A stretch of 64,000 nt of DNA from Candidatus Dadabacteria bacterium (GTDB taxonomy: Bacteria > Desulfobacterota_D > UBA1144 > Nemesobacterales > CSP1-2): positions 256,001 to 320,000 of the forward strand of contig CAWDVW010000006.1 in assembly GCA_963805855.1 (NCBI GenBank). Reading direction: 5' to 3'. Positions 1-64,000 of the stretch are shown in pieces. Made by a program: the position numbers and the translations under genes. Each line of letters starts with the position of its first letter. The first letter of the stretch is position 1. The notes under the pieces are model-generated. The model was not told the DNA's origin and did not search any database. It saw only the letters and a program-made list of their open reading frames with translations.

Positions 1-668
1 ATGGTCACAATCGACTTTCTTATATAACTCGGAATGCTCCTAACCAGGCGAGAAGGTCTTAAATCCTTATTCACACGAATAGGCACCGATGTAATAGCCA
101 TATTCTTTTGACCAGCTTGAATGATTGTTTCCAGTGTATAAGTATACTCATTAAAAACGTTCAGACGCAGCGCGGCTTCCCGACTCATAGCACGGAATCC
201 ACTCGAAGCGTCAGTAATGTCACTTCGACTCGTAATTCTCACGACCCAACTTCCTATTTTTTGCAAAAGTTTTTTCAGTGGAGAGAAATGCTCGATTTCG
301 CTTATAGGTCTTGATCCAATAACGATTTCCGCTTTGCCGTCCAAAATCGGCTTAACGAGAGCGTTAATATCCGATGCGTTATACTGATTGTCGGCATCGG
401 TATTGACTATTATGTCAGCATCCAGTTTTACACATGCATCCACCCCTGCAACAAACCCTTTAGCAAGACCCTGGTTTTTCGTGAAACTTACAATATGGTC
501 TACTCCAAATGCCTTAGCCACATCGACAGTTTTGTCAGTGCTACCATCATTTATTACTAGCCACTCGATACAATCTACTCCAGTAAGTTTGCGGGGTAGT
601 GAGGAAAGCGTAGTTCCCAAGGTAGTTTCCTCGTTATAACACGGTATTTGTATAATTAGTTTAATCAT
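1..668 (-). CDS. Glycosyltransferase family 2 (DPM1-like), runs off window start
   Basis: Not in ORF track. Manual translation from ATG at 668 gives MIKLIIQIPCYNEE...INDGSTD...NTDADNQY...DASSGFRA, typical GT2 motifs. Confidence 0.9.
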   Translation of the reverse strand, partial: MIKLIIQIPCYNEETTLGTTLSSLPRKLTGVDCIEWLVINDGSTDKTVDVAKAFGVDHIVSFTKNQGLAKGFVAGVDACVKLDADIIVNTDADNQYNASDINALVKPILDGKAEIVIGSRPISEIEHFSPLKKLLQKIGSWVVRITSRSDITDASSGFRAMSREAALRLNVFNEYTYTLETIIQAGQKNMAITSVPIRVNKDLRPSRLVRSIPSYIRKSIVT

Positions 669-1069
669 GTATGAAATCTTCTAATGTCTGCCTGTTCTGG
701 CCTTAAAATATTTTTAGGAGTCACCCATATTACCTAGCCTAAGCGGGAACAATATTCAAGTATCTACTATCGAGGTGTCTCCTGTCGACGACTCTACAGC
801 AAAAATAGTTACCACAAAGGGTAGCCCCCGTGTTTTAATGCTAGCTCTTCGTGACTTACCAAAGTTTGTCGATTAGCACTCGCTACTGATATGCAGATGT
901 ATGAAATGTCCAACAAATTCGCACCTATCGCGCGTGTAATCCTTAGGTAGTTAACAAATGCGAAAAATTACTTAGCTTGGATCACCGCGTAAAATTGTCG
1001 AACAGCGATCTGGTAGTCATGCATCAAAGCGTCGGCCACAGGCTTACCTGAATGTTCCCACCCTATTGG

Positions 1070-2982
1070 CTATTGTCCATCTGTATCATCATTGCCTGGA
1101 TTTTGTAGAAGCTCGTCCGCCATTTTTCGCTGTAACGGCTTTTTAGCTAACTTAAAGAGCTTGCCGTATGCGCCCGCGTGAACCAGCTTAAAGTGGCTAG
1201 TGAAAAACTCATCCATGGGCAAGTCTACCTCTTTACCATCCGTACCGGACCAGGAAGTAGGTAGCGCCCAAGGCCTTCAGCTCGCTATAGAGACCTTGTC
1301 CTTCCGTGAGTTTACTAAGAATGCGAGAGTAACGTGCGGGGCCGAACCAGTCCCCCTCAAAGTTACCGTCGGCAAAGTAGGTGATTCTCACGTCGTAGAG
1401 GGGCATAGACCGTGTAGTCATTTCCGTCTAGCTCGTTAAGGAATTTGTATGCTGAATAAGAAGGCAATTGCTTCGCTAAATAGGAATCTCGCTGCTCTTG
1501 TGTCACTGGCACTGGACCTTGCTGACGCACTTCATTCACGGCATAAGGAAAGCCAGGCAACATCAATAAGCCAATTCCAAGGGCCGTGATCAGCGCGTGG
1601 CTAGTCCGTCTGCGCCAGAAGGGCAACCAGAGTAATAGGCGTCCCAGAGATTCTGCAGTTACCAAACTGAGAATTGTGAATATTGGGAGGAGATAACGCA
1701 GTACCCGAGCAGTGAAAAACCAAAATAAGGTATACGCAAAAATGCAGATCAACATAGCTCTTAGGTATCGATTTCGAAATCCAAAGAGGAGCGAGACAGG
1801 AAATGTGAAGAAGTAGATTGGTGACAGCGAGGATGGGGAGTTGAAGAGTTGTGGATTAAAAGTCAGATCCCAAGGAAGAGTAAGAAGGGAAACTAATGAT
1901 TTCCATGAAACAATGGCCTTTATCAGTATTGGTAGTTCTATATCTACATCTTCAGGACTATAGATGGTATACCCAAAGACCTGACCAAAGAACGGAAAAA
2001 CAGGGTTCCCGGTATAATAAATGTTTCGCAGATAGAAAGGAGCCGCTACACAGACGGCAATTATCGCAAAGACCGCAGGATAAGTCCAACGTCGCTGGCG
2101 CACGCCGATATATAAAGCAGCAAGCACGAAAGCGCCGAGGAGGAAAATTGCATTGTATTTTGACCCCATGGCAAGTCCCGTGAAAGCCCCAGCGATAACT
2201 AACCAGTAACGTTCCTTGTTAAACATCCAGTTAAAAAAGGCATAGACACCTAGAGTCACGAATAAGGTCAGTCCAAGATCGATATAAGCCGAGGTGCCTA
2301 GCCACATTACTAAAGGATTTCCAAGCCATAAGGCCGCTGCCCATAATCCAGCCCTTGAAGAGAAGACCCGGTGTCCCCAGGCATAGAGGGCAACAGCTAC
2401 TAGTAACATCATAAGAAACTGCGTGAGTTGCGCTGCGATGTCGTCATAAACCAGCATGAGGGTGAAGAGCATCTCATTAATCTGTGGGAACAGGGGAAAA
2501 CGTAGGTAAGGTACCACAATAATCTGATGACTCTGTACATATATCTTGGGGTAAGGCAAGTGATACATAGTGGCATCGAAAGCTGTGGGTGGATAGAGGG
2601 GCAATAATAATATAGGCAGTAAAATAATTAGGATCACGAGGCATATGGTCACTCCTGGGAATAGAGATTTATATTTCGAGGCACTTAACGTCTTCCAGCA
2701 TGTAGCGATCGTGCGGAACCACGCAGTCCACACCGGATAGCACCCCAATAGGCAAGCCAGGATTACAAGTAATAAGGTAGATGGATATAGGAATCCTAAC
2801 ATGCCCAGGAAAAATACTAAGTAAGCAACGATCCCCATTCCTAGGCCAATGGAGAAGGCGATTTGTTCCCAGATAGAGTCAAACTTTAATTTCAAGAGGA
2901 GTCTGCGGCCGAAGATATAGCTAGTGAGGGTAAATAGTCCTAGGGCTAAATAGTGTGATAAAGCGAAGCTAATTTCTCTCAT
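1070..2982 (-). CDS. ArnT/PMT-like (GT-C) polytopic membrane glycosyltransferase, apparent frameshifts near 1410 and 1240
   Basis: 539-aa ORF with many TM segments and FDATMYHLP, YIDLG, GSKY and YLRNIYYTGNPVFPFF motifs. Coding continues in the 1233..1421 ORF and again in another frame to about 1070. Confidence 0.7.
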
Positions 2983-4723
2983 TTGGATGTTTCGCCATTA
3001 TTCAAGTTTCCAAGAAGCTCCTTAAAATTTTCCAGTTTAAACAAACTAAACACTTCAGCCCCAGATTTTTCGTAAAATGCGTTTACCTTTCTCAACTTTC
3101 CACCATTTGACGCAACGAGTTTATAAAATGACTCGCTTATATTCTTATAATAATTGGTGTATATAGGAAAATATAAGCTATCCTTCATCTTATTTTCTGG
3201 AGATAGAAAAAAAGTCCTAAAAACTTGAAACCTTTCTTTCTCTGTTGTTGCATTAAGCAGATCAAATACTATCGAGTTAATTTTTACCTGACCTTTATTC
3301 AGGAAATACAACTGAGAATATAAGCCCCACTGTATATGGACTATATCATTGTAATCGATACCATTTTCGTCAATATACGATTTTAAATCGTAAATTGCTG
3401 GGCTAAAATATCCTGTACCGTTTGTTTTATTGGCTTCACTAACCTTGGCGTTTGAGACAACGAGATTCATACCCAATATAAGAATGGGTATGGCAAAGAC
3501 AATGAATCTCACTGGCTTATATACGCCAAATAATCTATACATTAAAACTAACGCAGACAAAATTGTTAGTTCATAAAATGGAATTAGATATACATAATGA
3601 CCAGCTCTTGTAGTATTTGGGCTTATCAGTATAAACACCATTATCAATAAGAATACGAGTAAAGGGAAAAAATATAATTTGTGTTCTTTTGCCTCTTTCA
3701 ATTTAAAAATTTTATATAGAGAGACAATGAATATAATTATAATTGCTAAAGTTATTACAATATATAAATAATAATACTCCCCAAAGAAAGAAAATAAAAT
3801 TTTGAATTTAATGCTGAGTTCATCAATAAGGGGTTTCGCTTGTTTATAATCTATAGGAGTTTTGTTGTATTCAGTGCGACTGAATATTTTTAGAAAAAAT
3901 GGTTTCAGCGTCGGAAACCCGGAATAGATGTTGTAGATTATATAATTAAATAATCCAAAAAAAACTCCAAGGAGGATAGTAATAATATTTTTAAAAGAGG
4001 ACAATACTGATATCCAATATTTTCTGAAGAACATGAAACTTGACAGGATCAAGGCGGCGATAATCCATGAAGAATAAAAAGCTAAATTTGCGCTAAAGAA
4101 AAGAAAAAAAACAGCTAGAAATAGAATTACAGGCTTATGAGACTTGGTAAAATATTTATGAAATAAGTATATTGACAGCGGTATTAAGAAAATGTGCCAG
4201 GAATCAGCGAAGCCATTGCGTATCTCTGGATAAAAAATTGGCGATGTTGCAATTAATAAGCTTGAGCAAAATGCAAGCAGAAAATTGTGTCTTGAGACAA
4301 TAAAAAAAAACCTGTTATCGATATAAAAAAATAGAAAAATTCAAGAAATCGTAAGCCAAACAGGTAGTTATCAAAAAAACAAATGGGTAAGAAAGGTATG
4401 ATAGCTACTGACGAAATGTATTGTTTATACATTAAAGGAATAGAAACATCAAAAAGGTGAATATCAAAAATGCTCTGATTATAGGGATATGCCACAGGAT
4501 TAAATAAGGGGATCAGGTTGTTTACTCTGAATACCTCATCAAATTGCAACCCATAATCCAGGCTGCCTCTAAATAAAAAACCAATAATTGCAAATAATAT
4601 TAAAATCACCAAGGTGCTTTTTATTTTATTTGCTTTACTGGGCAAATCTTTAATTTCGATTGTTGAACTCTTAATGGGCATCAGCATGTTTGCATATGGG
4701 CTAAGCAAACTATACTTTCTCAC
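2979..4723 (-). CDS. Polytopic membrane protein, GT-C-like, split by a frameshift in an A9 tract (4302-4310)
   Basis: ORFs 4253..4723 and 2979..4052 join if one base is added in the homopolymer. N-terminal QFDE motif follows the first TM; very AT-rich. Confidence 0.6.
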
Positions 4724-4824
4724 TAATTAAATATTGCGCCAATATTAATTTTGACCATACCCCATATGTTGTCATTTCTTGATAGAAAATTATTTTATTG
4801 CCTTGTGATAATCTTCAGGTTTGC

Positions 4825-5063
4825 CTATATCAATAAAATAACCATCTGATTTGTGAAGCCGTCTGAGTTGGCGTGGTCCATTAAATTTGCAGAAGGACCA
4901 ATCGTCCAGCCATACTTGCGATGGTATCTCCAATGGCGGCTGATATTGAGGTCATAACCGGAGAGACGAAACCCTAACTCGATGATGCCAAGAAAGAAAA
5001 CGAGGTAAGATAACAATAGTGGAGTCTTATACAGAACGTCTTTGTTCGTAACTTTCTTAGCCA
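4825..5063 (-). pseudogene. Truncated N-terminus of a membrane-anchored SGNH-hydrolase-like protein
   Basis: TM helix followed by IELGFRL...YHRKYGW...NSDGF resembles the N-terminal region of such proteins; ORF then ends. Confidence 0.3.
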
Positions 5064-5269
5064 TGTTGCTCACTGAGGTGAAGACAGTACATTGCAATCC
5101 GCGCCACACCACAAACAATGCGCATTCACTGTAAATGGATTAAAATTTTTAATTAACCCTCTTTCATATTGCCACCTCTCACCGTACTCATCTCTCATCT
5201 TTGAAGCACAGCCTGGACTCACCTTGGCGGCGCTCACCTAGCATTTAGCGACTTCTGTGTCTTTGCTCC

Positions 5270-6388
5270 TCATGATTCATATTTAACGTCAATGTCAACA
5301 TTTGAACTTGAATTGTTGGCTAATTCCCTCTCGGATTTTATTTTCATACTCTTCGCAGAATCTTCTTTAGCCGCCATGATTCCTTTAATTTTGCATGCCT
5401 TAAATGTCCACTTGTATGCGTTGTGTAAAAGCCGTGATGTTAAATTATCTTGGCTAAATCCATAAGTAGTGTTCAAATTGGCGATTTTGTCTAATTCAAA
5501 GGTTGACCTGATTTTTGCATTAAAGATAGGACGAATTACTTCCCATTCCTCCTCACTTCCCATGACCTCCGCCCACTTATGAAGCCCTGGATCCTGATGC
5601 AATCTACTTAAGATATACTGATCTCTTCCGCGAAGTATAAGACGTTTGCAAAAATCATGAAGTGTAATGGCACGATTCGCCATACTAACCGCTTTAGCGT
5701 TGTAGACAACCTTTAGGTTATATCGGGACAGACGGAATCCAAGCTCGATATCTTCACAAATACGCACAATGGGATTAAAAACGCCATATTCAATTAAAAA
5801 CGACCTCTTACAAGAAAGCCTTCCTGCCCAGAAATAGGTATAATCAAGAATATCTCCATGTTTTATATTTGGATATGAAAAAAGTAAATGGCCGACTTCA
5901 GTTATATAATGCATTAATGGTGTAAGTGTAAGACTTGGCGACCAGCCCGTATAATTCAATACGGCGTAGTTATCGTCTGGATATTTATCATGAGAATTTA
6001 TATGTTCTTCTAAAAGAGTTGGTGTTGCTATGTCATCATCGTCTAGAAAAAACAAGATTCTCCCTTGAGCTGCATATATACCATGATTCTTAGCTGAAGA
6101 ACGACCCGCATTTTTTTGATAGAAGTATTTGATCGGGAGTCGATCAAAAAATGAATATACATTCTCCTTTGTCTGATCATCAGACCCGTCGTCAATTATT
6201 ATGACCTCGTAATCTTTCTTATCCAAAGTTTGTTCAACAAGACTTTCAAGTGCCGTTTTAAGAAGACTATCTCGATTGAATGTATTTATGATGACACTAA
6301 GGTGAGGAGTATTTTTTACTGAATTCAAGTTATTATTCGGATCAGACGCACCTTTCTCGAAGGGCATTTTTTTTCTTCTGTGGCGCAT
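5270..6388 (-). CDS. Glycosyltransferase family 2
   Basis: SVIINTFNR, IIDDGSDD, FLDDDD and CEDIELGFRL motifs. Confidence 0.9.
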   Translation of the reverse strand: MRHRRKKMPFEKGASDPNNNLNSVKNTPHLSVIINTFNRDSLLKTALESLVEQTLDKKDYEVIIIDDGSDDQTKENVYSFFDRLPIKYFYQKNAGRSSAKNHGIYAAQGRILFFLDDDDIATPTLLEEHINSHDKYPDDNYAVLNYTGWSPSLTLTPLMHYITEVGHLLFSYPNIKHGDILDYTYFWAGRLSCKRSFLIEYGVFNPIVRICEDIELGFRLSRYNLKVVYNAKAVSMANRAITLHDFCKRLILRGRDQYILSRLHQDPGLHKWAEVMGSEEEWEVIRPIFNAKIRSTFELDKIANLNTTYGFSQDNLTSRLLHNAYKWTFKACKIKGIMAAKEDSAKSMKIKSERELANNSSSNVDIDVKYES

Positions 6389-7043
6389 TTGTTAAACGGT
6401 TTACTGAAGGTAAAAATAGCTTGAAAACATCGAAAGGCCTACAAATTTTCGTACTGCTAAATGGTTGATGTACCCAATCTCCAAGTAAATCGTGCCCACC
6501 CAATTTCTGAAAGATAGCAAAGTTTTCCCGAGTCTCTAATTTTTCCCATTTGGGATCATTCAGCATAAATTTTACCAGAATATGACAGCTTATTATGTCA
6601 GTATCGTCGATAAACATCAAGCCACCTTGTTTTAGAAGCTCTGCACAGTAAAACCAGTCAACTATTGGGAAGGGGAATCTATGAGCTCCGTCAATAAAGG
6701 CAATATCGTATTTTTCCCCGGAGATTCTTGGTAAAAGGTTGGGAGAATTGCCAATCGAGAATTCAAAACTGGCCAGAGATACGTCTAATTTACGGCAATA
6801 AGCTGTTATACGATTAACTTCATCTTGGGAGGAGACAATACTAGTATGGATGGAAGCATTGGTTATACAGAAATACCACGTGGTATAACCGGCTCCCGTC
6901 TCTGTTGTATGCATTCTTGGATTTAAGTAGTGGTCGAGAAACCTCAACAATTGCAAATTCGAATTCCACGATATTAAATTACCTTTCTCATCAAGCTGAA
7001 GTAATGGAAGGGCACTTTCTAATCTGTTTACTATTTGAGCCAT
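6342..7043 (-). CDS. Class I SAM-dependent methyltransferase (Methyltransf_24-like)
   Basis: ETGAGYTT, DIAFIDGAH and LKQGGLMFIDD motifs. Confidence 0.8.
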   Translation of the reverse strand: MAQIVNRLESALPLLQLDEKGNLISWNSNLQLLRFLDHYLNPRMHTTETGAGYTTWYFCITNASIHTSIVSSQDEVNRITAYCRKLDVSLASFEFSIGNSPNLLPRISGEKYDIAFIDGAHRFPFPIVDWFYCAELLKQGGLMFIDDTDIISCHILVKFMLNDPKWEKLETRENFAIFQKLGGHDLLGDWVHQPFSSTKICRPFDVFKLFLPSVNRLTNAPQKKKNALRERCV

Positions 7044-7228
7044 TTTTTATAATCACGCGAGTACTTTCATCTATAAAACCATAACTTGAAATCCCAGGCT
7101 TTTAATCCTGGGGAAAAATCTTTCCCTTAGCATAGCTCAGGTAAATTTTCGACATGCACTACGAAAACTAAGCAAGTCAGAAGGACGAATCGTTGGCCTT
7201 TAAACCGAGTAATGATTCACTTTTCATC

Positions 7229-7969
7229 CTATGAATACGACTCCAATATTCTAAATGCTTCTCCTTTCGATAAGTGAGGGTTCCGTGACAAATAGTCTTC
7301 CATATTTTTATTGGCTTTGTTATAGTCGTAGTTTGTAACAGGTTTTCTCATGCTATGATCTACAGGGGTAGCATCTATTATACCCATTCTCAAGCCCATC
7401 TTTTCGATTAGATAGGGCCACACGAAGTCGTAACCCCAACCCATGTAATTACTCTCATCGAAAGGGAAAATCAGTGAATATATATCGTGTCGCACAGAAA
7501 ATAGCGGTCCAATCTCAACATATCGAGTCCTTCTAGCCTTCAACCCAGAAAGCTGCCTGACAAAGTGGAAGTCTATATAGCTTTCATGGGTTCTTGCTGG
7601 TTGAGCGAGCGCAAAATCATATCTAGCAACCAACTGGAGATAAGATTCTAGAAAATTATCAGGCAATGCAATATCATCATCACAAATAATCACGAAATCA
7701 TAATGATCTAGATCTTCTTTTAGTAGCATCTTATTTAATAACACGAATTTGGGTAGTCCATCCTGAAAATCCATCTCTGTTACTTTTCTGACGTCTTCCG
7801 AAGAGATCTCTCCTCCTATGTTAATCCACTTCTGTTTCAATTTCCACTTACAGGACTTATTAAATTCGTTAACTAGATGCCCTATATTGTTTTTTTGCTT
7901 TGAAAGATAAATGCCTAATATTAAAATTGACACGTTACTTGGCATAAAAATCCCTCGTGAAGAAGTCAC
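7229..7969 (-). CDS. DUF707-like GT-A-related protein
   Basis: ICDDDI, LAQPA, YVEIGPLFS and GWGYDFVWP motifs. Confidence 0.6.
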   Translation of the reverse strand: MTSSRGIFMPSNVSILILGIYLSKQKNNIGHLVNEFNKSCKWKLKQKWINIGGEISSEDVRKVTEMDFQDGLPKFVLLNKMLLKEDLDHYDFVIICDDDIALPDNFLESYLQLVARYDFALAQPARTHESYIDFHFVRQLSGLKARRTRYVEIGPLFSVRHDIYSLIFPFDESNYMGWGYDFVWPYLIEKMGLRMGIIDATPVDHSMRKPVTNYDYNKANKNMEDYLSRNPHLSKGEAFRILESYS

Positions 7970-8012
7970 TTGAAATAACCCGACAGTTATTTAGATTCGC
8001 GTGCGACGAAAA

Positions 8013-10733
8013 TTACCCAGCATCAAGCACGTCACCAAATTTCAAACTCATTTCGTCGTGCAATTGGTGCTCCTGTATCGAGTGAAAAATCTCAGCAAGC
8101 TTTTTACTGATAATTTCTTTAGAATAGTTTTTTTCAATATGTTCAATAGATTGTATAGAAATTTTATTCCAAAGCAACTCATCCGTATATAATCTTGCTA
8201 CAGCATCTGCAAATCCTTTTGGTTCATCTGTGATAAGCGCATTTTCACCATCTACAAGTCCCATGCCTTCTGCACCAATTTTAGTGGTCACCACCGGCAG
8301 ACCACAAGCCATGCTTTGTCCAATTTTACCCTTCATTCCTGAACCGTAGCGTAAGGGCGCAACAAATACACGACAATTCTTAAAGTAAGGGGTTACATCT
8401 TTCACGTACCCTGTTACTAAGATATCCTCTGAATGGAGTTGTTGAATTGATTTTGGGGGGTTACTACCAATTATGAAGAATTTCATATCTTCTATCTTGT
8501 TTTTAACTATTGGCAGTATTTCTCTGATAAAGTAAATAACAGCGTCCTCGTTCGGCCGATGAAAAAATCCACCTATAAACATTATATTTTTTCTTTCTTC
8601 AAATGTTCTGTCTACTTTGACAACATCGTGAACGTTTGGTACTACTTCTACCTTAAGTTCCGGGATTTCCTTTAACAAAAGTTCTTTTTCATCTTCAGTT
8701 ACAGTAAATACGGTGTCAGAGCAAGCAGAATTAAAAAGTTCCATAGATTTATAATGATTGGCCTCATGAAGCAGCGCCTCCTTTCCGCTAACCGTCGCAG
8801 CTCTTTTCAATCTCAACCAGTGAAGGTCGACCGTATCATATATGATGCTACTATTTATGGCATAGGCCCTAATATAGGGTATATATTTAAATGCAATTTC
8901 TGGTCTTGATAAAATTACAAAAGTAAAAATGTGTCCAATTTTTTGTAGGTATTTCTCGAAATCAACTGTTGCATCTAATATAGTTATTCCTATTTGGTGA
9001 AGTTCGCTCGAATACGGTTCCGTCTTCTTACAGTCATCGGGGAGAAAGGCGACCTTGAAGCCGATTTCATTTAGTATTCTTAACATTGAATACATTCTTA
9101 AGGATCCAGAGTCCTTATCATACGTAGGTACAAATCGATCAATTACAAGAATCCACTCATCTTCTTCTGATACAGTAACGATTATATCTCTCAAACCTAT
9201 ATCATCTTCAAATGTTATTTCCTTTGATTCTTTAATAGCCCTTGAGGGGTTTTTAAATTCTTTCAGTTTCTCCTTCGTTTTAAGGACAAACATTGACCAT
9301 CCTTGGAACGTAATTGTTTTAATGCTTTTCCAAAACAATTCATAGGTAGACCGCCTAAAGGTCCCAACCGGCATAACTCTAGCTTCCAAGCTACGGAATT
9401 TGGCTATCAACCGCCAACCAATACTGCTGTTAGCATCTAGCCAAAATTGATAAAGCGACTCTTTTTCCATAGCCATCTCTTCCACAGTCTTCTGCTTGTC
9501 ATTCACGACAACTCGAAGCTGCCCAACTCGTTCCGTTAACCGTTCTATCTCATCCGTTAGTAGATTCTCCTGTTGCTTTTGCTCTCCTAGTGCCTCTGCA
9601 AGTTGAGCTACGTGCTGCTCTTTGTCGGCGAGTAACTGCTGAAGTTGAGCTACGTGCTGCTCTTTGTCTGCGAGTGACTGCTGAAGTTGAGCTACGTGCT
9701 GCTCTTTGTCTGCGAGTGACTGCTGAAGTTGAGCTACATGCTGCTCTTTGTCTGCGAGTGACTGCTGTTGTAATTTTATTGTTATTGAAAAGTTGTTGAT
9801 TTGTTGATCCTTGCTTATCAAAACACTTTCTAACTGCGCCCTCGGTTCTTCATGATGGAACCGTTCGAGCAGCCTGGAAAACTTGCTAATGTTTTCTGAT
9901 ATCAAATTCTCCGGTCGACGATCCGAAGTTGAAGGTACAAATCCTTCCGTCGTAAGAGCACGCAGGCCAATGTAAAATAACTTATGTTCGGTTGTAAGCT
10001 TGTCTTCGTTTAAGAGTTCGAATGTTTCACAAGTATGGTGTCTTAACTCATGGAAAATTGTTTCATGAAGTTTGGATAGATCGTTAGGCCTTTGTAGCCC
10101 ACAGAACTCAACTAATTTGCTGATTTCCCGTGCCCAATCGTTAAAAAAGTCCTCATAAAAAGTAAAAATCCTGAGACAGCCTTCCGTATCCCGAATGGCT
10201 GCTTGCATATACTGATTCCAGAGCAATAGACCTTTTTGCATAGAGAATTTGTCGCGCCTAGCCAAGGACTTGGCGATTTCTAACGGGCTTCGAACACAGA
10301 TTACGAATCGTAGATCAGGAATGAGTAATTTCCAGAATGGAAGTAGGATAGTTGCCCGGGGGTCTTTCCATCCCCATGTTGGACTATTCGAAAAGATTTT
10401 CATTTGGTCTTTTGCTTTAAGGACAATTTGCTCTAATGAAGCATCGTACTCCCACCCCTCTTTAAATAGAGGTGGGTTATCCCAAGACCCTCCCAAGTGC
10501 GCAAGCAAAGCATCGTCGATTTCATAAGTGAAGCTCACGTTCTCGAAGTATCCCATTGGATTTGTCTCACTTGGTTCCATAAGCTGCTCAGGCGGACCTA
10601 AATCTAAACCACACAGGTTGAGCAAGCGAGCGATCATTGAAGTTCCACTGCGATGCATACCTATGATGCAGACCGCCTCATTGTTTTTTTCTTCCATATT
10701 GCTTTGCATCGAGCCACCCGTGGTAATGTCCAT
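8013..10733 (-). CDS. Sulfotransferase / coiled-coil / GT-B (GT4-like) glycosyltransferase fusion
   Basis: N-terminal GMHRSGTS and WGWKDPR (PAPS-binding sulfotransferase); central Q/E/K-rich heptad region; SIGWRLIAKFR amphipathic segment; C-terminal DSGSLR and APLRYGSGMKGKI GT motifs. Confidence 0.85.
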   Translation of the reverse strand: MDITTGGSMQSNMEEKNNEAVCIIGMHRSGTSMIARLLNLCGLDLGPPEQLMEPSETNPMGYFENVSFTYEIDDALLAHLGGSWDNPPLFKEGWEYDASLEQIVLKAKDQMKIFSNSPTWGWKDPRATILLPFWKLLIPDLRFVICVRSPLEIAKSLARRDKFSMQKGLLLWNQYMQAAIRDTEGCLRIFTFYEDFFNDWAREISKLVEFCGLQRPNDLSKLHETIFHELRHHTCETFELLNEDKLTTEHKLFYIGLRALTTEGFVPSTSDRRPENLISENISKFSRLLERFHHEEPRAQLESVLISKDQQINNFSITIKLQQQSLADKEQHVAQLQQSLADKEQHVAQLQQSLADKEQHVAQLQQLLADKEQHVAQLAEALGEQKQQENLLTDEIERLTERVGQLRVVVNDKQKTVEEMAMEKESLYQFWLDANSSIGWRLIAKFRSLEARVMPVGTFRRSTYELFWKSIKTITFQGWSMFVLKTKEKLKEFKNPSRAIKESKEITFEDDIGLRDIIVTVSEEDEWILVIDRFVPTYDKDSGSLRMYSMLRILNEIGFKVAFLPDDCKKTEPYSSELHQIGITILDATVDFEKYLQKIGHIFTFVILSRPEIAFKYIPYIRAYAINSSIIYDTVDLHWLRLKRAATVSGKEALLHEANHYKSMELFNSACSDTVFTVTEDEKELLLKEIPELKVEVVPNVHDVVKVDRTFEERKNIMFIGGFFHRPNEDAVIYFIREILPIVKNKIEDMKFFIIGSNPPKSIQQLHSEDILVTGYVKDVTPYFKNCRVFVAPLRYGSGMKGKIGQSMACGLPVVTTKIGAEGMGLVDGENALITDEPKGFADAVARLYTDELLWNKISIQSIEHIEKNYSKEIISKKLAEIFHSIQEHQLHDEMSLKFGDVLDAG
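9601..9767. repeat. In-frame tandem repeat, 4 x 42 bp (14-aa unit QQSLADKEQHVAQL)
   Basis: Near-identical units agttgagctacgtgctgctctttgtctgcgagtgactgctga start at 9601, 9643, 9685 and 9727. Confidence 0.95.
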
Positions 10734-10793
10734 TTGGTGTTTTCTTCTAGTTACTTTTTTTCCTTCTTATGCTATGCAAGATCCTCGATTTTA

Positions 10794-12203
10794 CTAAAGC
10801 GGTTTTGAGAAGTCGATCCTCATTTGGGTTGTTTTTTTTCTTTTTAATTTTAGGAGACGTCTGTATCCCACGCGTCCGGCCAGGTTATTTTCTTCGAAAG
10901 GGTCGTTATATAGATCAAAGAGGAATTCCTCTTTCCCTTGATTGTCTATATGCCTCAGATACTTATAACGATCTGTTCGAACCCCCTCGCTCTTTGCGAT
11001 GCCTGGCTGTTCAAACATATGTTCATAATACCATTCATTACGGATTTTGTTTGAAGCCCCTGCCATGAGAGGAATTAGGCTTATCCCTTGCGATAATTTC
11101 GACTGCGGGAGACCAGCTAACTCAAGGAGCGTAGGATAAAGGTCAATATTCAAGGTCATGGCGGGAACACGTTGTACCTCAGGCTTCACTGCGGGCTTAA
11201 TAATAAGAGGGATCCTAATGGACTCCTCGAATGCCCACCACTTGCCGGCAAGTCCGTGCTCGCCTAGGAGTAAACCATTATCTGACGTGAAAACCAAACA
11301 AGTTTTGTCGTACACGTCACTTTTCTTCAAAGTCGCTACTACTTTTCCTACTACTTCGTCTAAATGTGTGATTAGCCTATAATATTGCTTTACGGAGTGT
11401 TGATACAGTTTGTCGTTTGAGAACAGCCTCTTCCAGCGTCGTCGGCCCTCAGAGTGCTGCAAAAATGCGGGCAACCGATTAAAATGCTCTTCTGTGGCTG
11501 TAGGGGGTCGGGGTATTGTTACCTCTTCGTAGAGATGCGCAAACCTTGGATCAGATTTGAAGGGTTCAGGATCGTCGTCCTGCACATGTGGAGCCTTAGT
11601 GCTGATGGTGAGGCAGAATGGCTTACTTCCATTAATACCTTCTAGGAACTCTACGGATTGGCGACCTTGGATGGTTGTCAAGTGTTCCTGTCTGCCACCA
11701 GCCGGATCGAAATAGTAACCTTGCCCCGTAAATCCTCTCCAATAGTCAAATTCGTATTGTGGCATAGGACCACCGAGTCCCCATTTTCCTATAAAGGCGG
11801 TCTGATATCCAGCCTGCCGGAGCAGCATTGGGTACGATAACTGGAATTCTTCGTGGCTTAGAGGTGTGGAAAAATCCCAGACGTTGTGCCGGTGGGCGTA
11901 CTGTCCTGTAAGGATGCTAGCTCTGCTAGTGGGGCAAATAGAAGTGGTTACAAAATTATTTGTAAACAGGGTGCTGTCTGCTGCCAATGCATCAAGGTTT
12001 GGAGTGTGTATGATGCGGTTCCCAGTCACTCCTATTACATCCCAGCGTATATCATCTGCAAGGAAAACAACAAAATTAAGAGGCCATTTTTTGTGAGTAT
12101 CTTCACTGGGCTTCTTTATAACACCTAAACTTTGAGTACCCAGTGCCCCTGCAATGCCGCCAGTCACAATGCCGGTTATGAAAGACCTTCGATCAATTTT
12201 CAT
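10794..12203 (-). CDS. Tat-exported formylglycine-type sulfatase
   Basis: Twin-arginine signal DRRSFI; ADD, CPTSRASILTG (CxxxR), GKW and SDNG...GEHG...K sulfatase motifs. Confidence 0.9.
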   Translation of the reverse strand: MKIDRRSFITGIVTGGIAGALGTQSLGVIKKPSEDTHKKWPLNFVVFLADDIRWDVIGVTGNRIIHTPNLDALAADSTLFTNNFVTTSICPTSRASILTGQYAHRHNVWDFSTPLSHEEFQLSYPMLLRQAGYQTAFIGKWGLGGPMPQYEFDYWRGFTGQGYYFDPAGGRQEHLTTIQGRQSVEFLEGINGSKPFCLTISTKAPHVQDDDPEPFKSDPRFAHLYEEVTIPRPPTATEEHFNRLPAFLQHSEGRRRWKRLFSNDKLYQHSVKQYYRLITHLDEVVGKVVATLKKSDVYDKTCLVFTSDNGLLLGEHGLAGKWWAFEESIRIPLIIKPAVKPEVQRVPAMTLNIDLYPTLLELAGLPQSKLSQGISLIPLMAGASNKIRNEWYYEHMFEQPGIAKSEGVRTDRYKYLRHIDNQGKEEFLFDLYNDPFEENNLAGRVGYRRLLKLKRKKTTQMRIDFSKPL

Positions 12204-12346
12204 GGGTCAATCTCATAGTGCCTGTTTGTGGCTACGCTCTTGTATATTATCGTAAATTGAATATACCCTTAAGTCAGGAATATCGTCATTATTTGACTCT
12301 GACACCCAAAAGAATAAAGAACCTTCGGATGTTTTGTATAATCTCA

Positions 12347-13630
12347 CTATAACAGCTTCCATTCAATTGTTGCTTCGGGATCGAATAACCCAACATGGAG
12401 TTGATCGGCTATAATCTGAAATGCCATGTAATCAAATCGACGATCGTATACCACATATTCCCCTTCTTCATAAGCCGCGGCTCCAAGGCAAAGGAGATAC
12501 TCTCCAGGATTGATATTAATTCTCTGTCTGAACGTCACTAAGATCACGTCATCCTTCTCAAGCTGTCCAATCATTACATTGTGGTAGTAGGTATTTGTTC
12601 CGCATAAAATTGTTCCTTTGGGATCTTTTATTGAGAAAGCGATGATAGCCGAAGGCATGTTTTCATTATAACGTACCTTGATTCTTATCAGATACTCATG
12701 GTTTCGTTCCAATACCTGAACCGGTTCGCTATTCAGGGTGAAAATGCCGGCTTCTAATATTTCAGCCTTTTTAGTTCCATACCGATCTTCATTTGGGTTG
12801 ACCTTAAATAGTTCCTGCCACTCCACTTCTCCGGATGGGGATTTATCTTGTGAATTGATATTATCGGATTTTCTAGTTTTTGACGTAAGGGCTATCTCGC
12901 TCCTGGAAACAATCAGCCTATTGTATTCATCTACAACCGGTTTGGGCTTGCCCTCTGCGATCAAGGCACCCCTATCGAACAGCAGAGCTCGATCACAAAA
13001 AGTCGTGATCAGATTCAAACTATGAGTCACAAATACGATGGTTACTCCTTTATCCTTGAATTCTTGAAACTTTGCAAAGCACCTCGCTTGGAACAGAGCA
13101 TCTCCAACAGAAAGGGCTTCATCCACGATCAGAATGTCTGGGTCAATATTTATTGCAGCAGCAAAAGCCAAGCGCACAAACATTCCGGTTGAATATGTTT
13201 TTACCGGCTGGTCAATAAACTTCCCAATCTCAGCAAAAGCCTCAATCTTAGGAAAACGCCGGTCCATCTCATCCCGATTGAATCCCATCAAGGCCCCGTT
13301 CATAAGAACATTTTCACGACCCGAAAATTCCGGGTTAAAGCCAGCGCCTAGTTCTAACAGCGCAGCGATACGACCGTTAACTTTTACTGATCCATTTGTC
13401 GGCTGGAGCACACCGCATATTATCTTCAACATTGTACTCTTGCCACTCCCGTTTTGACCAATTATACCAATGTGCTGGCCTTTCTCTACGTTGAAAGACA
13501 CATCATTGAGGGCATGGAAAGCCTGATGAAATCTCTTTCCGTCGGTACTAAAGACCTCGCGCAGTCGGTCCTTGGGCGAATTATACAATTTGTAAATTTT
13601 GGTAACGTTATTGACTTCGATCGCATTCAT
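12347..13630 (-). CDS. wzt: Polysaccharide ABC transporter ATPase with C-terminal Wzt_C carbohydrate-binding domain
   Basis: Walker A GQNGSGKS, YSTGMFVRLAFA, DEALSVGD; about 150-aa C-terminal extension (RYGTKKAEI...NPGEYLL). Start placed at MNAIEV. Confidence 0.92.
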   Translation of the reverse strand: MNAIEVNNVTKIYKLYNSPKDRLREVFSTDGKRFHQAFHALNDVSFNVEKGQHIGIIGQNGSGKSTMLKIICGVLQPTNGSVKVNGRIAALLELGAGFNPEFSGRENVLMNGALMGFNRDEMDRRFPKIEAFAEIGKFIDQPVKTYSTGMFVRLAFAAAINIDPDILIVDEALSVGDALFQARCFAKFQEFKDKGVTIVFVTHSLNLITTFCDRALLFDRGALIAEGKPKPVVDEYNRLIVSRSEIALTSKTRKSDNINSQDKSPSGEVEWQELFKVNPNEDRYGTKKAEILEAGIFTLNSEPVQVLERNHEYLIRIKVRYNENMPSAIIAFSIKDPKGTILCGTNTYYHNVMIGQLEKDDVILVTFRQRININPGEYLLCLGAAAYEEGEYVVYDRRFDYMAFQIIADQLHVGLFDPEATIEWKLL

Positions 13631-13640
13631 GTTCAAACTC

Positions 13641-13885
13641 ACAAGATGCATGATTCAAGATTCATGATGCACGATATACCAGGCACGATGATTTTTTATA
13701 ATTGCCTCTCTGAAGTTAAATCGCTTTGCATCTTATCTCCCATCGCTATTACTAAGCTCATCAAAAACTTCTTTTTTAAGAAATTCTGTCTCATTCAGTA
13801 TCTCTAAATGAACTTTACTTTCATCGCGATTTCGCCTTTTTCGTCCTGTATCCTGCATCATGTATCCTGTATCATGCATCCTGTA
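13641..13885. repeat. Pair of inverted 7-bp-period repeat arrays (13641-13690 and 13842-13885)
   Basis: Left arm acaagatgcatgattcaagattcatgatgcacgata matches the reverse complement of the right arm, acaggatgcatgatacaggatacatgatgcaggata. Confidence 0.85.
13697..13830 (-). pseudogene. Remnant C-terminal half of a four-helix-bundle (23S rRNA IVS / bAvd-like) protein
   Basis: Minus strand reads DESKVHLEILNETEFLK..., then, frameshifted, FDELS...FNFREAII. It lies between the heptamer arrays. Confidence 0.55.
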
Positions 13886-13894
13886 CTTTCATTG

Positions 13895-14713
13895 TCATAG
13901 TACATCTCCGAAGGCGGGTTTTAATTTTTTAAAGATGAGCCCTCCGATTGCAAATGTGAATAGACTGAGTAAAAAGAGGTACGAAACGCCTTCGATATTT
14001 ATATTGATATCGGCTGTTCGCAAAAGACTTACACGATACCCTTCTATCGAATATATAATTGGGTTCAATCCGTAAACACCTTGCCAAAATTTAGGAATAA
14101 GATGCCGAGGGTAAATTATCGGCGTCAGAAAAAACCAGACGTTTACAAAAACTCCTATGATTTGCCCGATGTCTCGCAGAAAAACGTTGAGTGCAGAGAG
14201 CATCCAAGATAATCCGAGAGCAAATATTGCAGTTGTGAGTAATATTGGAATGATCAATAGAATTTTTAATGTTATACTATACCCAAAAAACACAAGAAGA
14301 CCGATAAAAATCACCACACCGATTAAGTGATTGATAATGGCTGCAATAAGAAGTGTAAAAGGCAATATCTCAGATGGAAATACGGTCTTACTGACCAAGC
14401 TCGACTGCTCTAGGACCGCTCCTGGAGATCGAGTTAAGACATCCGCGAAAAACATCCAAGGCAGTAGACCGGCTACCAGCCAAACTGCGAAATTGGTTCC
14501 ACCGTATTCGGGTCCTAATTTTATTTTTAAAATTACAGAAAACACAAAATAGTAAATGAGAAGTTGTGTTAGAGGATGAATGATTGACCAGAAAATCCCA
14601 AGAAATGATCCAACATGCCTTGCACGGATGTCACGGATTGCCATGCTCCAGATCATATACCTATTCCTATAAACACTAATAGTAAAATTTAAGAAATCCC
14701 TTAAAATTTGCAT
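13895..14713 (-). CDS. wzm: Polysaccharide ABC transporter permease
   Basis: ABC-2 motifs RDIRARHVGSFLGIFW, GLLPW, RDIGQI, FFLTPIIYP and LNP; adjacent to wzt. Confidence 0.92.
   Translation of the reverse strand: MQILRDFLNFTISVYRNRYMIWSMAIRDIRARHVGSFLGIFWSIIHPLTQLLIYYFVFSVILKIKLGPEYGGTNFAVWLVAGLLPWMFFADVLTRSPGAVLEQSSLVSKTVFPSEILPFTLLIAAIINHLIGVVIFIGLLVFFGYSITLKILLIIPILLTTAIFALGLSWMLSALNVFLRDIGQIIGVFVNVWFFLTPIIYPRHLIPKFWQGVYGLNPIIYSIEGYRVSLLRTADININIEGVSYLFLLSLFTFAIGGLIFKKLKPAFGDVL
14163..14648. repeat. Direct repeat copy 1 (about 486 bp, shared with 23221-23706)
   Basis: Near-identical by eye with offset 9058; one mismatch noticed (14617 vs 23675). Confidence 0.9.
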
Positions 14714-15210
14714 TTGCGCTAATTAATCCGCGGTGCAATTCTGACTTGCCTATATTTAAGGCACAAAATAACATTCCGTTAAATTCATCGTATCGGAATT
14801 TCATCCATAGCATTTTTCGGTATGCCGATATTCGATATATGGTCAGATACAATAATTAATGGCTTTCATTGACGTGAGAGTAGAATGGGTCTAGTCCCGC
14901 TCTCGCAAATTGGATTCGATCTGTTGACATTAGCTAAAAAAAATCTCATCTGCAGATATCAATAAACCTTCACAGCTACTAACTTAAGATTATTGCTTAC
15001 GTTAGTTTACTTTACTTAGATTGACGTTATAAGCACATCCACTGCCATCGCATGTATATATCATTCGCACAAGTTATCCCTTCAAATTGGGCGGCCACAA
15101 GTTTAAGCGGAATCGAATCTGAAAGAGTATTATATTGTCTAACATTGAATACACATTTTCAATGGCATTCTTGATAATTACCAATTCTGAAGCTTGTTTG
15201 TAACTAATAT

Positions 15211-16788
15211 TCACGTAGGAGGTATGTTCCGACGGAGGAATTGCTCGTTGCTCGGCAATTGAGGTGTCTCAACAGGCTCGAAATTTGTCATAATGTATCT
15301 CCACACGAGGGAATGAGTATTGCGAAAGCGAAGATCATCCCGTCCATCTAATGCTACATCACGCAGAAGAACCCAGTTTACTCTATTATTTGTCAAATCT
15401 TGAATCATAATTTTCTGCTTGTCAATGGTTTCCCGATGAAGTAGATACGTATCATATACGGGGGCCTTGAGTTTTAAGATTGCGTAAAGACCAGGCGAAA
15501 AAGGTGCAATGAGTAATCCTTCGCGTGGAGCAACATGCTGGGCAACCAGTCGCTTGACAATGTCAATATAATCGGCCTGGTCTTTTGGCAGCCAAAGCTG
15601 ATCACCATTGATGCTATACTGAATTAGTTGATCATTAAATCGGAGTTTGAACATATACGGGTTATCTGTAACGATCATGGCAAAAACAGTGCCAGTAAGA
15701 ATTAAAACCACTAGACCTACAGCCAAGCCTTTATGATGATGTAAGATCAATGTATATAGCAGAGCCACGGAACCTAACAAGAATGGATGGATACTCTCAT
15801 CGAGATGTGGAAGGTCAGCCCGGCTAAAAGCGTGATGCAGGTAAAATATTCCTACAAAGGAAGAGGCAATTAGTAACGAATTACGTTGGACATCACTTGA
15901 TTTGCACCTTAACGACCATATGATTGAAAAAACATAAAAAATCGGAATAACCAAAAAGAACAAACCCAAGAAGAAACTGGATGCGCCGTTTAATATATCC
16001 AATTGAGTATAGTCAACAGTCCAAGGCCAGGGGACCGGTAAAAATATATTGGTATGGATAAATCCATTTTTAAGATGTTTTAATACTTTAACAAGGAACG
16101 CATCGTACATACCAGAAACAAAAAGCAGCATAAGCAGCATAGGAATATACCCTGCGATAATCCCGGCACTCCAGACTCCGTATCGCCTAAGTATGTTACT
16201 TTGCTTTTCCTTCAGCCACATAAAAAGTATGAGCATAAAAAATGCCAAGAAGGTATACAAGCCATGATTACGCCCCATCAGTGCCGCCAGGCCGACAAAT
16301 AAGCCGGAAAAGAAATAACGTTTAGAGACTGGTTCTTCGATTAGACAGACCGCTATATAAACTGCTGCCATGGCAACGCTAGGCTCAAATAACTTTTGCC
16401 AATGATACATATTCTGCATCCACACTAGTAATAATAACCCCACGAAACCTAATACCCACCAGTTTTTAACGACTCGTCTAGCGGCTAACAGTCCTAAGGT
16501 TAAACCTATTACCTGAAACATAGCTAAGGACAGCCGGAAGGCCATAATTCCCTGCCCAAATATTAAACCCCATGCTGCACCCCAGTAATATCGCCCAGGA
16601 TCATAGGACCGAAAATCTAACATGGGGATATCACCAGCCGCCGTGCGAATAGTTCCATACCACACATAGCCTTCATCAGCCAAGTTCAAACCAATATTGG
16701 CTTGGAGTAAAAAAGAGAGGCTTACGAGGACCAGAGCAATTAGAAGCGTATACAAAACTTCATGCTGCTGTGATTTATCTGCTGTCAT
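15211..16788 (-). CDS. Polytopic membrane protein, probable GT-C-fold glycosyltransferase
   Basis: ADEG motif after the first TM, DF..YDPGRYY loop, about 11 TM segments and a soluble C-terminal domain. Confidence 0.6.
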   Translation of the reverse strand: MTADKSQQHEVLYTLLIALVLVSLSFLLQANIGLNLADEGYVWYGTIRTAAGDIPMLDFRSYDPGRYYWGAAWGLIFGQGIMAFRLSLAMFQVIGLTLGLLAARRVVKNWWVLGFVGLLLLVWMQNMYHWQKLFEPSVAMAAVYIAVCLIEEPVSKRYFFSGLFVGLAALMGRNHGLYTFLAFFMLILFMWLKEKQSNILRRYGVWSAGIIAGYIPMLLMLLFVSGMYDAFLVKVLKHLKNGFIHTNIFLPVPWPWTVDYTQLDILNGASSFFLGLFFLVIPIFYVFSIIWSLRCKSSDVQRNSLLIASSFVGIFYLHHAFSRADLPHLDESIHPFLLGSVALLYTLILHHHKGLAVGLVVLILTGTVFAMIVTDNPYMFKLRFNDQLIQYSINGDQLWLPKDQADYIDIVKRLVAQHVAPREGLLIAPFSPGLYAILKLKAPVYDTYLLHRETIDKQKIMIQDLTNNRVNWVLLRDVALDGRDDLRFRNTHSLVWRYIMTNFEPVETPQLPSNEQFLRRNIPPT

Positions 16789-17051
16789 ATTTATGGTAAG
16801 TCCGTGTGGTTAGTTATCTCTTCGAGCTATGAAACCAAAATGCTTCGTAATTTCAGCGCTAAGCTGATTCTTGGATGACGCAAATTTATCTAGTAGATAT
16901 AAATGAATATTGATACAAAATAATTTGACCGATATCTGTGAAATCTCTTTCTTGCTAACTGGCGGCTTTAGTTACTTCCTTAACTGTATCCGAATATAAT
17001 TGACTATCAGACCTGGTTATGGGAGGCCAGAATATTAAAGGCTAGTGGTGA

Positions 17052-18185
17052 TTACCCTCCGAGAATTGTATAAACAGCTTCAACGACCCGTCCAATGTCT
17101 CTCTCTTCCATCCCGACCCACAGCGGTAAGCGAATCAAACAATTGCTTGCTAATTGCGTGTGTGGTAGATCAGCACTGGCCCTTCCATATCTTTTGCCAG
17201 CCGGAGCCGTGTGCAGGGGAACATAGTGAAAGAAAGCTTGAATGCCGGCCGCCTCCAAGTGTTCCAATACTAACGTACGATGTTCAAAACTAGGTAAAAT
17301 CAGGTAATATAAATGCCCATTGTGCCGACATTCAGTAGGAACAATGGGGCGACGTACCTGCTTTTGTCCTTCTAGTTCGACAAATGCCTGGTGATAGTGT
17401 CTCCATATATCCAACCTATGTTGAGTAATGAGTTCTGCTCCCTCCAATTGCGCATAGAGATAAGCAGCCGTGATTTCACTGGGCAGAAACGATGAACCTA
17501 TATCAACCCACGTGTACTTATCAACCTGGCCGCGAAAGAATTGACTTCGGTTTGTGCCTTTCTCCCAAATAATCTCAGCCCGCTCAGCCAAATTTGGATA
17601 GTTAATGAGCAGGGCTCCTCCATGACCCGAGATAAGATTTTTGCTCTCGTGAAAACTAAGCGTGGCCATGTGACCTATGCTACCCAGTGGACGCTCCTTA
17701 TACGTAGACATGATTGTCTGAGCTGCATCCTCGATCACCAACAAACCGTAACGGTCAGCAATAGCCATAATGGCATCCATCTCGCAAGCCACGCCAGCGT
17801 AATGTACTGGCACGATGGCTTTGGTGCGGGAAGTAATAGCGGCTTCGATCTTAGTTTCGTCAAGATTGAGAGTATCATGGCGAATATCAACAAAGACCGG
17901 AACCCCGCCTCGGAGAGCAAAGGCGTTTGCTGTAGAGACAAACGTGTAAGAGGGCATGATCACTTCATCACCAGGCTGGATATCCCCGAGGATCGCGGCC
18001 ATCTCGAGAGCACCAGTGCAAGAGTGCGTTAAAAAGGCACGATGGCAACTGATTTGTCTTTCTAACCACGCATGACATTTCTTCGTGAACACTCCACTGC
18101 CCGACAGGTGTCCATTCGCAATGGCTTGTTGAATGTAATCTAACTCTCTTCCCACCAAGTGTGGGCGGTTGAAATAAATATACAC
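17052..18185 (-). CDS. wecE: dTDP-4-amino-4,6-dideoxygalactose transaminase
   Basis: SCTGALEM, VPVHYAG, EDAAQ, SFHESKN and EKGTNRSQFFRGQVDKYTWVDIGSS (RffA signature). Confidence 0.9.
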   Translation of the reverse strand: MYIYFNRPHLVGRELDYIQQAIANGHLSGSGVFTKKCHAWLERQISCHRAFLTHSCTGALEMAAILGDIQPGDEVIMPSYTFVSTANAFALRGGVPVFVDIRHDTLNLDETKIEAAITSRTKAIVPVHYAGVACEMDAIMAIADRYGLLVIEDAAQTIMSTYKERPLGSIGHMATLSFHESKNLISGHGGALLINYPNLAERAEIIWEKGTNRSQFFRGQVDKYTWVDIGSSFLPSEITAAYLYAQLEGAELITQHRLDIWRHYHQAFVELEGQKQVRRPIVPTECRHNGHLYYLILPSFEHRTLVLEHLEAAGIQAFFHYVPLHTAPAGKRYGRASADLPHTQLASNCLIRLPLWVGMEERDIGRVVEAVYTILGG

Positions 18186-18657
18186 TTAGCTCAACCTTCT
18201 AGACTATTTGGCGATTGACGAAGGCATTTCTGGATATAAAGAAGTGTTTGCAAAAATACGAATTGGAGGAAGGATCTTAACCATAGCAGTAATCAAGAAA
18301 ATCGCGTATGTAACTTACCGGTCGCTATTCCCGTTGGTCCCACATAGAGTATACATCGCAGTTCTTCTAGATTTGTAGCAATGAGCGGCCGATAAAACGT
18401 GATTTTATTTGTGAGTGACTCCCATTCGTTAGTTTCCGAATTTTCTTTTGTTTGTAGCTAATTGAAGCAAAGAAAGAATTGACCGTAGCAAGTAGCTTGT
18501 TTGTACCGAGCAGATAACATGGTGATTAGTCAACAATCATTAATGAGGCAAAAGAGTTGTGTGACTCCAATACTGCTGGCAGAGGAAAATCATACAGTAA
18601 ACGAAATGATGATTTAGAATGGATGATCACATCCTATATTCAACATCATGAATTATA

Positions 18658-19299
18658 TTACACTGAGTGTAACTTAAAGGCCTTAAGAAAATATTGATAA
18701 GCCGGTTTTGAAATAAAAGGTCGCATCTTTGTCCAGTAATGTACCATTTGTATTTTATACTCGATTGATCTTTCTTTGAGTCGGTCTAAAGACTCCAAAT
18801 TGTTTGCTGTATTAATTTCTAGCAAAATACTAAATTCTTTTAATGTGATTGGGTAGTTTTCTTCGTGAAATCTATCATAGAAATCGATACGGTTGGTACC
18901 ATTATTCAACTTGTCGATATTGCTGTACAAATCCTTTCTGTCACAAGCACAAAATAAATAGGCATAGTGCTCACTCTCATCCCCGATAAGCGCACGAACT
19001 TGATCTCTTGCCTCAAAAGATAGACACTGGTAAATAAATCTTTCCGTTCCATAGATGCTGTGAAAGAGTCCCGCCAGACAAATTGTTTCTACATTACCCC
19101 AACTTAATAGTAAATTGTATGTGCTGATTAAATGATCAAGCAAAGACCTATCCTTGGCATATGTAACTTTGCTTACAGAATGTGTCTCAAGAAACTCGAG
19201 TATTGGGGCTGAAATTTTACTGGTATCCTCTAACAATCCTAAGTCAGAAATCATATATTTATTGGTATTTTCACCTTTAGTGTCTTTGAATAAGGACAT
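18658..19299 (-). CDS. DUF6817-like (HD-related) protein
   Basis: LLDHL...LLSWG...LAGLFHSIYGT...R.QVRALIG..E pattern. Confidence 0.6.
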   Translation of the reverse strand: MSLFKDTKGENTNKYMISDLGLLEDTSKISAPILEFLETHSVSKVTYAKDRSLLDHLISTYNLLLSWGNVETICLAGLFHSIYGTERFIYQCLSFEARDQVRALIGDESEHYAYLFCACDRKDLYSNIDKLNNGTNRIDFYDRFHEENYPITLKEFSILLEINTANNLESLDRLKERSIEYKIQMVHYWTKMRPFISKPAYQYFLKAFKLHSV

Positions 19300-20026
19300 T
19301 ACTTATACTGTTCTCCCTTAATGGCTTTCTAGAAATCAGATATTAACTCATTTTATGCATAAACCTTTTCTTTTCTCATTATTTCGCAACGATAAGCTCA
19401 ATCGAGTCATACCTTTCCTGACTAGCCACATTTTTCCTTGAAAACAAGCCTTCTTTCCTCCAAGCATAGTCTTATATCTGGCTCGTCGTTGCCCTTTTCT
19501 TGTGAATTGACGAACGTCACCTGTTAAGGCTCCTACTTGCATCTCCTTTAACTTCCGATTTCAATATCCTCTCTGTTGCTTTAGCCAAGCTAGAGTCTCA
19601 ATCCTCCTCTCTGGTTCTTAATATATCTTATGGTAAGCCCGGTACGAAACGGATGCGTCGTTTAGTTCGATATAGCTTCAGTGTAGTCAACAGTCCGATG
19701 CTTCGGCCAATAGAACCCACCGTAGTTATTCGACAGCGATGCGTCCTTAAGCACCGGACAATCATTTAATACTAATCTCAGCTGCGTACGCCCCATGTTC
19801 GGAGGCCGACTAGTCGACCTATCCCCAGCCCTCTTCCCAGGAAATTTCGGCTATGAAATCTGCACGGTGCCTACTGGGCATTCCTGCCAATTTAGGTGAA
19901 ACTTATATTGACCCGTTGTCTTTCACAGCCCTGAATTTTAGGACTACTTTCCAATTCTATCAACGTTTTAATGGACTTCTTGGCCATGAAATCTCACATA
20001 TTCATAGTTTAGGAACAATACCAGCA

Positions 20027-21286
20027 TCACCACTCGACACCTTCGATGCCTGTTGGTGTCTCAACCTCTACCACTAGGGTTTCCTGAATTGTACTAATTG
20101 TCTCTTGGCAAGCCAATCTATCTTTGCCGTAAACTAAAATTGGCCCCAGTCTCATTGTTTTATCTGTAATTCGCCTTATTCGTCTGCCGACCTCAAGATC
20201 TGAAAAGTACGCTTTATGCACTCCCGACAAGGATTTGACCTTGTCGATGCCACTTATCTGACAAATGATCCCTTCGGGAAGATAAAAACATACATAACCG
20301 GCAGCCACACGTTCATAAAGTTTACTTTTGTCAATCACAACATTTTTTTGTCTTCCAGAGGCGAGCTCGACGAGGAGAGAATTCACATTTAGACCACACA
20401 CGAGAGGTACCAAATCAGAAGAGACAAAAACCCCGCCACCCCGTATTGCGGTCTCAATCAAACGTACCTCACCGGTCTCACTGTTAACTAAATAGTCACT
20501 GTGCGTGATACCAAATCTTGGCCCAAAACCTTTAATAAGACGAAAATTCAAGTCCAGAACCTTCTGCTTCAAATCTGCTCTGAGAAGGGATGGGAACATT
20601 ATTCGCTTCGGGATGAACATGTCAGGAAAATCAAAGTAATACGCATCGCCAATCGCCAAATTCGAAAACGCAAAGTCTGATGCAAAGCCTTCTACTCTTA
20701 CTCCCTTTCCGGAAAAGAATTCTTCCAAGATGACTAGCCCACAAGTAGAATAGGCTTTAGCATTTTTAAACTTATCCTCAAGCTCGTCTTTATGGTGCAC
20801 CATACTGACTCCACGGCTGCCTTGGCTATCAACAGGCTTAATTACTAGGGGAAAGCCAAGATCCTCTCCTTTTTCACGGGCTTCCTTTAGTGACGAAGCC
20901 TGAGAATATTTTGGGACTGGAACACCAATCACTTCACAAAATTGACGCATCTTGTACTTATTAGTAAAACGCAGGGCGCAATCATACCCAATACCCGGCA
21001 ACCCTAATTGTTCAGCAACATAAGCGACAGCGGAAACAGAAGTATCTGTTTGATCGGTCAATATTCCACATATCCCTTCTAGCCTAGCAATCTCAAGTAT
21101 CCTCTCTTTTTCGCGTACATCGACTTCGTGATATCTATCCGCGATTGAAAATCCGGGGTAATTGCCAGAAATGCTAACCGCTATTGTCTCGAATCCCATT
21201 TGCTGCGCTTTTCTGATTATCGGGACCTGATATTTCCCAGCTCCAAGGATCATTAACTTCTGCTTGCTCATCAATGTTAATTTCAT
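20027..21286 (-). CDS. ATP-grasp domain ligase
   Basis: ILGAG, NKYKMR, VIKPVDSQGSRGV, LEEFF and LIETAIRGGG motifs. Confidence 0.85.
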   Translation of the reverse strand: MKLTLMSKQKLMILGAGKYQVPIIRKAQQMGFETIAVSISGNYPGFSIADRYHEVDVREKERILEIARLEGICGILTDQTDTSVSAVAYVAEQLGLPGIGYDCALRFTNKYKMRQFCEVIGVPVPKYSQASSLKEAREKGEDLGFPLVIKPVDSQGSRGVSMVHHKDELEDKFKNAKAYSTCGLVILEEFFSGKGVRVEGFASDFAFSNLAIGDAYYFDFPDMFIPKRIMFPSLLRADLKQKVLDLNFRLIKGFGPRFGITHSDYLVNSETGEVRLIETAIRGGGVFVSSDLVPLVCGLNVNSLLVELASGRQKNVVIDKSKLYERVAAGYVCFYLPEGIICQISGIDKVKSLSGVHKAYFSDLEVGRRIRRITDKTMRLGPILVYGKDRLACQETISTIQETLVVEVETPTGIEGVEW

Positions 21287-21374
21287 TTGTTTAGAATATC
21301 CAATAGTCTAATCACCTGTAACCAATTCAAGAAGAGTTTTACACAGGTATTATTCATGGTCTCGAGTCAAAAAG

Positions 21375-21466
21375 GCTGCGCAGGTAGTTAATGAGCAGGG
21401 CCTTCACCACAAAGAGCGTGTTTGGTTTCGTTGGAGATTAAGTTTGCCTAATGACCAATGCTATCC
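21375..21466 (-). pseudogene. Decayed internal fragment of a wecE-like gene
   Basis: Shares 17 nt (tagttaatgagcagggc) with wecE near 17599. Degenerate GSIGH...ETK...CGEG...LINY translation. Confidence 0.5.
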
Positions 21467-21474
21467 ATCTACGC

Positions 21475-22422
21475 TCATTCTAGCTTAGGCTTCTGGTATA
21501 GCTTTCTGATAATGTAAGCAGGCCTACTTTCAATGCCTGCAATTATCCTCGTTAAATACTCACCGGTCACCCCTACTGAAAATAGGATTAGACCATTGGC
21601 AATTAAAACGACTAGAATTAGCGATGTCCAACCCGGAACAGATATATCAAATATTAAACTCCTGAAGATATAAAAAATGCTTAGTACAAGACTGATTACT
21701 GATACACTAATCCCTATAATGGTTATAATTCTTGGGAGGAAGGCAGAATTGTTAATCAATAAATTAGAAAAAGTTTGCAGCCCTTTGCTGAAGGAGTAAT
21801 TTGAATCTCCAAACTTTCGCGTGCCGTGCTCAACGTTAACAGTGGCGATATCCCGTGTGGTGTGCAGAATCAATGACGAAATAATTGGGTAGGGCGTTTT
21901 AATTCTTAACATCGATTTTACGATGGCTGACTTATAAAGCCTGAAGGGCCCCATTTGAATATGAGAGGGTTTACCGAGCAGTTTGTAGTCGAACCAGCCC
22001 TTGGTACTACTGGTAAGCTTCTTGAACCAAGAATGTTGTTTGGTAGCAAAGGCTCCCATAACAACATCATGTTCCTTTCTTTCTATAAATTTTGGTATAT
22101 CCTCTGGGAAATGTTGCAAGTCGTCATCTAGCGTGAAAATGTAATCTCCTTGGGCTTGTTCAAATCCACACATGACGGCACCAGGCTTACCAAAATTTCG
22201 CATCAGTTGAACGATTTTGACGTGATTATATTTATCTGCCAAGCATTTCATGGTCGGCCACGTTTCGGGATTTGGGGAACCATCATCGACCAATATAACC
22301 TCATACGTTTCGTGGACAATGTTACCGAAAACATTATCCAAACGCTCGACCAATTCGACTAACGATGTGGTACTGTTATAAACCGGAATCACCACGGAAT
22401 AGGTAGTTCTATCTAGAGACAT
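21475..22422 (-). CDS. ArnC/GtrB-like polyprenyl-phosphate glycosyltransferase (GT2 with 2 C-terminal TMs)
   Basis: SVVIPVYN, VDDGS, RNFG, LDDDLQH, PGWTSL and GEYL.RI motifs. Confidence 0.88.
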   Translation of the reverse strand: MSLDRTTYSVVIPVYNSTTSLVELVERLDNVFGNIVHETYEVILVDDGSPNPETWPTMKCLADKYNHVKIVQLMRNFGKPGAVMCGFEQAQGDYIFTLDDDLQHFPEDIPKFIERKEHDVVMGAFATKQHSWFKKLTSSTKGWFDYKLLGKPSHIQMGPFRLYKSAIVKSMLRIKTPYPIISSLILHTTRDIATVNVEHGTRKFGDSNYSFSKGLQTFSNLLINNSAFLPRIITIIGISVSVISLVLSIFYIFRSLIFDISVPGWTSLILVVLIANGLILFSVGVTGEYLTRIIAGIESRPAYIIRKLYQKPKLE

Positions 22423-22958
22423 TTCTAGTAGTTCGTAACATGGATTTAATTCTTTGGTAAGTCTTTGGAAAAATGTACTAAAGCATTTGGCTTTCTCCAT
22501 CTAAGTGGGTTTGGATATATCTCAGCCGCTGTATTTCTTCTCGAATTTGACTGGAAGTCCTCGGTTGCTCTCACAACAGGCCCCGCAATGTCAAAATGAT
22601 GAATAGATTTTGTTAGGGAGCATAAAAAGATGACGGGTAAAATAGTTTAGAGCTTAAATTCACGGGTGATTGAGGAGCCTACCTTTTTAATTACAGTGGC
22701 CTTGGCCAATTTCCCTTTTGATCAGCATCCTTGTTTATGTTACGAAATCTCAAACACCTCTGGTGGGAATTGTAATACCTCGCAGTCGAGTATCCTTGTT
22801 AAAAGACCGTAAAATGCACCGCGTCAGTTGTTACACTCAGACTCTGTCATGCAGGTCTTGTTAAGTCGCGACCTTGAAATCATTAGCTGGAGAAGTTTTT
22901 TGTAAAAGTTGCAATACCAGCTTTCTTTTCAGTTTCCGACAAGATTTAAGAAGTAAGC

Positions 22959-23771
22959 TCATAGTGCATTTGCTAAGGCGGGTTTTAGTTTCCTAAAGAT
23001 CAGCCCACCTACTGCAAACGTGACGAGTCCTAGTAACAAGAGGTATAAGAGTCCTTAAATATTTACATTTAAGGTTCCCAAAAATCCTGCACGATAACCT
23101 TCTACGGAATAAAGCATAGGATTCAAACCGAAAAGAAGTTGCAAATTTTCTGGAATGCCATGCCTCGGATAGACTATCGGAGTTAAGAAGAACCAAATAT
23201 TCACAAGCACACCAATGACCTGCCCGATGTCTCGCAGAAAAACGTTGAGTGCAGAGAGCATCCAAGATAATCCGAGAGCAAATATTGCAGTTGTGAGTAA
23301 TATTGGAATGATCAATAGAATTTTTAATGTTATACTATACCCAAAAAACACAAGAAGACCGATAAAAATCACCACACCGATTAAGTGATTGATAATGGCT
23401 GCAATAAGAAGTGTAAAAGGCAATATCTCAGATGGAAATACGGTCTTACTGACCAAGCTCGACTGCTCTAGGACCGCTCCTGGAGATCGAGTTAAGACAT
23501 CCGCGAAAAACATCCAAGGCAGTAGACCGGCTACCAGCCAAACTGCGAAATTGGTTCCACCGTATTCGGGTCCTAATTTTATTTTTAAAATTACAGAAAA
23601 CACAAAATAGTAAATGAGAAGTTGTGTTAGAGGATGAATGATTGACCAGAAAATCCCAAGAAATGATCCAACATACCTTGCACGGATGTCACGGATTGCC
23701 ATGCTCTTTATCATGTAGGAGTTATGATACACCATAACAAGAAAACTAAAGAAATCGTTTATGATTTGCAT
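22959..23771 (-). pseudogene. wzm: Second wzm permease copy with an in-frame TAA at 23055-23057
   Basis: Beyond the stop the frame continues GLLYLLLLGLVTFAVGGLIFRKLKPALANAL*, homologous to the C-terminus of the first wzm. No adjacent wzt. Confidence 0.75.
23221..23706. repeat. Direct repeat copy 2 (shared with 14163-14648)
   Basis: See copy 1; flanking sequence diverges abruptly on both sides. Confidence 0.9.
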
Positions 23772-23884
23772 ATCAAATTTTGATTTCGAGCTTAGCGTTA
23801 GCAATCTTAAGCCTTTTCTTTCGGCAACACTTTGAGCTAATTATAATTCGCTCGTCTAAAAGAAGTACTAAGTATCTTGTGAAA

Positions 23885-24714
23885 TCATGTTTCTAAAGTA
23901 AATTCCTTTAGAGCGTCCTCCCACAATGGCATGATGATACTGACTTTCCTAAGCCGCGCGTTACTTAGTACTGAATAAGAAGGTCTTTGGGCAGCTCTTG
24001 AGATTTCACACGTTTTTATAGGGATAATTTCTGTACCAAAACTACTAAATTTCACGATTTGTTGAGCAAAATCATACCAGGAACAATCTCCCTCTCCGGA
24101 AGCATGATAGATTCCATAATCATCGATGGGGATCAATTTGTTAATGCATTCTGCCAGGTCCCTTGCATAGGTAGGACAGCCTATCTGGTCGTTGACAACT
24201 TTTATTTCTTCCTTAACTTTCGCAAGGTCTAAAATCGTATTAACAAAGTTCTTCTCTGAGTTGCCATAAAGCCAGGACGTCCTAATTACAAAAAATCTGG
24301 AACAGATATCCTTTACAAGATCCTCTCCACTTAATTTTGTTTTTCCGTAGACATTCAATGGATTTGGTGCATCTGTCTCTATATATGGCTCCCTTTTTCG
24401 ACCGTCAAATACATAATCAGTTGACATATAAAATTAGTTTTGCCTTGATTTCTTCGGATGCGGTGGCGACGTTCTCAGTTCCTAAGGAATTTACATCCCA
24501 TGCAAGCTCCGGATTTTCTTCACACCCGTCGACATCGGTATAGGCAGCCGTGTGTATTATGATTTCGGGTTTTAGTTCTATAATCTTTGGTATTATTTCA
24601 GAGTCTGTAATATCTATTTCATTGTGGGTTGGAGTAAGGAGCTCATCCACGTTTAAAACGTTTCTTAGTTCTCTGCCCAAGCTGACCGGTTGCGCCGGTA
24701 ATTAGTATTCTCAT
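23885..24714 (-). CDS. rmlD: dTDP-4-dehydrorhamnose reductase (apparent frameshifts near 24678 and 24425)
   Basis: MRILITGATGQLG, AAYTDVDGCE, STDYVFDG, YGKTK and VNDQIGCPT motifs spread over three frames. Confidence 0.88.
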
Positions 24715-24738
24715 CGTTCGACTGTTTTTCTATCTAAA

Positions 24739-25201
24739 TATTCAGCCACAAAGACACTAAGACACTAAGATTATAGAATAATTCTTTTAATACCATCCTT
24801 AATAAGTGACACGTTAAAATTGATGAGAAAACCGAGACGCTTGCAACTCAATTTTAAATAACTCAGTATTTGTGCTTCCCATACAGGATTCATCTCGTCT
24901 ACCGCTTTCAGTTCACAAATGATCAACTCTTCCACCAAAACGTCTAATCGTAGCCCTTCATCAAACACAATCCCGTCATATACGATCGGGATATCCACCT
25001 GCCTTTGATATGTTAACTCTCGTTTAAATAGCTCGTGGCAGAAACATATTTCATAAACTCTTTCCAACAAGCCCGGCCCTAATTTCTTATGCACAGTATA
25101 CGCGGAATCTACTATTTTCTGAGCAATTGATTCTTCTCTTTCTGATAGAGCTTTAAAATTCATATTCCCCTTTTGTGCCTTTGTGCCTTAGTGGCTGAAT
25201 A
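24739..25201. mobile_element. GxxExxY cassette bounded by imperfect 31-bp inverted repeats with 8-bp periodicity
   Basis: 24739-24769 tattcagccacaaagacactaagacactaag vs reverse complement of 25171-25201 tattcagccactaaggcacaaaggcacaaaa (25/31 identical). Mobility is inferred. Confidence 0.55.
24771..25163 (-). CDS. GxxExxY protein (PD-(D/E)xK-like)
   Basis: LGPGLLERVYE, LDVLVE, ELKAV, AQILSYLK and GFLINFN motifs. Confidence 0.92.
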   Translation of the reverse strand: MNFKALSEREESIAQKIVDSAYTVHKKLGPGLLERVYEICFCHELFKRELTYQRQVDIPIVYDGIVFDEGLRLDVLVEELIICELKAVDEMNPVWEAQILSYLKLSCKRLGFLINFNVSLIKDGIKRIIL

Positions 25202-26191
25202 GACGTATGCCTTCTTATAGTAATCTTTAAACTCCCCCTCTTTAATCCTTCGCCACCACTGTTGGTTTTCTTTATACCACTGTATTGTATATCTCAGTCC
25301 TTCTTCAAAGCCGTATCGTGGTCTAAAGCCAAGATCGTGGATTTTAGTTGGGGTCAGGGAGTATCTTCTATCATGACCCAATCTATCTTTAACAAATTTT
25401 ATTAGACCCTTTGGTTTTCTTAGTTCTTTAACTATGAACTCAGCAATCTCAATATTGGACCTCTCATTGCCTGCACCGATATTGTAAATCTCCCCAGTTT
25501 TTCCCTTATGGAGAGCTAAGTCAATAGCTTCGCAGTCATCAATAACATGAATCCAGTCTCTTACATTTTTCCCATCTCCGTAGAGGGGAAGGGGGAGCTC
25601 ATCAATGCAATTCGTGATAAAAAGCGGAATGAATTTCTCAGGGTATTGATATGGGCCAAAGTTATTGGAGCTCCTTGTAATTATGATTGGAAGCTTATAT
25701 GTAGCCCAGTAGGATTGAGCCAGTAGGTCGCCGCTCGCCTTAGAGGCGGAATATGGATTGCTTGGGTTTAGGGGATCAGATTCTTTAAAGGATCCTAATT
25801 CAGTACTTCCGTAAACTTCATCTGTGGAAACCTGAATGTAGCGATGATGTTTGTATTTATTTGCCACTTCTAACAAAAGATAGGTTCCATATACATTGGC
25901 CTGAATGAAACTCTCAGGGTCAACTATCGACCTGTCCACATGGGTTTCTGCAGCAAAGTTAACTATAACGTCAGCTTGCTTAGCTAGCGTTTCCACAAGG
26001 GATGAGTCACAGATGTCACCTCTTACAAATGTATACCGGGGGTTTCCATCGATATCTTTCAGGTTCTCGAGTTTCCCTGCATATGTCAATTTGTCGAGGT
26101 TAATGACTTCGTAATTATCGTACTTTTGCAAAATGTGGCGTATAAAATTACTACCGATGAAACCGGCTCCTCCGGTAACCAACAGTTTCAT
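25160..26191 (-). CDS. rmlB: dTDP-glucose 4,6-dehydratase
   Basis: GGAGFIGSN, AAETHVDRSI, STDEVYG, YSASK and GHDRRY motifs. Confidence 0.96.
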   Translation of the reverse strand: MKLLVTGGAGFIGSNFIRHILQKYDNYEVINLDKLTYAGKLENLKDIDGNPRYTFVRGDICDSSLVETLAKQADVIVNFAAETHVDRSIVDPESFIQANVYGTYLLLEVANKYKHHRYIQVSTDEVYGSTELGSFKESDPLNPSNPYSASKASGDLLAQSYWATYKLPIIITRSSNNFGPYQYPEKFIPLFITNCIDELPLPLYGDGKNVRDWIHVIDDCEAIDLALHKGKTGEIYNIGAGNERSNIEIAEFIVKELRKPKGLIKFVKDRLGHDRRYSLTPTKIHDLGFRPRYGFEEGLRYTIQWYKENQQWWRRIKEGEFKDYYKKAYVYSATKAQRHKRGI

Positions 26192-26192
26192 T

Positions 26193-26672
26193 TCACCCTC
26201 CGTTTACTACATACGATGGCCAACTATAGGGAATTTCTTTACTGTTCCATGAAAACCTATATTCATCTGGATCATCATAGCGGTATAATTGAGTGGGAAT
26301 GTTAAGAATTCTTGCCTCATCACAATCTACAGTGGTAAAACCATGTACCACGTGAGGGGGTATCTTGAGAAGCTTTGATTCGTTTTCATCACAAGATGGA
26401 GCCCTCAGAATGAACTCCTCGACCACATTAAATGTTGGAGAATTTTTTCTAATATCATAAAGTACGACCAGAGCAGTGCCGTGCAAGCACGCAAAGTGAT
26501 CGGATTGTTCTTTGTGATAGTGCCATGCCTTTGCTATTCCTCTTTTACAGCTAGTTATATACAGCTGACCAAATCTCTCAAAGATTGGATCGTCTGACCG
26601 AAGGATTTCCATCAGAAAACCTCTTTCATCAGGAATGGCCTTGAGATTTTTTACTTCTACACCCTGAATCAT
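26193..26672 (-). CDS. rmlC: dTDP-4-dehydrorhamnose 3,5-epimerase family
   Basis: DERGFLME, KAWHYH, DIRKNSPTF and IPPHVVHGF motifs. Confidence 0.88.
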   Translation of the reverse strand: MIQGVEVKNLKAIPDERGFLMEILRSDDPIFERFGQLYITSCKRGIAKAWHYHKEQSDHFACLHGTALVVLYDIRKNSPTFNVVEEFILRAPSCDENESKLLKIPPHVVHGFTTVDCDEARILNIPTQLYRYDDPDEYRFSWNSKEIPYSWPSYVVNGG

Positions 26673-26780
26673 TTCTTGATCTTATTAAGTTCGACGTACC
26701 AGTATAATTGTAACGGAATTCTTTAGGATTCCATTCGTGGAGGTCTAAAGACCTCCGCTACATTTAGTTTTCCACTCACG

Positions 26781-27873
26781 TTAGGTTAGCTCTATGGTGC
26801 TTTGATCACCCAGAATGAACTTATGAGTTTTTGGCTTGTCAGTATTGTTATAAATCCTGACCTCTCGCCCTATCAGACTCTTTTCAATTCTCGAGTTGGT
26901 ATCACTGATCTTTGAATTTTCAAGAACTATACTATATTCAATCTCACTATTTTTAATCGTACATCCATAATAAATTGAAGTGAAGGGCCCTATATAACTT
27001 CTTTCAATCAATGTATTTTCACCCACTATTGCAGGACCCCTTATTGTGCTCTTGATTACCTTGGCGCCCTCTTGGATAATTACCTTTCCTGATATGTCGG
27101 AGCTGCTGTCCACATGACCCATGATCTTGGGTTCGCCACTTGGAATAATGTTATCCAGAATAAGTCTGTTTGCCTCTAACAAATCCTCAGGTTTTCCTGT
27201 GTCTTTCCACCAACCTGTCACCTCGCAGTATCCGACCCGAAAACCATTATCAATTAAATACTGATGCGCATCGGAGATCTCGAGTTCGCCCCTTTTACTC
27301 GGCGTAATATTGTTTACTGCTTCAAATATCGAGCGATCGTAAATATAAATTCCGGTCACTGCAAAGGGACTTTTAGGATTTTTTGGCTTCTCTATAACTC
27401 TGATTACTCTCCCATCTTCAATGTCCGCAACTCCAAATCTTTGAGGTTCCCTAACTTTTGCCAGCACTAGCTGGCAATTATTCTTATTCCTGATAAACTC
27501 GTCGATGAATCCCTTGATTCCTCCGAGCAGGATGTTATCTCCCAAGTAAAACACGAAGGGCGAATCCCTTATAAAATCTTCGGATATTTTAATAACATGA
27601 GCGAGGCCAAGTGGAGCCTTTTGATCAATATAGGCGAAATTTGCGCCCCACTTCTTCCCATCTCCCAATGCCTCTTTAATTTCTTTTCCCGCATGCGAGC
27701 TTGATCAAAATTCCGATATCATTAATCCCCGCTTGAATTACTGATTCTATAGCGTAGTAAATCATCGGTTTGTTTGCTATAGGGATCAAGTGTTTATTAC
27801 TTGTGTGAGTGAGGGGTCTTAACCTCGATCCATGGCCCCCGCTTGTAATTAATGCTTTCATATCGTTTGCCAT
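26781..27873 (-). CDS. rmlA: Glucose-1-phosphate thymidylyltransferase, long form (frameshift near 27690)
   Basis: GGHGSRLRPLT...KHLIPIANKP, YLGDN, EKP, RGELEI and WWKDTG motifs plus C-terminal beta-helix; two ORFs join. Confidence 0.9.
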
Positions 27874-27935
27874 AGCTTATCTCAGACTAATGGTCATATA
27901 GTTTGTAATAATGTTCACAGGTTTTAGTCGGGCTT

Positions 27936-27989
27936 GGATTCATGATTCATGATACAGGATGCATGACACATGATACAGGGGCATGATTC
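27936..27989. repeat. Solo 7-bp-period array (same family and orientation as the 13641-13690 arm)
   Basis: ggattcatgattcatgatacaggatgcatgacacatgatacaggggcatgattc. Confidence 0.75.
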
Positions 27990-28411
27990 CACAAAAAGGT
28001 GGTTTTATACAGCTTCGCCATCTCACTTACATGAATCGATAGATAAAAAAAGTTATTTATTAAAACTATAGCCCAATAACTATTGAGAATGCTGTGAAAT
28101 TTTTGCAACCCAATCAGCAGGGCATAATTACAACGCAGTAAGGCTTAATACCCTGATCGATTACATTTCTTTTATTATTCAATCGTTTAATCCTCAGATT
28201 TACGATATTTCGATCTTGAGAGATTCATCTGCATGACTCTGTGGATAGTTCCAAACTCAATAAGTTTTCATGTATCAACTACACCCCACCTTAATACCAA
28301 CTTAAACCGGATCATGATTAGCTTTCCAGCTTGAATTAGCTCCATTTCTGCTTGTTATCTAATATTGCTCCACCTATCTTTCTTGAAGCCAAGAATTGAT
28401 CGACAAACTTC

Positions 28412-28443
28412 AAAAAACAAAAGTATTGCCTGTACTTTCGCCT
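28412..28443 (-). terminator. Possible intrinsic terminator, candidate riboswitch expression platform
   Basis: Minus strand AGGCGAAAGUA-caggcaa-UACUUUUGUUU stem with G-U pairs, running into a U tract about 30 nt after the aptamer. The stem is weak. Confidence 0.4.
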
Positions 28444-28475
28444 ATTAAATCTTGTTTAACTGGCCTCTCGATCAA

Positions 28476-28566
28476 ACTTCGGCAACCAGGCTACCATAGG
28501 TTGAGGACTCAACCCTTAGGTCATTGGCTTTGCGCTCCATTCTTTCGAATGGTTAGCCTTTTCGGA
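28476..28566 (-). ncRNA. Cyclic-di-GMP-I (GEMM-I) riboswitch
   Basis: Minus strand AAGGCUAACCAUUCGAAAGAAUGGAGCGCAAAGCC...CCUAAGGGUUGAG-UC-CUCAACCUAUGGUAGCCUGGUUGCCGAA matches the GEMM consensus (GAAA-tetraloop P2, GCAAAGCC, tetraloop receptor). Confidence 0.9.
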
Positions 28567-28583
28567 GCATTAAATCTCAATAA

Positions 28584-28612
28584 AGTATAGGCGTCACTAT
28601 TTTTGAAGTCAA
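28584..28612 (-). promoter_or_regulatory. Sigma70 promoter for the riboswitch and polysaccharide operon
   Basis: TTGACT-17 bp-TATACT on the minus strand, directly upstream of the aptamer. Confidence 0.75.
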
Positions 28613-28724
28613 TTCGACAAAAATATCAACCATCTCTAACTCTTTTCAGAGTCGTTTGTGAAGTAGTGTTTTGGCAAATTCTGGTTACAAGTATCCAATC
28701 AAAATTTTGAATATTGTCTTTTAT

Positions 28725-28753
28725 TTGACACGCCATGTGATATTAAATAAAAT
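28725..28753 (+). promoter_or_regulatory. Sigma70 promoter of tRNA-fMet
   Basis: TTGACA-17 bp-TAAAAT, 15 nt before the tRNA. Confidence 0.7.
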
Positions 28754-28768
28754 TATTTTGATAATTGA

Positions 28769-28845
<77 letters not shown>

Positions 28846-29208
28846 AATTTCCCCTGAATGCATTACAGATATTGGTTTGTTGCCTTGTTGCAACACGTAA
28901 GTTCACTTAATTATTTATTGTGAGATTTTTAGCAACTTCCCCATAGGGGTAGGTCACCCCATCATTGACAGTCAACTCTGCCGTCATTGCTTTGCGTCGC
29001 TAGTTAAATATGACAGACCGCTGATTTTACTGTTGACATTCGGTGCTTAACTTGCAGAATGTTCGTGATCTGGTAACAGCTCTTGATATACTCACTCAAA
29101 AAATATAATATATGTCAGTCCGGTAGTAAATCCTGCCTTATATTGTCACAAAGCAAACAAGTTTTAATTGTTGAATTGATAAGTTGCATGTGGTAATGGT
29201 AAAAATTC

Positions 29209-30391
29209 ATGGAGCTTAGTGATTACATAGATCTTAAATACGAGCCTTCGGACAGTATCGTTCTAAGATATCATTCAAGAAATTCGCTCGGATTTACCGA
29301 AGAAGAGCTTTTAAAGGGTTGTGTAAAAGAAGGGGAGAGAGTTTTTCATCTCGTAAATTATAAAGACTGCGAAATTTATATTCTAGATGAAACATCCCTG
29401 ATGCATTCCAACACATTTCACTCTTTAGACGGATCGTTAATTGGGAGCCTATGTAAAAAACATGGGCATAATATTGTAGTAGTTCCCAGTGGAGGAAATT
29501 TGGGAACAGCAATCACTTTATATTTAAAAAATTCTGATGCAAAAGTCTTCGTTTTTACACCCTACCATTGTCTTTGCAATTTGCCCGATTACGTATTCCA
29601 AAGGAAAGGAGCACATCTTATAGCTGTTCGCGGAGATAGAAACAAGATGGCTGCAATTGAATTTTCCAAACGGCTTACGGAAGCGTATGCCCTATCATTT
29701 GATCCTTTCGTGATGAAAAAAGAGTATCGAGCCGCTGCGTCAATTCCTAGGGGCTACTTCATTGCTGAGTATATGGTCAAAAACAATATTCTTTTCGATT
29801 GGATATCACAAACAATCTCTGCGGCATTTGGACCCATAGGTATTTATCAAGCTTTCGATCACTTATTGGCAGAAAAGTTCCTTGATACGATCCCTAGATT
29901 TCTGGCAGTACAACAAGAAGAAAACGCCCCGATGTTCCAAAAGATAAAAGGGATCAATTTATCATCTCATGACGGTCTATTGCTTCCCAATCTTTACGAC
30001 AGAACACCTGAAACTTACGGAACATATGATAAATTAAAAGAGATTATGATAAGAACACATGGTGATATATGCACCATTAATAGAGATGAATATCATCGCT
30101 GCCTCAATCGTGACTTTGATGGAAAAACTATGCTGAATTTATTTGACGAACAACGGCGTTGATATGACTAGAAATCATGATGAAATATCAGAAAAGACAG
30201 GGCTCTTGTCCTTGATGGGTGTTTTAAAGAGCATTGACAATGGTATTATTGAGCCGGGAGAGAAGGTTCTTGTTTGTTTTACAGGGGGCGTAAAGAAACA
30301 AGGAGAACCGGCCATACCCGAACTCGTTATCTCTGAAAGTGACGATCTGGACGAAGTAATAACAAGATATATAACCAGCTTAAGTATTTGA
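29209..30391 (+). CDS. Threonine-synthase-like PLP fold-type-II protein (frameshift near 30150)
   Basis: PSGGNLGTA, PRFLAVQQE and EKVLVCFTGG motifs; ORFs 29209..30162 and 30143..30391 join. Confidence 0.65.
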
Positions 30392-30455
30392 ATTAGGGTT
30401 TAATTAGCGAATTTAATATTCCAAGAATAATAAATTTCCCAGAAATTTGCTCATT

Positions 30456-31080
30456 CGTCATCCTCGAATGTTACCCCCCGCCCAAGCTACATGCGGAGAC
30501 GAGTTTAAATCGGGAATTCAGTCGTTTAATTTTTTTTCTTTGTCTTGATACAAAGAAACAAAAATCAAGGGCTGACAAAAAACGCTTGCGTATCGAGCGA
30601 ATGCGAGATATCTATTGCTATAATTAATTAGTTCTCTCAGTCACTATGTTCCTTCGAGATGACAGTAATGATTGTCACTTTTTTTAACGCTTCCGGAATT
30701 GATTTTGGTAATTTTTTGAATGCCCATTTAGAATCTGAAACACTGTCCCCGAATTGTGTAATATCTACGATTGCGAGAAACCCTTGCCCTAATTTCATCG
30801 AGCGATCGAAAGGTTTGTCCTCAGTGCCGTCGAGCGACTGCTTCTTTTTATCTGTGCTGAACGATTGCCTGAAGAAAATCGGGAACGAAGACGTAAAGAA
30901 AAAATTTGCGGGTTGTGATTGGACAAGTTGTCCTGTTGTTATGTCATCCCTGAGGATAGTTATCGTGAATCCGGGGATAAAGAATATGGATTCCCTATTA
31001 AGGCGTTAGGGAATGACAACAAGGGGCAGCCTTGTCCCGAGTCTGCCTTGAGCTTGTCGAAAGGCGGTGCCGAAGGGTCG
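30456..31080. repeat. Cluster of REP-like palindromic elements between convergent genes, including a TGTCAT...GGAATGACAAC element at 30942-31020
   Basis: Short hairpins of several types; the 30942-31020 element resembles those at 45184 and 57679. Confidence 0.6.
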
Positions 31081-31222
31081 CTTCTTTGTATCAAGACGAA
31101 GAGGTTAGAAAAAAAGATGATTCAAGAGAATAATTCTAAAAATCTTGCCCCCTGAAACATCTGGCTCTTATAGTGACATCTGGGGTTTCATTTTTTTCTG
31201 GAAATTAAATAACATTGCAGTC

Positions 31223-32004
31223 TTAAGGCTTAATCGCATTAGCGGCTATAAAATATCCTGTTAAAAAGCGTGTCGGCCAAACCGATATACGCTCGAAACT
31301 CAAGAGAAAATTTAGCAAATGTTTTTGGAGTCCTCCACTTGAATGGTTTTGCGCAATTGCAGCCATTGCCATTGCGAAGATTCTGGGGAAATGCATTATT
31401 GATTTGATTTCAACCACTTCAAAACCGACAAGTTCCAAGTACTGTTGTAATTCATCCTTTTTTAGGGTAGCGCCTACATAATATGGTACAAGGTTCAAGC
31501 GACTCAGCAAATTGTATGGCAGAATGTTTCGAATTGCTATTATCGGATTTGCTAAATTATCCAGAGTTATGATGAGTTGACCACCCACCTTCAGCAGCCT
31601 ATAGAGTTCGTATAGTCCGGCAATGATCCTATCTTTTGATTCAAAATGATCTATTGTAGAGATAGAAATAATGACGTCGAATGTCCTATCGACAAAGGGT
31701 TGACAACGTACGTCTGCCCCAATTGCTAGAAGCCCAGCATGACGTTTCTTTGCAGCTTGTGCTGTCACAGCAGACAAATCAATGCCAACGACATACTTTG
31801 CTTGTGAAGTCAAGTTTGCATATAGGCCTTCGCCTAAGGACTCCTCGAATACGTCTGTCTTGAGGACATACTCTGCGCTACCTAGCCGTAGCCAGTTCCC
31901 AATAAGATCTTTGTTAACCGTGTCATAGTAAGTACGCCATAATGTGCGCGGAGGAGATTCTTGCCAGTACCTGGCTACTGAATCCCAGTACTCACTTTTT
32001 CCAT
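31223..32004 (-). CDS. Class I SAM-dependent methyltransferase (true start probably frameshifted at the T-tract near 32000)
   Basis: Frame is open upstream of the TTG (EYWDS...LKTDVFEESLGEG); VGIDLS, ADVR, FDVIIS and LKVGGQL motifs. Confidence 0.75.
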
Positions 32005-32156
32005 TATCAAACTTCGACTCATATAACTTTTTAATAAACCAGCCTCGCTATTACTTTTTTTACACCTTATCTTCAATTGTCAAATTGGGGCGAATTTGAG
32101 TTAGAGTAATTCCAATTTCTTATTGTATCCGAACAGATCAGAATGATCCACGCGGC

Positions 32157-33362
32157 TCACGCTAGTGCCCTCTTAAAGTAAGGCAATGAGAGTGGAGCGA
32201 CCAATGATCCGGGAGTCCACCCACGGCGATGAAATTCTAGACCTAAACTAAAGAGCTTGTCAAGTAGCGATGGATTGGCTGCCCTACTGCAAATTGTGTT
32301 GAAGCGTTTAAGCGCGAGGGGCACTGCAATGTCACGGGGTGATACGAGCTTTTGTGCCGCTTCATCTAACAACCAGGAAACCCTTTTAGTGAAGTAATTT
32401 TCAAGGAATTTTGTGATCTGCTCCTCGTTTAGTGAAGCGAATTCCATAGTACCTCCGAGGACGCCGCCGCAATTCGTAACAAAATCAGGCATACACAAGA
32501 TTCCCTGTTCAATTAAGATTTTCTCTGCTTCATGAGTTATTGGGTTGTTAGCACCCGGAGAGATAACGCGTGCCTTGATTCGGCTCGCATTTCCAATATG
32601 CACGCTGTCGTGGCGGGCACAAGGACAAAGCAAGTCAACGGGTAATTCAAGTAATTTCTCGCGGTTAATATGTTCACCGTCAGCGTAGGAGTCAACAACT
32701 CGACTTCCATTTTTTGTTGTAAGTTTGGTAAGCAGTTTTATATTTAGCCCTTGAGGATTGTAAATCGCCCCTCTCGATGTGGAAATCGCGACGATTCGAG
32801 CTCCGGCCTTATCCATGAAATTTGCCAAAGCGCTTCCCACTTTGCCAAGACCCTCGATGGCAACCGTGCAGTCTGATAGACTTAAATTTAGGTGGCTCAT
32901 TGCCTGCCTCGCGCCTATGAAAACTGTCAATGCTGTGTAGTAGCCGGACAATGTGCTCCGTAATTCACGTTTTTTAACCTGAATGCCGACTGCTTTTAAC
33001 ATGCTTCGAATGTCATTGTTATCCGTACCCATATCACTGTTAGGGATGTAGATACGCTTGCATAGCAGAGGTGCGATTGCCTTTGCAAACACTGCCAGGC
33101 GTTGATGTCGATCTAACTGAGGCGCCTCGGGATCGCCAAGGACCCCCGCTTTTGCACCACCCTGTGGAAGCCCCAAAAAACCATACTTAAGCGTCATCGC
33201 ACGTGCAAGCCCACGCATTTCCTTTTCGTCAATGTCAGGAAGCATTCGCAGTCCACCACACGAACGACCCCCGACAGTCGAATCAATTACCACATAACCG
33301 AGACGCTCAGAGCCCCGTGACACTGTTATTACAGTTTGAGGGCTTTTTGTTTCATAGAACAT
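32157..33362 (-). CDS. Glu/Leu/Phe/Val amino-acid dehydrogenase family
   Basis: GGLRM, LARAMTLK, GGAKAG, DMGT, EGLGKVG, GANNP and PDFVTNCGGV motifs. Confidence 0.9.
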   Translation of the reverse strand: MFYETKSPQTVITVSRGSERLGYVVIDSTVGGRSCGGLRMLPDIDEKEMRGLARAMTLKYGFLGLPQGGAKAGVLGDPEAPQLDRHQRLAVFAKAIAPLLCKRIYIPNSDMGTDNNDIRSMLKAVGIQVKKRELRSTLSGYYTALTVFIGARQAMSHLNLSLSDCTVAIEGLGKVGSALANFMDKAGARIVAISTSRGAIYNPQGLNIKLLTKLTTKNGSRVVDSYADGEHINREKLLELPVDLLCPCARHDSVHIGNASRIKARVISPGANNPITHEAEKILIEQGILCMPDFVTNCGGVLGGTMEFASLNEEQITKFLENYFTKRVSWLLDEAAQKLVSPRDIAVPLALKRFNTICSRAANPSLLDKLFSLGLEFHRRGWTPGSLVAPLSLPYFKRALA

Positions 33363-33455
33363 CTCGAGGTTTCCCTTTTAGAAAGATTTTCTAAATAAAT
33401 CATTTTAATGAAATGTCAGTCTAATACAGTCGTTTAGTTTTGATCATCAATGGTC

Positions 33456-34220
33456 TTAACGCTTAATTGCTTTATAAAAAGATAATTCCCAATTAACACA
33501 GTACTCCTTTTTTATGATAATGTACCCCAAATATCGCGTTATTCCGTGTAAAATTTGATCATGGGTACCTTTATCAATCCCAAAGAGAAGCTGGAAGTAA
33601 GTCAACATATCATCTAATGAAGAAAATCTCCAATGGTACTTTAAAGACGAAGAGTACACCACATCAAAGCCACAATTTTCTATTTCGCCTTGTGTGTTTT
33701 CATTGAGATACGCTCCCCTGTGTCCCATTGAATTATGCTCATTCACAAACACGTCCAAGAACGTCGAGACCATAGCATCCTGCCGAGCGTCGGCAATTAA
33801 CAATTTTCCTTTGCTTTTTAATATTCTATGTGATTCGCTATAAAAGGAGAGTTTGTCTTCAATATGATGTAAACCAGCCAAGCTTAATACCCTATCCACT
33901 GAATTTGACTTGATAGCTATACGATCAAGGTTTGTCAGAATTACATCCGAAGCGGTGTTGGCTTTACACGCTTTAGCAAACGCCTGAGATGTTTCGACGG
34001 ATACAATCTGAGCTCTCGCATTTACAAAGTTTTTTAAGTATCCCCCGCCTGAAGGGATATCGCATATGATGTCCCCATGTCCGATTTGGGCTAACTTTAT
34101 GATACTATCGAACTCTTCCCTTCTTGCCTGACCGTATAGCGTCATAGCCTTGTGGTAGAGATCTCCCCTTTTCTCGAATATTTCCTCGTAAGAATTGAAC
34201 ATCGATTTTACCACTAACAA
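33456..34220 (-). CDS. Class I SAM-dependent methyltransferase
   Basis: DIPSGGGYL, SLAGLHH and LKSKGKLLIAD motifs. Confidence 0.8.
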   Translation of the reverse strand: MLVVKSMFNSYEEIFEKRGDLYHKAMTLYGQARREEFDSIIKLAQIGHGDIICDIPSGGGYLKNFVNARAQIVSVETSQAFAKACKANTASDVILTNLDRIAIKSNSVDRVLSLAGLHHIEDKLSFYSESHRILKSKGKLLIADARQDAMVSTFLDVFVNEHNSMGHRGAYLNENTQGEIENCGFDVVYSSSLKYHWRFSSLDDMLTYFQLLFGIDKGTHDQILHGITRYLGYIIIKKEYCVNWELSFYKAIKR

Positions 34221-34475
34221 GTTAAACTCAATTTTTTATTGGCATCGCACTAAACCTTTCATGTCCATCCCTAATTATTCTATGACTAATTATTAATGTT
34301 AAAGTACTAAATGCTCTACAACCTAATTTCTGGATTTACCGAAACAACATGTCAACTTTCAACGCTCTAATCAACAAGTATTCTGAGTCAGCAACCTAAG
34401 TTGGTCTTAGCGTTGGAATAAAAAAACAATTCAAATAGTTCGATAATCGTACTAGAATGCTCAGCGTTTTATAAA

Positions 34476-35852
34476 TTAACATAATTTATCGTCAGGCTCA
34501 CCGTTAGTAGGTAGTTCAGTATCATGTGGCTGATCCCAGTCCATGCCATCATAAGCAGACCTGACCAAGGAGCGGGAAACCCGGAACTTACCGCTCGGTT
34601 CGATTCGGATCTCAGGCACTAAAAGGATCCGAAACTCTACTCCCTGTCCTAGTACAGAGATTACAGACTCCTCAAGTTGTGCAATTTCCTGAATTGTGGG
34701 AGTCCTATGGGGCACTATTCGCAAGACTACGCGATCTTCGCTTTCTTGAGTCAACTGATATTGGCGGATCCAAGGGGCATCATAAAATAATAAAGAAATC
34801 TCATAAGGATGTATCATACGTCCTCCGGGAAGTTGAAAGTAATCAAGCATGCGGCCCTGTATTGCCCTTATGGTCGAAAACGGCTGTCCACATCGACATG
34901 TTTCAAATCCTTTCGTGACAATGTCACCGAGTCGGTATCGGATGAATGGCATTGCAAATGAGTGTAAGTTAGTTCCCACGACCTCGCCCCGCTCACCTAT
35001 AGCTGCAGGGCGCCCGTCCTTAACAATCTCGACGATTACACTATCATCACAGGTATGAAGGTCGCCTGTCTTTATGCATTCCCAAGCGATCAAACTGAAT
35101 TCGTGGCTGCCATAAGTGTCAAATACCGGGACTTTGAAAGCCTCTGTAATTTGACGTCGCATCGGAGGAGTAAGTACCTCGCCGTTCACTCTTACAGACC
35201 GGGGCCGGACTAGCCGCCTATCCTCATCGTCTAAAGTTTGAGCCACACGTGAAAGCACTCCCGGGGATCCAGTCAAAATGTCGGGACGGTAATGCCGCAA
35301 TGCGCTAAGAATTTTCTCGGGGGGCAAAAGGCGATTAATCCGAACTCTGCGATACAAATGTATAGCTTGTAGGATTTGCGTAATAATTCGGTTGTCGTTT
35401 GGGTCCAACGGTCTAACAAGGCCAATGCTGGCGACCCTATCTGTGGATCTTTGTCCATGATAAGACATGGCACGCAGTCGAAACAGGAAAAGGATACGCC
35501 GCTCAAGCCAGCTGTGTCTAATTGTGAACGGTTCGCCTGAGGAACCACTGGTCCTGTGGGCAATAAGGTTTTTTGGATTTAGACCCTGTGCCACCACATC
35601 TTCAGGCGGCAACGATTGCAAATCCTTCTTGGAGGTGACTGGTATTATAGAGAGATCTGCCACACTCTGGATGTCTTTTGGCTTAATACGGTTCTGATCA
35701 AACAACCTGCGGTAATAGGGAACATTCTCATAAGCATGATTAATGACTCGACGCAACTGCCTGTTCTGGAAACAAACGATCTTATCCCGTCCCAGTTTGG
35801 GGAGAAGTAGAAGTGGGTAAAATACGGAGAATCGGCTTAAAAGATCGTTCAT
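34476..35852 (-). CDS. Phenylacetate-CoA-ligase (PaaK/CapK)-like adenylate-forming enzyme
   Basis: AYENVPYYR, TSGSSGEP, DTYGSHE, MPFIRYRLGD and GR motifs. Confidence 0.88.
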   Translation of the reverse strand: MNDLLSRFSVFYPLLLLPKLGRDKIVCFQNRQLRRVINHAYENVPYYRRLFDQNRIKPKDIQSVADLSIIPVTSKKDLQSLPPEDVVAQGLNPKNLIAHRTSGSSGEPFTIRHSWLERRILFLFRLRAMSYHGQRSTDRVASIGLVRPLDPNDNRIITQILQAIHLYRRVRINRLLPPEKILSALRHYRPDILTGSPGVLSRVAQTLDDEDRRLVRPRSVRVNGEVLTPPMRRQITEAFKVPVFDTYGSHEFSLIAWECIKTGDLHTCDDSVIVEIVKDGRPAAIGERGEVVGTNLHSFAMPFIRYRLGDIVTKGFETCRCGQPFSTIRAIQGRMLDYFQLPGGRMIHPYEISLLFYDAPWIRQYQLTQESEDRVVLRIVPHRTPTIQEIAQLEESVISVLGQGVEFRILLVPEIRIEPSGKFRVSRSLVRSAYDGMDWDQPHDTELPTNGEPDDKLC

Positions 35853-35886
35853 TGACTCCCTAATTTATAAACTTAACTTGCACCAA

Positions 35887-37277
35887 TCAACCTATTTTAT
35901 CGCCATGCCTAACAGCAGCGTGTAGTCTGTCACTCTGAGGTTGATCCCAATCAATTCCGTCATAATCAGACTTTACATAGGATCGAGCAAGCCGGAACTT
36001 GCCATCAGGTTCGAGGTTGATTTCAGGCAGAAGCTTTATACAAAATTCCACATCCTGCCCCACTTTGGTATATACCACCTGTTTAAGTCGGTCGATTTGC
36101 TGTGTTGTGGGAGTTGTGAACGGAACTACATGCAAGGTGATACGATCCTCCTGTTCTTGAATCAATTGATATTTACGAATCCACGATGCTTCGTCGTATA
36201 TGATCAACACAAATTCATAGGGGTGTATCATACGCCCCCCAGGGAGTGGAAAGTAGTCCATCATGCGACCCTGGATTGCCTTTATAGTTGAGAATGGCTG
36301 ACCGCATTTACAGGTCTCTGATCCCTTTGTAACTATGTCACCGAGACGGTATCGGATGAACGGCATAGCAAATGAATGAAGGTTTGTTCCCACCACCTCG
36401 CCCCGTTCTCCTTGTGCTACAGGCCGACCATTCTTTAGGACCTCGACGACGATGTTGTCGTCGCAAGTGTGTAACTCACCCGTTTCTTTGCATTCCCACC
36501 CAATAGCTCCGAATTCGCGACAGGCGTAGTAGTCGAACACCGGAACACAAAAAGCTTGGGTAATCTCGCGTTTCATCAAGGGAGTAGCTACCTGCCCATT
36601 AACTCTGACAAAGCGGGGAAAATTTCTAGATGATCCTTATTGTTATTGTTGACGGCCTGGGCCACTTCTGAGAGTATCCCTGCGTGTCCTGTCAGAATAT
36701 TGGGACGGAAATCCTGCAATGTGCGGACAATATCCTTTGGGGACATTAGCGAATCAATTCGCTTATAATGATACAGACCAAGTGTCTGAAGGATACGCAT
36801 GGGAAATTGGATGTTGCGTGGGTGTATGGGATGAATAAGGCCAACGCTTGCTACCTTGTCCGTGGGTCTTTGCCCAAAGTAACGCATGCTGCGCAGCCGA
36901 ATTAGACTGAGGAAACGCTCCTCAAGCCAAGTTCGTCGAATCTTGAAGGGTTCGCCGCTAGAACCGCTCGTCCTGAGGACAATGAGGTGTTCGGGATTTA
37001 CACCCCTCGCCACCATATCGTCAGCAGGCAATGATTGCAAATCCTTCTTGGTGGTAACTGGTATCATACTGAGGTCTGCCACACTCTGGATGTCTTTTGG
37101 CTTAATACGGTTCTGATCAAACAGCCTGTGGTAGTAAGGGACATTCTGGTAAGCGTGCGAGATAAGACGACGCAACTGCTTGTTTTGAAATGCTACGATC
37201 TCGTCTCGCGATACATTAGGATGACGAAGAAGAGAAGGTATCACAGAGAGTTGGTTTAAGACAGTGTTAATTGGCAT
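35887..37277 (-). CDS. Second PaaK/CapK-like adenylate-forming enzyme (frameshift in G-tract near 36615)
   Basis: ORFs 36588..37277 and 35887..36579 join; clear paralogue of the adjacent gene. Confidence 0.82.
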
Positions 37278-37527
37278 GACTCGCTTATAGATATTGTACC
37301 AGAATTCATCCTATTCCCTGACGATAGATTGTCACAAAATCCAAATTCAGGTTGAACAAAAGGGAAACGATTTCAGTTTGGAGCTTTAGTCACCGCGTGA
37401 CTCAGTTGGACTTTACCATTTTCCAATAACACGTACAAAGAGTGTTTTTGAAAAATCAATCATGTGTTGTACCTAAATAGATCCTATCAGCTGTGCGTTG
37501 TATTCAGACATGGCGAAGCAAACTGGA

Positions 37528-39126
37528 CTAATCTTGCCGGGCAAATACGCCCAGAGCCTTGGCCACTTTCGTCTCAATCGGAAAGCGCGCATCCATATTA
37601 CTTACGCGGTACCTTGCCAATGGTCGATAAAGCTTTGCTAATCCAACAACTATCGGACTAGTTTTCTTATAAGGATTGACGAAATGCCCATCTCCCAAGA
37701 AAATCAAGGGGAAATCCAATCCCTCTACCAGCTTCCTCGTCTCCGGTGGGACCCAGGGAGCATCACTGGCTACGCGTCGAAAGTTAAAGCGTGCCCAGTC
37801 TTCTAATCTTTCAGGTTTCCTGAGTCCGTGCTGAAGCGCAACATGATAAAGCTCCGTACCCGGGTAGGGAGTGTAAATGTTGAAACTCTTGACGGCCTTT
37901 GGATTTTCTTCAACGAGTCGCTCTGCCAAACGTATACTCTGGGCAAACTCGTCAGGGGTTTCTGTGGGCAGTCCCATCATGAATAGATAAAGCGGGACAA
38001 TGGGATAGGGAATCAACTTCCGGCCGGCCTCTATCACCTGTTCGAGTTTGATATCTTTCTTGATCAAGTCTAAGATTCTCTGGCTACCTGATTCAATCCC
38101 AATGGTTAGGCGCCTGACGCCAGCTCTAACCATCAGTTTGAGAAAGGCGTCATCCATTCTACAAATGGTATCCGCACGAATTTGAAGTTTTCCAATGCTG
38201 ATTTTGAGGTCAGCACGAACTATTTCCTCTAAAATTCCGTATGCCCGTTTCATATCAATGAAAAAATGATCGTCCGAGAAGTTAAAACCTCGAATACCAT
38301 AATCTTGGATTATTCGCTTCAACTGGTCTACCACGGTTTTCGGTTGCATCGCTCTCCACTTTCTCTTGTGCAAAACGGGATCCCAGCAAAAGCTACATCG
38401 GAAAGTGCAGCCTCGGCTTGAATTGAAGCTGAAGTGGTCAACTCCAAAGAGTTTCCTCCGATAGTGGCTCATGTCGACTAGACGGTAGGAAAGAGGTGGT
38501 TGCTCGTCTAGATTTACAAAAGGGCGTTCGCCAGTCCAGCGTATTTTATAATTGCCATTGGTACTCACTGTTACAGGTTCATTTTTCTCATGCGTTCCCA
38601 GAACGGACAAACCTAAAGGATCATCAGGCCTGATAGTTTGGGTAGCCTCTGATTTGCCATTTTTACCACTGTTGTATTCTTTATAGCATATGCCTTTCAC
38701 AGTGCTAAGAGGTGTGCCTGACTCCAGGGCTTTCACCAATTCTTCAAAAGTGACTTCGCCCTCACCCACAACCACAATATCAACTAGGGGATTCTCCAGC
38801 GTTTGTTGGGGTAACAGACTGGCATGAATACCGCCCCAGACGATGGGAACATTTGGATGCCATTTCCTAAAAACCTTGCAGGCCTCTAAAGCGCGCAGGA
38901 TCTGCGGCCCTGTCATGCAGGTAACCCCGAAACATATCGGTCTTTCTTCAAGGGCTTCCACGAATTCCCTTTTCCAATGGGGATCTGCAAATTGATCGAT
39001 GATCCTGATGCGATATCCCTGGAGGTCGAGTGGCGTAGCAGTACTCAGGAGGCTTAAAGGAACTTCAATGCGTCGCTGTGCCTGCCACCCACTACGGGGT
39101 GCAGGATTAAATAACACTATATACAT
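37528..39126 (-). CDS. B12-binding radical SAM enzyme (class B methyltransferase-like)
   Basis: N-terminal cobalamin domain (WGGIHAS, GEGE), SRGCTFRCSFC (CxxxCxxC), GIESGSQR and PYPGT motifs. Confidence 0.92.
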   Translation of the reverse strand: MYIVLFNPAPRSGWQAQRRIEVPLSLLSTATPLDLQGYRIRIIDQFADPHWKREFVEALEERPICFGVTCMTGPQILRALEACKVFRKWHPNVPIVWGGIHASLLPQQTLENPLVDIVVVGEGEVTFEELVKALESGTPLSTVKGICYKEYNSGKNGKSEATQTIRPDDPLGLSVLGTHEKNEPVTVSTNGNYKIRWTGERPFVNLDEQPPLSYRLVDMSHYRRKLFGVDHFSFNSSRGCTFRCSFCWDPVLHKRKWRAMQPKTVVDQLKRIIQDYGIRGFNFSDDHFFIDMKRAYGILEEIVRADLKISIGKLQIRADTICRMDDAFLKLMVRAGVRRLTIGIESGSQRILDLIKKDIKLEQVIEAGRKLIPYPIVPLYLFMMGLPTETPDEFAQSIRLAERLVEENPKAVKSFNIYTPYPGTELYHVALQHGLRKPERLEDWARFNFRRVASDAPWVPPETRKLVEGLDFPLIFLGDGHFVNPYKKTSPIVVGLAKLYRPLARYRVSNMDARFPIETKVAKALGVFARQD

Positions 39127-39216
39127 TAATAAGCTCCATCAGACCTTAAATTTCCTACCATGACCAAAGACGAAGTTGTGTGAAATTCCCAATTGATTTG
39201 GGTTTTAGAAACACAA

Positions 39217-40179
39217 TCACATTTTAGTATATTTTCTGACCGAGTCAACAAGGCTTGGATCAAAAGCCTCAAACAACCCAGGATCTTTCAAGTGACTTGG
39301 CGACTTATGACTAAAGATATATTCACCGACGATCGGTGCTAACTTGTACGTGGCAACACCGCTTTCTCGCTCAATAGTCTTGGACAACTGTCTTAAGTTT
39401 TCCAAATTTACTCGGGCATCAAAGCCTTTTATATACAGATTTAAAGCAACCTGTTCCAATGAAGCGTTTCCAGCCCTATCTCCTAACCCGTTTACAGTTA
39501 CGTCTAACCCATCTGCACCCGCATAAACAGCAGCCAAAGAATTTGCAGTCGCTAAACCAAGATCATTATGCCCGTGGAAAAATAGAGTATTATCAATATC
39601 CTGTTTTAATCTTTTAATTAAATCATAAACCGCAAAGGGATCCGAGCTGCCATTCGTATCATAAACAGTTATTCTTTTGGCTCCCTTGTTGCTGCTTTCT
39701 ATGGCTATCTCCATCAGGAATTCAATTTCTATTTGAGTGGAATGTGGAAAACCTACACCTATATCTGGATGAATGGATGAGGAATAAGTCAGCACATCTA
39801 CGAGAAGTTTTATCTTGGAATTTTTATCATGTGGTTTCCTTTTCGGAGATACTGGCATTAATATATCGAATCTATCCAGGTGCTTAGATGCTTCTATAAC
39901 TTCTTCTTCAAACACTTTACTATAAGAATATATCAAACCCGAGGTTCTTAATTTTAATCTCTCCTGTTTAAGTGTTTTTACAAATTCAATATCTTTAAGA
40001 ACTCTACTGGGGGCCACAACCTCGATTTCAGGCACTTTTGCCTCATCAAGCAGTTTTGCTATCTTTAATTTTTGCTCTAGCGAAAAACTTACATTTGGGA
40101 CGTCCAATCCCTCTCTTAAAGTAGAGTCTTTGATAATGATTTTTTTGAATGATTGACCCTGCAAATTAAAACCTCTCAT
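39217..40179 (-). CDS. DRE-TIM acyl-CoA condensing enzyme (homocitrate/isopropylmalate synthase-like, no regulatory domain)
   Basis: DSTLREG, DTNG, HGHNDLGLATANSLAA and NGLGDRAGNA motifs. Confidence 0.85.
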   Translation of the reverse strand: MRGFNLQGQSFKKIIIKDSTLREGLDVPNVSFSLEQKLKIAKLLDEAKVPEIEVVAPSRVLKDIEFVKTLKQERLKLRTSGLIYSYSKVFEEEVIEASKHLDRFDILMPVSPKRKPHDKNSKIKLLVDVLTYSSSIHPDIGVGFPHSTQIEIEFLMEIAIESSNKGAKRITVYDTNGSSDPFAVYDLIKRLKQDIDNTLFFHGHNDLGLATANSLAAVYAGADGLDVTVNGLGDRAGNASLEQVALNLYIKGFDARVNLENLRQLSKTIERESGVATYKLAPIVGEYIFSHKSPSHLKDPGLFEAFDPSLVDSVRKYTKM

Positions 40180-40709
40180 GATGAATCAAATCCGTCAAAG
40201 GTCTGAGTTCTTTTGGTTTAGGTTTTTCCTCTGGATAGCCCATAGGAATAATCGAGATAGGGTCAACATTTGAGGGGATACCTAGGATTTGTCTGATTTC
40301 ATTCGATATCCCGGGTTCATTTGCACTATATGCTGAAAGGTAAACACTTCGCTAATCCCCTGCTGTGTGCCCCAAATAATATAATCGAACTGGCCAATAT
40401 GCCATTTTCAATCTCTCGATCATAGGATTTTTCCTTATCAACACACACTACGATTATCAAGGCGGCATCCGTCATAAAGTCTGCTTTATACATTCTTTTT
40501 TCTTCTGGACAATATCTATTCTTTATTGCGGCTAATTGTTTCTTGGTGCTTTCCTTTTTAATAACTATAAAGTGCCAGGGTTGACCGTTCATAGAAGACG
40601 GAGCGTAACGAGCTAGTTCTAATAATTCTTCGATTACCGAATTGGGGATATCCCTTTTATGATATTTTCTAATAGACCTCCGTTCCTTGATGGCTTTTTC
40701 CAATTCCAT
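40166..40709 (-). CDS. Nitroreductase family protein (frameshift near 40350)
   Basis: RRSIRKY and APSSMNGQPWHF; alternative frame continues LGIP...IIPMGYP to a stop at 40166. Confidence 0.85.
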
Positions 40710-41044
40710 TAGTTGCTACGAGCAATTAAATATGATTTTCTGGATAAATTACTTGACGATAATGAGCTCAATTTAATAAGTCGAAGGATATCATCACCCT
40801 GTTTAAATGCAAATTTGACTGGGCTGAACCCCAGATTCTGCAAGGCCTGCTTCCCAAAGGGCAACTTTCTTAATCCCCGCGGTTAGAACCGCGTGCGATA
40901 CAACAGATATAAGATATATTAGTAATAGGTACAAAAAAGTAAATATGGCACCAAAGCATCTTTTTGCATTTCATACGGTGAATCAAAAAATGTAGATTTT
41001 ATTATTAAATAGTAATTTCTCAATTGCTCAATGTCGCTATATTA

Positions 41045-41227
41045 TCAACGACAAGGTGGTGCTTCATCACGGAAGTCTTTGATCATATGAAAGGTTTTTA
41101 GCAGTTTATCTTCTCTTCTACCGGCCAAAGTTACTTTTGCTCCTTCTCTGGCAAAAAGAAGGGTAGTGGCCTTGCCTATTCCTGTTCCCCCACGGGAGAC
41201 AATTGCAATCTTGCCTTTCAATTCCAT
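41045..41227 (-). pseudogene. Truncated short-chain dehydrogenase (N-terminal Rossmann motif only)
   Basis: MELKGKIAIVSRGGTGIGKATTLLFAREGAKV, then ends at 60 aa. Confidence 0.75.
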
Positions 41228-41317
41228 ATCGTTACACTCTAAGAGACTTTCAGAGTAGTTAGAAATATAATTAGAGATTTAGGCTTTCTCCGATCCTACG
41301 TAATTACGGGGTAAAAA

Positions 41318-43144
41318 TTGCTTTTAATGATTGTTATTGCGGTTATTGCGGGAGTTGTATCACAAATCCTTTCTGTAATCATAGGATTACCCAGCATAGT
41401 CATGCTTTTTATAGTGGGAATCTTTTTGGGCCCGGAAGTATTGGGTTTTCTGGATCCTGAGGTATTTGGGACGGGTTTTGAAACAATTATAAGACTGTGC
41501 GTTGCCATAATACTTTTTGAGGCTGGTCTGAACCTTGATAAATCAGAGATAAAAAAACACCAGAAAATAATATTGCCTTTGATTACATACGGTGCATTGA
41601 TCACAATGGTATTCGGGGCTATATTCGCCATCATTATAACTGACTTACCTTGGTCCCTGGCGTTTCTTTTTGGCTCTTTAGTCATTGTGACTGGTCCGAC
41701 GGTGATTCATCCCCTGTTGAGAAGAATAAAGGTGGAGTCAAGGTTGAAGAACATCCTGGAGACCGAGGGTGTAATCATCGATCCTATAGGTGCTATAATA
41801 GCAATTTTTGTTTTTGAGCTGATATTGGAGGAATCTCACTCACTCTTGTTTAATGTGTTTCTTGTGTTTTGGAGACTTGGGATGGGGATTGTAATCGGCG
41901 TTGTTGGAGGTTACGTAATAGGGAAGATCGTAATGAAATTCTCTCTTATTATGGAGGACTTTGTAGATCTATTTGTCTTAGCCTCTGCGCTGGGAATTTA
42001 TGCATTGTCTGAAGCCGTAATACCCGAGTCAGGTTTGATGGCGGCCGTAGCTTCCGGGGCAATCCTGGGTAATATGGACATTCCGGAAGAAGAACCCCTT
42101 AAAAAATTCAAGGGAAAGCTTTCAATACTAGTTATATCAGTATTATTTGTCTTGTTGGCTGCAAACTTAGAAATTCGGCATGTTATCTCCTTAGGTTGGA
42201 GGGGGGTCATTGTAGTTCTAGCAATACTAATGATTGTGCGGCCACTGCAGATATTCTTAACAACCCTCGGATCGGATCTCCGTTTCAACGAAAAAGTGTT
42301 TCTATCGTGTATAAGTCCGAGAGGAATAATCGCGGCATCTGTGGCGTCTATTTTTGCCTTACAGCTAACTAAAAAGGGGATTCAGGGGGGAGACCTGGTC
42401 CAGGGACTGGTTTTCTTGACGATCGGTATTTCAGTAGTTCTACAGGGGACAACTGCTAATACGGTTGCAAAACTTCTGGGTGTCCTTGTTCGAAGTCAAA
42501 AAGCAGTGATAGTAGGGGCTAATGCTTTCGGTAGGGTTGTTGGCAAGCTGCTAAAGATGAACGGGAAAGAAGTCGGATTTGTTGATACTAATGAATACCT
42601 TGTGAGATTGGCAACTCAAGAAGGATTTGAAGCTATTGAAGGTAATAGCCTTGACTTGGATGTTTTGGAGAAAATAGGATTGGGCGATGCAGACACAACT
42701 CTTGCGGTTACCACCAGCAACAAGGTGAACATATTTGTCAGTAGGCTTTCCAAAATAGATTTCGGCATAAAGAATTCAATCCCGGTTTTGAATAAGATGA
42801 GAGGGGACCTTGATAAAACGACTGCAGAAAAGTTAGGTTTAGATATTGCCTTCGGTAGAGCCCTGAGCATGTATGATGTTAATCCGAAGATAGCAAAGGG
42901 GGAATATAGGATTTTGGAGTGTATATTGGTAGATTCAACGAATGTAAAAACGGTTGAAGATTTATCCCTGCCAGGTGAGTTTATTCCTATTTTGGTAGTC
43001 GGCTCAAAATCTAAAATGCCAATGATTTGCAAGAGTAGTCTCGCCATGGGAGAGGGTGATAAAATTGTCATTATGGACCTAAGTAATGGTTCGAAAAAGC
43101 TAGATAGCGTTTTTCTTAAAGACTGTTCTCAATTGAAGTTATAG
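41318..43144 (+). CDS. CPA1 (NhaP-type) cation/proton antiporter with TrkA-N domain
   Basis: ILFEAGL, VTGPTVI, EGVIIDPIG and PRGIIAAS motifs; C-terminal IVGAN RCK domain. Confidence 0.9.
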   Translation: MLLMIVIAVIAGVVSQILSVIIGLPSIVMLFIVGIFLGPEVLGFLDPEVFGTGFETIIRLCVAIILFEAGLNLDKSEIKKHQKIILPLITYGALITMVFGAIFAIIITDLPWSLAFLFGSLVIVTGPTVIHPLLRRIKVESRLKNILETEGVIIDPIGAIIAIFVFELILEESHSLLFNVFLVFWRLGMGIVIGVVGGYVIGKIVMKFSLIMEDFVDLFVLASALGIYALSEAVIPESGLMAAVASGAILGNMDIPEEEPLKKFKGKLSILVISVLFVLLAANLEIRHVISLGWRGVIVVLAILMIVRPLQIFLTTLGSDLRFNEKVFLSCISPRGIIAASVASIFALQLTKKGIQGGDLVQGLVFLTIGISVVLQGTTANTVAKLLGVLVRSQKAVIVGANAFGRVVGKLLKMNGKEVGFVDTNEYLVRLATQEGFEAIEGNSLDLDVLEKIGLGDADTTLAVTTSNKVNIFVSRLSKIDFGIKNSIPVLNKMRGDLDKTTAEKLGLDIAFGRALSMYDVNPKIAKGEYRILECILVDSTNVKTVEDLSLPGEFIPILVVGSKSKMPMICKSSLAMGEGDKIVIMDLSNGSKKLDSVFLKDCSQLKL

Positions 43145-43436
43145 ATGGGCATGATGTCTCTCCATTAGCATCTTCGACGGATAATCTGAAGATTCCTTGA
43201 GTGCTTTCGATTGGATAGATAGAATCTATTTTTTAGAAAATCACCTTGGATGAGTGTAGAGTGATTAAAATTGCGAGTTAAGAATCGAGTAATTAACCAA
43301 TCGGGTTTGATTCTCCCTAGAAAAACTTTTGGCGGAAGTTGGAGATTGCTCAAACAGGGTTAAGTTAATATGTAGACTAATCTATATTTGTTAAGGGAGT
43401 AAAAGAAGGGATATATTAAATAAATTAGGATGGGCT

Positions 43437-44333
43437 ATGGATTTTAATGTCAGTGACTACCTCTCTAGTAGAAAGGAGTTAGTCGATAAGAAATTATTGG
43501 AGTATCTGCTGAAATCCAAGAATGATTTGAGCAAACTTCATGAATCGATGCTTTACAGCGTCATGGCAGGCGGGAAGAGGCTGAGACCTGTACTCTGTAT
43601 TGCATCCTGTGAGGTATTAGGGGGTGAGATAGAAAAAGCACTCCCTGTTGCTTGTGCAATTGAGATGATTCATACATATTCATTGATTCATGATGACCTG
43701 CCATCCATGGATGATGATCTGTTAAGGCGGGGTAAACCAACTAATCATAGCGTTTATGGAGAAGCCTTGGCTATCCTAGCAGGCGATGCCCTCCTCACAG
43801 ATGCCTTTTATTTCATCGTTGACGAAGGCATTTCTTCGGGCCTGAAGCCCGCTCTACTCGTAAATGTTATCAAGGACATCGCTAAGGCCTCGGGATCTCG
43901 TGGAATGGTTGGAGGGCAGGCTATTGATCTTTCACTTGAGGGTAGTAAAGAGGTTACCATAGAGATGAGCGAGAGGGTTCATTCACTGAAAACAGGCGCT
44001 TTAATCGAGGTGTCCGTAATGACGGGTGCGAGGATCGGCGGAGCCAATAGCAAAGAGCTTTATCAACTCAATTCCTATTCGAAGGCACTGGGGCTGGCCT
44101 TCCAGATCATGGATGATGTGCTTGACATCGAAGGCGGGGGTGAAATCGGTAAAAACAGAGGAGGAGATGCCAGAAAAAAGAAGGCAACATATCCAAGTCT
44201 AATTGGACTTGAGAATACAAAGCGGATGGCTGAACAGCTAACGAAAGATGCTGTCGGTGCATTAGAAACTTTTGGTAGTCAAGCAGCGCCACTCCGTGAA
44301 ATAGCCAATTATTTGGGAGGGAGAACATATTAA
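43437..44333 (+). CDS. ispA: Farnesyl diphosphate synthase / polyprenyl synthase
   Basis: GGKRLRP, HDDLPSMDDD, RRG, KTGALI and FQIMDDVLD motifs. Confidence 0.93.
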   Translation: MDFNVSDYLSSRKELVDKKLLEYLLKSKNDLSKLHESMLYSVMAGGKRLRPVLCIASCEVLGGEIEKALPVACAIEMIHTYSLIHDDLPSMDDDLLRRGKPTNHSVYGEALAILAGDALLTDAFYFIVDEGISSGLKPALLVNVIKDIAKASGSRGMVGGQAIDLSLEGSKEVTIEMSERVHSLKTGALIEVSVMTGARIGGANSKELYQLNSYSKALGLAFQIMDDVLDIEGGGEIGKNRGGDARKKKATYPSLIGLENTKRMAEQLTKDAVGALETFGSQAAPLREIANYLGGRTY

Positions 44334-45066
44334 GGGGAAAGAAAGAATTGATCTATTATTGGTGAGAAGGGGATTGGTTCCCAGTAGAGCGCGGGCGCAA
44401 TCCCTGCTGATGTCAGGCGTTGTATTTGTTGAAGGAACCAGGGTGGATAAAGCCGGAACACTTGTTGCGAAAGATTCTGAGATAATTATCAAAGAAGATT
44501 CCCGAAGATATGTTGGACGAGGGGGTGTAAAGCTAGAAGCAGCACTGGACAGATTCAAAATCAACGTTAACGACAGAGTTGCTCTAGATATCGGTGCGTC
44601 CACAGGTGGTTTTACAGACTGCCTTCTTCAATTTGGAGCAAGAAAGGTATACGCTATCGATGTTGGCCATGGTCAAATCGATTGGGGTCTCAGGCAGGAT
44701 AAAAGGGTTGTTGTCATGGAGAAGGTAAACGCCAGGTATTTAAAACCAGAAGACATAGGTGAGTTGGTTGATATTTCTACGATTGATGTATCCTTCATTT
44801 CACTCACATTGATAATCCCTCGGGTGAAGAATTTACTTAAACCGAAAGGAATACTGATCGCCCTGATAAAACCGCAATTCGAGGTTGGTAAGGGTGAGGT
44901 GGGAAAGAAGGGTGTAGTACGGGATGAATCTAAATACGCTGTCGTAATAGAGAAGATTACTTCATTCTTAGAGGGAGAATACTTTGATATTATCGGAGTT
45001 ATGCCTTCACCCATCCTAGGTGCAGAAGGGAATAAAGAATTTCTTGTTGCGGGAGTCAAAAATTGA
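44329..45066 (+). CDS. tlyA: TlyA family rRNA (cytidine-2'-O)-methyltransferase
   Basis: S4 domain ERIDLLLV, YVGRGGVKL, DIGASTGGFTD, DVSFISL and KPQFE. Start placed at ATT 44329 (see finding). Confidence 0.9.
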   Translation: MKGKERIDLLLVRRGLVPSRARAQSLLMSGVVFVEGTRVDKAGTLVAKDSEIIIKEDSRRYVGRGGVKLEAALDRFKINVNDRVALDIGASTGGFTDCLLQFGARKVYAIDVGHGQIDWGLRQDKRVVVMEKVNARYLKPEDIGELVDISTIDVSFISLTLIIPRVKNLLKPKGILIALIKPQFEVGKGEVGKKGVVRDESKYAVVIEKITSFLEGEYFDIIGVMPSPILGAEGNKEFLVAGVKN

Positions 45067-45183
45067 GTTGGGCCTCGATTTAACGTGATAACTACCTGAT
45101 GACACCCGGTGTAAGCGTACTGCTGTCATTTGCTCTTCAGAAGTACTCAGGATAAGCTGGGAAGTTGAACTACTCTCAGGGTC

Positions 45184-45371
45184 TGTCATTCCCAAACGCA
45201 GTTATTGGGAATCCATAGACATCCAGCTGGATCCCCGACAAAAGTGCTCGGGGATGACAACCGGAACGTCCTCACAAATTAATCGAATCGCAAGCCTATC
45301 GGGACAAGAATGTCCCGACTATCCGTAACAAATACTTTATCAATAAGGATAGGCGGGGTTTTCCAACCCCG
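45184..45371. repeat. REP-like palindromes: TGTCATTCCC...GGGAATCC / TGGATCCCC...GGGGATGACAAC, plus cgggaca..tgtcccg / gcggggtt..aaccccgc hairpins
   Basis: Visible inverted repeats between convergent tlyA and tal. Confidence 0.7.
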
Positions 45372-45418
45372 CATGGAGAAAACATAAGGATTGGAAACAA
45401 ACCTGTCATCACCTGAAA

Positions 45419-46069
45419 TCATCTTTTCACATCTTTCCAATCTGACAGAAATCTTTCGAGGCCAGCATCTGTTAATGGATGCTTTAAGAGTTGCTTGAAA
45501 ACCTTGTAGGGCATGGTCGAAACATGTGCTCCTGCCTTTCCGGCCTCAACTACATGTACAGGATGTCTGATGCTTGCTACTAATACCTGGGTGTTAAAGG
45601 CATAATTCTTGTAGATATCAACGATATCTTTCACTATGTTCATACCAATTTCCGAGATATCGTCAAGCCTTCCAACAAATGGGCTTACATAGGTCGCGCC
45701 CGCTTTAGCGGCAATTAATGCCTGTGAAGGTGAAAACACAAGTGTGACATTAACTTTAATTCCCTCATCAGATACGATCTTTGTTGCCCTGATTCCGTCT
45801 TCTGTAAGAGGCATTTTTACAACAACATGTGGGTGAATTTCGGCAAGGTCTCTGGCTTCGTCGAGCATTCTCTCTATGTCAGTGCTTATTACCTCAGCGC
45901 TTACCGGTCCATCTACAATCTCGCATATTTCCTTTACCAATTGTTTAAATCCCTTCTGTTCTCCTTGTTTTGAAACCAGGGTAGGGTTTGTGGTTACACC
46001 GTCCAGAATTCCAATACTAGCGGCGTCCCTTATTTCATCCAGGTTCGCGGTGTCCAGGAAGAATTTCAT
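45419..46069 (-). CDS. tal: Transaldolase (small TalC/Fsa family)
   Basis: [21 protein letters not shown] (Glu), VKMP (Schiff-base Lys) and SPFVGRLDD (Phe) indicate transaldolase rather than FSA. Confidence 0.9.
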
Positions 46070-46220
46070 CGCGTAGCCTCCTATATCGTTACCCGAATAT
46101 AACATAATTTATTTATCGAGTGAAGATGAATAGATAGTTTCTATCAGAGTTTATCTGGATTTGACAAACTTTCGAATATCTGAAGAATATCATTTTAACT
46201 TTTTCAACAGCGTGGTAAAC

Positions 46221-46514
46221 ATGTCTAATAGAAAGAAATCGGCAGTTAAAAGGCACCGGCAGAACTTGAAAAGAAGATCCAGGAATATGAATACGCGTTC
46301 GAAACTGAGGACCCTTGCTAAAAGCATTAGCTCCGCTATCGATGCTAATGATGTTGCTAAGGCGCAAGAGATCTTAAGGGTTACGATGGCCGAGTTTGAT
46401 AAGGCTGGTTCAAAGGGTGTAATTCATAAAGGGACGGCATCACGAAACATATCCAGGTTCTCAAAAAAGGTATCTAACCTGTCAAAATCATTACAACAAG
46501 CTTCTTCTACGTAA
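46221..46514 (+). CDS. rpsT: 30S ribosomal protein S20
   Basis: MSNRKKSAVKRHRQ...N...RSKLRT...DKAGSKGVIHKGTASR. Confidence 0.93.
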   Translation: MSNRKKSAVKRHRQNLKRRSRNMNTRSKLRTLAKSISSAIDANDVAKAQEILRVTMAEFDKAGSKGVIHKGTASRNISRFSKKVSNLSKSLQQASST

Positions 46515-46526
46515 CCATTTTAATTG

Positions 46527-47525
46527 TTACCTGCACATTTCCAAAACTAATTTTGTGAGAATCTGATGACTTGGAAGAGAGCTGGTCTTTAATTTTTTAT
46601 CCACCTGGTAGAGACTTTTCATTATTTCCCTGATCTCCGCCGAAGTAAGGTTTTTTGCATGTTCCCTTGCATAGTACAGGGCTCCCGACGAAATTTTAAC
46701 TTCCTTAAGAATTTGCTCCTTTGTGAATTTCTTCTCAATAAGCTCCTTTACTCTCCAGATAAGTCTAAATCTCCAGCTCAACATGTTAAGTATCGATAGA
46801 GGGTCCTCGTTCTTCAATTCAAGATCCAGCAATGCTCTTAGTGCATTTTTCATATCCTTTTTGGCAATTGAATTTAATAGTTGGAAGATATTTTCAAACT
46901 TGATTTTTTCTGTAATCCTTTCTACATCGGCAGCGTCGATTTTCTTTTTGCCAGCAGTGTATAGTGATAGTTTTTCTATCTCTGTCTTGATGTCCTGCAA
47001 ATTTTCGCCTATTAGGGATGTCAAACGCAGAACCGCCTCGTTCGTTATATCATGACCGCACTCTGCAGCGATTTCCCTGATCGATGAATGCATGTTGTTT
47101 TTATCAACTGTCGTATCGACTATAAAAATATTCTCATTATTTTTATTCTCTATACCCTTAGTGTTATTGAATTGAAATACCAGACAAGTAAACGACGAAG
47201 GTGATTGAAAGTACTTTTCAAACGCTTTCAGCTCAGACGTAGATAATTTCTCCGCATTTTTCAATAAGATGAGCCTCTTGTTTCCAAACATCGGGTAGGT
47301 TTGTGCCAAAGAGATAATATCCTCTGCAGATGCTGTATCGCCGTGAAAAAGCAAGTAGTTAAGCTCGGGGTTCTTAATTAAGATGTGCTTTTTTAATCTA
47401 TCAATGGCCTGTTCTGTTAAAAATGTTTGTTCTCCAGTGAAAAAATAGACGGGTCTGACCACATTGTTATCAAGATTACTGTAAAGACTTTGCATATTGA
47501 TTCTATTTGGTGTCTTCTTTTTCAT
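46527..47525 (-). CDS. holA: DNA polymerase III delta subunit
   Basis: PVYFFTGEQ, PMFGNKRL, EIEKL.LY and D..LKTS motifs; convergent with rpsT. Confidence 0.88.
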   Translation of the reverse strand: MKKKTPNRINMQSLYSNLDNNVVRPVYFFTGEQTFLTEQAIDRLKKHILIKNPELNYLLFHGDTASAEDIISLAQTYPMFGNKRLILLKNAEKLSTSELKAFEKYFQSPSSFTCLVFQFNNTKGIENKNNENIFIVDTTVDKNNMHSSIREIAAECGHDITNEAVLRLTSLIGENLQDIKTEIEKLSLYTAGKKKIDAADVERITEKIKFENIFQLLNSIAKKDMKNALRALLDLELKNEDPLSILNMLSWRFRLIWRVKELIEKKFTKEQILKEVKISSGALYYAREHAKNLTSAEIREIMKSLYQVDKKLKTSSLPSHQILTKLVLEMCR

Positions 47526-47626
47526 CTTGAAAACTGGAAGGAGTTTATGGATTAATTATATTTCATTAGCAACGCTTCGGCAATTTATCTAAGATCATAG
47601 TTTGGTAGTCTACAAAGGGAAACAAT

Positions 47627-48358
47627 ATGATACGACGCTACGTTGAATGGATATACCTCGAAGATGTAGAGTACTCTTTTGGCATTGACCTGCAGAGTAT
47701 ATTACACGAAAAGGTGTCCCGTCTAAGCTCAGATACAACAGGATTTCTTTTGCTTGTCCAACATAGATCAGTTATTACGGTTGGAAGGTTCGGTAAAAAT
47801 AGTAACATCCTGTACACCGAAGAATATCTAAAAGAAAGGGGTATTGCCGTACATAAGACATCCCGTGGGGGAGATGTCACTTTTCATGGGCCGGGCCAGC
47901 TCGTTGGATACCCAATAATAAATCTGAGGGGTTTTAAGTTGGGGATTAGATCTTATGTCCATTTATTGGAGGAAACAATCATAGAAGTCCTTAAATATTT
48001 TGATATAGTGGCGGAGAGGAGGGAAAAGTACCCGGGTGTTTGGGTTGGCAGAGAAAAGATCGCCTCAATAGGTATCCAGGTGAGTAAACATACGTCTATG
48101 CATGGAGTGGCAATGAATGTGAGCAATGACCTCGATAACTTTTCTCTGATAGTGCCCTGCGGCATTAGTGAGGGGGTTGTTACATCCATAAAGAAATTGA
48201 TTAACGGTACAATTCCGCTCAGGCAGGTCGCGCATTGCTTTGCGAAGGAATTCGGGAAGATATTCGATGCTGAAATCGGGGAAATTCTAGATTTGAGCAG
48301 ATCGTCTCTTCTGATAGACGAAAACAGTACCGATATAATTGAAAAGCTTATGATTTAA
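47627..48358 (+). CDS. lipB: Octanoyltransferase
   Basis: RGGDVTFHGPGQLVGYPI, KIASIG, HG.AMN and IVPCG motifs. Confidence 0.93.
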   Translation: MIRRYVEWIYLEDVEYSFGIDLQSILHEKVSRLSSDTTGFLLLVQHRSVITVGRFGKNSNILYTEEYLKERGIAVHKTSRGGDVTFHGPGQLVGYPIINLRGFKLGIRSYVHLLEETIIEVLKYFDIVAERREKYPGVWVGREKIASIGIQVSKHTSMHGVAMNVSNDLDNFSLIVPCGISEGVVTSIKKLINGTIPLRQVAHCFAKEFGKIFDAEIGEILDLSRSSLLIDENSTDIIEKLMI

Positions 48359-48446
48359 GGTGGTTATGTCTCAACCAAAGGAGCCCTCCAGGCTTCGAAA
48401 CCATACGAACGCTGACATTCGGCGTGCGAACGGATACATGGATAAT

Positions 48447-49323
48447 CTCCTCCCCCTTGACGGGGGAGGATGGAAGGTAGGGGTGACCATTATCCCCCAA
48501 AACCCAATTCACCAGCTATCACTTCCATTACAATCTCGATATCCTGCAACACCTCATTATTCCAAAATCGTAGTACCTTAAAACCCTTGTCTTCCAGCCA
48601 TCTATCACGCTTAGCATCATAAAATTTGAATTTGTCATGTTGTCCTCCATCCACTTCAATAATTAATTTCTTTTCTAAACAGACAAAGTCAACTATGAAT
48701 GGTCCTAAAGGATGCTGTCTTCTAAACTTATACCCTCCCATCCGACGAAGCCGAATATGGGCCCACAATTTTCTTTCTGCGTCTGTAGGATTTTTTCTCA
48801 AATCCCTTGATCTATTAACAAGCATTTGTTAACCCCCTTCCTAACCTTCCCCCTTACAAGGGGAAGGGATAGTTTCTAGATTTCCTGGATTTTCAGCGGG
48901 ATCGAAGTACGTGTACCAATTATAATCCACCCTTATCCTTCGGGGATATTCAAAAGTAGGAAACGTTAGTCCCTATTAAGTCTTTATACTCCAATATCTC
49001 CTCCCCCCAACGTGTTGGGGGAGGACTAAGGTGGGGGTTACATCTCTGCATAACCCAATTCGTTGCGATGTTTCTAGTCATTTTCTACTAACCCCATCCT
49101 AGCCTTCCCCCTTTTTCAAAGGGGAAGGATTTAAAATTCACTTACCTTTTTTAGGTGGAATGGGCTGTTGATAATTAATTATACGACCATTTATTCGTTG
49201 TGGTTGAGGGCGAGAAAAAATATAATAACTGCAATATAAATTAATGTACCGCCCCGTATTGATCTCCCTTTAGGGGGTAAAATTCTCCTCCCACACCTGT
49301 GGGAGTGGATTAAGTTGGGGGGT
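48447..49323. repeat. REP-like hairpin family around the DUF559 gene (48447-48486, 48832-48869, 48997-49039, 49090-49129, 49284-49323)
   Basis: Consensus ctcctcccc-N-gggggagga-N-aggtgggggt, in alternating orientation. Confidence 0.85.
48490..48825 (-). CDS. DUF559 / Vsr-like endonuclease
   Basis: LRKNPTDAERKLW, FRRQHP, IVDF, IEVDGGQH, D..RD..L and VLRFWN motifs. Confidence 0.92.
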   Translation of the reverse strand: MLVNRSRDLRKNPTDAERKLWAHIRLRRMGGYKFRRQHPLGPFIVDFVCLEKKLIIEVDGGQHDKFKFYDAKRDRWLEDKGFKVLRFWNNEVLQDIEIVMEVIAGELGFGG

Positions 49324-49336
49324 ATTTTTTTTACTA

Positions 49337-49762
49337 TCAGGACTCCCTTTCACAAGTCTCTAGGTCATTGAAAAAGTATTTTATTTCAAATAGGGCTGAT
49401 TCAGGAGAGTCAGACCCGTGAACGATATTCTGTTCTATATTGGATGCGTAATCGCTTCTAATTGTTCCTTTGACGGCTTCTTGAGGATTTGTCGCACCCA
49501 TTATTTCGCGCAGCTTGTTTATCGCATTCTCACCTTCAAGTAGAATAACTACACAAGGCCCAGAGGACATGAAATTCGTAAGACTCGAGAAGAATGGCCT
49601 GTCTTTATGTACAGCGTAAAATCCTTCTGCTTGTTTTTTTGAGAGACTTATCATTTTCAATCCAATCAACCTAAGGTCGGCACTTTCAAACCGAGTCAAG
49701 ACCTCACCGATCAAATTCCTTCTGACGCCATCAGGTTTAACTATAGAGAGTGTCCTTTCCAA
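49337..49762 (-). CDS. ndk: Nucleoside diphosphate kinase
   Basis: [21 protein letters not shown] and NIVHGSDS motifs; TTG start with GGAGG. Confidence 0.95.
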
Positions 49763-50121
49763 TTTTACAGCCTCCAAGCTTTTATTTTCCGGTTAAGTTT
49801 TCTTCTAAGCCGTTGATTTGTCAAATTATTTTTAGAAAACACCGGCTTAAGACGTATATTAAAGATGATTAATTTTGTTGATCAATTTTTCAAATGTACG
49901 GTGCTCGGTATACTAGATTGAAATGCTCAAGTATCTATGGATGATATTTATTTTGAAAGCTGCTTTATCGACGCAACTTTAATTAGTTGTGCTAATGTAT
50001 TAACTTTTATAAGACGCAAAAAGATATTTTAAAAACTGAGGCTTGTCATTATTATTGGAAGAGAATATTGAGTCATATTTATCTGAATCCTTTGTTGAGA
50101 TATTAAGTTAAAAGTACCTTT

Positions 50122-50670
50122 ATGGCGGGATCTTCAGTGCCGGAAGCTAATTCTGATACGGATTACGGTCAAAAAAAGAGGTGTTGGTATGCCGTATACA
50201 CTGTAGTTAGGCACGAAAAGGCTGCAGACAGCGCCCTTAAACAGAAACAAATAGAAACATTTTTACCCCTTCGAGAGATTACAAGTCAATGGAAAGATAG
50301 AAAGAAAAGGGTTCTTTTACCACTTTTCCCCGGATACCTCTTTGTAAACACAACGCTGGACTATAAATTAAATATTCTCAATACCCCTGGGATAGTTAGG
50401 ATTCTTGGTATATCCGGAACGCCTGCTCCAATACCAGAGGATCAGATCGACTCGATAAGGAAGCTCCTTGAGAGCAAGGTGCCATTCGATCCACATCCCT
50501 ATTTGAAAGAGGGGGAAATGGTGATCGTGACCCACGGGCCCCTTCAGGGGATAGTTGGAAGAATTTTAAAGAGGAGAGGGTTAAATAAGCTGATACTCTC
50601 AGTTGATCTTATTAAGAGAGCCATTTCGGTGGAAATAGATATCGGAATGGTTGAGATAATAGAGTCTTAA
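50122..50670 (+). CDS. UpxY/RfaH-type NusG paralogue (transcription antiterminator)
   Basis: WYAVYT...HEK, FLPL, W.DRKK, PLFPGYLFV and KOW GPLQGIVG motifs. Confidence 0.88.
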   Translation: MAGSSVPEANSDTDYGQKKRCWYAVYTVVRHEKAADSALKQKQIETFLPLREITSQWKDRKKRVLLPLFPGYLFVNTTLDYKLNILNTPGIVRILGISGTPAPIPEDQIDSIRKLLESKVPFDPHPYLKEGEMVIVTHGPLQGIVGRILKRRGLNKLILSVDLIKRAISVEIDIGMVEIIES

Positions 50671-51037
50671 CCTACTTACATCATTCAACAGTTTTTGTTT
50701 ATGATGATAATGCAATAGGTCTGTATGGAATCTTGAATTGATACGTCTATAATTACTTAAATTATTCCAATAGCCCCAAATTCCTTTATAATTAAAGCAA
50801 CTTGCGATTACTATCTTAGGCGCATTAAGAGTGTAGTCCTGATATAGGTGTCTAATATTTGCTCAAAATGGCTTAGATTATCTGAACGTCATATTTATGA
50901 AAATCTTCCGATTCTCGTTAAAAGAGATGAATAAGCCTATAAGCCGAGCAAATATAAATAATTTCGGCAAGTTAAGAACATTACATCAATTTAGTTTTGG
51001 AAGGTCAGGTTATCAATGACACCTATGAAAATAATGC

Positions 51038-51067
51038 TTGACATTGACTTTCAATATATACTATCAT
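51038..51067 (+). promoter_or_regulatory. Candidate sigma70 promoter of proA operon
   Basis: TTGACA-18 bp-TATCAT. Confidence 0.45.
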
Positions 51068-51117
51068 TGTATTTATAATGGCTTGTGAAACGCTGTCAAA
51101 GGATAAATATTATCTAA

Positions 51118-52410
51118 ATGTCGGAAATAAAAACCCGAAGTTCATTACAAGATACTCAATTTACACAGATAGCGAATGAAATTGCTCTAAAAGCAAAAGA
51201 TGCCTCTAATTCTCTAGCCAAAGTAACTTCTCGTTCCAAGGACGAAGGCCTGTTAGCTATGTCCAGGCTGATCTCTTCTGAATCGAGTTTTATACTAGAA
51301 GAGAATAATAAGGACATAGAAGACGCTAGAAATAAAGGTCTGTCTTCTGCCTTCATTGACAGACTTACACTTAGTCCCGCCCGAATAAAGGCCATGTCAG
51401 ATGGCTTGAGGGAGATTGTTGCCCTTCGTGATCCAGTTGGTGAGATTCTCAGAATGTGGAAAAGACCAAATGGGCTAATCGTTGGAAAGATGCGGATACC
51501 TATCGGTGTAATTGGAATAATATATGAAGCTAGGCCTAACGTAACCGTGGATGGTGCGGGTTTATGTATAAAAGCTGGCAATGCTGTGATTCTGAGGGGG
51601 GGGTCAGAATCAATAAGATCTAATCTGGCCATCGGGGAATTGCTAAGGAAAGCCCTTGACGAGACTGATCTTCCCGAAGATTCGATACAAGTGGTTCCCG
51701 TTGCTGATAGGTCTTTTGTTCTAGAGATGTTGAAGCTTGAGAATCTTATTGACCTTATAATACCCAGAGGAGGGGAGGGGCTGATAAGGTTTGTCACTGA
51801 GAACTCAAGGATTCCAGTATTGAAGCACTATAAGGGGGTATGCCATATTTTTGTTGATGAATACGCTGATCTGGAAATGGCTGAGAGCGTTTGTATCAAT
51901 GCCAAGGTTCAAAGGCCAGGCGTATGCAATGCTGTGGAGACTTTACTTGTCCATGAGGGTATAGCAGAAGAATTTCTTCCCAGACTCGTCAAAAGACTTG
52001 AGGCCGAGAGGGTTGAAATTCGTGGTTGCAACAGAACTAAACAGATTGTTCCGCTTGTCAAAGATGCAACTGAGGGGGATTGGTATAACGAATACCTGGA
52101 TTTGATAATAAACGTTAAGGTTGTTATTAACATGGAGGATGCAATATCGCATATCGAGAAATATGGATCGAACCATACGGAGGCAATCATAACTGAAAGT
52201 TATCATAATGCTCAGTACTTTTTGAATAGTGTGAATTCATCAACCGTTCTGGTTAATGCATCTACCAGGTTTAGTGATGGATTTGAGCTTGGTTTGGGTG
52301 CAGAGATCGGCATCAGTACTTCAAAACTCCATGCCTATGGCCCTATGGGGTTGGAAGAGCTTACGGTTACAAAATACATAATTTATGGGGATGGACAAAT
52401 ACGAAATTAA
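51118..52410 (+). CDS. proA: Gamma-glutamyl phosphate reductase
   Basis: [28 protein letters not shown] and NASTRFSDG...[17 protein letters not shown] motifs. Confidence 0.96.
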
Positions 52411-52432
52411 ATTAGTACAAGGAGGATGTTGA

Positions 52433-53773
52433 GTGAGACGAAGAAGACTAAAAACAAATTCGCGCAATCATATTTCAGTACAGGTAAGTAAGGGAGTAAA
52501 ATCAATTTCTAAGGATACGAATAAAAGGATCAAGATCAAGAAAAATTCTCATAATGATTACCCATTAGAGGAAGTCGATGTCTTAAAGGAGGGCTTCTTT
52601 ATTCCTTTAGATATAGATGAGAGCATTATGTCTGAATTAAATGATGAAGGGTTCGATCTTCAGTTAGAAAGCTCAAAGGATGGCGCAACTGGAAAAAAGA
52701 AAAAGGAGTGGACACCTGACGATGAGTTTAGACTGCTTCAAGTATATTTCAAGGAGATGGGAACCGAGCCACTTCTTTCGCCGAAGCAGGAAGTAGAAGT
52801 GTCTGCTAAAATAAAGAAGTGTGAAGCTAGGGCGAAGGAGGCAAAAAAAATTCTTGAAAAGGTCTTCAAGAGTAAGCTTGGCGAACCTTTGGAAGAAGTA
52901 ATATCTGGTTTGAAGGCTTTTTCTCTCGGAAAGTTCAAAAGGGGTCATTCAGGGAAGAAGTACAAAAGCAAGAAGGGCATGAGCGTAGATCTTACTCCGG
53001 GTCGTATCCGAAGTTATAGTGTGTTAACTAAAGCTTATCAGACAAGGGCTCGACGGTTTAAGGAAAGGTTCGTCAAGGCCAATTTGAGGCTTGTTGTAAG
53101 CATAGCCAAGAGGTATATGGGCAGGGGACTGCCTCTGCCTGACCTTATTCAAGAAGGAAACGTTGGTTTAATGAGGGCAGTGGAGCGATTTGATCATAGA
53201 AAGGGTTTTAAATTCTCAACTTATGCATCTTGGTGGATCCACCAGGCCATTTCCAGGTCGTTACTGGATCAGACAAGAACAATCAGGGTACCTGTCTATG
53301 TCCTGGAGCAGGCAAGTAAGGTGCATAAAATAACCTCACTTATCCATAGAGAAACTGGAAGAAAGCCTTTTCCAGAGGAGATTTCTAAGAAATCTGGTAT
53401 CTCTATAGAGGGAGTGAAAAGGGTTATAGATGCCACAAAGGACGTTGTACATCTCGATTCTCCCATACTTGACGGCGAGAAAACTACACTTATGGAATTT
53501 ATACCTGATGAGGAGTCACCAACACCTGACTCAGCAGTTGCCAAAGCGACTCTTTCAGATAAGATGAGAGTTGCTTTGTCAAATTTATCATCAAGAGAAG
53601 AGCAGATCCTAAAGATGAGATTTGGGATTGGCTTTGAAACAACGTATACACTGGATGAAATTGGCAGGTATTTTTGTCTTACACGCGAGAGGATCAGACA
53701 GATTGAGAAGAGATCTCTCGAAAAACTTGAAGGTTCTGACGTTGGCGGAATGCTAAAAAGCTTTATTGATTAG
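52433..53773 (+). CDS. RNA polymerase sigma70 factor, RpoD/RpoS family
   Basis: ANLRLVVSIAKRY, DLIQEGN.GLMRAV.RFD, KFSTYA.WW and TRERIRQIE motifs. Confidence 0.92.
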   Translation: MRRRRLKTNSRNHISVQVSKGVKSISKDTNKRIKIKKNSHNDYPLEEVDVLKEGFFIPLDIDESIMSELNDEGFDLQLESSKDGATGKKKKEWTPDDEFRLLQVYFKEMGTEPLLSPKQEVEVSAKIKKCEARAKEAKKILEKVFKSKLGEPLEEVISGLKAFSLGKFKRGHSGKKYKSKKGMSVDLTPGRIRSYSVLTKAYQTRARRFKERFVKANLRLVVSIAKRYMGRGLPLPDLIQEGNVGLMRAVERFDHRKGFKFSTYASWWIHQAISRSLLDQTRTIRVPVYVLEQASKVHKITSLIHRETGRKPFPEEISKKSGISIEGVKRVIDATKDVVHLDSPILDGEKTTLMEFIPDEESPTPDSAVAKATLSDKMRVALSNLSSREEQILKMRFGIGFETTYTLDEIGRYFCLTRERIRQIEKRSLEKLEGSDVGGMLKSFID

Positions 53774-53778
53774 ATTTA

Positions 53779-55434
53779 ATGCTTCTCGGACTTACCCTTA
53801 AGAATTTTGCCATTGTTGACGACATAACCATAAATTTCGGCAGTGGCCTAAACATCGTTACTGGGGAGACAGGGGCGGGAAAATCCATAATCGTCAATGC
53901 GATTAATTTTATCCTTGGTGACAGGGCGTCGTCCGACCTTATTAAATCCGGGGAGGATGAGGCCCAGGTTGAGGCCCTCTTTGATATAAGCGATGATAGC
54001 GAGTTTTTGGGAAGGCTGGGTTCCTTAGGGATTCAAACTGGCGGCGGTGAGGTTTTGATCAAGAGGGTTTTTTCTGTCAGTGGAAAAGGACGAGTGTATA
54101 TCAATGGTAACTTGGCCACAATTGGGATGCTTGGTCAAATAACAAATGGAATCATTGATGTATTCAGCCAGCACGAGCATCAGAGTCTTCTAAGAGAAGG
54201 TAATCAATTGAAAGTCCTTGATGAATTCGGTGGATTGATGGAAATTTGCTTGAGCTTTTCTGAGCTTTTCCGGGAATATGTTGAGGTCAAAAAGGAACTA
54301 GAGGAAATGAGAATGCGCTATGATGGCCAAGTGAAAAAACAGGATTTTTTAAGGTTTCAGTGTAGCGAAATTGATTCGGCGAATCTAAAGGTTGGAGAGG
54401 ATCAGCAGCTTGAACGGGAGAAATTGAAGTTGTCGAACGCCGAACAACTATTTTCAGTTTCAAAAGAGGCATACGAAATTGTGTACGAAAGTGATGAATC
54501 GATAATTGATAAATTGAAAAGGGTTAAAAGCAGCATAGATAATGCTGCGAAGGTGGACGAGAGTTTACTAGGTTTATCTGAAGCCCTGGAAAGGGGAATG
54601 TCCGAGATTGAAGATTCGGCTTTTCGTCTTAGAGATTATTGCTCTAAAATTCATTATAGTCCAGAGAGATTGAGTCAAATTGAGGATCGCCTACTAGAAA
54701 TAAAGAGATTAAAGAGAAAATACGGTAATACGATTGAAGAGTTAATTGAGAAGCGAGAAGAGATGGGAGAAGAACTATTAAATCTAACCGATTTCGAAGA
54801 GAAGGAGAAAAGGTTACAAGCTGATGTGGATCTTCTGAAAAGTAAGGTGGATTATGGTGTAAGAGAACTCTCGAAAGCAAGATTAAATGCGGCAGGACGA
54901 TTGTCGAGGCAAGTCGAAAAGCGTCTTGAGGAAGTGGGTATAAAAGGGGGTAGGTTACTCATCGATTTCGATAGAAAGGCAATCTCTTCAGATGGTTATG
55001 ATAAGATTACTTTTCTCTTTTCTGCCAATCCTGATGAAAAACCCCGGCCTCTATCAAAGGTTGCTTCCGGAGGAGAGCTTTCACGAATAATGCTGGTTTT
55101 AAAAGAGGTAATCTCAAGGGCGGAAGGCGGGTCTATATTAATATTTGATGAAGCGGACTCTGGTATCGGGGGGGCAGTAGCAGAGACTGTTGGCAAGAAG
55201 ATTAAAAGTCTTTCAAAAAGGCATCAGATAATTTGTATAACTCACCTTCCTCAGGTCGCGAAATTTGCGGATATACATTTCAAGGTGACAAAAGAATTTC
55301 AGTATGATTCGACTAAGGTTGATATCAAAGAACTAGGTGAAGAGGAGATTATCAAGGAAATCGCCAGGATGCTGGGTGGCATCAAGATTACGGAAAAAAC
55401 GTTGGCAGCTGCGCGAGAAATGTTCGAACATTAA
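53779..55434 (+). CDS. recN: DNA repair protein RecN
   Basis: TGETGAGKSI, QHEHQ, VASGGELSR, FDEAD.GIGG and ITHLPQVA motifs. Confidence 0.96.
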   Translation: MLLGLTLKNFAIVDDITINFGSGLNIVTGETGAGKSIIVNAINFILGDRASSDLIKSGEDEAQVEALFDISDDSEFLGRLGSLGIQTGGGEVLIKRVFSVSGKGRVYINGNLATIGMLGQITNGIIDVFSQHEHQSLLREGNQLKVLDEFGGLMEICLSFSELFREYVEVKKELEEMRMRYDGQVKKQDFLRFQCSEIDSANLKVGEDQQLEREKLKLSNAEQLFSVSKEAYEIVYESDESIIDKLKRVKSSIDNAAKVDESLLGLSEALERGMSEIEDSAFRLRDYCSKIHYSPERLSQIEDRLLEIKRLKRKYGNTIEELIEKREEMGEELLNLTDFEEKEKRLQADVDLLKSKVDYGVRELSKARLNAAGRLSRQVEKRLEEVGIKGGRLLIDFDRKAISSDGYDKITFLFSANPDEKPRPLSKVASGGELSRIMLVLKEVISRAEGGSILIFDEADSGIGGAVAETVGKKIKSLSKRHQIICITHLPQVAKFADIHFKVTKEFQYDSTKVDIKELGEEEIIKEIARMLGGIKITEKTLAAAREMFEH

Positions 55435-55463
55435 CGATATTTTATTTAACGACCCCCCGATTC

Positions 55464-56006
55464 TTATACCGCAAATACAACGGCGGCAACCACCGTTGTC
55501 CATAGACCATTCTTATCACCAACGGCAGATTGTGTTACGTTTCTCGTCTTAACAGTATGGCCACTTATCTTCCAAATATCTTTCTGTTCATCATAGCTCT
55601 TGTCAGGATCAAATGGCGCATCCAATATTGTCGCCAGCATGTAAGCCGCAAGGTCCTCCGCATATTCGCCCGCGAGCGTGTCATTCTGGCCAAAACTGTG
55701 GTGTTCAGAAAGATACCCATAGCGATTCGGATCCTTTGGAATCGCCATTCCTACGGAAGCTGCAACAAGCCTGTTTGGTTCATCCGTCGCGTTCTCACTC
55801 ATGACCACATAAACGACTTGTCCGGGCTTGAGAAGCTTTAGCCCGCCCGAGGTAGATATCAGCTTGCATTTTGCGGGGAAAATGCTTGATACTTTAACGA
55901 GGTTGAATTCGGCAATCCTTGCGTCTCGAAGCGCCATCTCGAAGCTAGTTAACTTTTCTTTATGCTTGCCCACTCCTTTTGTTACAAAGGCGCTCTTAGG
56001 TACCAC
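55464..56006 (-). CDS. pdaD: Pyruvoyl-dependent arginine decarboxylase
   Basis: SFEMALRDA, NLVKVSSI (self-cleavage SS), GYLSEHH and WTTVVAA motifs. Confidence 0.88.
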   Translation of the reverse strand: MVPKSAFVTKGVGKHKEKLTSFEMALRDARIAEFNLVKVSSIFPAKCKLISTSGGLKLLKPGQVVYVVMSENATDEPNRLVAASVGMAIPKDPNRYGYLSEHHSFGQNDTLAGEYAEDLAAYMLATILDAPFDPDKSYDEQKDIWKISGHTVKTRNVTQSAVGDKNGLWTTVVAAVVFAV

Positions 56007-56255
56007 GAACTTACCTCCTAATGGTTATGCCTAGTAGAGTTCCTGACTAAAAAAAATAAAACGTGAATATTCTTAATAAAATATTTTCCTATGTCAATAA
56101 AAGATTATAATTAATCGTATATCGACCAGAGAAAATGAGATATCTTAATTGCGTTATTTTGAATGTTTGCTTGAAAAAAACATTAACGTGTATAAATTAA
56201 GGGGTAATTCGAATTTATTTAATTCGACCCGACGATTATTTGACTTATATTAACA

Positions 56256-56492
56256 ATGGGAGGGAATGAAAAATTGTCTATAACAATAGCGCCACTTGAA
56301 GTAACCCCAAGCCGAGACATCAATTTTTTTCCTGGCTTGGATGGAACGGACCAAGTTATCAAAGATAAGAATAAACCGATACAATACTGGGGTATTTATC
56401 TTGGCAATGAAACTATATCCTATACTTCCAGCAAGGATCATGCCGAAAAAACCAAAGAATGGATGGAAAAGTGGCTAAGAAACCAAAATTGA
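56256..56492 (+). CDS. Small hypothetical protein
   Basis: 78-aa ORF in otherwise AT-rich intergenic space with plausible composition. Confidence 0.5.
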   Translation: MGGNEKLSITIAPLEVTPSRDINFFPGLDGTDQVIKDKNKPIQYWGIYLGNETISYTSSKDHAEKTKEWMEKWLRNQN

Positions 56493-56657
56493 TAAGAGTT
56501 TTTGGATTGTATAAATGGGTATTCGGTCGATATCTAGCCCTGAACGGACTTACAGTTATCTTTGTGGAGAAATTCATACAATACTCACCTAAGATACTGA
56601 AGTTAGTAATCTTATAATTAATTCCCATAATATTTCTTTCTGTCTTTAAACACTCAG

Positions 56658-57497
56658 ATGAAATTTGGTGCCCATGTCTCAATAGCCGGGGGAATCGAAA
56701 AGGCTCCCGAGCGAGCTAATAAAGTTGGTTGCGAGTGTTTTCAGATGTTTACCCGGTCCCCCCGAGGCGGGAATCCTCCTCGACTTGACAGGAAAACTGT
56801 GGAATCTTTTTTGACAGCGTGCTCAAGATACGCATTGGCAGATTACTACATTCACACTCCTTATTATATCAATCTTGCCTCAGAAGATAAAAACATAAGA
56901 AGCTCTTCCATTGCAATAATCAATGAGGAACTCAGAAGGGGGCATTTGATTGGAGCGACTTATGTAATGACCCATATGGGCAGTGCTAAGGAGATGGGAA
57001 GTCAGAAAGCAATTCGTAGAGTTGTAGAGGGATTAAATATTGTTTTGGAGAAGTCAAATTATAAGACTAAGCTCCTTTTGGAAAATTCGGCCGGACAGGG
57101 GATGACAATCGGTAAAACTTTTGGAGAGCTCTATGAGATCCTCCAAAAGGTAGGGAATGCCGAATTGGGGGTTTGCCTAGACACTGCACACCTTTTAGCG
57201 GCTGGATACGATATCAGGACGAAGAAGGCACTGAACAAGGTCATAAGAGAATTTTCTTCTATGATTGGTTTAGACAGATTAAAACTTTTACATGGTAACG
57301 ACTCAAAGGTTAGATTAGGCGGTAAGAAGGATAGACATGAACATGTAGGAGAAGGGTTTATAGGGTTAGCGGGTTTTAGAAACATTGTAAATAATCCCGA
57401 TTTACAGGCCATAGATCTCATAGTTGAGACTCCTCTTGAAAGAATTGAAGATGATATCAGAAACCTGAATAAATTAAGAAAGTTAAAAGGATGTTGA
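56658..57497 (+). CDS. nfo: Endonuclease IV
   Basis: GAHVSIAGG, H.PYYINLAS, LLENSAG, CLDTAH and NDSK...DRHEH.GEG motifs. Confidence 0.94.
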   Translation: MKFGAHVSIAGGIEKAPERANKVGCECFQMFTRSPRGGNPPRLDRKTVESFLTACSRYALADYYIHTPYYINLASEDKNIRSSSIAIINEELRRGHLIGATYVMTHMGSAKEMGSQKAIRRVVEGLNIVLEKSNYKTKLLLENSAGQGMTIGKTFGELYEILQKVGNAELGVCLDTAHLLAAGYDIRTKKALNKVIREFSSMIGLDRLKLLHGNDSKVRLGGKKDRHEHVGEGFIGLAGFRNIVNNPDLQAIDLIVETPLERIEDDIRNLNKLRKLKGC

Positions 57498-57589
57498 ACT
57501 TGCGAATTCCTGTTAGCTTGCTAGACCGTCTCCGGCGTGATCGACAAATTTGTCCTTTGATATGGGGTAAAGTCCGAAATTGAGCAATC

Positions 57590-58010
57590 TCACGCCCCTG
57601 TTATTTCCTATTCCCAACCGCTACCGGATAAGAATATTCGAGTACAGGGTTAATCGCAGATCCATCCCTTGGTGTCTTTGTCATTCTCGCGGATTGTAAG
57701 CGGGAATCCATGCTTTTGCCTCTGGATCCCCGATTAAAGTCCTCGGGGATGACAAAAAGGCGCGGATCCCCCGATCACTCTTGTCCCCGTATGTCCCTAC
57801 CGGGGAATTCTCGGGGATGACAACAGGGGCTGGGTCCCGACAAGGCCTGTCCCCGCATATTGCCGGTGGGGTTAACTGGGAATCCAGGCTTGCTACTATT
57901 CCGTCTTTGCGAGGAGTTTTATCCCGAAGCAATCTCATCTTGTTCCCTGTCTGAGATTACTTTGTCCTCTTCGACCCTCCGATATTTCGACGGGCTCACG
58001 ATTCAGGGCT
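57590..58010. repeat. Cluster of REP-like palindromes (TGTCAT...GGGGATGAC family at 57679-57755 and 57764-57823; ttgcgag...gaagcaatctc type near 57905)
   Basis: Visible inverted repeats matching those at 30942 and 45184. Confidence 0.7.
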
Positions 58011-58098
58011 CCTCACAGCAACTTAAGAGGCTGCTTGTTTATGTGCTGATACCCCGCACTTTCCCCCACGGTTATTCATTTTGGTAACGATATTTGTG

Positions 58099-58128
58099 TT
58101 GACACTATTATAGAAGATTAAGTATCAT
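58099..58128 (+). promoter_or_regulatory. Candidate sigma70 promoter
   Basis: TTGACA-18 bp-TATCAT, about 40 nt before the ATG at 58171. Confidence 0.45.
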
Positions 58129-58170
58129 CTCATCGTTTAAGACTTAAACAAATATTAGAGGATTGCTTCA

Positions 58171-60195
58171 ATGCCTTCCAAGAGGATCGTAATAATCGGA
58201 GGAGGCTTTGCCGGCGTAAAGTGTGCCAAAACCCTGTCTAATCTACTGTCAAGGGAGGAATACGAAATAGTTCTCTTCAACAGTGAAAACTATATGGTTT
58301 TTCAACCGCTTTTAGCTGAAGTTGTAGGAGCGTCAATAAACCCTGATTCGGTAGCCGTTTCGCTTAGGCAGATGTTGCCCGGCGTACTTTGTCGGACTGA
58401 GGATATCAATAAAATAAATCTTGTGAATAATACCGTCGAATACGAAGGTTTGGAAAGCAGAGTTGGTGTGATGAGTTATGATCATCTTGTGATAGCTAGT
58501 GGATCGGTTGTGAATCTTGGTGTTATACCCGGTATGGCTGACCATTCTTTTCCTCTCAAAAATGTGGGTGATGCTATTGCGCTGCGTTACCATATTATGC
58601 AACAGATGGAGAATGCGGAGGTCTGTGACGATCCTGAACTGAGACGTTGGTATCTCTCTTTCATAGTTATAGGTGGAGGCTTCAGCGGAGTAGAGGTTGC
58701 TGGAGAGATCAATGATTTGGTAAGAGAGACCCAGAAATTTTACAAGAATATCAGTCCTGAGGATATCTCAGTGACTATAATACATTCCAGGGATCAGCTT
58801 CTTCCCGAGGTAAGCACCAAGCTTCGTGATTTTGCCAAAGTTAAGATGGAAGAGGCCGGAATTAAGATAGTTTTGAACACCAGAGTATCTTTTGTGACTC
58901 CTCAGGGAGTAGGTGTAAGTGGAGATACGTTAATTCAGGGCGGTACAGCTGTCAGTACAATTGGTAATTCTATTTCTCAATTTTTGGCTAGGCTAGAAGT
59001 TCCCAAGGAACGAGGACGTGTACTTACCGAGCCTGATATGCGAGTCAAAGGATGCACTAACGTATGGGCAATTGGAGACTGCGCTCATATAGTCAATTCC
59101 TTTGACGGAAATCCTAGTCCTCCAACTGGCCAGTTTGCCGAAAGGCAGGGCAGGCAGGCTGCAAATAATATTATTCAGGTTTTAAATGAAAAAGGAACAA
59201 AACCGTTTCACTTCAAGCCAATCGGTCAGCTGTGTGCAATTGGTGGACATCGCGCGGTCGCTGAGTTATTCGGAATGCATTTTTCAGGTTTTATCGCCTG
59301 GTTTATATGGCGGACAGTCTACATGCTTAAACTACCTTCGTTGTCCCATAGAGTAAAAGTTGGCTTTGATTGGGCCTGGGACCTTTTTTATTCACGTAAT
59401 TTAGCCCACCCAAAGGCTGATCCTACAGAGCGTATATCGAGGGCTCACTATGAACCCGGAGACTATATTATTATGGAAGGTGACCCTGGGACAAATTTTT
59501 TCGTAATATCGAATGGTGAAGTAGAGGTGGTTAGAGGCGGTAATGGAGGTGAATCACCAGACATCCTAGCCGTTCTGGGTCCGGGTGATTTTTTTGGGGA
59601 AATGGCGTTGATTGATAATCGTCCTCGCAACGCAAGCATACGTGCACGAACTCCCGTCGAGGTGCTTGTAATGGGAAGAAACGTTTTTCAACAAATTTCG
59701 AGCGCACTGGCCCCTTTTCGTGAAATTCTTGCCGATGCCGTGAAAAGAAGGAGCGGAGATCTCTGGCAAAAATTTCCATTAGCATTTAAAATTCTGGATA
59801 ACCAGCCGTTTTCTTCGTTTATTGAACCTGTGATTGCGCAACTGAGCACCGATAATACATTTGAAGATGCGCTTAATCTACTAATTGAAAAGCCTCTGGA
59901 ATATTGTTGCGTTGTTGATGATGATAGCATATTGAAAGGTATTTTAACCAGGACAGATTTTGGGCGCGCTGTGGACTCCGGGGTTAAACGTCATACCAGA
60001 GTGGTTGAATTTATGAAGTCAGATCCAATCATAGTCACAGTAGATGACGACACTCCTACAGTTGCCGCAACCATGAGACTTCACGGTATCAAATGGATGC
60101 CGGTCGTTGAAGATCTCGTTACTAAAAAAATAAAGGGTTATGTTAGAATGGATACAATTATGAAATTTGTCCTCCAGCATTTGCCCCAACAGTAG
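58171..60195 (+). CDS. Type II NADH dehydrogenase fused to cNMP-binding domain and CBS pair
   Basis: GGGFAG, FQPLL.EV, GGGFSGVEVAGE and WAIGD motifs; GDFFGEMAL...PRNAS (cNMP); C-terminal GILTRTD / MPVV CBS repeats. Confidence 0.85.
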   Translation: MPSKRIVIIGGGFAGVKCAKTLSNLLSREEYEIVLFNSENYMVFQPLLAEVVGASINPDSVAVSLRQMLPGVLCRTEDINKINLVNNTVEYEGLESRVGVMSYDHLVIASGSVVNLGVIPGMADHSFPLKNVGDAIALRYHIMQQMENAEVCDDPELRRWYLSFIVIGGGFSGVEVAGEINDLVRETQKFYKNISPEDISVTIIHSRDQLLPEVSTKLRDFAKVKMEEAGIKIVLNTRVSFVTPQGVGVSGDTLIQGGTAVSTIGNSISQFLARLEVPKERGRVLTEPDMRVKGCTNVWAIGDCAHIVNSFDGNPSPPTGQFAERQGRQAANNIIQVLNEKGTKPFHFKPIGQLCAIGGHRAVAELFGMHFSGFIAWFIWRTVYMLKLPSLSHRVKVGFDWAWDLFYSRNLAHPKADPTERISRAHYEPGDYIIMEGDPGTNFFVISNGEVEVVRGGNGGESPDILAVLGPGDFFGEMALIDNRPRNASIRARTPVEVLVMGRNVFQQISSALAPFREILADAVKRRSGDLWQKFPLAFKILDNQPFSSFIEPVIAQLSTDNTFEDALNLLIEKPLEYCCVVDDDSILKGILTRTDFGRAVDSGVKRHTRVVEFMKSDPIIVTVDDDTPTVAATMRLHGIKWMPVVEDLVTKKIKGYVRMDTIMKFVLQHLPQQ

Positions 60196-60286
60196 TTGGC
60201 TATTTTGAAATGTTTTCTTGCATTAACACGTTGCATCGGTAAAATAATATTTTAAATTCGGATGTTATGAATCAAGGAGGTAGTAG

Positions 60287-60964
60287 ATGAATAGAACTCT
60301 TCTAATAACTTCAGTGTCATTGGTAGTCTTGATCTTGTGTTGGTCGAATGTTCAGGCAAAAGCTTCAAATTTAACTGTGAGTGAGTTCAGGCAGCTATAC
60401 GATAGTTTGCTAGCAGGGAAGACGCTTGTAAGTGAGGTAAAGAAGGATGGAACGGATGTTAGAAAAGAAAGGATTTTTGGGAGAGCTATTGATATTGACG
60501 ACGGTCAATTTGAACTACCTGTAAAGATACTAATCACAACCAGCAAGAATGGGGAAATTCAACAAAAGATTGCAATTGATGTTTGGGACGTGGTACATAA
60601 TTTGGGTGGTTCTGCTATTATATCTGAACAGGTTAGGAAGACTTCTATTGAAAATAAGGGACAAGAGACATTTACGACCCGTGACGTAGAATTCCAAGGT
60701 GATTTTCACGTTTCCAAAAATGATAAAGGCGGTTTTGATGTTCACAGTTTTGGATTGCAACCATCCGTTCTGGCAAAAGATGGTAAGATGAGCCTGGCTG
60801 GGAACATGGTGTCAAACTCATGTTTTCCTGAGAATGGTGTTACTAAATGTGTGTTAACTATTCGAGATTACGTGTTAGGTGACTATAAGTCGTTGGAAGG
60901 ATTTACCCTTGTTGGACCGGCGGGCGGCGACGTTGTAGAAGTCGCAGTAGAGGCTAAGCACTAA
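60287..60964 (+). CDS. Secreted hypothetical protein
   Basis: AGGAGG RBS, signal peptide ending VQA, 225 aa. Confidence 0.7.
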   Translation: MNRTLLITSVSLVVLILCWSNVQAKASNLTVSEFRQLYDSLLAGKTLVSEVKKDGTDVRKERIFGRAIDIDDGQFELPVKILITTSKNGEIQQKIAIDVWDVVHNLGGSAIISEQVRKTSIENKGQETFTTRDVEFQGDFHVSKNDKGGFDVHSFGLQPSVLAKDGKMSLAGNMVSNSCFPENGVTKCVLTIRDYVLGDYKSLEGFTLVGPAGGDVVEVAVEAKH

Positions 60965-61055
60965 ATCGAGGTTGGATGTTCAATTAGTGGAAACTCCAAT
61001 CGCTTGGCATTGAATATCATAAGGATCTCAAATAAAAATTAGGAGGTTAATTTAG

Positions 61056-61433
61056 ATGACAAAAGTAATATTTGCCTTTTCAATCATGGTCATGTTAGCG
61101 TCATGTGCTACTTATAGTCCCGTAGTTGACCCCCAGTCTGTACGAAATGATGATAAATATTATCAGGATCGTGCAGAATGTCGCGAATTAGCTAAGGCTA
61201 ACACAAGTACTACGAAATCGGTGGCGAAAGATGCATTAATTGGAGGCGCGGTCGGAGCAGGCACCGGATCATTAATTGGAGTAATTGCTGGTGATACTGT
61301 CAAGGGTCTAGCCCTTGGTTCGGTTATAGGCGGTGTAGCCGGTGGAGCTAAGGGAGTGTACGAAGGTAATAAAGGTTATGAACAAATTTATAGAAATTGC
61401 ATGACGGGGAGGGGGTATAGCGTTCTTAATTAA
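61056..61433 (+). CDS. Glycine-zipper lipoprotein
   Basis: Lipobox LASC, GGAVGAGTG...GGVAGG zipper, CM.GRGY C-terminus. Confidence 0.8.
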   Translation: MTKVIFAFSIMVMLASCATYSPVVDPQSVRNDDKYYQDRAECRELAKANTSTTKSVAKDALIGGAVGAGTGSLIGVIAGDTVKGLALGSVIGGVAGGAKGVYEGNKGYEQIYRNCMTGRGYSVLN

Positions 61434-61539
61434 AAGAAGGGTTACTGGGGTCTGGGAAATTGGGAAAACATAAGTCTTTGGTCTAAATCTAAAACAAAAC
61501 TGTGCCCTTGTGTTGATTCTCGAATGCAGACTTTATTGG

Positions 61540-61965
61540 TTACCAGGGTGAACCCCATGGGTCAGTTTGTTTTAGCGGTATAGTCGAGCGTCTCTGTTGT
61601 TCCTTAATTTCTACTATTAAAATCCTTGCGTCAGACTTTCCAACATTTTGAATCGAGTTTGTCACCGGGCCAAGCCAAAAGGCCTCTCCGGCCTTCGCAT
61701 CGACTTCGGTAATGGTACCATCGGGAGCCACGGCCTTTAGCTTTACAGGTGTAAGAGTATATGCCAACCGAGTTGGGTGGGAATGCATTCCATCGATTTG
61801 CCCCGGCTTAGATTGATATTCAAGCACCCGGACTTGATCGTTATCCAGAATTAGTTTATAGACATCTGGTGAAACCTGCACAGGATCTTGAGCCATCGCT
61901 GTACATAACGTGAGAAGCAGACTACAGATCGTCAACAGTGTAAAAAAATAAGTGTGCCTTGGCAC
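61540..61965 (-). CDS. Exported cupin-domain protein
   Basis: Signal peptide, DNDQVRVL, PG...MHSHP and KAGEAFW motifs. Confidence 0.75.
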   Translation of the reverse strand: MPRHTYFFTLLTICSLLLTLCTAMAQDPVQVSPDVYKLILDNDQVRVLEYQSKPGQIDGMHSHPTRLAYTLTPVKLKAVAPDGTITEVDAKAGEAFWLGPVTNSIQNVGKSDARILIVEIKEQQRRSTIPLKQTDPWGSPW

Positions 61966-62152
61966 TTCTTTTCCTCCTGCATTTCTTCTGGATTATTAAT
62001 ATGGTTAAGGGCTAAAATAATAATTGAATTTCTTACAAGTGTCCACATTAAAATAGTGAATCTACCATTTCTCGAATGATTAGGGGTGCTAGTTTAGATG
62101 CTCCGTTTAATTCTTGGCAAATGGACTTTGGATGAGTCAGTTTTCCAATTTA

Positions 62153-62734
62153 TTATTCGATTTGTTCTTGTTCTTTTTCAGTCGTAATCCTGTCATGATA
62201 TTTAGCGGGGATTGAACCGAGGTCGTTTGTTACCTGTATTACACCGTTGTCATCCACCCACTTGTAGATAGGCCCTTTTTTTGCCCCGGTTGAAGGGGCT
62301 GAAATAGAAATTGATTCTTGAGAGCTTAGCGTATCTTCAAGGGGAACCTTATTTGTTACATCGTCAACATTCTCTTGGCTCTGCATTTGTTCCTGCATAG
62401 GGGGATTAACTTGAAGATTGCTGGGCCTCTCCGTGCTCTTTCCAAATGTTGAACCTCCTCCTTCAGTTCCGAGTGTGGACATTCCAAACGGATTTAAGTT
62501 TTCATCAGGCCAGTAGTAATACCAAGGCGCGTCCGATTCTCCCTGGATGACTGCGGGTTGTTGCGAACCACCTGTAGGCGGCTGGTTGCCTGCAGAGCCG
62601 CCATCCGGTGCGCCCCCCGTCGATTGTGATAACACGTATCCTGAGAGCGAAAAATATAAGGCCGCAATTATAAGAAGACTTGCTAAGAATGACTTTATCG
62701 TCCCAAGTCGTACCATATCTAATAATATAAACAA
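62153..62734 (-). CDS. DUF4124-domain exported protein
   Basis: N-terminal TM/signal, low-complexity linker, IYKWVDDNGVIQVTND...IP.KY. Confidence 0.7.
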   Translation of the reverse strand: MFILLDMVRLGTIKSFLASLLIIAALYFSLSGYVLSQSTGGAPDGGSAGNQPPTGGSQQPAVIQGESDAPWYYYWPDENLNPFGMSTLGTEGGGSTFGKSTERPSNLQVNPPMQEQMQSQENVDDVTNKVPLEDTLSSQESISISAPSTGAKKGPIYKWVDDNGVIQVTNDLGSIPAKYHDRITTEKEQEQIE

Positions 62735-62781
62735 GAAATGTTCAATTTAAAATCCGCATGCGATTTAGATTTTCGATATTA

Positions 62782-64000
62782 TCAGGTGGAAGACGGAATT
62801 TTGAAAAAGATTGTAAACAGTACAGGTACAATAATGAGGGTAAGCATAGTTGCGAAAAGCAATCCGAACATGATCGTCACCGCCATAGAGACGAAGAAAG
62901 CATCCTGTAGAAGAGGTATCATGCCGAGTATTGTCGTCAACGCTGCCATCATCACTGGACGCATACGATTAACACCCGAGTCTACAACCGCCCAGTATTT
63001 TTCTTTGCCCTCCCTGATCTCAGTATCTATTTGATCAATTAGGACAATTGCATTTTTTATAAGCATTCCAGATAGGCTGAGCATTCCAAGGAGTGCCATG
63101 AATCCGAAGGGTTGCTTAAAGATCAATAGCCCGACCGTCACACCGATGATAGCCAGCGGTACGGTAAGCCATATGATCAGGGGTTGTCGGACGGCGTTAA
63201 AGAGAAAGATAACTATGAGAACCATCATACCTATGAATACCGGGATGGTCGATTTAAGGGACGCTTGCGCTCTTGCCGAGTCCTCTGCTTCACCTCCCCA
63301 CGCGATGTAGTACCCCTGCATACCCATGAGAGGTAACTGGTCTGACTCTCTTATTGGTATAACCTCATGATTAAAATCTTCGAATGGGTCATCTTCGGGA
63401 CCAAAATCGGTCCCCGTGATCTTTCCAACGTCTACCTTAAGAGCCTTTTCTATCTGTGGCTTTACACGCGCCAAAAGTTCACTGGGAAGTTCAGATTTCG
63501 GGTCGGCATGTATCTTGATCATCGTTACCCTGTTTCTTCTACCTATGTTGGCGTCTTCGGTCTCAGTATTGAATCCGGAAAGGACCTGGCCCATGGGAAT
63601 CATACGCTGAGCAGCAGGACTCCAGATTTGAATGTTTTGCATGGAACTGGCATTTAGACGCGATGGTTCAGGCGCCCGGGCTATTATGGGAAGGAGTTCG
63701 TTCTCAAAACTGCTTTTGTCTCTGTAGACGCCTGTCGTTGTGCCGGAGAATGATTCTTCAATCGCTTTTGCGAGATTCCGTCGCGTTATTCCGAGCTGCC
63801 TTGCTTGAGCATCCTCGAGTTGTGGACGCACGACTTTAATCTTTTCCTTCCACTCGTCGCGGACGGCCTTAGCGCCCGGATCCGCCCGTAGTATATCCTT
63901 CGCCTTCGTGGCAAGCTGACGCAGTACGGTGCGGTCAGGCCCACTAATACGAAGCTGAATTTTGCCCCCCTCTCCGGGGCCGAGTAGAAATTTTCTCACA
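62782..64000 (-). CDS. RND efflux permease (AcrB/AcrD/AcrF family), C-terminal part
   Basis: QPLII...PLAIIG, GMLIKNAIVL, R.RPVMM..LTTILG.IPL and GL.FAT.LTL motifs. Confidence 0.92.
   Translation of the reverse strand, partial: VRKFLLGPGEGGKIQLRISGPDRTVLRQLATKAKDILRADPGAKAVRDEWKEKIKVVRPQLEDAQARQLGITRRNLAKAIEESFSGTTTGVYRDKSSFENELLPIIARAPEPSRLNASSMQNIQIWSPAAQRMIPMGQVLSGFNTETEDANIGRRNRVTMIKIHADPKSELPSELLARVKPQIEKALKVDVGKITGTDFGPEDDPFEDFNHEVIPIRESDQLPLMGMQGYYIAWGGEAEDSARAQASLKSTIPVFIGMMVLIVIFLFNAVRQPLIIWLTVPLAIIGVTVGLLIFKQPFGFMALLGMLSLSGMLIKNAIVLIDQIDTEIREGKEKYWAVVDSGVNRMRPVMMAALTTILGMIPLLQDAFFVSMAVTIMFGLLFATMLTLIIVPVLFTIFFKIPSST

Follow-up and report, generated by a model that had tools for sequence, protein, structure and literature searches.

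The window, a 64,000-nt stretch of DNA, holds what we consider on balance to be an ABC-transporter-dependent polymerase-terminator glycan locus, in which a predicted sulfotransferase would act as the chain terminator and to which a lineage-specific exported sulfatase appears to have been added. By analogy with WbbB and WbdD, the sulfotransferase domain of a large fusion protein may well be a sulfate chain-end capping enzyme; this reading is reasonable and rather probable, because the sulfotransferase on a stalk copies the plan of these two proteins and is widespread. The features of the locus are collected in Table 1.

Table 1. Features of the glycan locus, with positions counted from the first nucleotide of the window.
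Feature	Position	Strand	Basis
wzm, ABC-2 permease of glycan exporter, 272 aa	13895..14713	-	PF01061 (ABC2_membrane) 3.2e-23
wzt, exporter ATPase with C-terminal carbohydrate-binding domain, 434 aa	12347..13651	-	ABC_tran 5.8e-24, Wzt_C 9.3e-31
Wzt_C carbohydrate-binding domain, Wzt residues 287-424	12380..12793	-	Pfam Wzt_C 9.3e-31
Cys-type S1 (formylglycine) sulfatase, Tat signal, S1_25-like, 469 aa	10794..12203	-	PF00884 5.2e-48, SGSH_C 4.3e-26
Tat signal peptide region, MKIDRRSFITG..., about residues 1-27	12123..12203	-	read from sequence
Formylglycine motif C90-P-T-S-R94	11922..11936	-	sequence and alignment
Fusion, 906 aa: sulfotransferase, coiled coil, helical linker, GT4	8013..10733	-	domain search and models
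PAPS-type sulfotransferase domain, residues about 17-262	9948..10685	-	PF13469 8.2e-12, PF00685 3.6e-7, model
Long continuous helix, predicted coiled-coil ruler, residues 274-436	9426..9914	-	DSSP of models
42-bp tandem repeat inside ruler, 4.0 copies, 97% match	9600..9767	-	repeat search
Helical linker with conserved GWRL motif, candidate membrane-associating amphipathic helix, residues 437-491	9261..9425	-	model
GT4 (GT-B) glycosyltransferase domain, residues about 527-885	8079..9155	-	PF13692 3.2e-30, PF00534 4.8e-11
Downstream co-oriented genes, same locus	1363..7969	-	domain searches
DUF707-like gene	7229-7969	-	
Methyltransf_24 gene, stand-alone methyltransferase	6342-7043	-	
GT2 gene	5270-6388	-	
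Three unnamed ORFs	within 1363..7969	-	
PMT_2-type GT-C membrane glycosyltransferase	1363-2982	-	
Upstream co-oriented genes	15211..22500	-	domain searches
Polytopic membrane protein, 525 aa	15211-16788	-	
WecE-type dTDP-4-amino-4,6-dideoxyhexose transaminase	17052-18185	-	
DUF6817 gene and ATP-grasp ligase gene	within 15211..22500	-	
ArnC-like polyprenyl-phosphate sugar GT2	21475-22500	-	

The first-pass annotation had placed wzm, wzt, the sulfatase and the fusion consecutively and in one orientation, and their order, coordinates and shared strand were all borne out. The intergenic gaps measure 243 nt (wzm-wzt), 143 nt (wzt-sulfatase) and 60 nt (sulfatase-fusion), and in a terminator scan the minus strand between the four genes was free of terminator-like sites. 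Both sulfatase junctions are bridged by short-read contigs from salt-marsh metagenomes (12110-13100 and 10506-10901), and no joint bypassing the sulfatase gene was found among such contigs; this bridging is not independent support, since one run may be the genome's own source sample. The NCBIfam KpsM/Wzm-type matches of wzm all fell under their cut-offs, and wzm is duplicated in a 486-bp near-identical block, the second copy carrying an in-frame stop. The locus also encodes 6-deoxyhexose pathways (rmlABCD and the WecE-type transaminase), with rmlA and rmlD each split over two frames and no other copy of either in the assembly, as well as periplasmic tailoring enzymes (GT-C-type proteins and the ArnC-like GT2). 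Domain search detected no other sulfotransferase at the locus, and neither a mobile-element remnant nor a flanking repeat was found around the sulfatase. Genes for PAPS synthesis and formylglycine generation, expected elsewhere in the genome, were found there (an ATP sulfurylase, four APS kinase matches and FGE-domain genes), together with TatC and Omp85; LpxC was not found in the genome, which is 94% complete. The host is a salt-marsh bacterium.

The N-terminal domain of the fusion was confirmed as a sulfotransferase. Its Sulfotransfer_3 match spans residues 21-214 (8.2e-12), and the PAPS-binding motifs (GMHRSGTS, WGWKDPR and R148...S156) are intact and invariant in an alignment of 17 sequences. 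The model of this domain (pLDDT 82.8) returned PAPS-dependent sulfotransferases (for example TPST, SULT and Stf1) as its top Foldseek PDB matches; among its 49 matches at E <= 1e-3 was also the Fap7-Rps14 complex. A kinase at this position is ruled out by the sulfotransferase domain matches, the PAPS motifs and the structural matches. According to DSSP, a helix runs over residues 274-337 up to the fragment end in a first model and over residues 274-436 in a second. Residues 305-442 form a heptad-like stretch without proline, the ruler shows weak matches to SMC and ATG16 coiled coils, and its tandem repeat codes for four 14-residue (two-heptad) units. In the linker, helices 438-453 and 459-491 were modelled at low pLDDT, and relatives carry a similar W-R motif after the coiled coil in the alignment. 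Of the ruler and amphipathic helix annotated earlier, the ruler thus stands as a continuous helix, and the amphipathic helix is moderately supported by a hydrophobic moment of 0.42 over residues 437-454. The C-terminal Glyco_trans_1_4 match covers residues 715-851 (3.2e-30), and this GT4 part is TIGR03087-like (1.3e-34, under the cut-off).

In described systems, carbohydrate-binding domains read non-reducing-end caps, and terminators sit on coiled-coil rulers, according to the relevant parts of PMC11231755 and PMC9445017. A domain of this kind at the C-terminus of the locus Wzt is corroborated by the Pfam match and by solved Wzt C-domains: the last 160 aa match that of E. coli O9a (2r5o, 9.5e-6) and the A. 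aeolicus Wzt CBD (6o14, 0.0046). A further match is 8dky (about 0.004).

The sulfatase does bear a Tat signal, as judged from its RRSFITG twin-arginine motif, and has a formylglycine motif. In a 19-sequence alignment with its closest relatives, R5/R6 are nearly invariant and C90, S93 and R94 invariant; the active-site and metal-binding residues D50, D51, C90, R94, K140, H206, D308, N309 and K321 are likewise invariant among the 19 relatives. Its best solved relative is 6hr5 (7.1e-83, 282 bits, residues 34-461; the next scores 207 bits). The nearest characterised relative, P36_S1_25, is an exo enzyme that takes 3-O-sulfate off non-reducing-end rhamnose. A link to rhamnose appears weakened at this locus, as rmlA and rmlD are split and the sulfatase is a putative rather than an assigned S1_25 member.

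The sulfotransferase domain has 587 relatives in species genomes, indicating that the layout is widespread. Among the best 80 of these 587, with exporter genes sought within 10 kb, a homologue of the GT4 part occurs at 27 loci and wzm plus wzt at 12, the remaining 68 being without wzm/wzt in that range. Wzt_C is present at six of the 12, and the Wzt of five is short and lacks a CBM; a cap reader therefore does not accompany every sulfotransferase-stalk. In four of the 12, wzt is followed directly by the sulfotransferase gene, the spot that the sulfatase occupies here. A sulfatase was present at one of the 80 loci and at none of the 12 with wzm/wzt; the single case, from another subfamily, is spread over two frames, and its genome has 41 sulfatase matches. 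Viewed from the sulfatase side, no sulfotransferase, Wzm, Wzt_C or GT4 was found at 80 loci of relatives with 44-53% identity (the closest orthologues have 56-84%). The 75 nearest neighbours at 39 such loci are heterogeneous and often catabolic, with five other sulfatases and also FGE, heparinase-like, GH20, GH97 and sugar kinase genes. No close relative of the locus sulfatase occurs in five genomes with sulfotransferase loci, and the host genome's own relatives have neither the fusion nor the sulfatase. The first-pass annotation had envisaged a dedicated cap-export-uncap system; since homologous loci do not share the sulfatase, that proposal finds no support as a conserved system. The arrangement is unique among the 160 related loci examined, and the sulfatase, judged from these gene neighbourhoods, does not belong to sulfotransferase-ruler systems in general and was possibly recruited to the locus in this lineage.

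We propose the following mechanism. A lipid-linked glycan would grow at the cytoplasmic membrane face through GT2 and GT4 enzymes, the C-terminal GT4 domain of the fusion among them, until its end reached the sulfotransferase, which a coiled coil of roughly 160 residues would keep about 20 nm away. The sugar at the non-reducing end would receive a sulfate, upon which elongation would rather probably stop; the Wzt C-terminal domain would read the sulfated end, and Wzm/Wzt would export the chain. The sulfatase, probably co-transcribed with its neighbours, would be folded and converted to its formylglycine form in the cytoplasm and pass through Tat to the periplasm, where it might, as a tentative suggestion, strip the terminal sulfate ester off the exported glycan, or else have an unrelated scavenging role.

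Action of the sulfatase on the glycan made by its own locus is possible, though we would not presume it; local uncapping would fit the gene order, the shared strand, the base composition and the way in which the nearest characterised sulfatase acts, as an exo enzyme at the non-reducing end. The 6-deoxyhexose pathways and the periplasmic tailoring enzymes encoded at the locus likewise favour a local link. It is also conceivable, and to be taken seriously, that the enzyme is a passenger, namely a Tat-exported exo-sulfatase scavenging sulfate or sugars from salt-marsh sulfated glycans with no role on the locus's glycan, and that the recombination building a mosaic locus dropped its gene into the wzt-terminator gap. 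The catabolic nature of the characterised S1_25 enzymes fits such an origin, as do the often catabolic surroundings of its relatives, the survey counts from both sides, the related loci in which wzt leads straight into the sulfotransferase gene, and the signs of recombination and decay (duplicated wzm, in-frame stop, split rmlA and rmlD). The window was moreover chosen because of this very coincidence of genes, and a few chance adjacencies would be expected among hundreds of such loci. A passenger is harder to reconcile with a co-oriented gene within the operon that has neither predicted terminators on either side nor traces of mobile elements around it, and whose GC3 (0.453) equals those of wzt (0.444), the sulfotransferase domain (0.449) and the coiled coil (0.446), the GT4 part having 0.327. 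Furthermore, since the 3.1-Mb genome contains only four strong sulfatase matches, of which the locus sulfatase is the sole one of its subfamily and the other three are clustered on another contig, a sulfatase should rarely be a random neighbour in it.

We regard it as very unlikely that sulfate is a transient export tag, removed by the periplasmic sulfatase from essentially every exported chain. Gene order and co-orientation, the predicted Tat export and the action of the nearest characterised relatives at the non-reducing end would all suit such a step, and the freed terminus could serve the periplasmic GT-C-type enzymes. In the Aeromonas salmonicida cluster, as far as its description in PMC4483657 extends, a sulfotransferase-domain ORF lies between wzt and wbbB, although sulfate has not been seen in the O-antigen structure; this would agree with a cap that was lost or overlooked, but no sulfatase is listed for the cluster. 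Obligatory uncapping is opposed by the uniqueness of the arrangement and by two loci, L012 and L090, that combine a sulfotransferase-ruler with a CBM-bearing Wzt in genomes without a close relative of this sulfatase, so that exporting sulfate-ended chains evidently does not depend on uncapping. Another reading, also unlikely, is that the sulfotransferase sulfates internal residues without terminating the chain, the coiled coil merely scaffolding an assembly complex, with length and export recognition set otherwise, for example by a methyl cap that the Methyltransf_24 enzyme could provide. Internal residues could indeed be the target, given the stand-alone methyltransferase at the locus, the CBM-less Wzt at five of the 12 related loci, the 68 loci without wzm/wzt and, in the excerpted literature on known bacterial sulfated polysaccharides, internal sulfate. 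Yet the sulfotransferase sits at the helix end distal to the GT and the putative membrane-binding helices, which is the terminator's place in the pertinent part of PMC11231755. The absence of a second sulfotransferase at the locus also speaks for a cap rather than internal sulfation.

Several polysaccharide biosynthesis operons encode periplasmic or extracellular editing enzymes (AlgL, BcsZ, PslG, PelA and PgaB), and Sulf1 and Sulf2 are animal extracellular endosulfatases. By analogy only, the locus sulfatase would follow their logic, in which a hydrolytic or de-modifying enzyme, once exported, works on the finished polymer of its own operon and so tunes charge or clears stray polymer; we know of none among them that removes a chain-end export cap or is a sulfatase of a bacterial Wzm/Wzt pathway. 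Like P36_S1_25 from Formosa agariphila (PDB 6HR5), the locus enzyme is a formylglycine-type S1 sulfatase with an SGSH_C subdomain. P36_S1_25 and SWF4 (S1_25), exo-3-sulfo-L-rhamnose and exo-3-sulfo-L-fucose sulfatases, belong to algal-polysaccharide degradation, whereas the locus sulfatase lies in a biosynthetic operon and carries a Tat signal; it also stands alone, unlike P36 with its fused GH78 rhamnosidase.

The likeness of the locus to the terminator-ruler-CBM systems of WbbB and WbdD, drawn in the first-pass annotation, stands for the architecture and falls for a conserved sulfatase step. The general plan is described in PMC11231755. As in WbbB (Klebsiella pneumoniae O12 / Raoultella terrigena) and K. 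pneumoniae O7 ORF6, a single polypeptide has a terminator-type catalytic module at its N-terminus, then a coiled-coil ruler, and glycosyltransferase sequence at its C-terminus, and the gene adjoins wzm and a CBM-bearing wzt. Different from WbbB and ORF6, the head is predicted to be a PAPS sulfotransferase rather than a Kdo transferase (GT99) or methyltransferase-kinase, the fusion has a single GT domain, of family GT4, and wzt is separated from the fusion by a sulfatase gene. WbdD (E. coli O9a / K. pneumoniae O3), a kinase-methyltransferase terminator and molecular ruler in the part of PMC3482155 devoted to it, would differ in its chemistry, methyl-phosphate as against the sulfate predicted here, and recruits a separate polymerase, whereas the locus head is fused to its GT. 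Shared with WbdD are a catalytic head carried by a coiled coil, a helix behind it that associates with the membrane at the C-terminus of WbdD and is a candidate for doing so here, and a Wzt C-domain that matches the cap-reading one of O9a; many stand-alone relatives of the sulfotransferase (e.g. P0011 and P0018) come closer still, with a WbdD-like head, coil and short amphipathic tail.

In the locus, the four genes that the first-pass annotation had listed as consecutive and co-oriented, namely wzm, wzt, a sulfatase gene and the gene of a 906-aa fusion protein, were all found in this order on the minus strand, separated by gaps of 243, 143 and 60 nt, and a consensus scan of the minus strand placed no terminator-like site in these gaps. 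The sulfatase gene is probably co-transcribed with its neighbors. Both of its ends are bridged by short-read contigs from salt-marsh metagenomes, one run of which may be the genome's own source, and no joint skipping the gene was found among the contigs of four salt-marsh runs (pieces of 150-990 bases, low depth). The Wzm/Wzt pair is the ABC-2 exporter characteristic of a capped, ruler-controlled pathway, and Wzt bears the C-terminal carbohydrate-binding domain (CBM), which also matches 2r5o (9.5e-6) and 6o14 (0.0046). In the spacer between wzt and wzm (13645-13884), which contains short purine-rich repeats, metagenome contigs end or enter unrelated sequence at 13645/13678 and 13847/13880, and the spacer is probably a repeated element common to other places or organisms. 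Directly 3' of the fusion gene lies a DUF707-like gene. Since one database relative, P0056, is a Sulfotransfer_3 domain fused to DUF707, the fusion protein and the DUF707-like protein may act together.

Features of the glycan-export locus and its surroundings, by position in the window
Feature	Position	Strand	Assignment
PMT_2-type GT-C	1363-2982		
DUF707-like gene	7229-7969		
Fusion protein, 906 aa	8013-10733	minus	Sulfotransfer_3 (residues 21-214); GT4 (residues 715-851)
Sulfatase	10794-12203	minus	PF00884 5.2e-48 (164 bits); SGSH_C 4.3e-26
wzt	12347-13651	minus	ABC ATPase, PF00005 5.8e-24; Wzt_C 9.3e-31
wzm	13895-14713	minus	ABC-2 permease, PF01061 3.2e-23
Polytopic protein, 525 aa	15211-16788		No family match
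ArnC-like gene	21475-22500		Polyprenyl-phosphate sugar GT2
Second wzm copy	23055-23804		
rmlD	23885-24701		Two overlapping frames
rmlA	26781-27876		Two overlapping frames
PaaK/F390-synthetase-like gene	35887-37277		Split in two

The N-terminal domain of the fusion protein had been proposed to be a sulfotransferase, and domain search, alignment and structure prediction all upheld this assignment. It scored 46.3 bits against PF13469 (cut-off 27), and in an alignment with 16 relatives (17 sequences) GMHRSGTS (residues 25-32), WGWKDPR (120-126), R148 and S156 were invariant, motifs that we take to be the loop for the 5'-phosphosulfate and the Arg/Ser pair for the 3'-phosphate in PAPS sulfotransferases. 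An AlphaFold model of residues 1-338 (mean pLDDT 82.8) yielded 49 Foldseek matches in the PDB at E <= 1e-3, the top ones being PAP- or PAPS-bound sulfotransferases (TPST1/2, SULTs and Stf1); the Fap7-Rps14 complex was also among the matches. A kinase as the N-terminal domain is ruled out by the Pfam domains, the invariant sulfotransferase motifs and the structural matches.

Between the sulfotransferase and the glycosyltransferase, the long ruler-type helix expected from the first-pass annotation was recovered. The full-length model, taken for secondary structure only because of its low confidence (mean pLDDT 63.8), contains a continuous helix over residues 274-436, followed by helices 438-453 and 459-491 and then a GT-B domain, and residues 305-442 are heptad-like and without proline. 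A terminator-type catalytic module is thus joined to a long predicted coiled coil, whose roughly 160 residues would reach about 20-24 nm. Furthermore, a 42-bp tandem repeat at 9600-9767 (4.0 copies, 97% match) codes for four 14-residue, two-heptad units in the predicted ruler. Gain or loss of copies of such near-perfect repeats would lengthen or shorten the ruler by about 2 nm at a time, suggesting a possible natural route to stepwise variation of chain length.

A protein search with the sulfotransferase retrieved 526 relatives, many of which are Sulfotransfer_3 domains fused to GT2 and/or GT4, and a scan of one genome per species gave 587 sulfotransferase-stalk loci, distributed over Verrucomicrobiota, Planctomycetota, Chloroflexota, Acidobacteriota, Actinomycetota, Nitrospirota, Calditrichota and other phyla. 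Among the best 80 of these loci, a homolog of the GT4 part of the window's fusion occurs in 27, and wzm and wzt lie within 10 kb in 12. Seven of the 12 Wzt proteins are long (427-704 aa) and five short (192-296 aa); Pfam detected Wzt_C in six of the seven long ones (loci L012, L028, L034, L062, L074 and L090), and the sulfotransferase gene directly follows wzt in four of the 12 (L012, L034, L062 and L069).

The sulfatase was confirmed as a Tat-signal enzyme with an intact active-site motif. Its N-terminus, MKIDRRSFITG, holds the twin-arginine motif, C90-P-T-S-R94 is the formylglycine motif of Cys-type S1 sulfatases, and both are retained in an alignment with the 18 closest relatives. In the same 19 sequences, D50, D51, C90, R94, K140, H206, D308, N309 and K321 are invariant, presumably the metal-binding and catalytic positions of an S1 sulfatase. 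Judged by these sequence features, the enzyme is a genuine sulfatase and predicted to be exported; the Cys-x-P-x-R motif rules out a Thr-type phosphoesterase. Its best solved relative is 6HR5 (7.1e-83, 282 bits, a 75-bit lead over the next at 207 bits), which is the S1_25 domain of P36 from Formosa agariphila, and the window's enzyme is a candidate member of S1_25, which in SulfAtlas comprises exo-3-sulfo-6-deoxy-L-hexose sulfatases (terminal Rha3S/Fuc3S). According to PMC8511951, P36 S1_25 desulfates the non-reducing-end rhamnose of Rha3S-X-Rha3S trisaccharides. Such desulfation is the type of activity that an uncapping enzyme would need.

The first-pass annotation had further proposed a cap-export-uncap system in which the sulfatase removes or edits a sulfate cap after export. 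As a conserved system, this proposal did not survive comparison with related loci. A sulfatase homolog was found in one of the best 80 sulfotransferase loci and in none of the 12 with wzm and wzt. In the sole case, L057 (9965-16002, from a Haliea sp. MAG), the sulfatase belongs to a different subfamily, has a CTASR motif and a signal of Sec type, and reads in two frames. It lies downstream of a 997-aa GT2-GT4 gene, and a 449-aa sulfotransferase-coil gene runs convergent with it; since that genome has 41 sulfatase matches, chance adjacency is plausible there. Moreover, no close relative of the window's sulfatase (E <= 1e-40) was found in five genomes with sulfotransferase loci, including those of L012 and L090, the loci most like the window's among the five. 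Approached from the sulfatase, the result was the same: no sulfotransferase, Wzm, Wzt_C or GT4 was found near its relatives in the best 80 of 490 metagenome loci (44-53% identity), 45 of which are at least 8 kb long, and one locus gave a weak generic ABC ATPase match. The metagenome scan behind these loci was alignment-based; the closest orthologs, P0125-P0135 (56-84% identity), fall outside this set and are carried for the most part by short contigs from Logan, ENA or NCBI. With the sulfatase sequence alone as query, a scan of metagenome contigs gave no confirmed relative.

Within the window's phylum, the sulfatase occurs in its own genome only (one of 120 species genomes, at 1e-60), as does the full-length fusion among the 41 genomes searched. 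Scans for closer relatives of the sulfatase gave a match in none of 401 genomes of one phylum and in one of 86 of another, at 50% identity. The sulfatase is a one-genome addition that fills a position empty in related sulfotransferase loci, and its absence from those loci indicates that sulfotransferase-ruler systems work without it.

The genome encodes supply functions for sulfation and candidate ones for sulfatase maturation. PAPS synthesis genes were located in the genome, namely an ATP sulfurylase and four APS kinase matches. Three PF03781 (FGE-domain) matches over the cut-off lie in two open frames, FGE-type domains occurring also in other enzymes, and no anaerobic sulfatase maturase reached the cut-off (best 62 bits vs 349). 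TatC is present, and two Omp85-family proteins make an outer membrane and a periplasm likely. LpxC gave no match in the 94%-complete assembly, so that attachment of the glycan to lipopolysaccharide cannot be claimed; either the LpxC gene is unassembled, or the outer membrane of this organism, if it has one, may lack classical lipid A. Contig C2 (about 40,500-45,700; locus L172, 8534-13644) carries another wzm/wzt pair, also with a Wzt_C domain, followed by a 256-aa unnamed ORF, a methyltransferase and a DUF268 protein. Directly upstream of this pair are two genes for APS kinase, one of which is fused to DUF2061, and their chaining to a glycan exporter suggests a second sulfated glycan in the same organism.

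The region shows signs of past rearrangement. Upstream of the first wzm, at a distance of 9,058 bp, there is a second copy; its central 486-bp block (23221-23706) differs from 14163-14648 by one mismatch, both flanks being far more diverged. An in-frame TAA cuts this second copy short by about 31 codons, and no wzt comes after it. This copy looks like a scar of gene conversion or recombination, and the repeated block could mediate deletion of the intervening 9 kb. Both rmlD and rmlA read in two overlapping frames, and no other copy of rmlA, rmlC or rmlD was found in the assembled genome. The PaaK-like gene is split beside an intact paralog; the breaks in all three genes are either real pseudogenes or assembly indel errors. 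The second wzm copy and the split rmlA and rmlD point to a mosaic region reshaped by recombination, into which the sulfatase could have been recruited or merely dropped.

Two readings of the sulfatase have to be weighed: 1) it acts on the glycan of its own locus; 2) it is an unrelated scavenging enzyme. Co-orientation with the operon, the short gaps and the lack of a predicted terminator speak for the link. At 0.453, the third-position GC of the sulfatase nearly equals that of wzt (0.444), of the sulfotransferase domain (0.449) and of the coiled coil (0.446); the values are lower for the GT4 part (0.327) and most other locus genes. By composition, the sulfatase thus belongs to a single block with wzt and the terminator head, and the fusion has a mosaic look of its own. 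This comparison gave no compositional sign of a foreign insertion, and neither flanking repeats nor mobile-element remains were found around the sulfatase. The genome has four strong sulfatase matches only, and the window's enzyme is the sole member of its subfamily (next paralog 24% identical); the other three are clustered on another contig. The locus also has rmlA-D and a WecE-type transaminase, representing 6-deoxyhexose pathways, and periplasmic tailoring functions: the PMT_2-type GT-C, the second, GT-C-like 525-aa membrane protein and the ArnC-like GT2 are the make-up of a periplasmic glycan-glycosylation system. With these features, action on its own glycan is a possibility that we entertain tentatively, and if it is right, the locus would show that an export tag that has done its work can be taken off again, and that a degradative enzyme can be enlisted for glycan editing.

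The scavenging reading, which is plausible without being favored, would be in keeping with the company of the sulfatase's relatives. Among the 75 ORFs nearest to them in 39 of the 45 longer loci (six apparent duplicates omitted) there were five other sulfatases, one FGE, one heparinase II/III-like protein, GH20, GH97 and arabinofuranosidase-type domains, two FGGY sugar kinases and assorted unrelated genes, and no exporter or sulfotransferase. The window was, moreover, chosen for the coincidence, and because hundreds of sulfotransferase-stalk loci exist in nature, a few chance sulfatase neighbors would be expected. The three other sulfatase matches of the genome lie within 15 kb on contig C5 (762,712-777,052), about 80 kb from an FGE-domain gene (855,636-856,352), and this cluster may be a sulfated-glycan utilization region. 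On present evidence, the adjacency in the window does not amount to a system: it is a coincidence confined to one genome, some features of which are suggestive.

Carried further than in the first-pass annotation, the proposal would make sulfate a removable chain-end export tag. The stalk sulfotransferase would 3-O-sulfate a terminal 6-deoxyhexose, whereupon growth would stop and export be licensed via the CBM-bearing Wzt; the Tat-exported S1_25-like exo-sulfatase would then strip the sulfate in the periplasm, and the bared non-reducing end would be open to periplasmic glycosylation by the GT-C enzymes of the locus, or the surface charge would be reset. We consider this complete sequence of events improbable. 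If true, Wzm/Wzt pathways would gain their first uncapping step, with a catabolic sulfatase caught entering a biosynthetic operon.

The best-supported reading of the locus is a WbbB-like polymerase-terminator pathway with a sulfotransferase as terminator, and from the sequence evidence we somewhat favor sulfate as the chain-end cap. Many stand-alone relatives of the sulfotransferase share the layout of WbdD, in which a long coil connects the catalytic head to a short amphipathic tail. Among readable papers, a literature search found neither a sulfotransferase terminator nor an uncapping sulfatase, and a 2019 terminator census (Mann, Kimber, Whitfield, Glycobiology 29:822) may predict the former. 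For Aeromonas salmonicida A450, PMC4483657 describes an O-antigen structure in which no sulfate is seen and a cluster where a 216-aa ORF with a sulfotransferase domain separates wzt from wbbB; this cluster is a lead only. Known terminators are mounted on coiled-coil rulers, as stated in PMC11231755, and PMC9445017 names methyl, methyl-phosphate or Kdo as the caps read by the Wzt carbohydrate-binding domain, sulfate not being listed there, and gives the A. aeolicus cap as 3-O-methyl on terminal rhamnose or mannose. Different from the methyl, methyl-phosphate and Kdo chemistries so far described, the predicted terminator in the window is a sulfotransferase, a new chemistry for a known system type that recurs widely; if sulfate is indeed the chain-end cap, it joins these length-setting modifications across a many-phyla family of 587 loci in species genomes.
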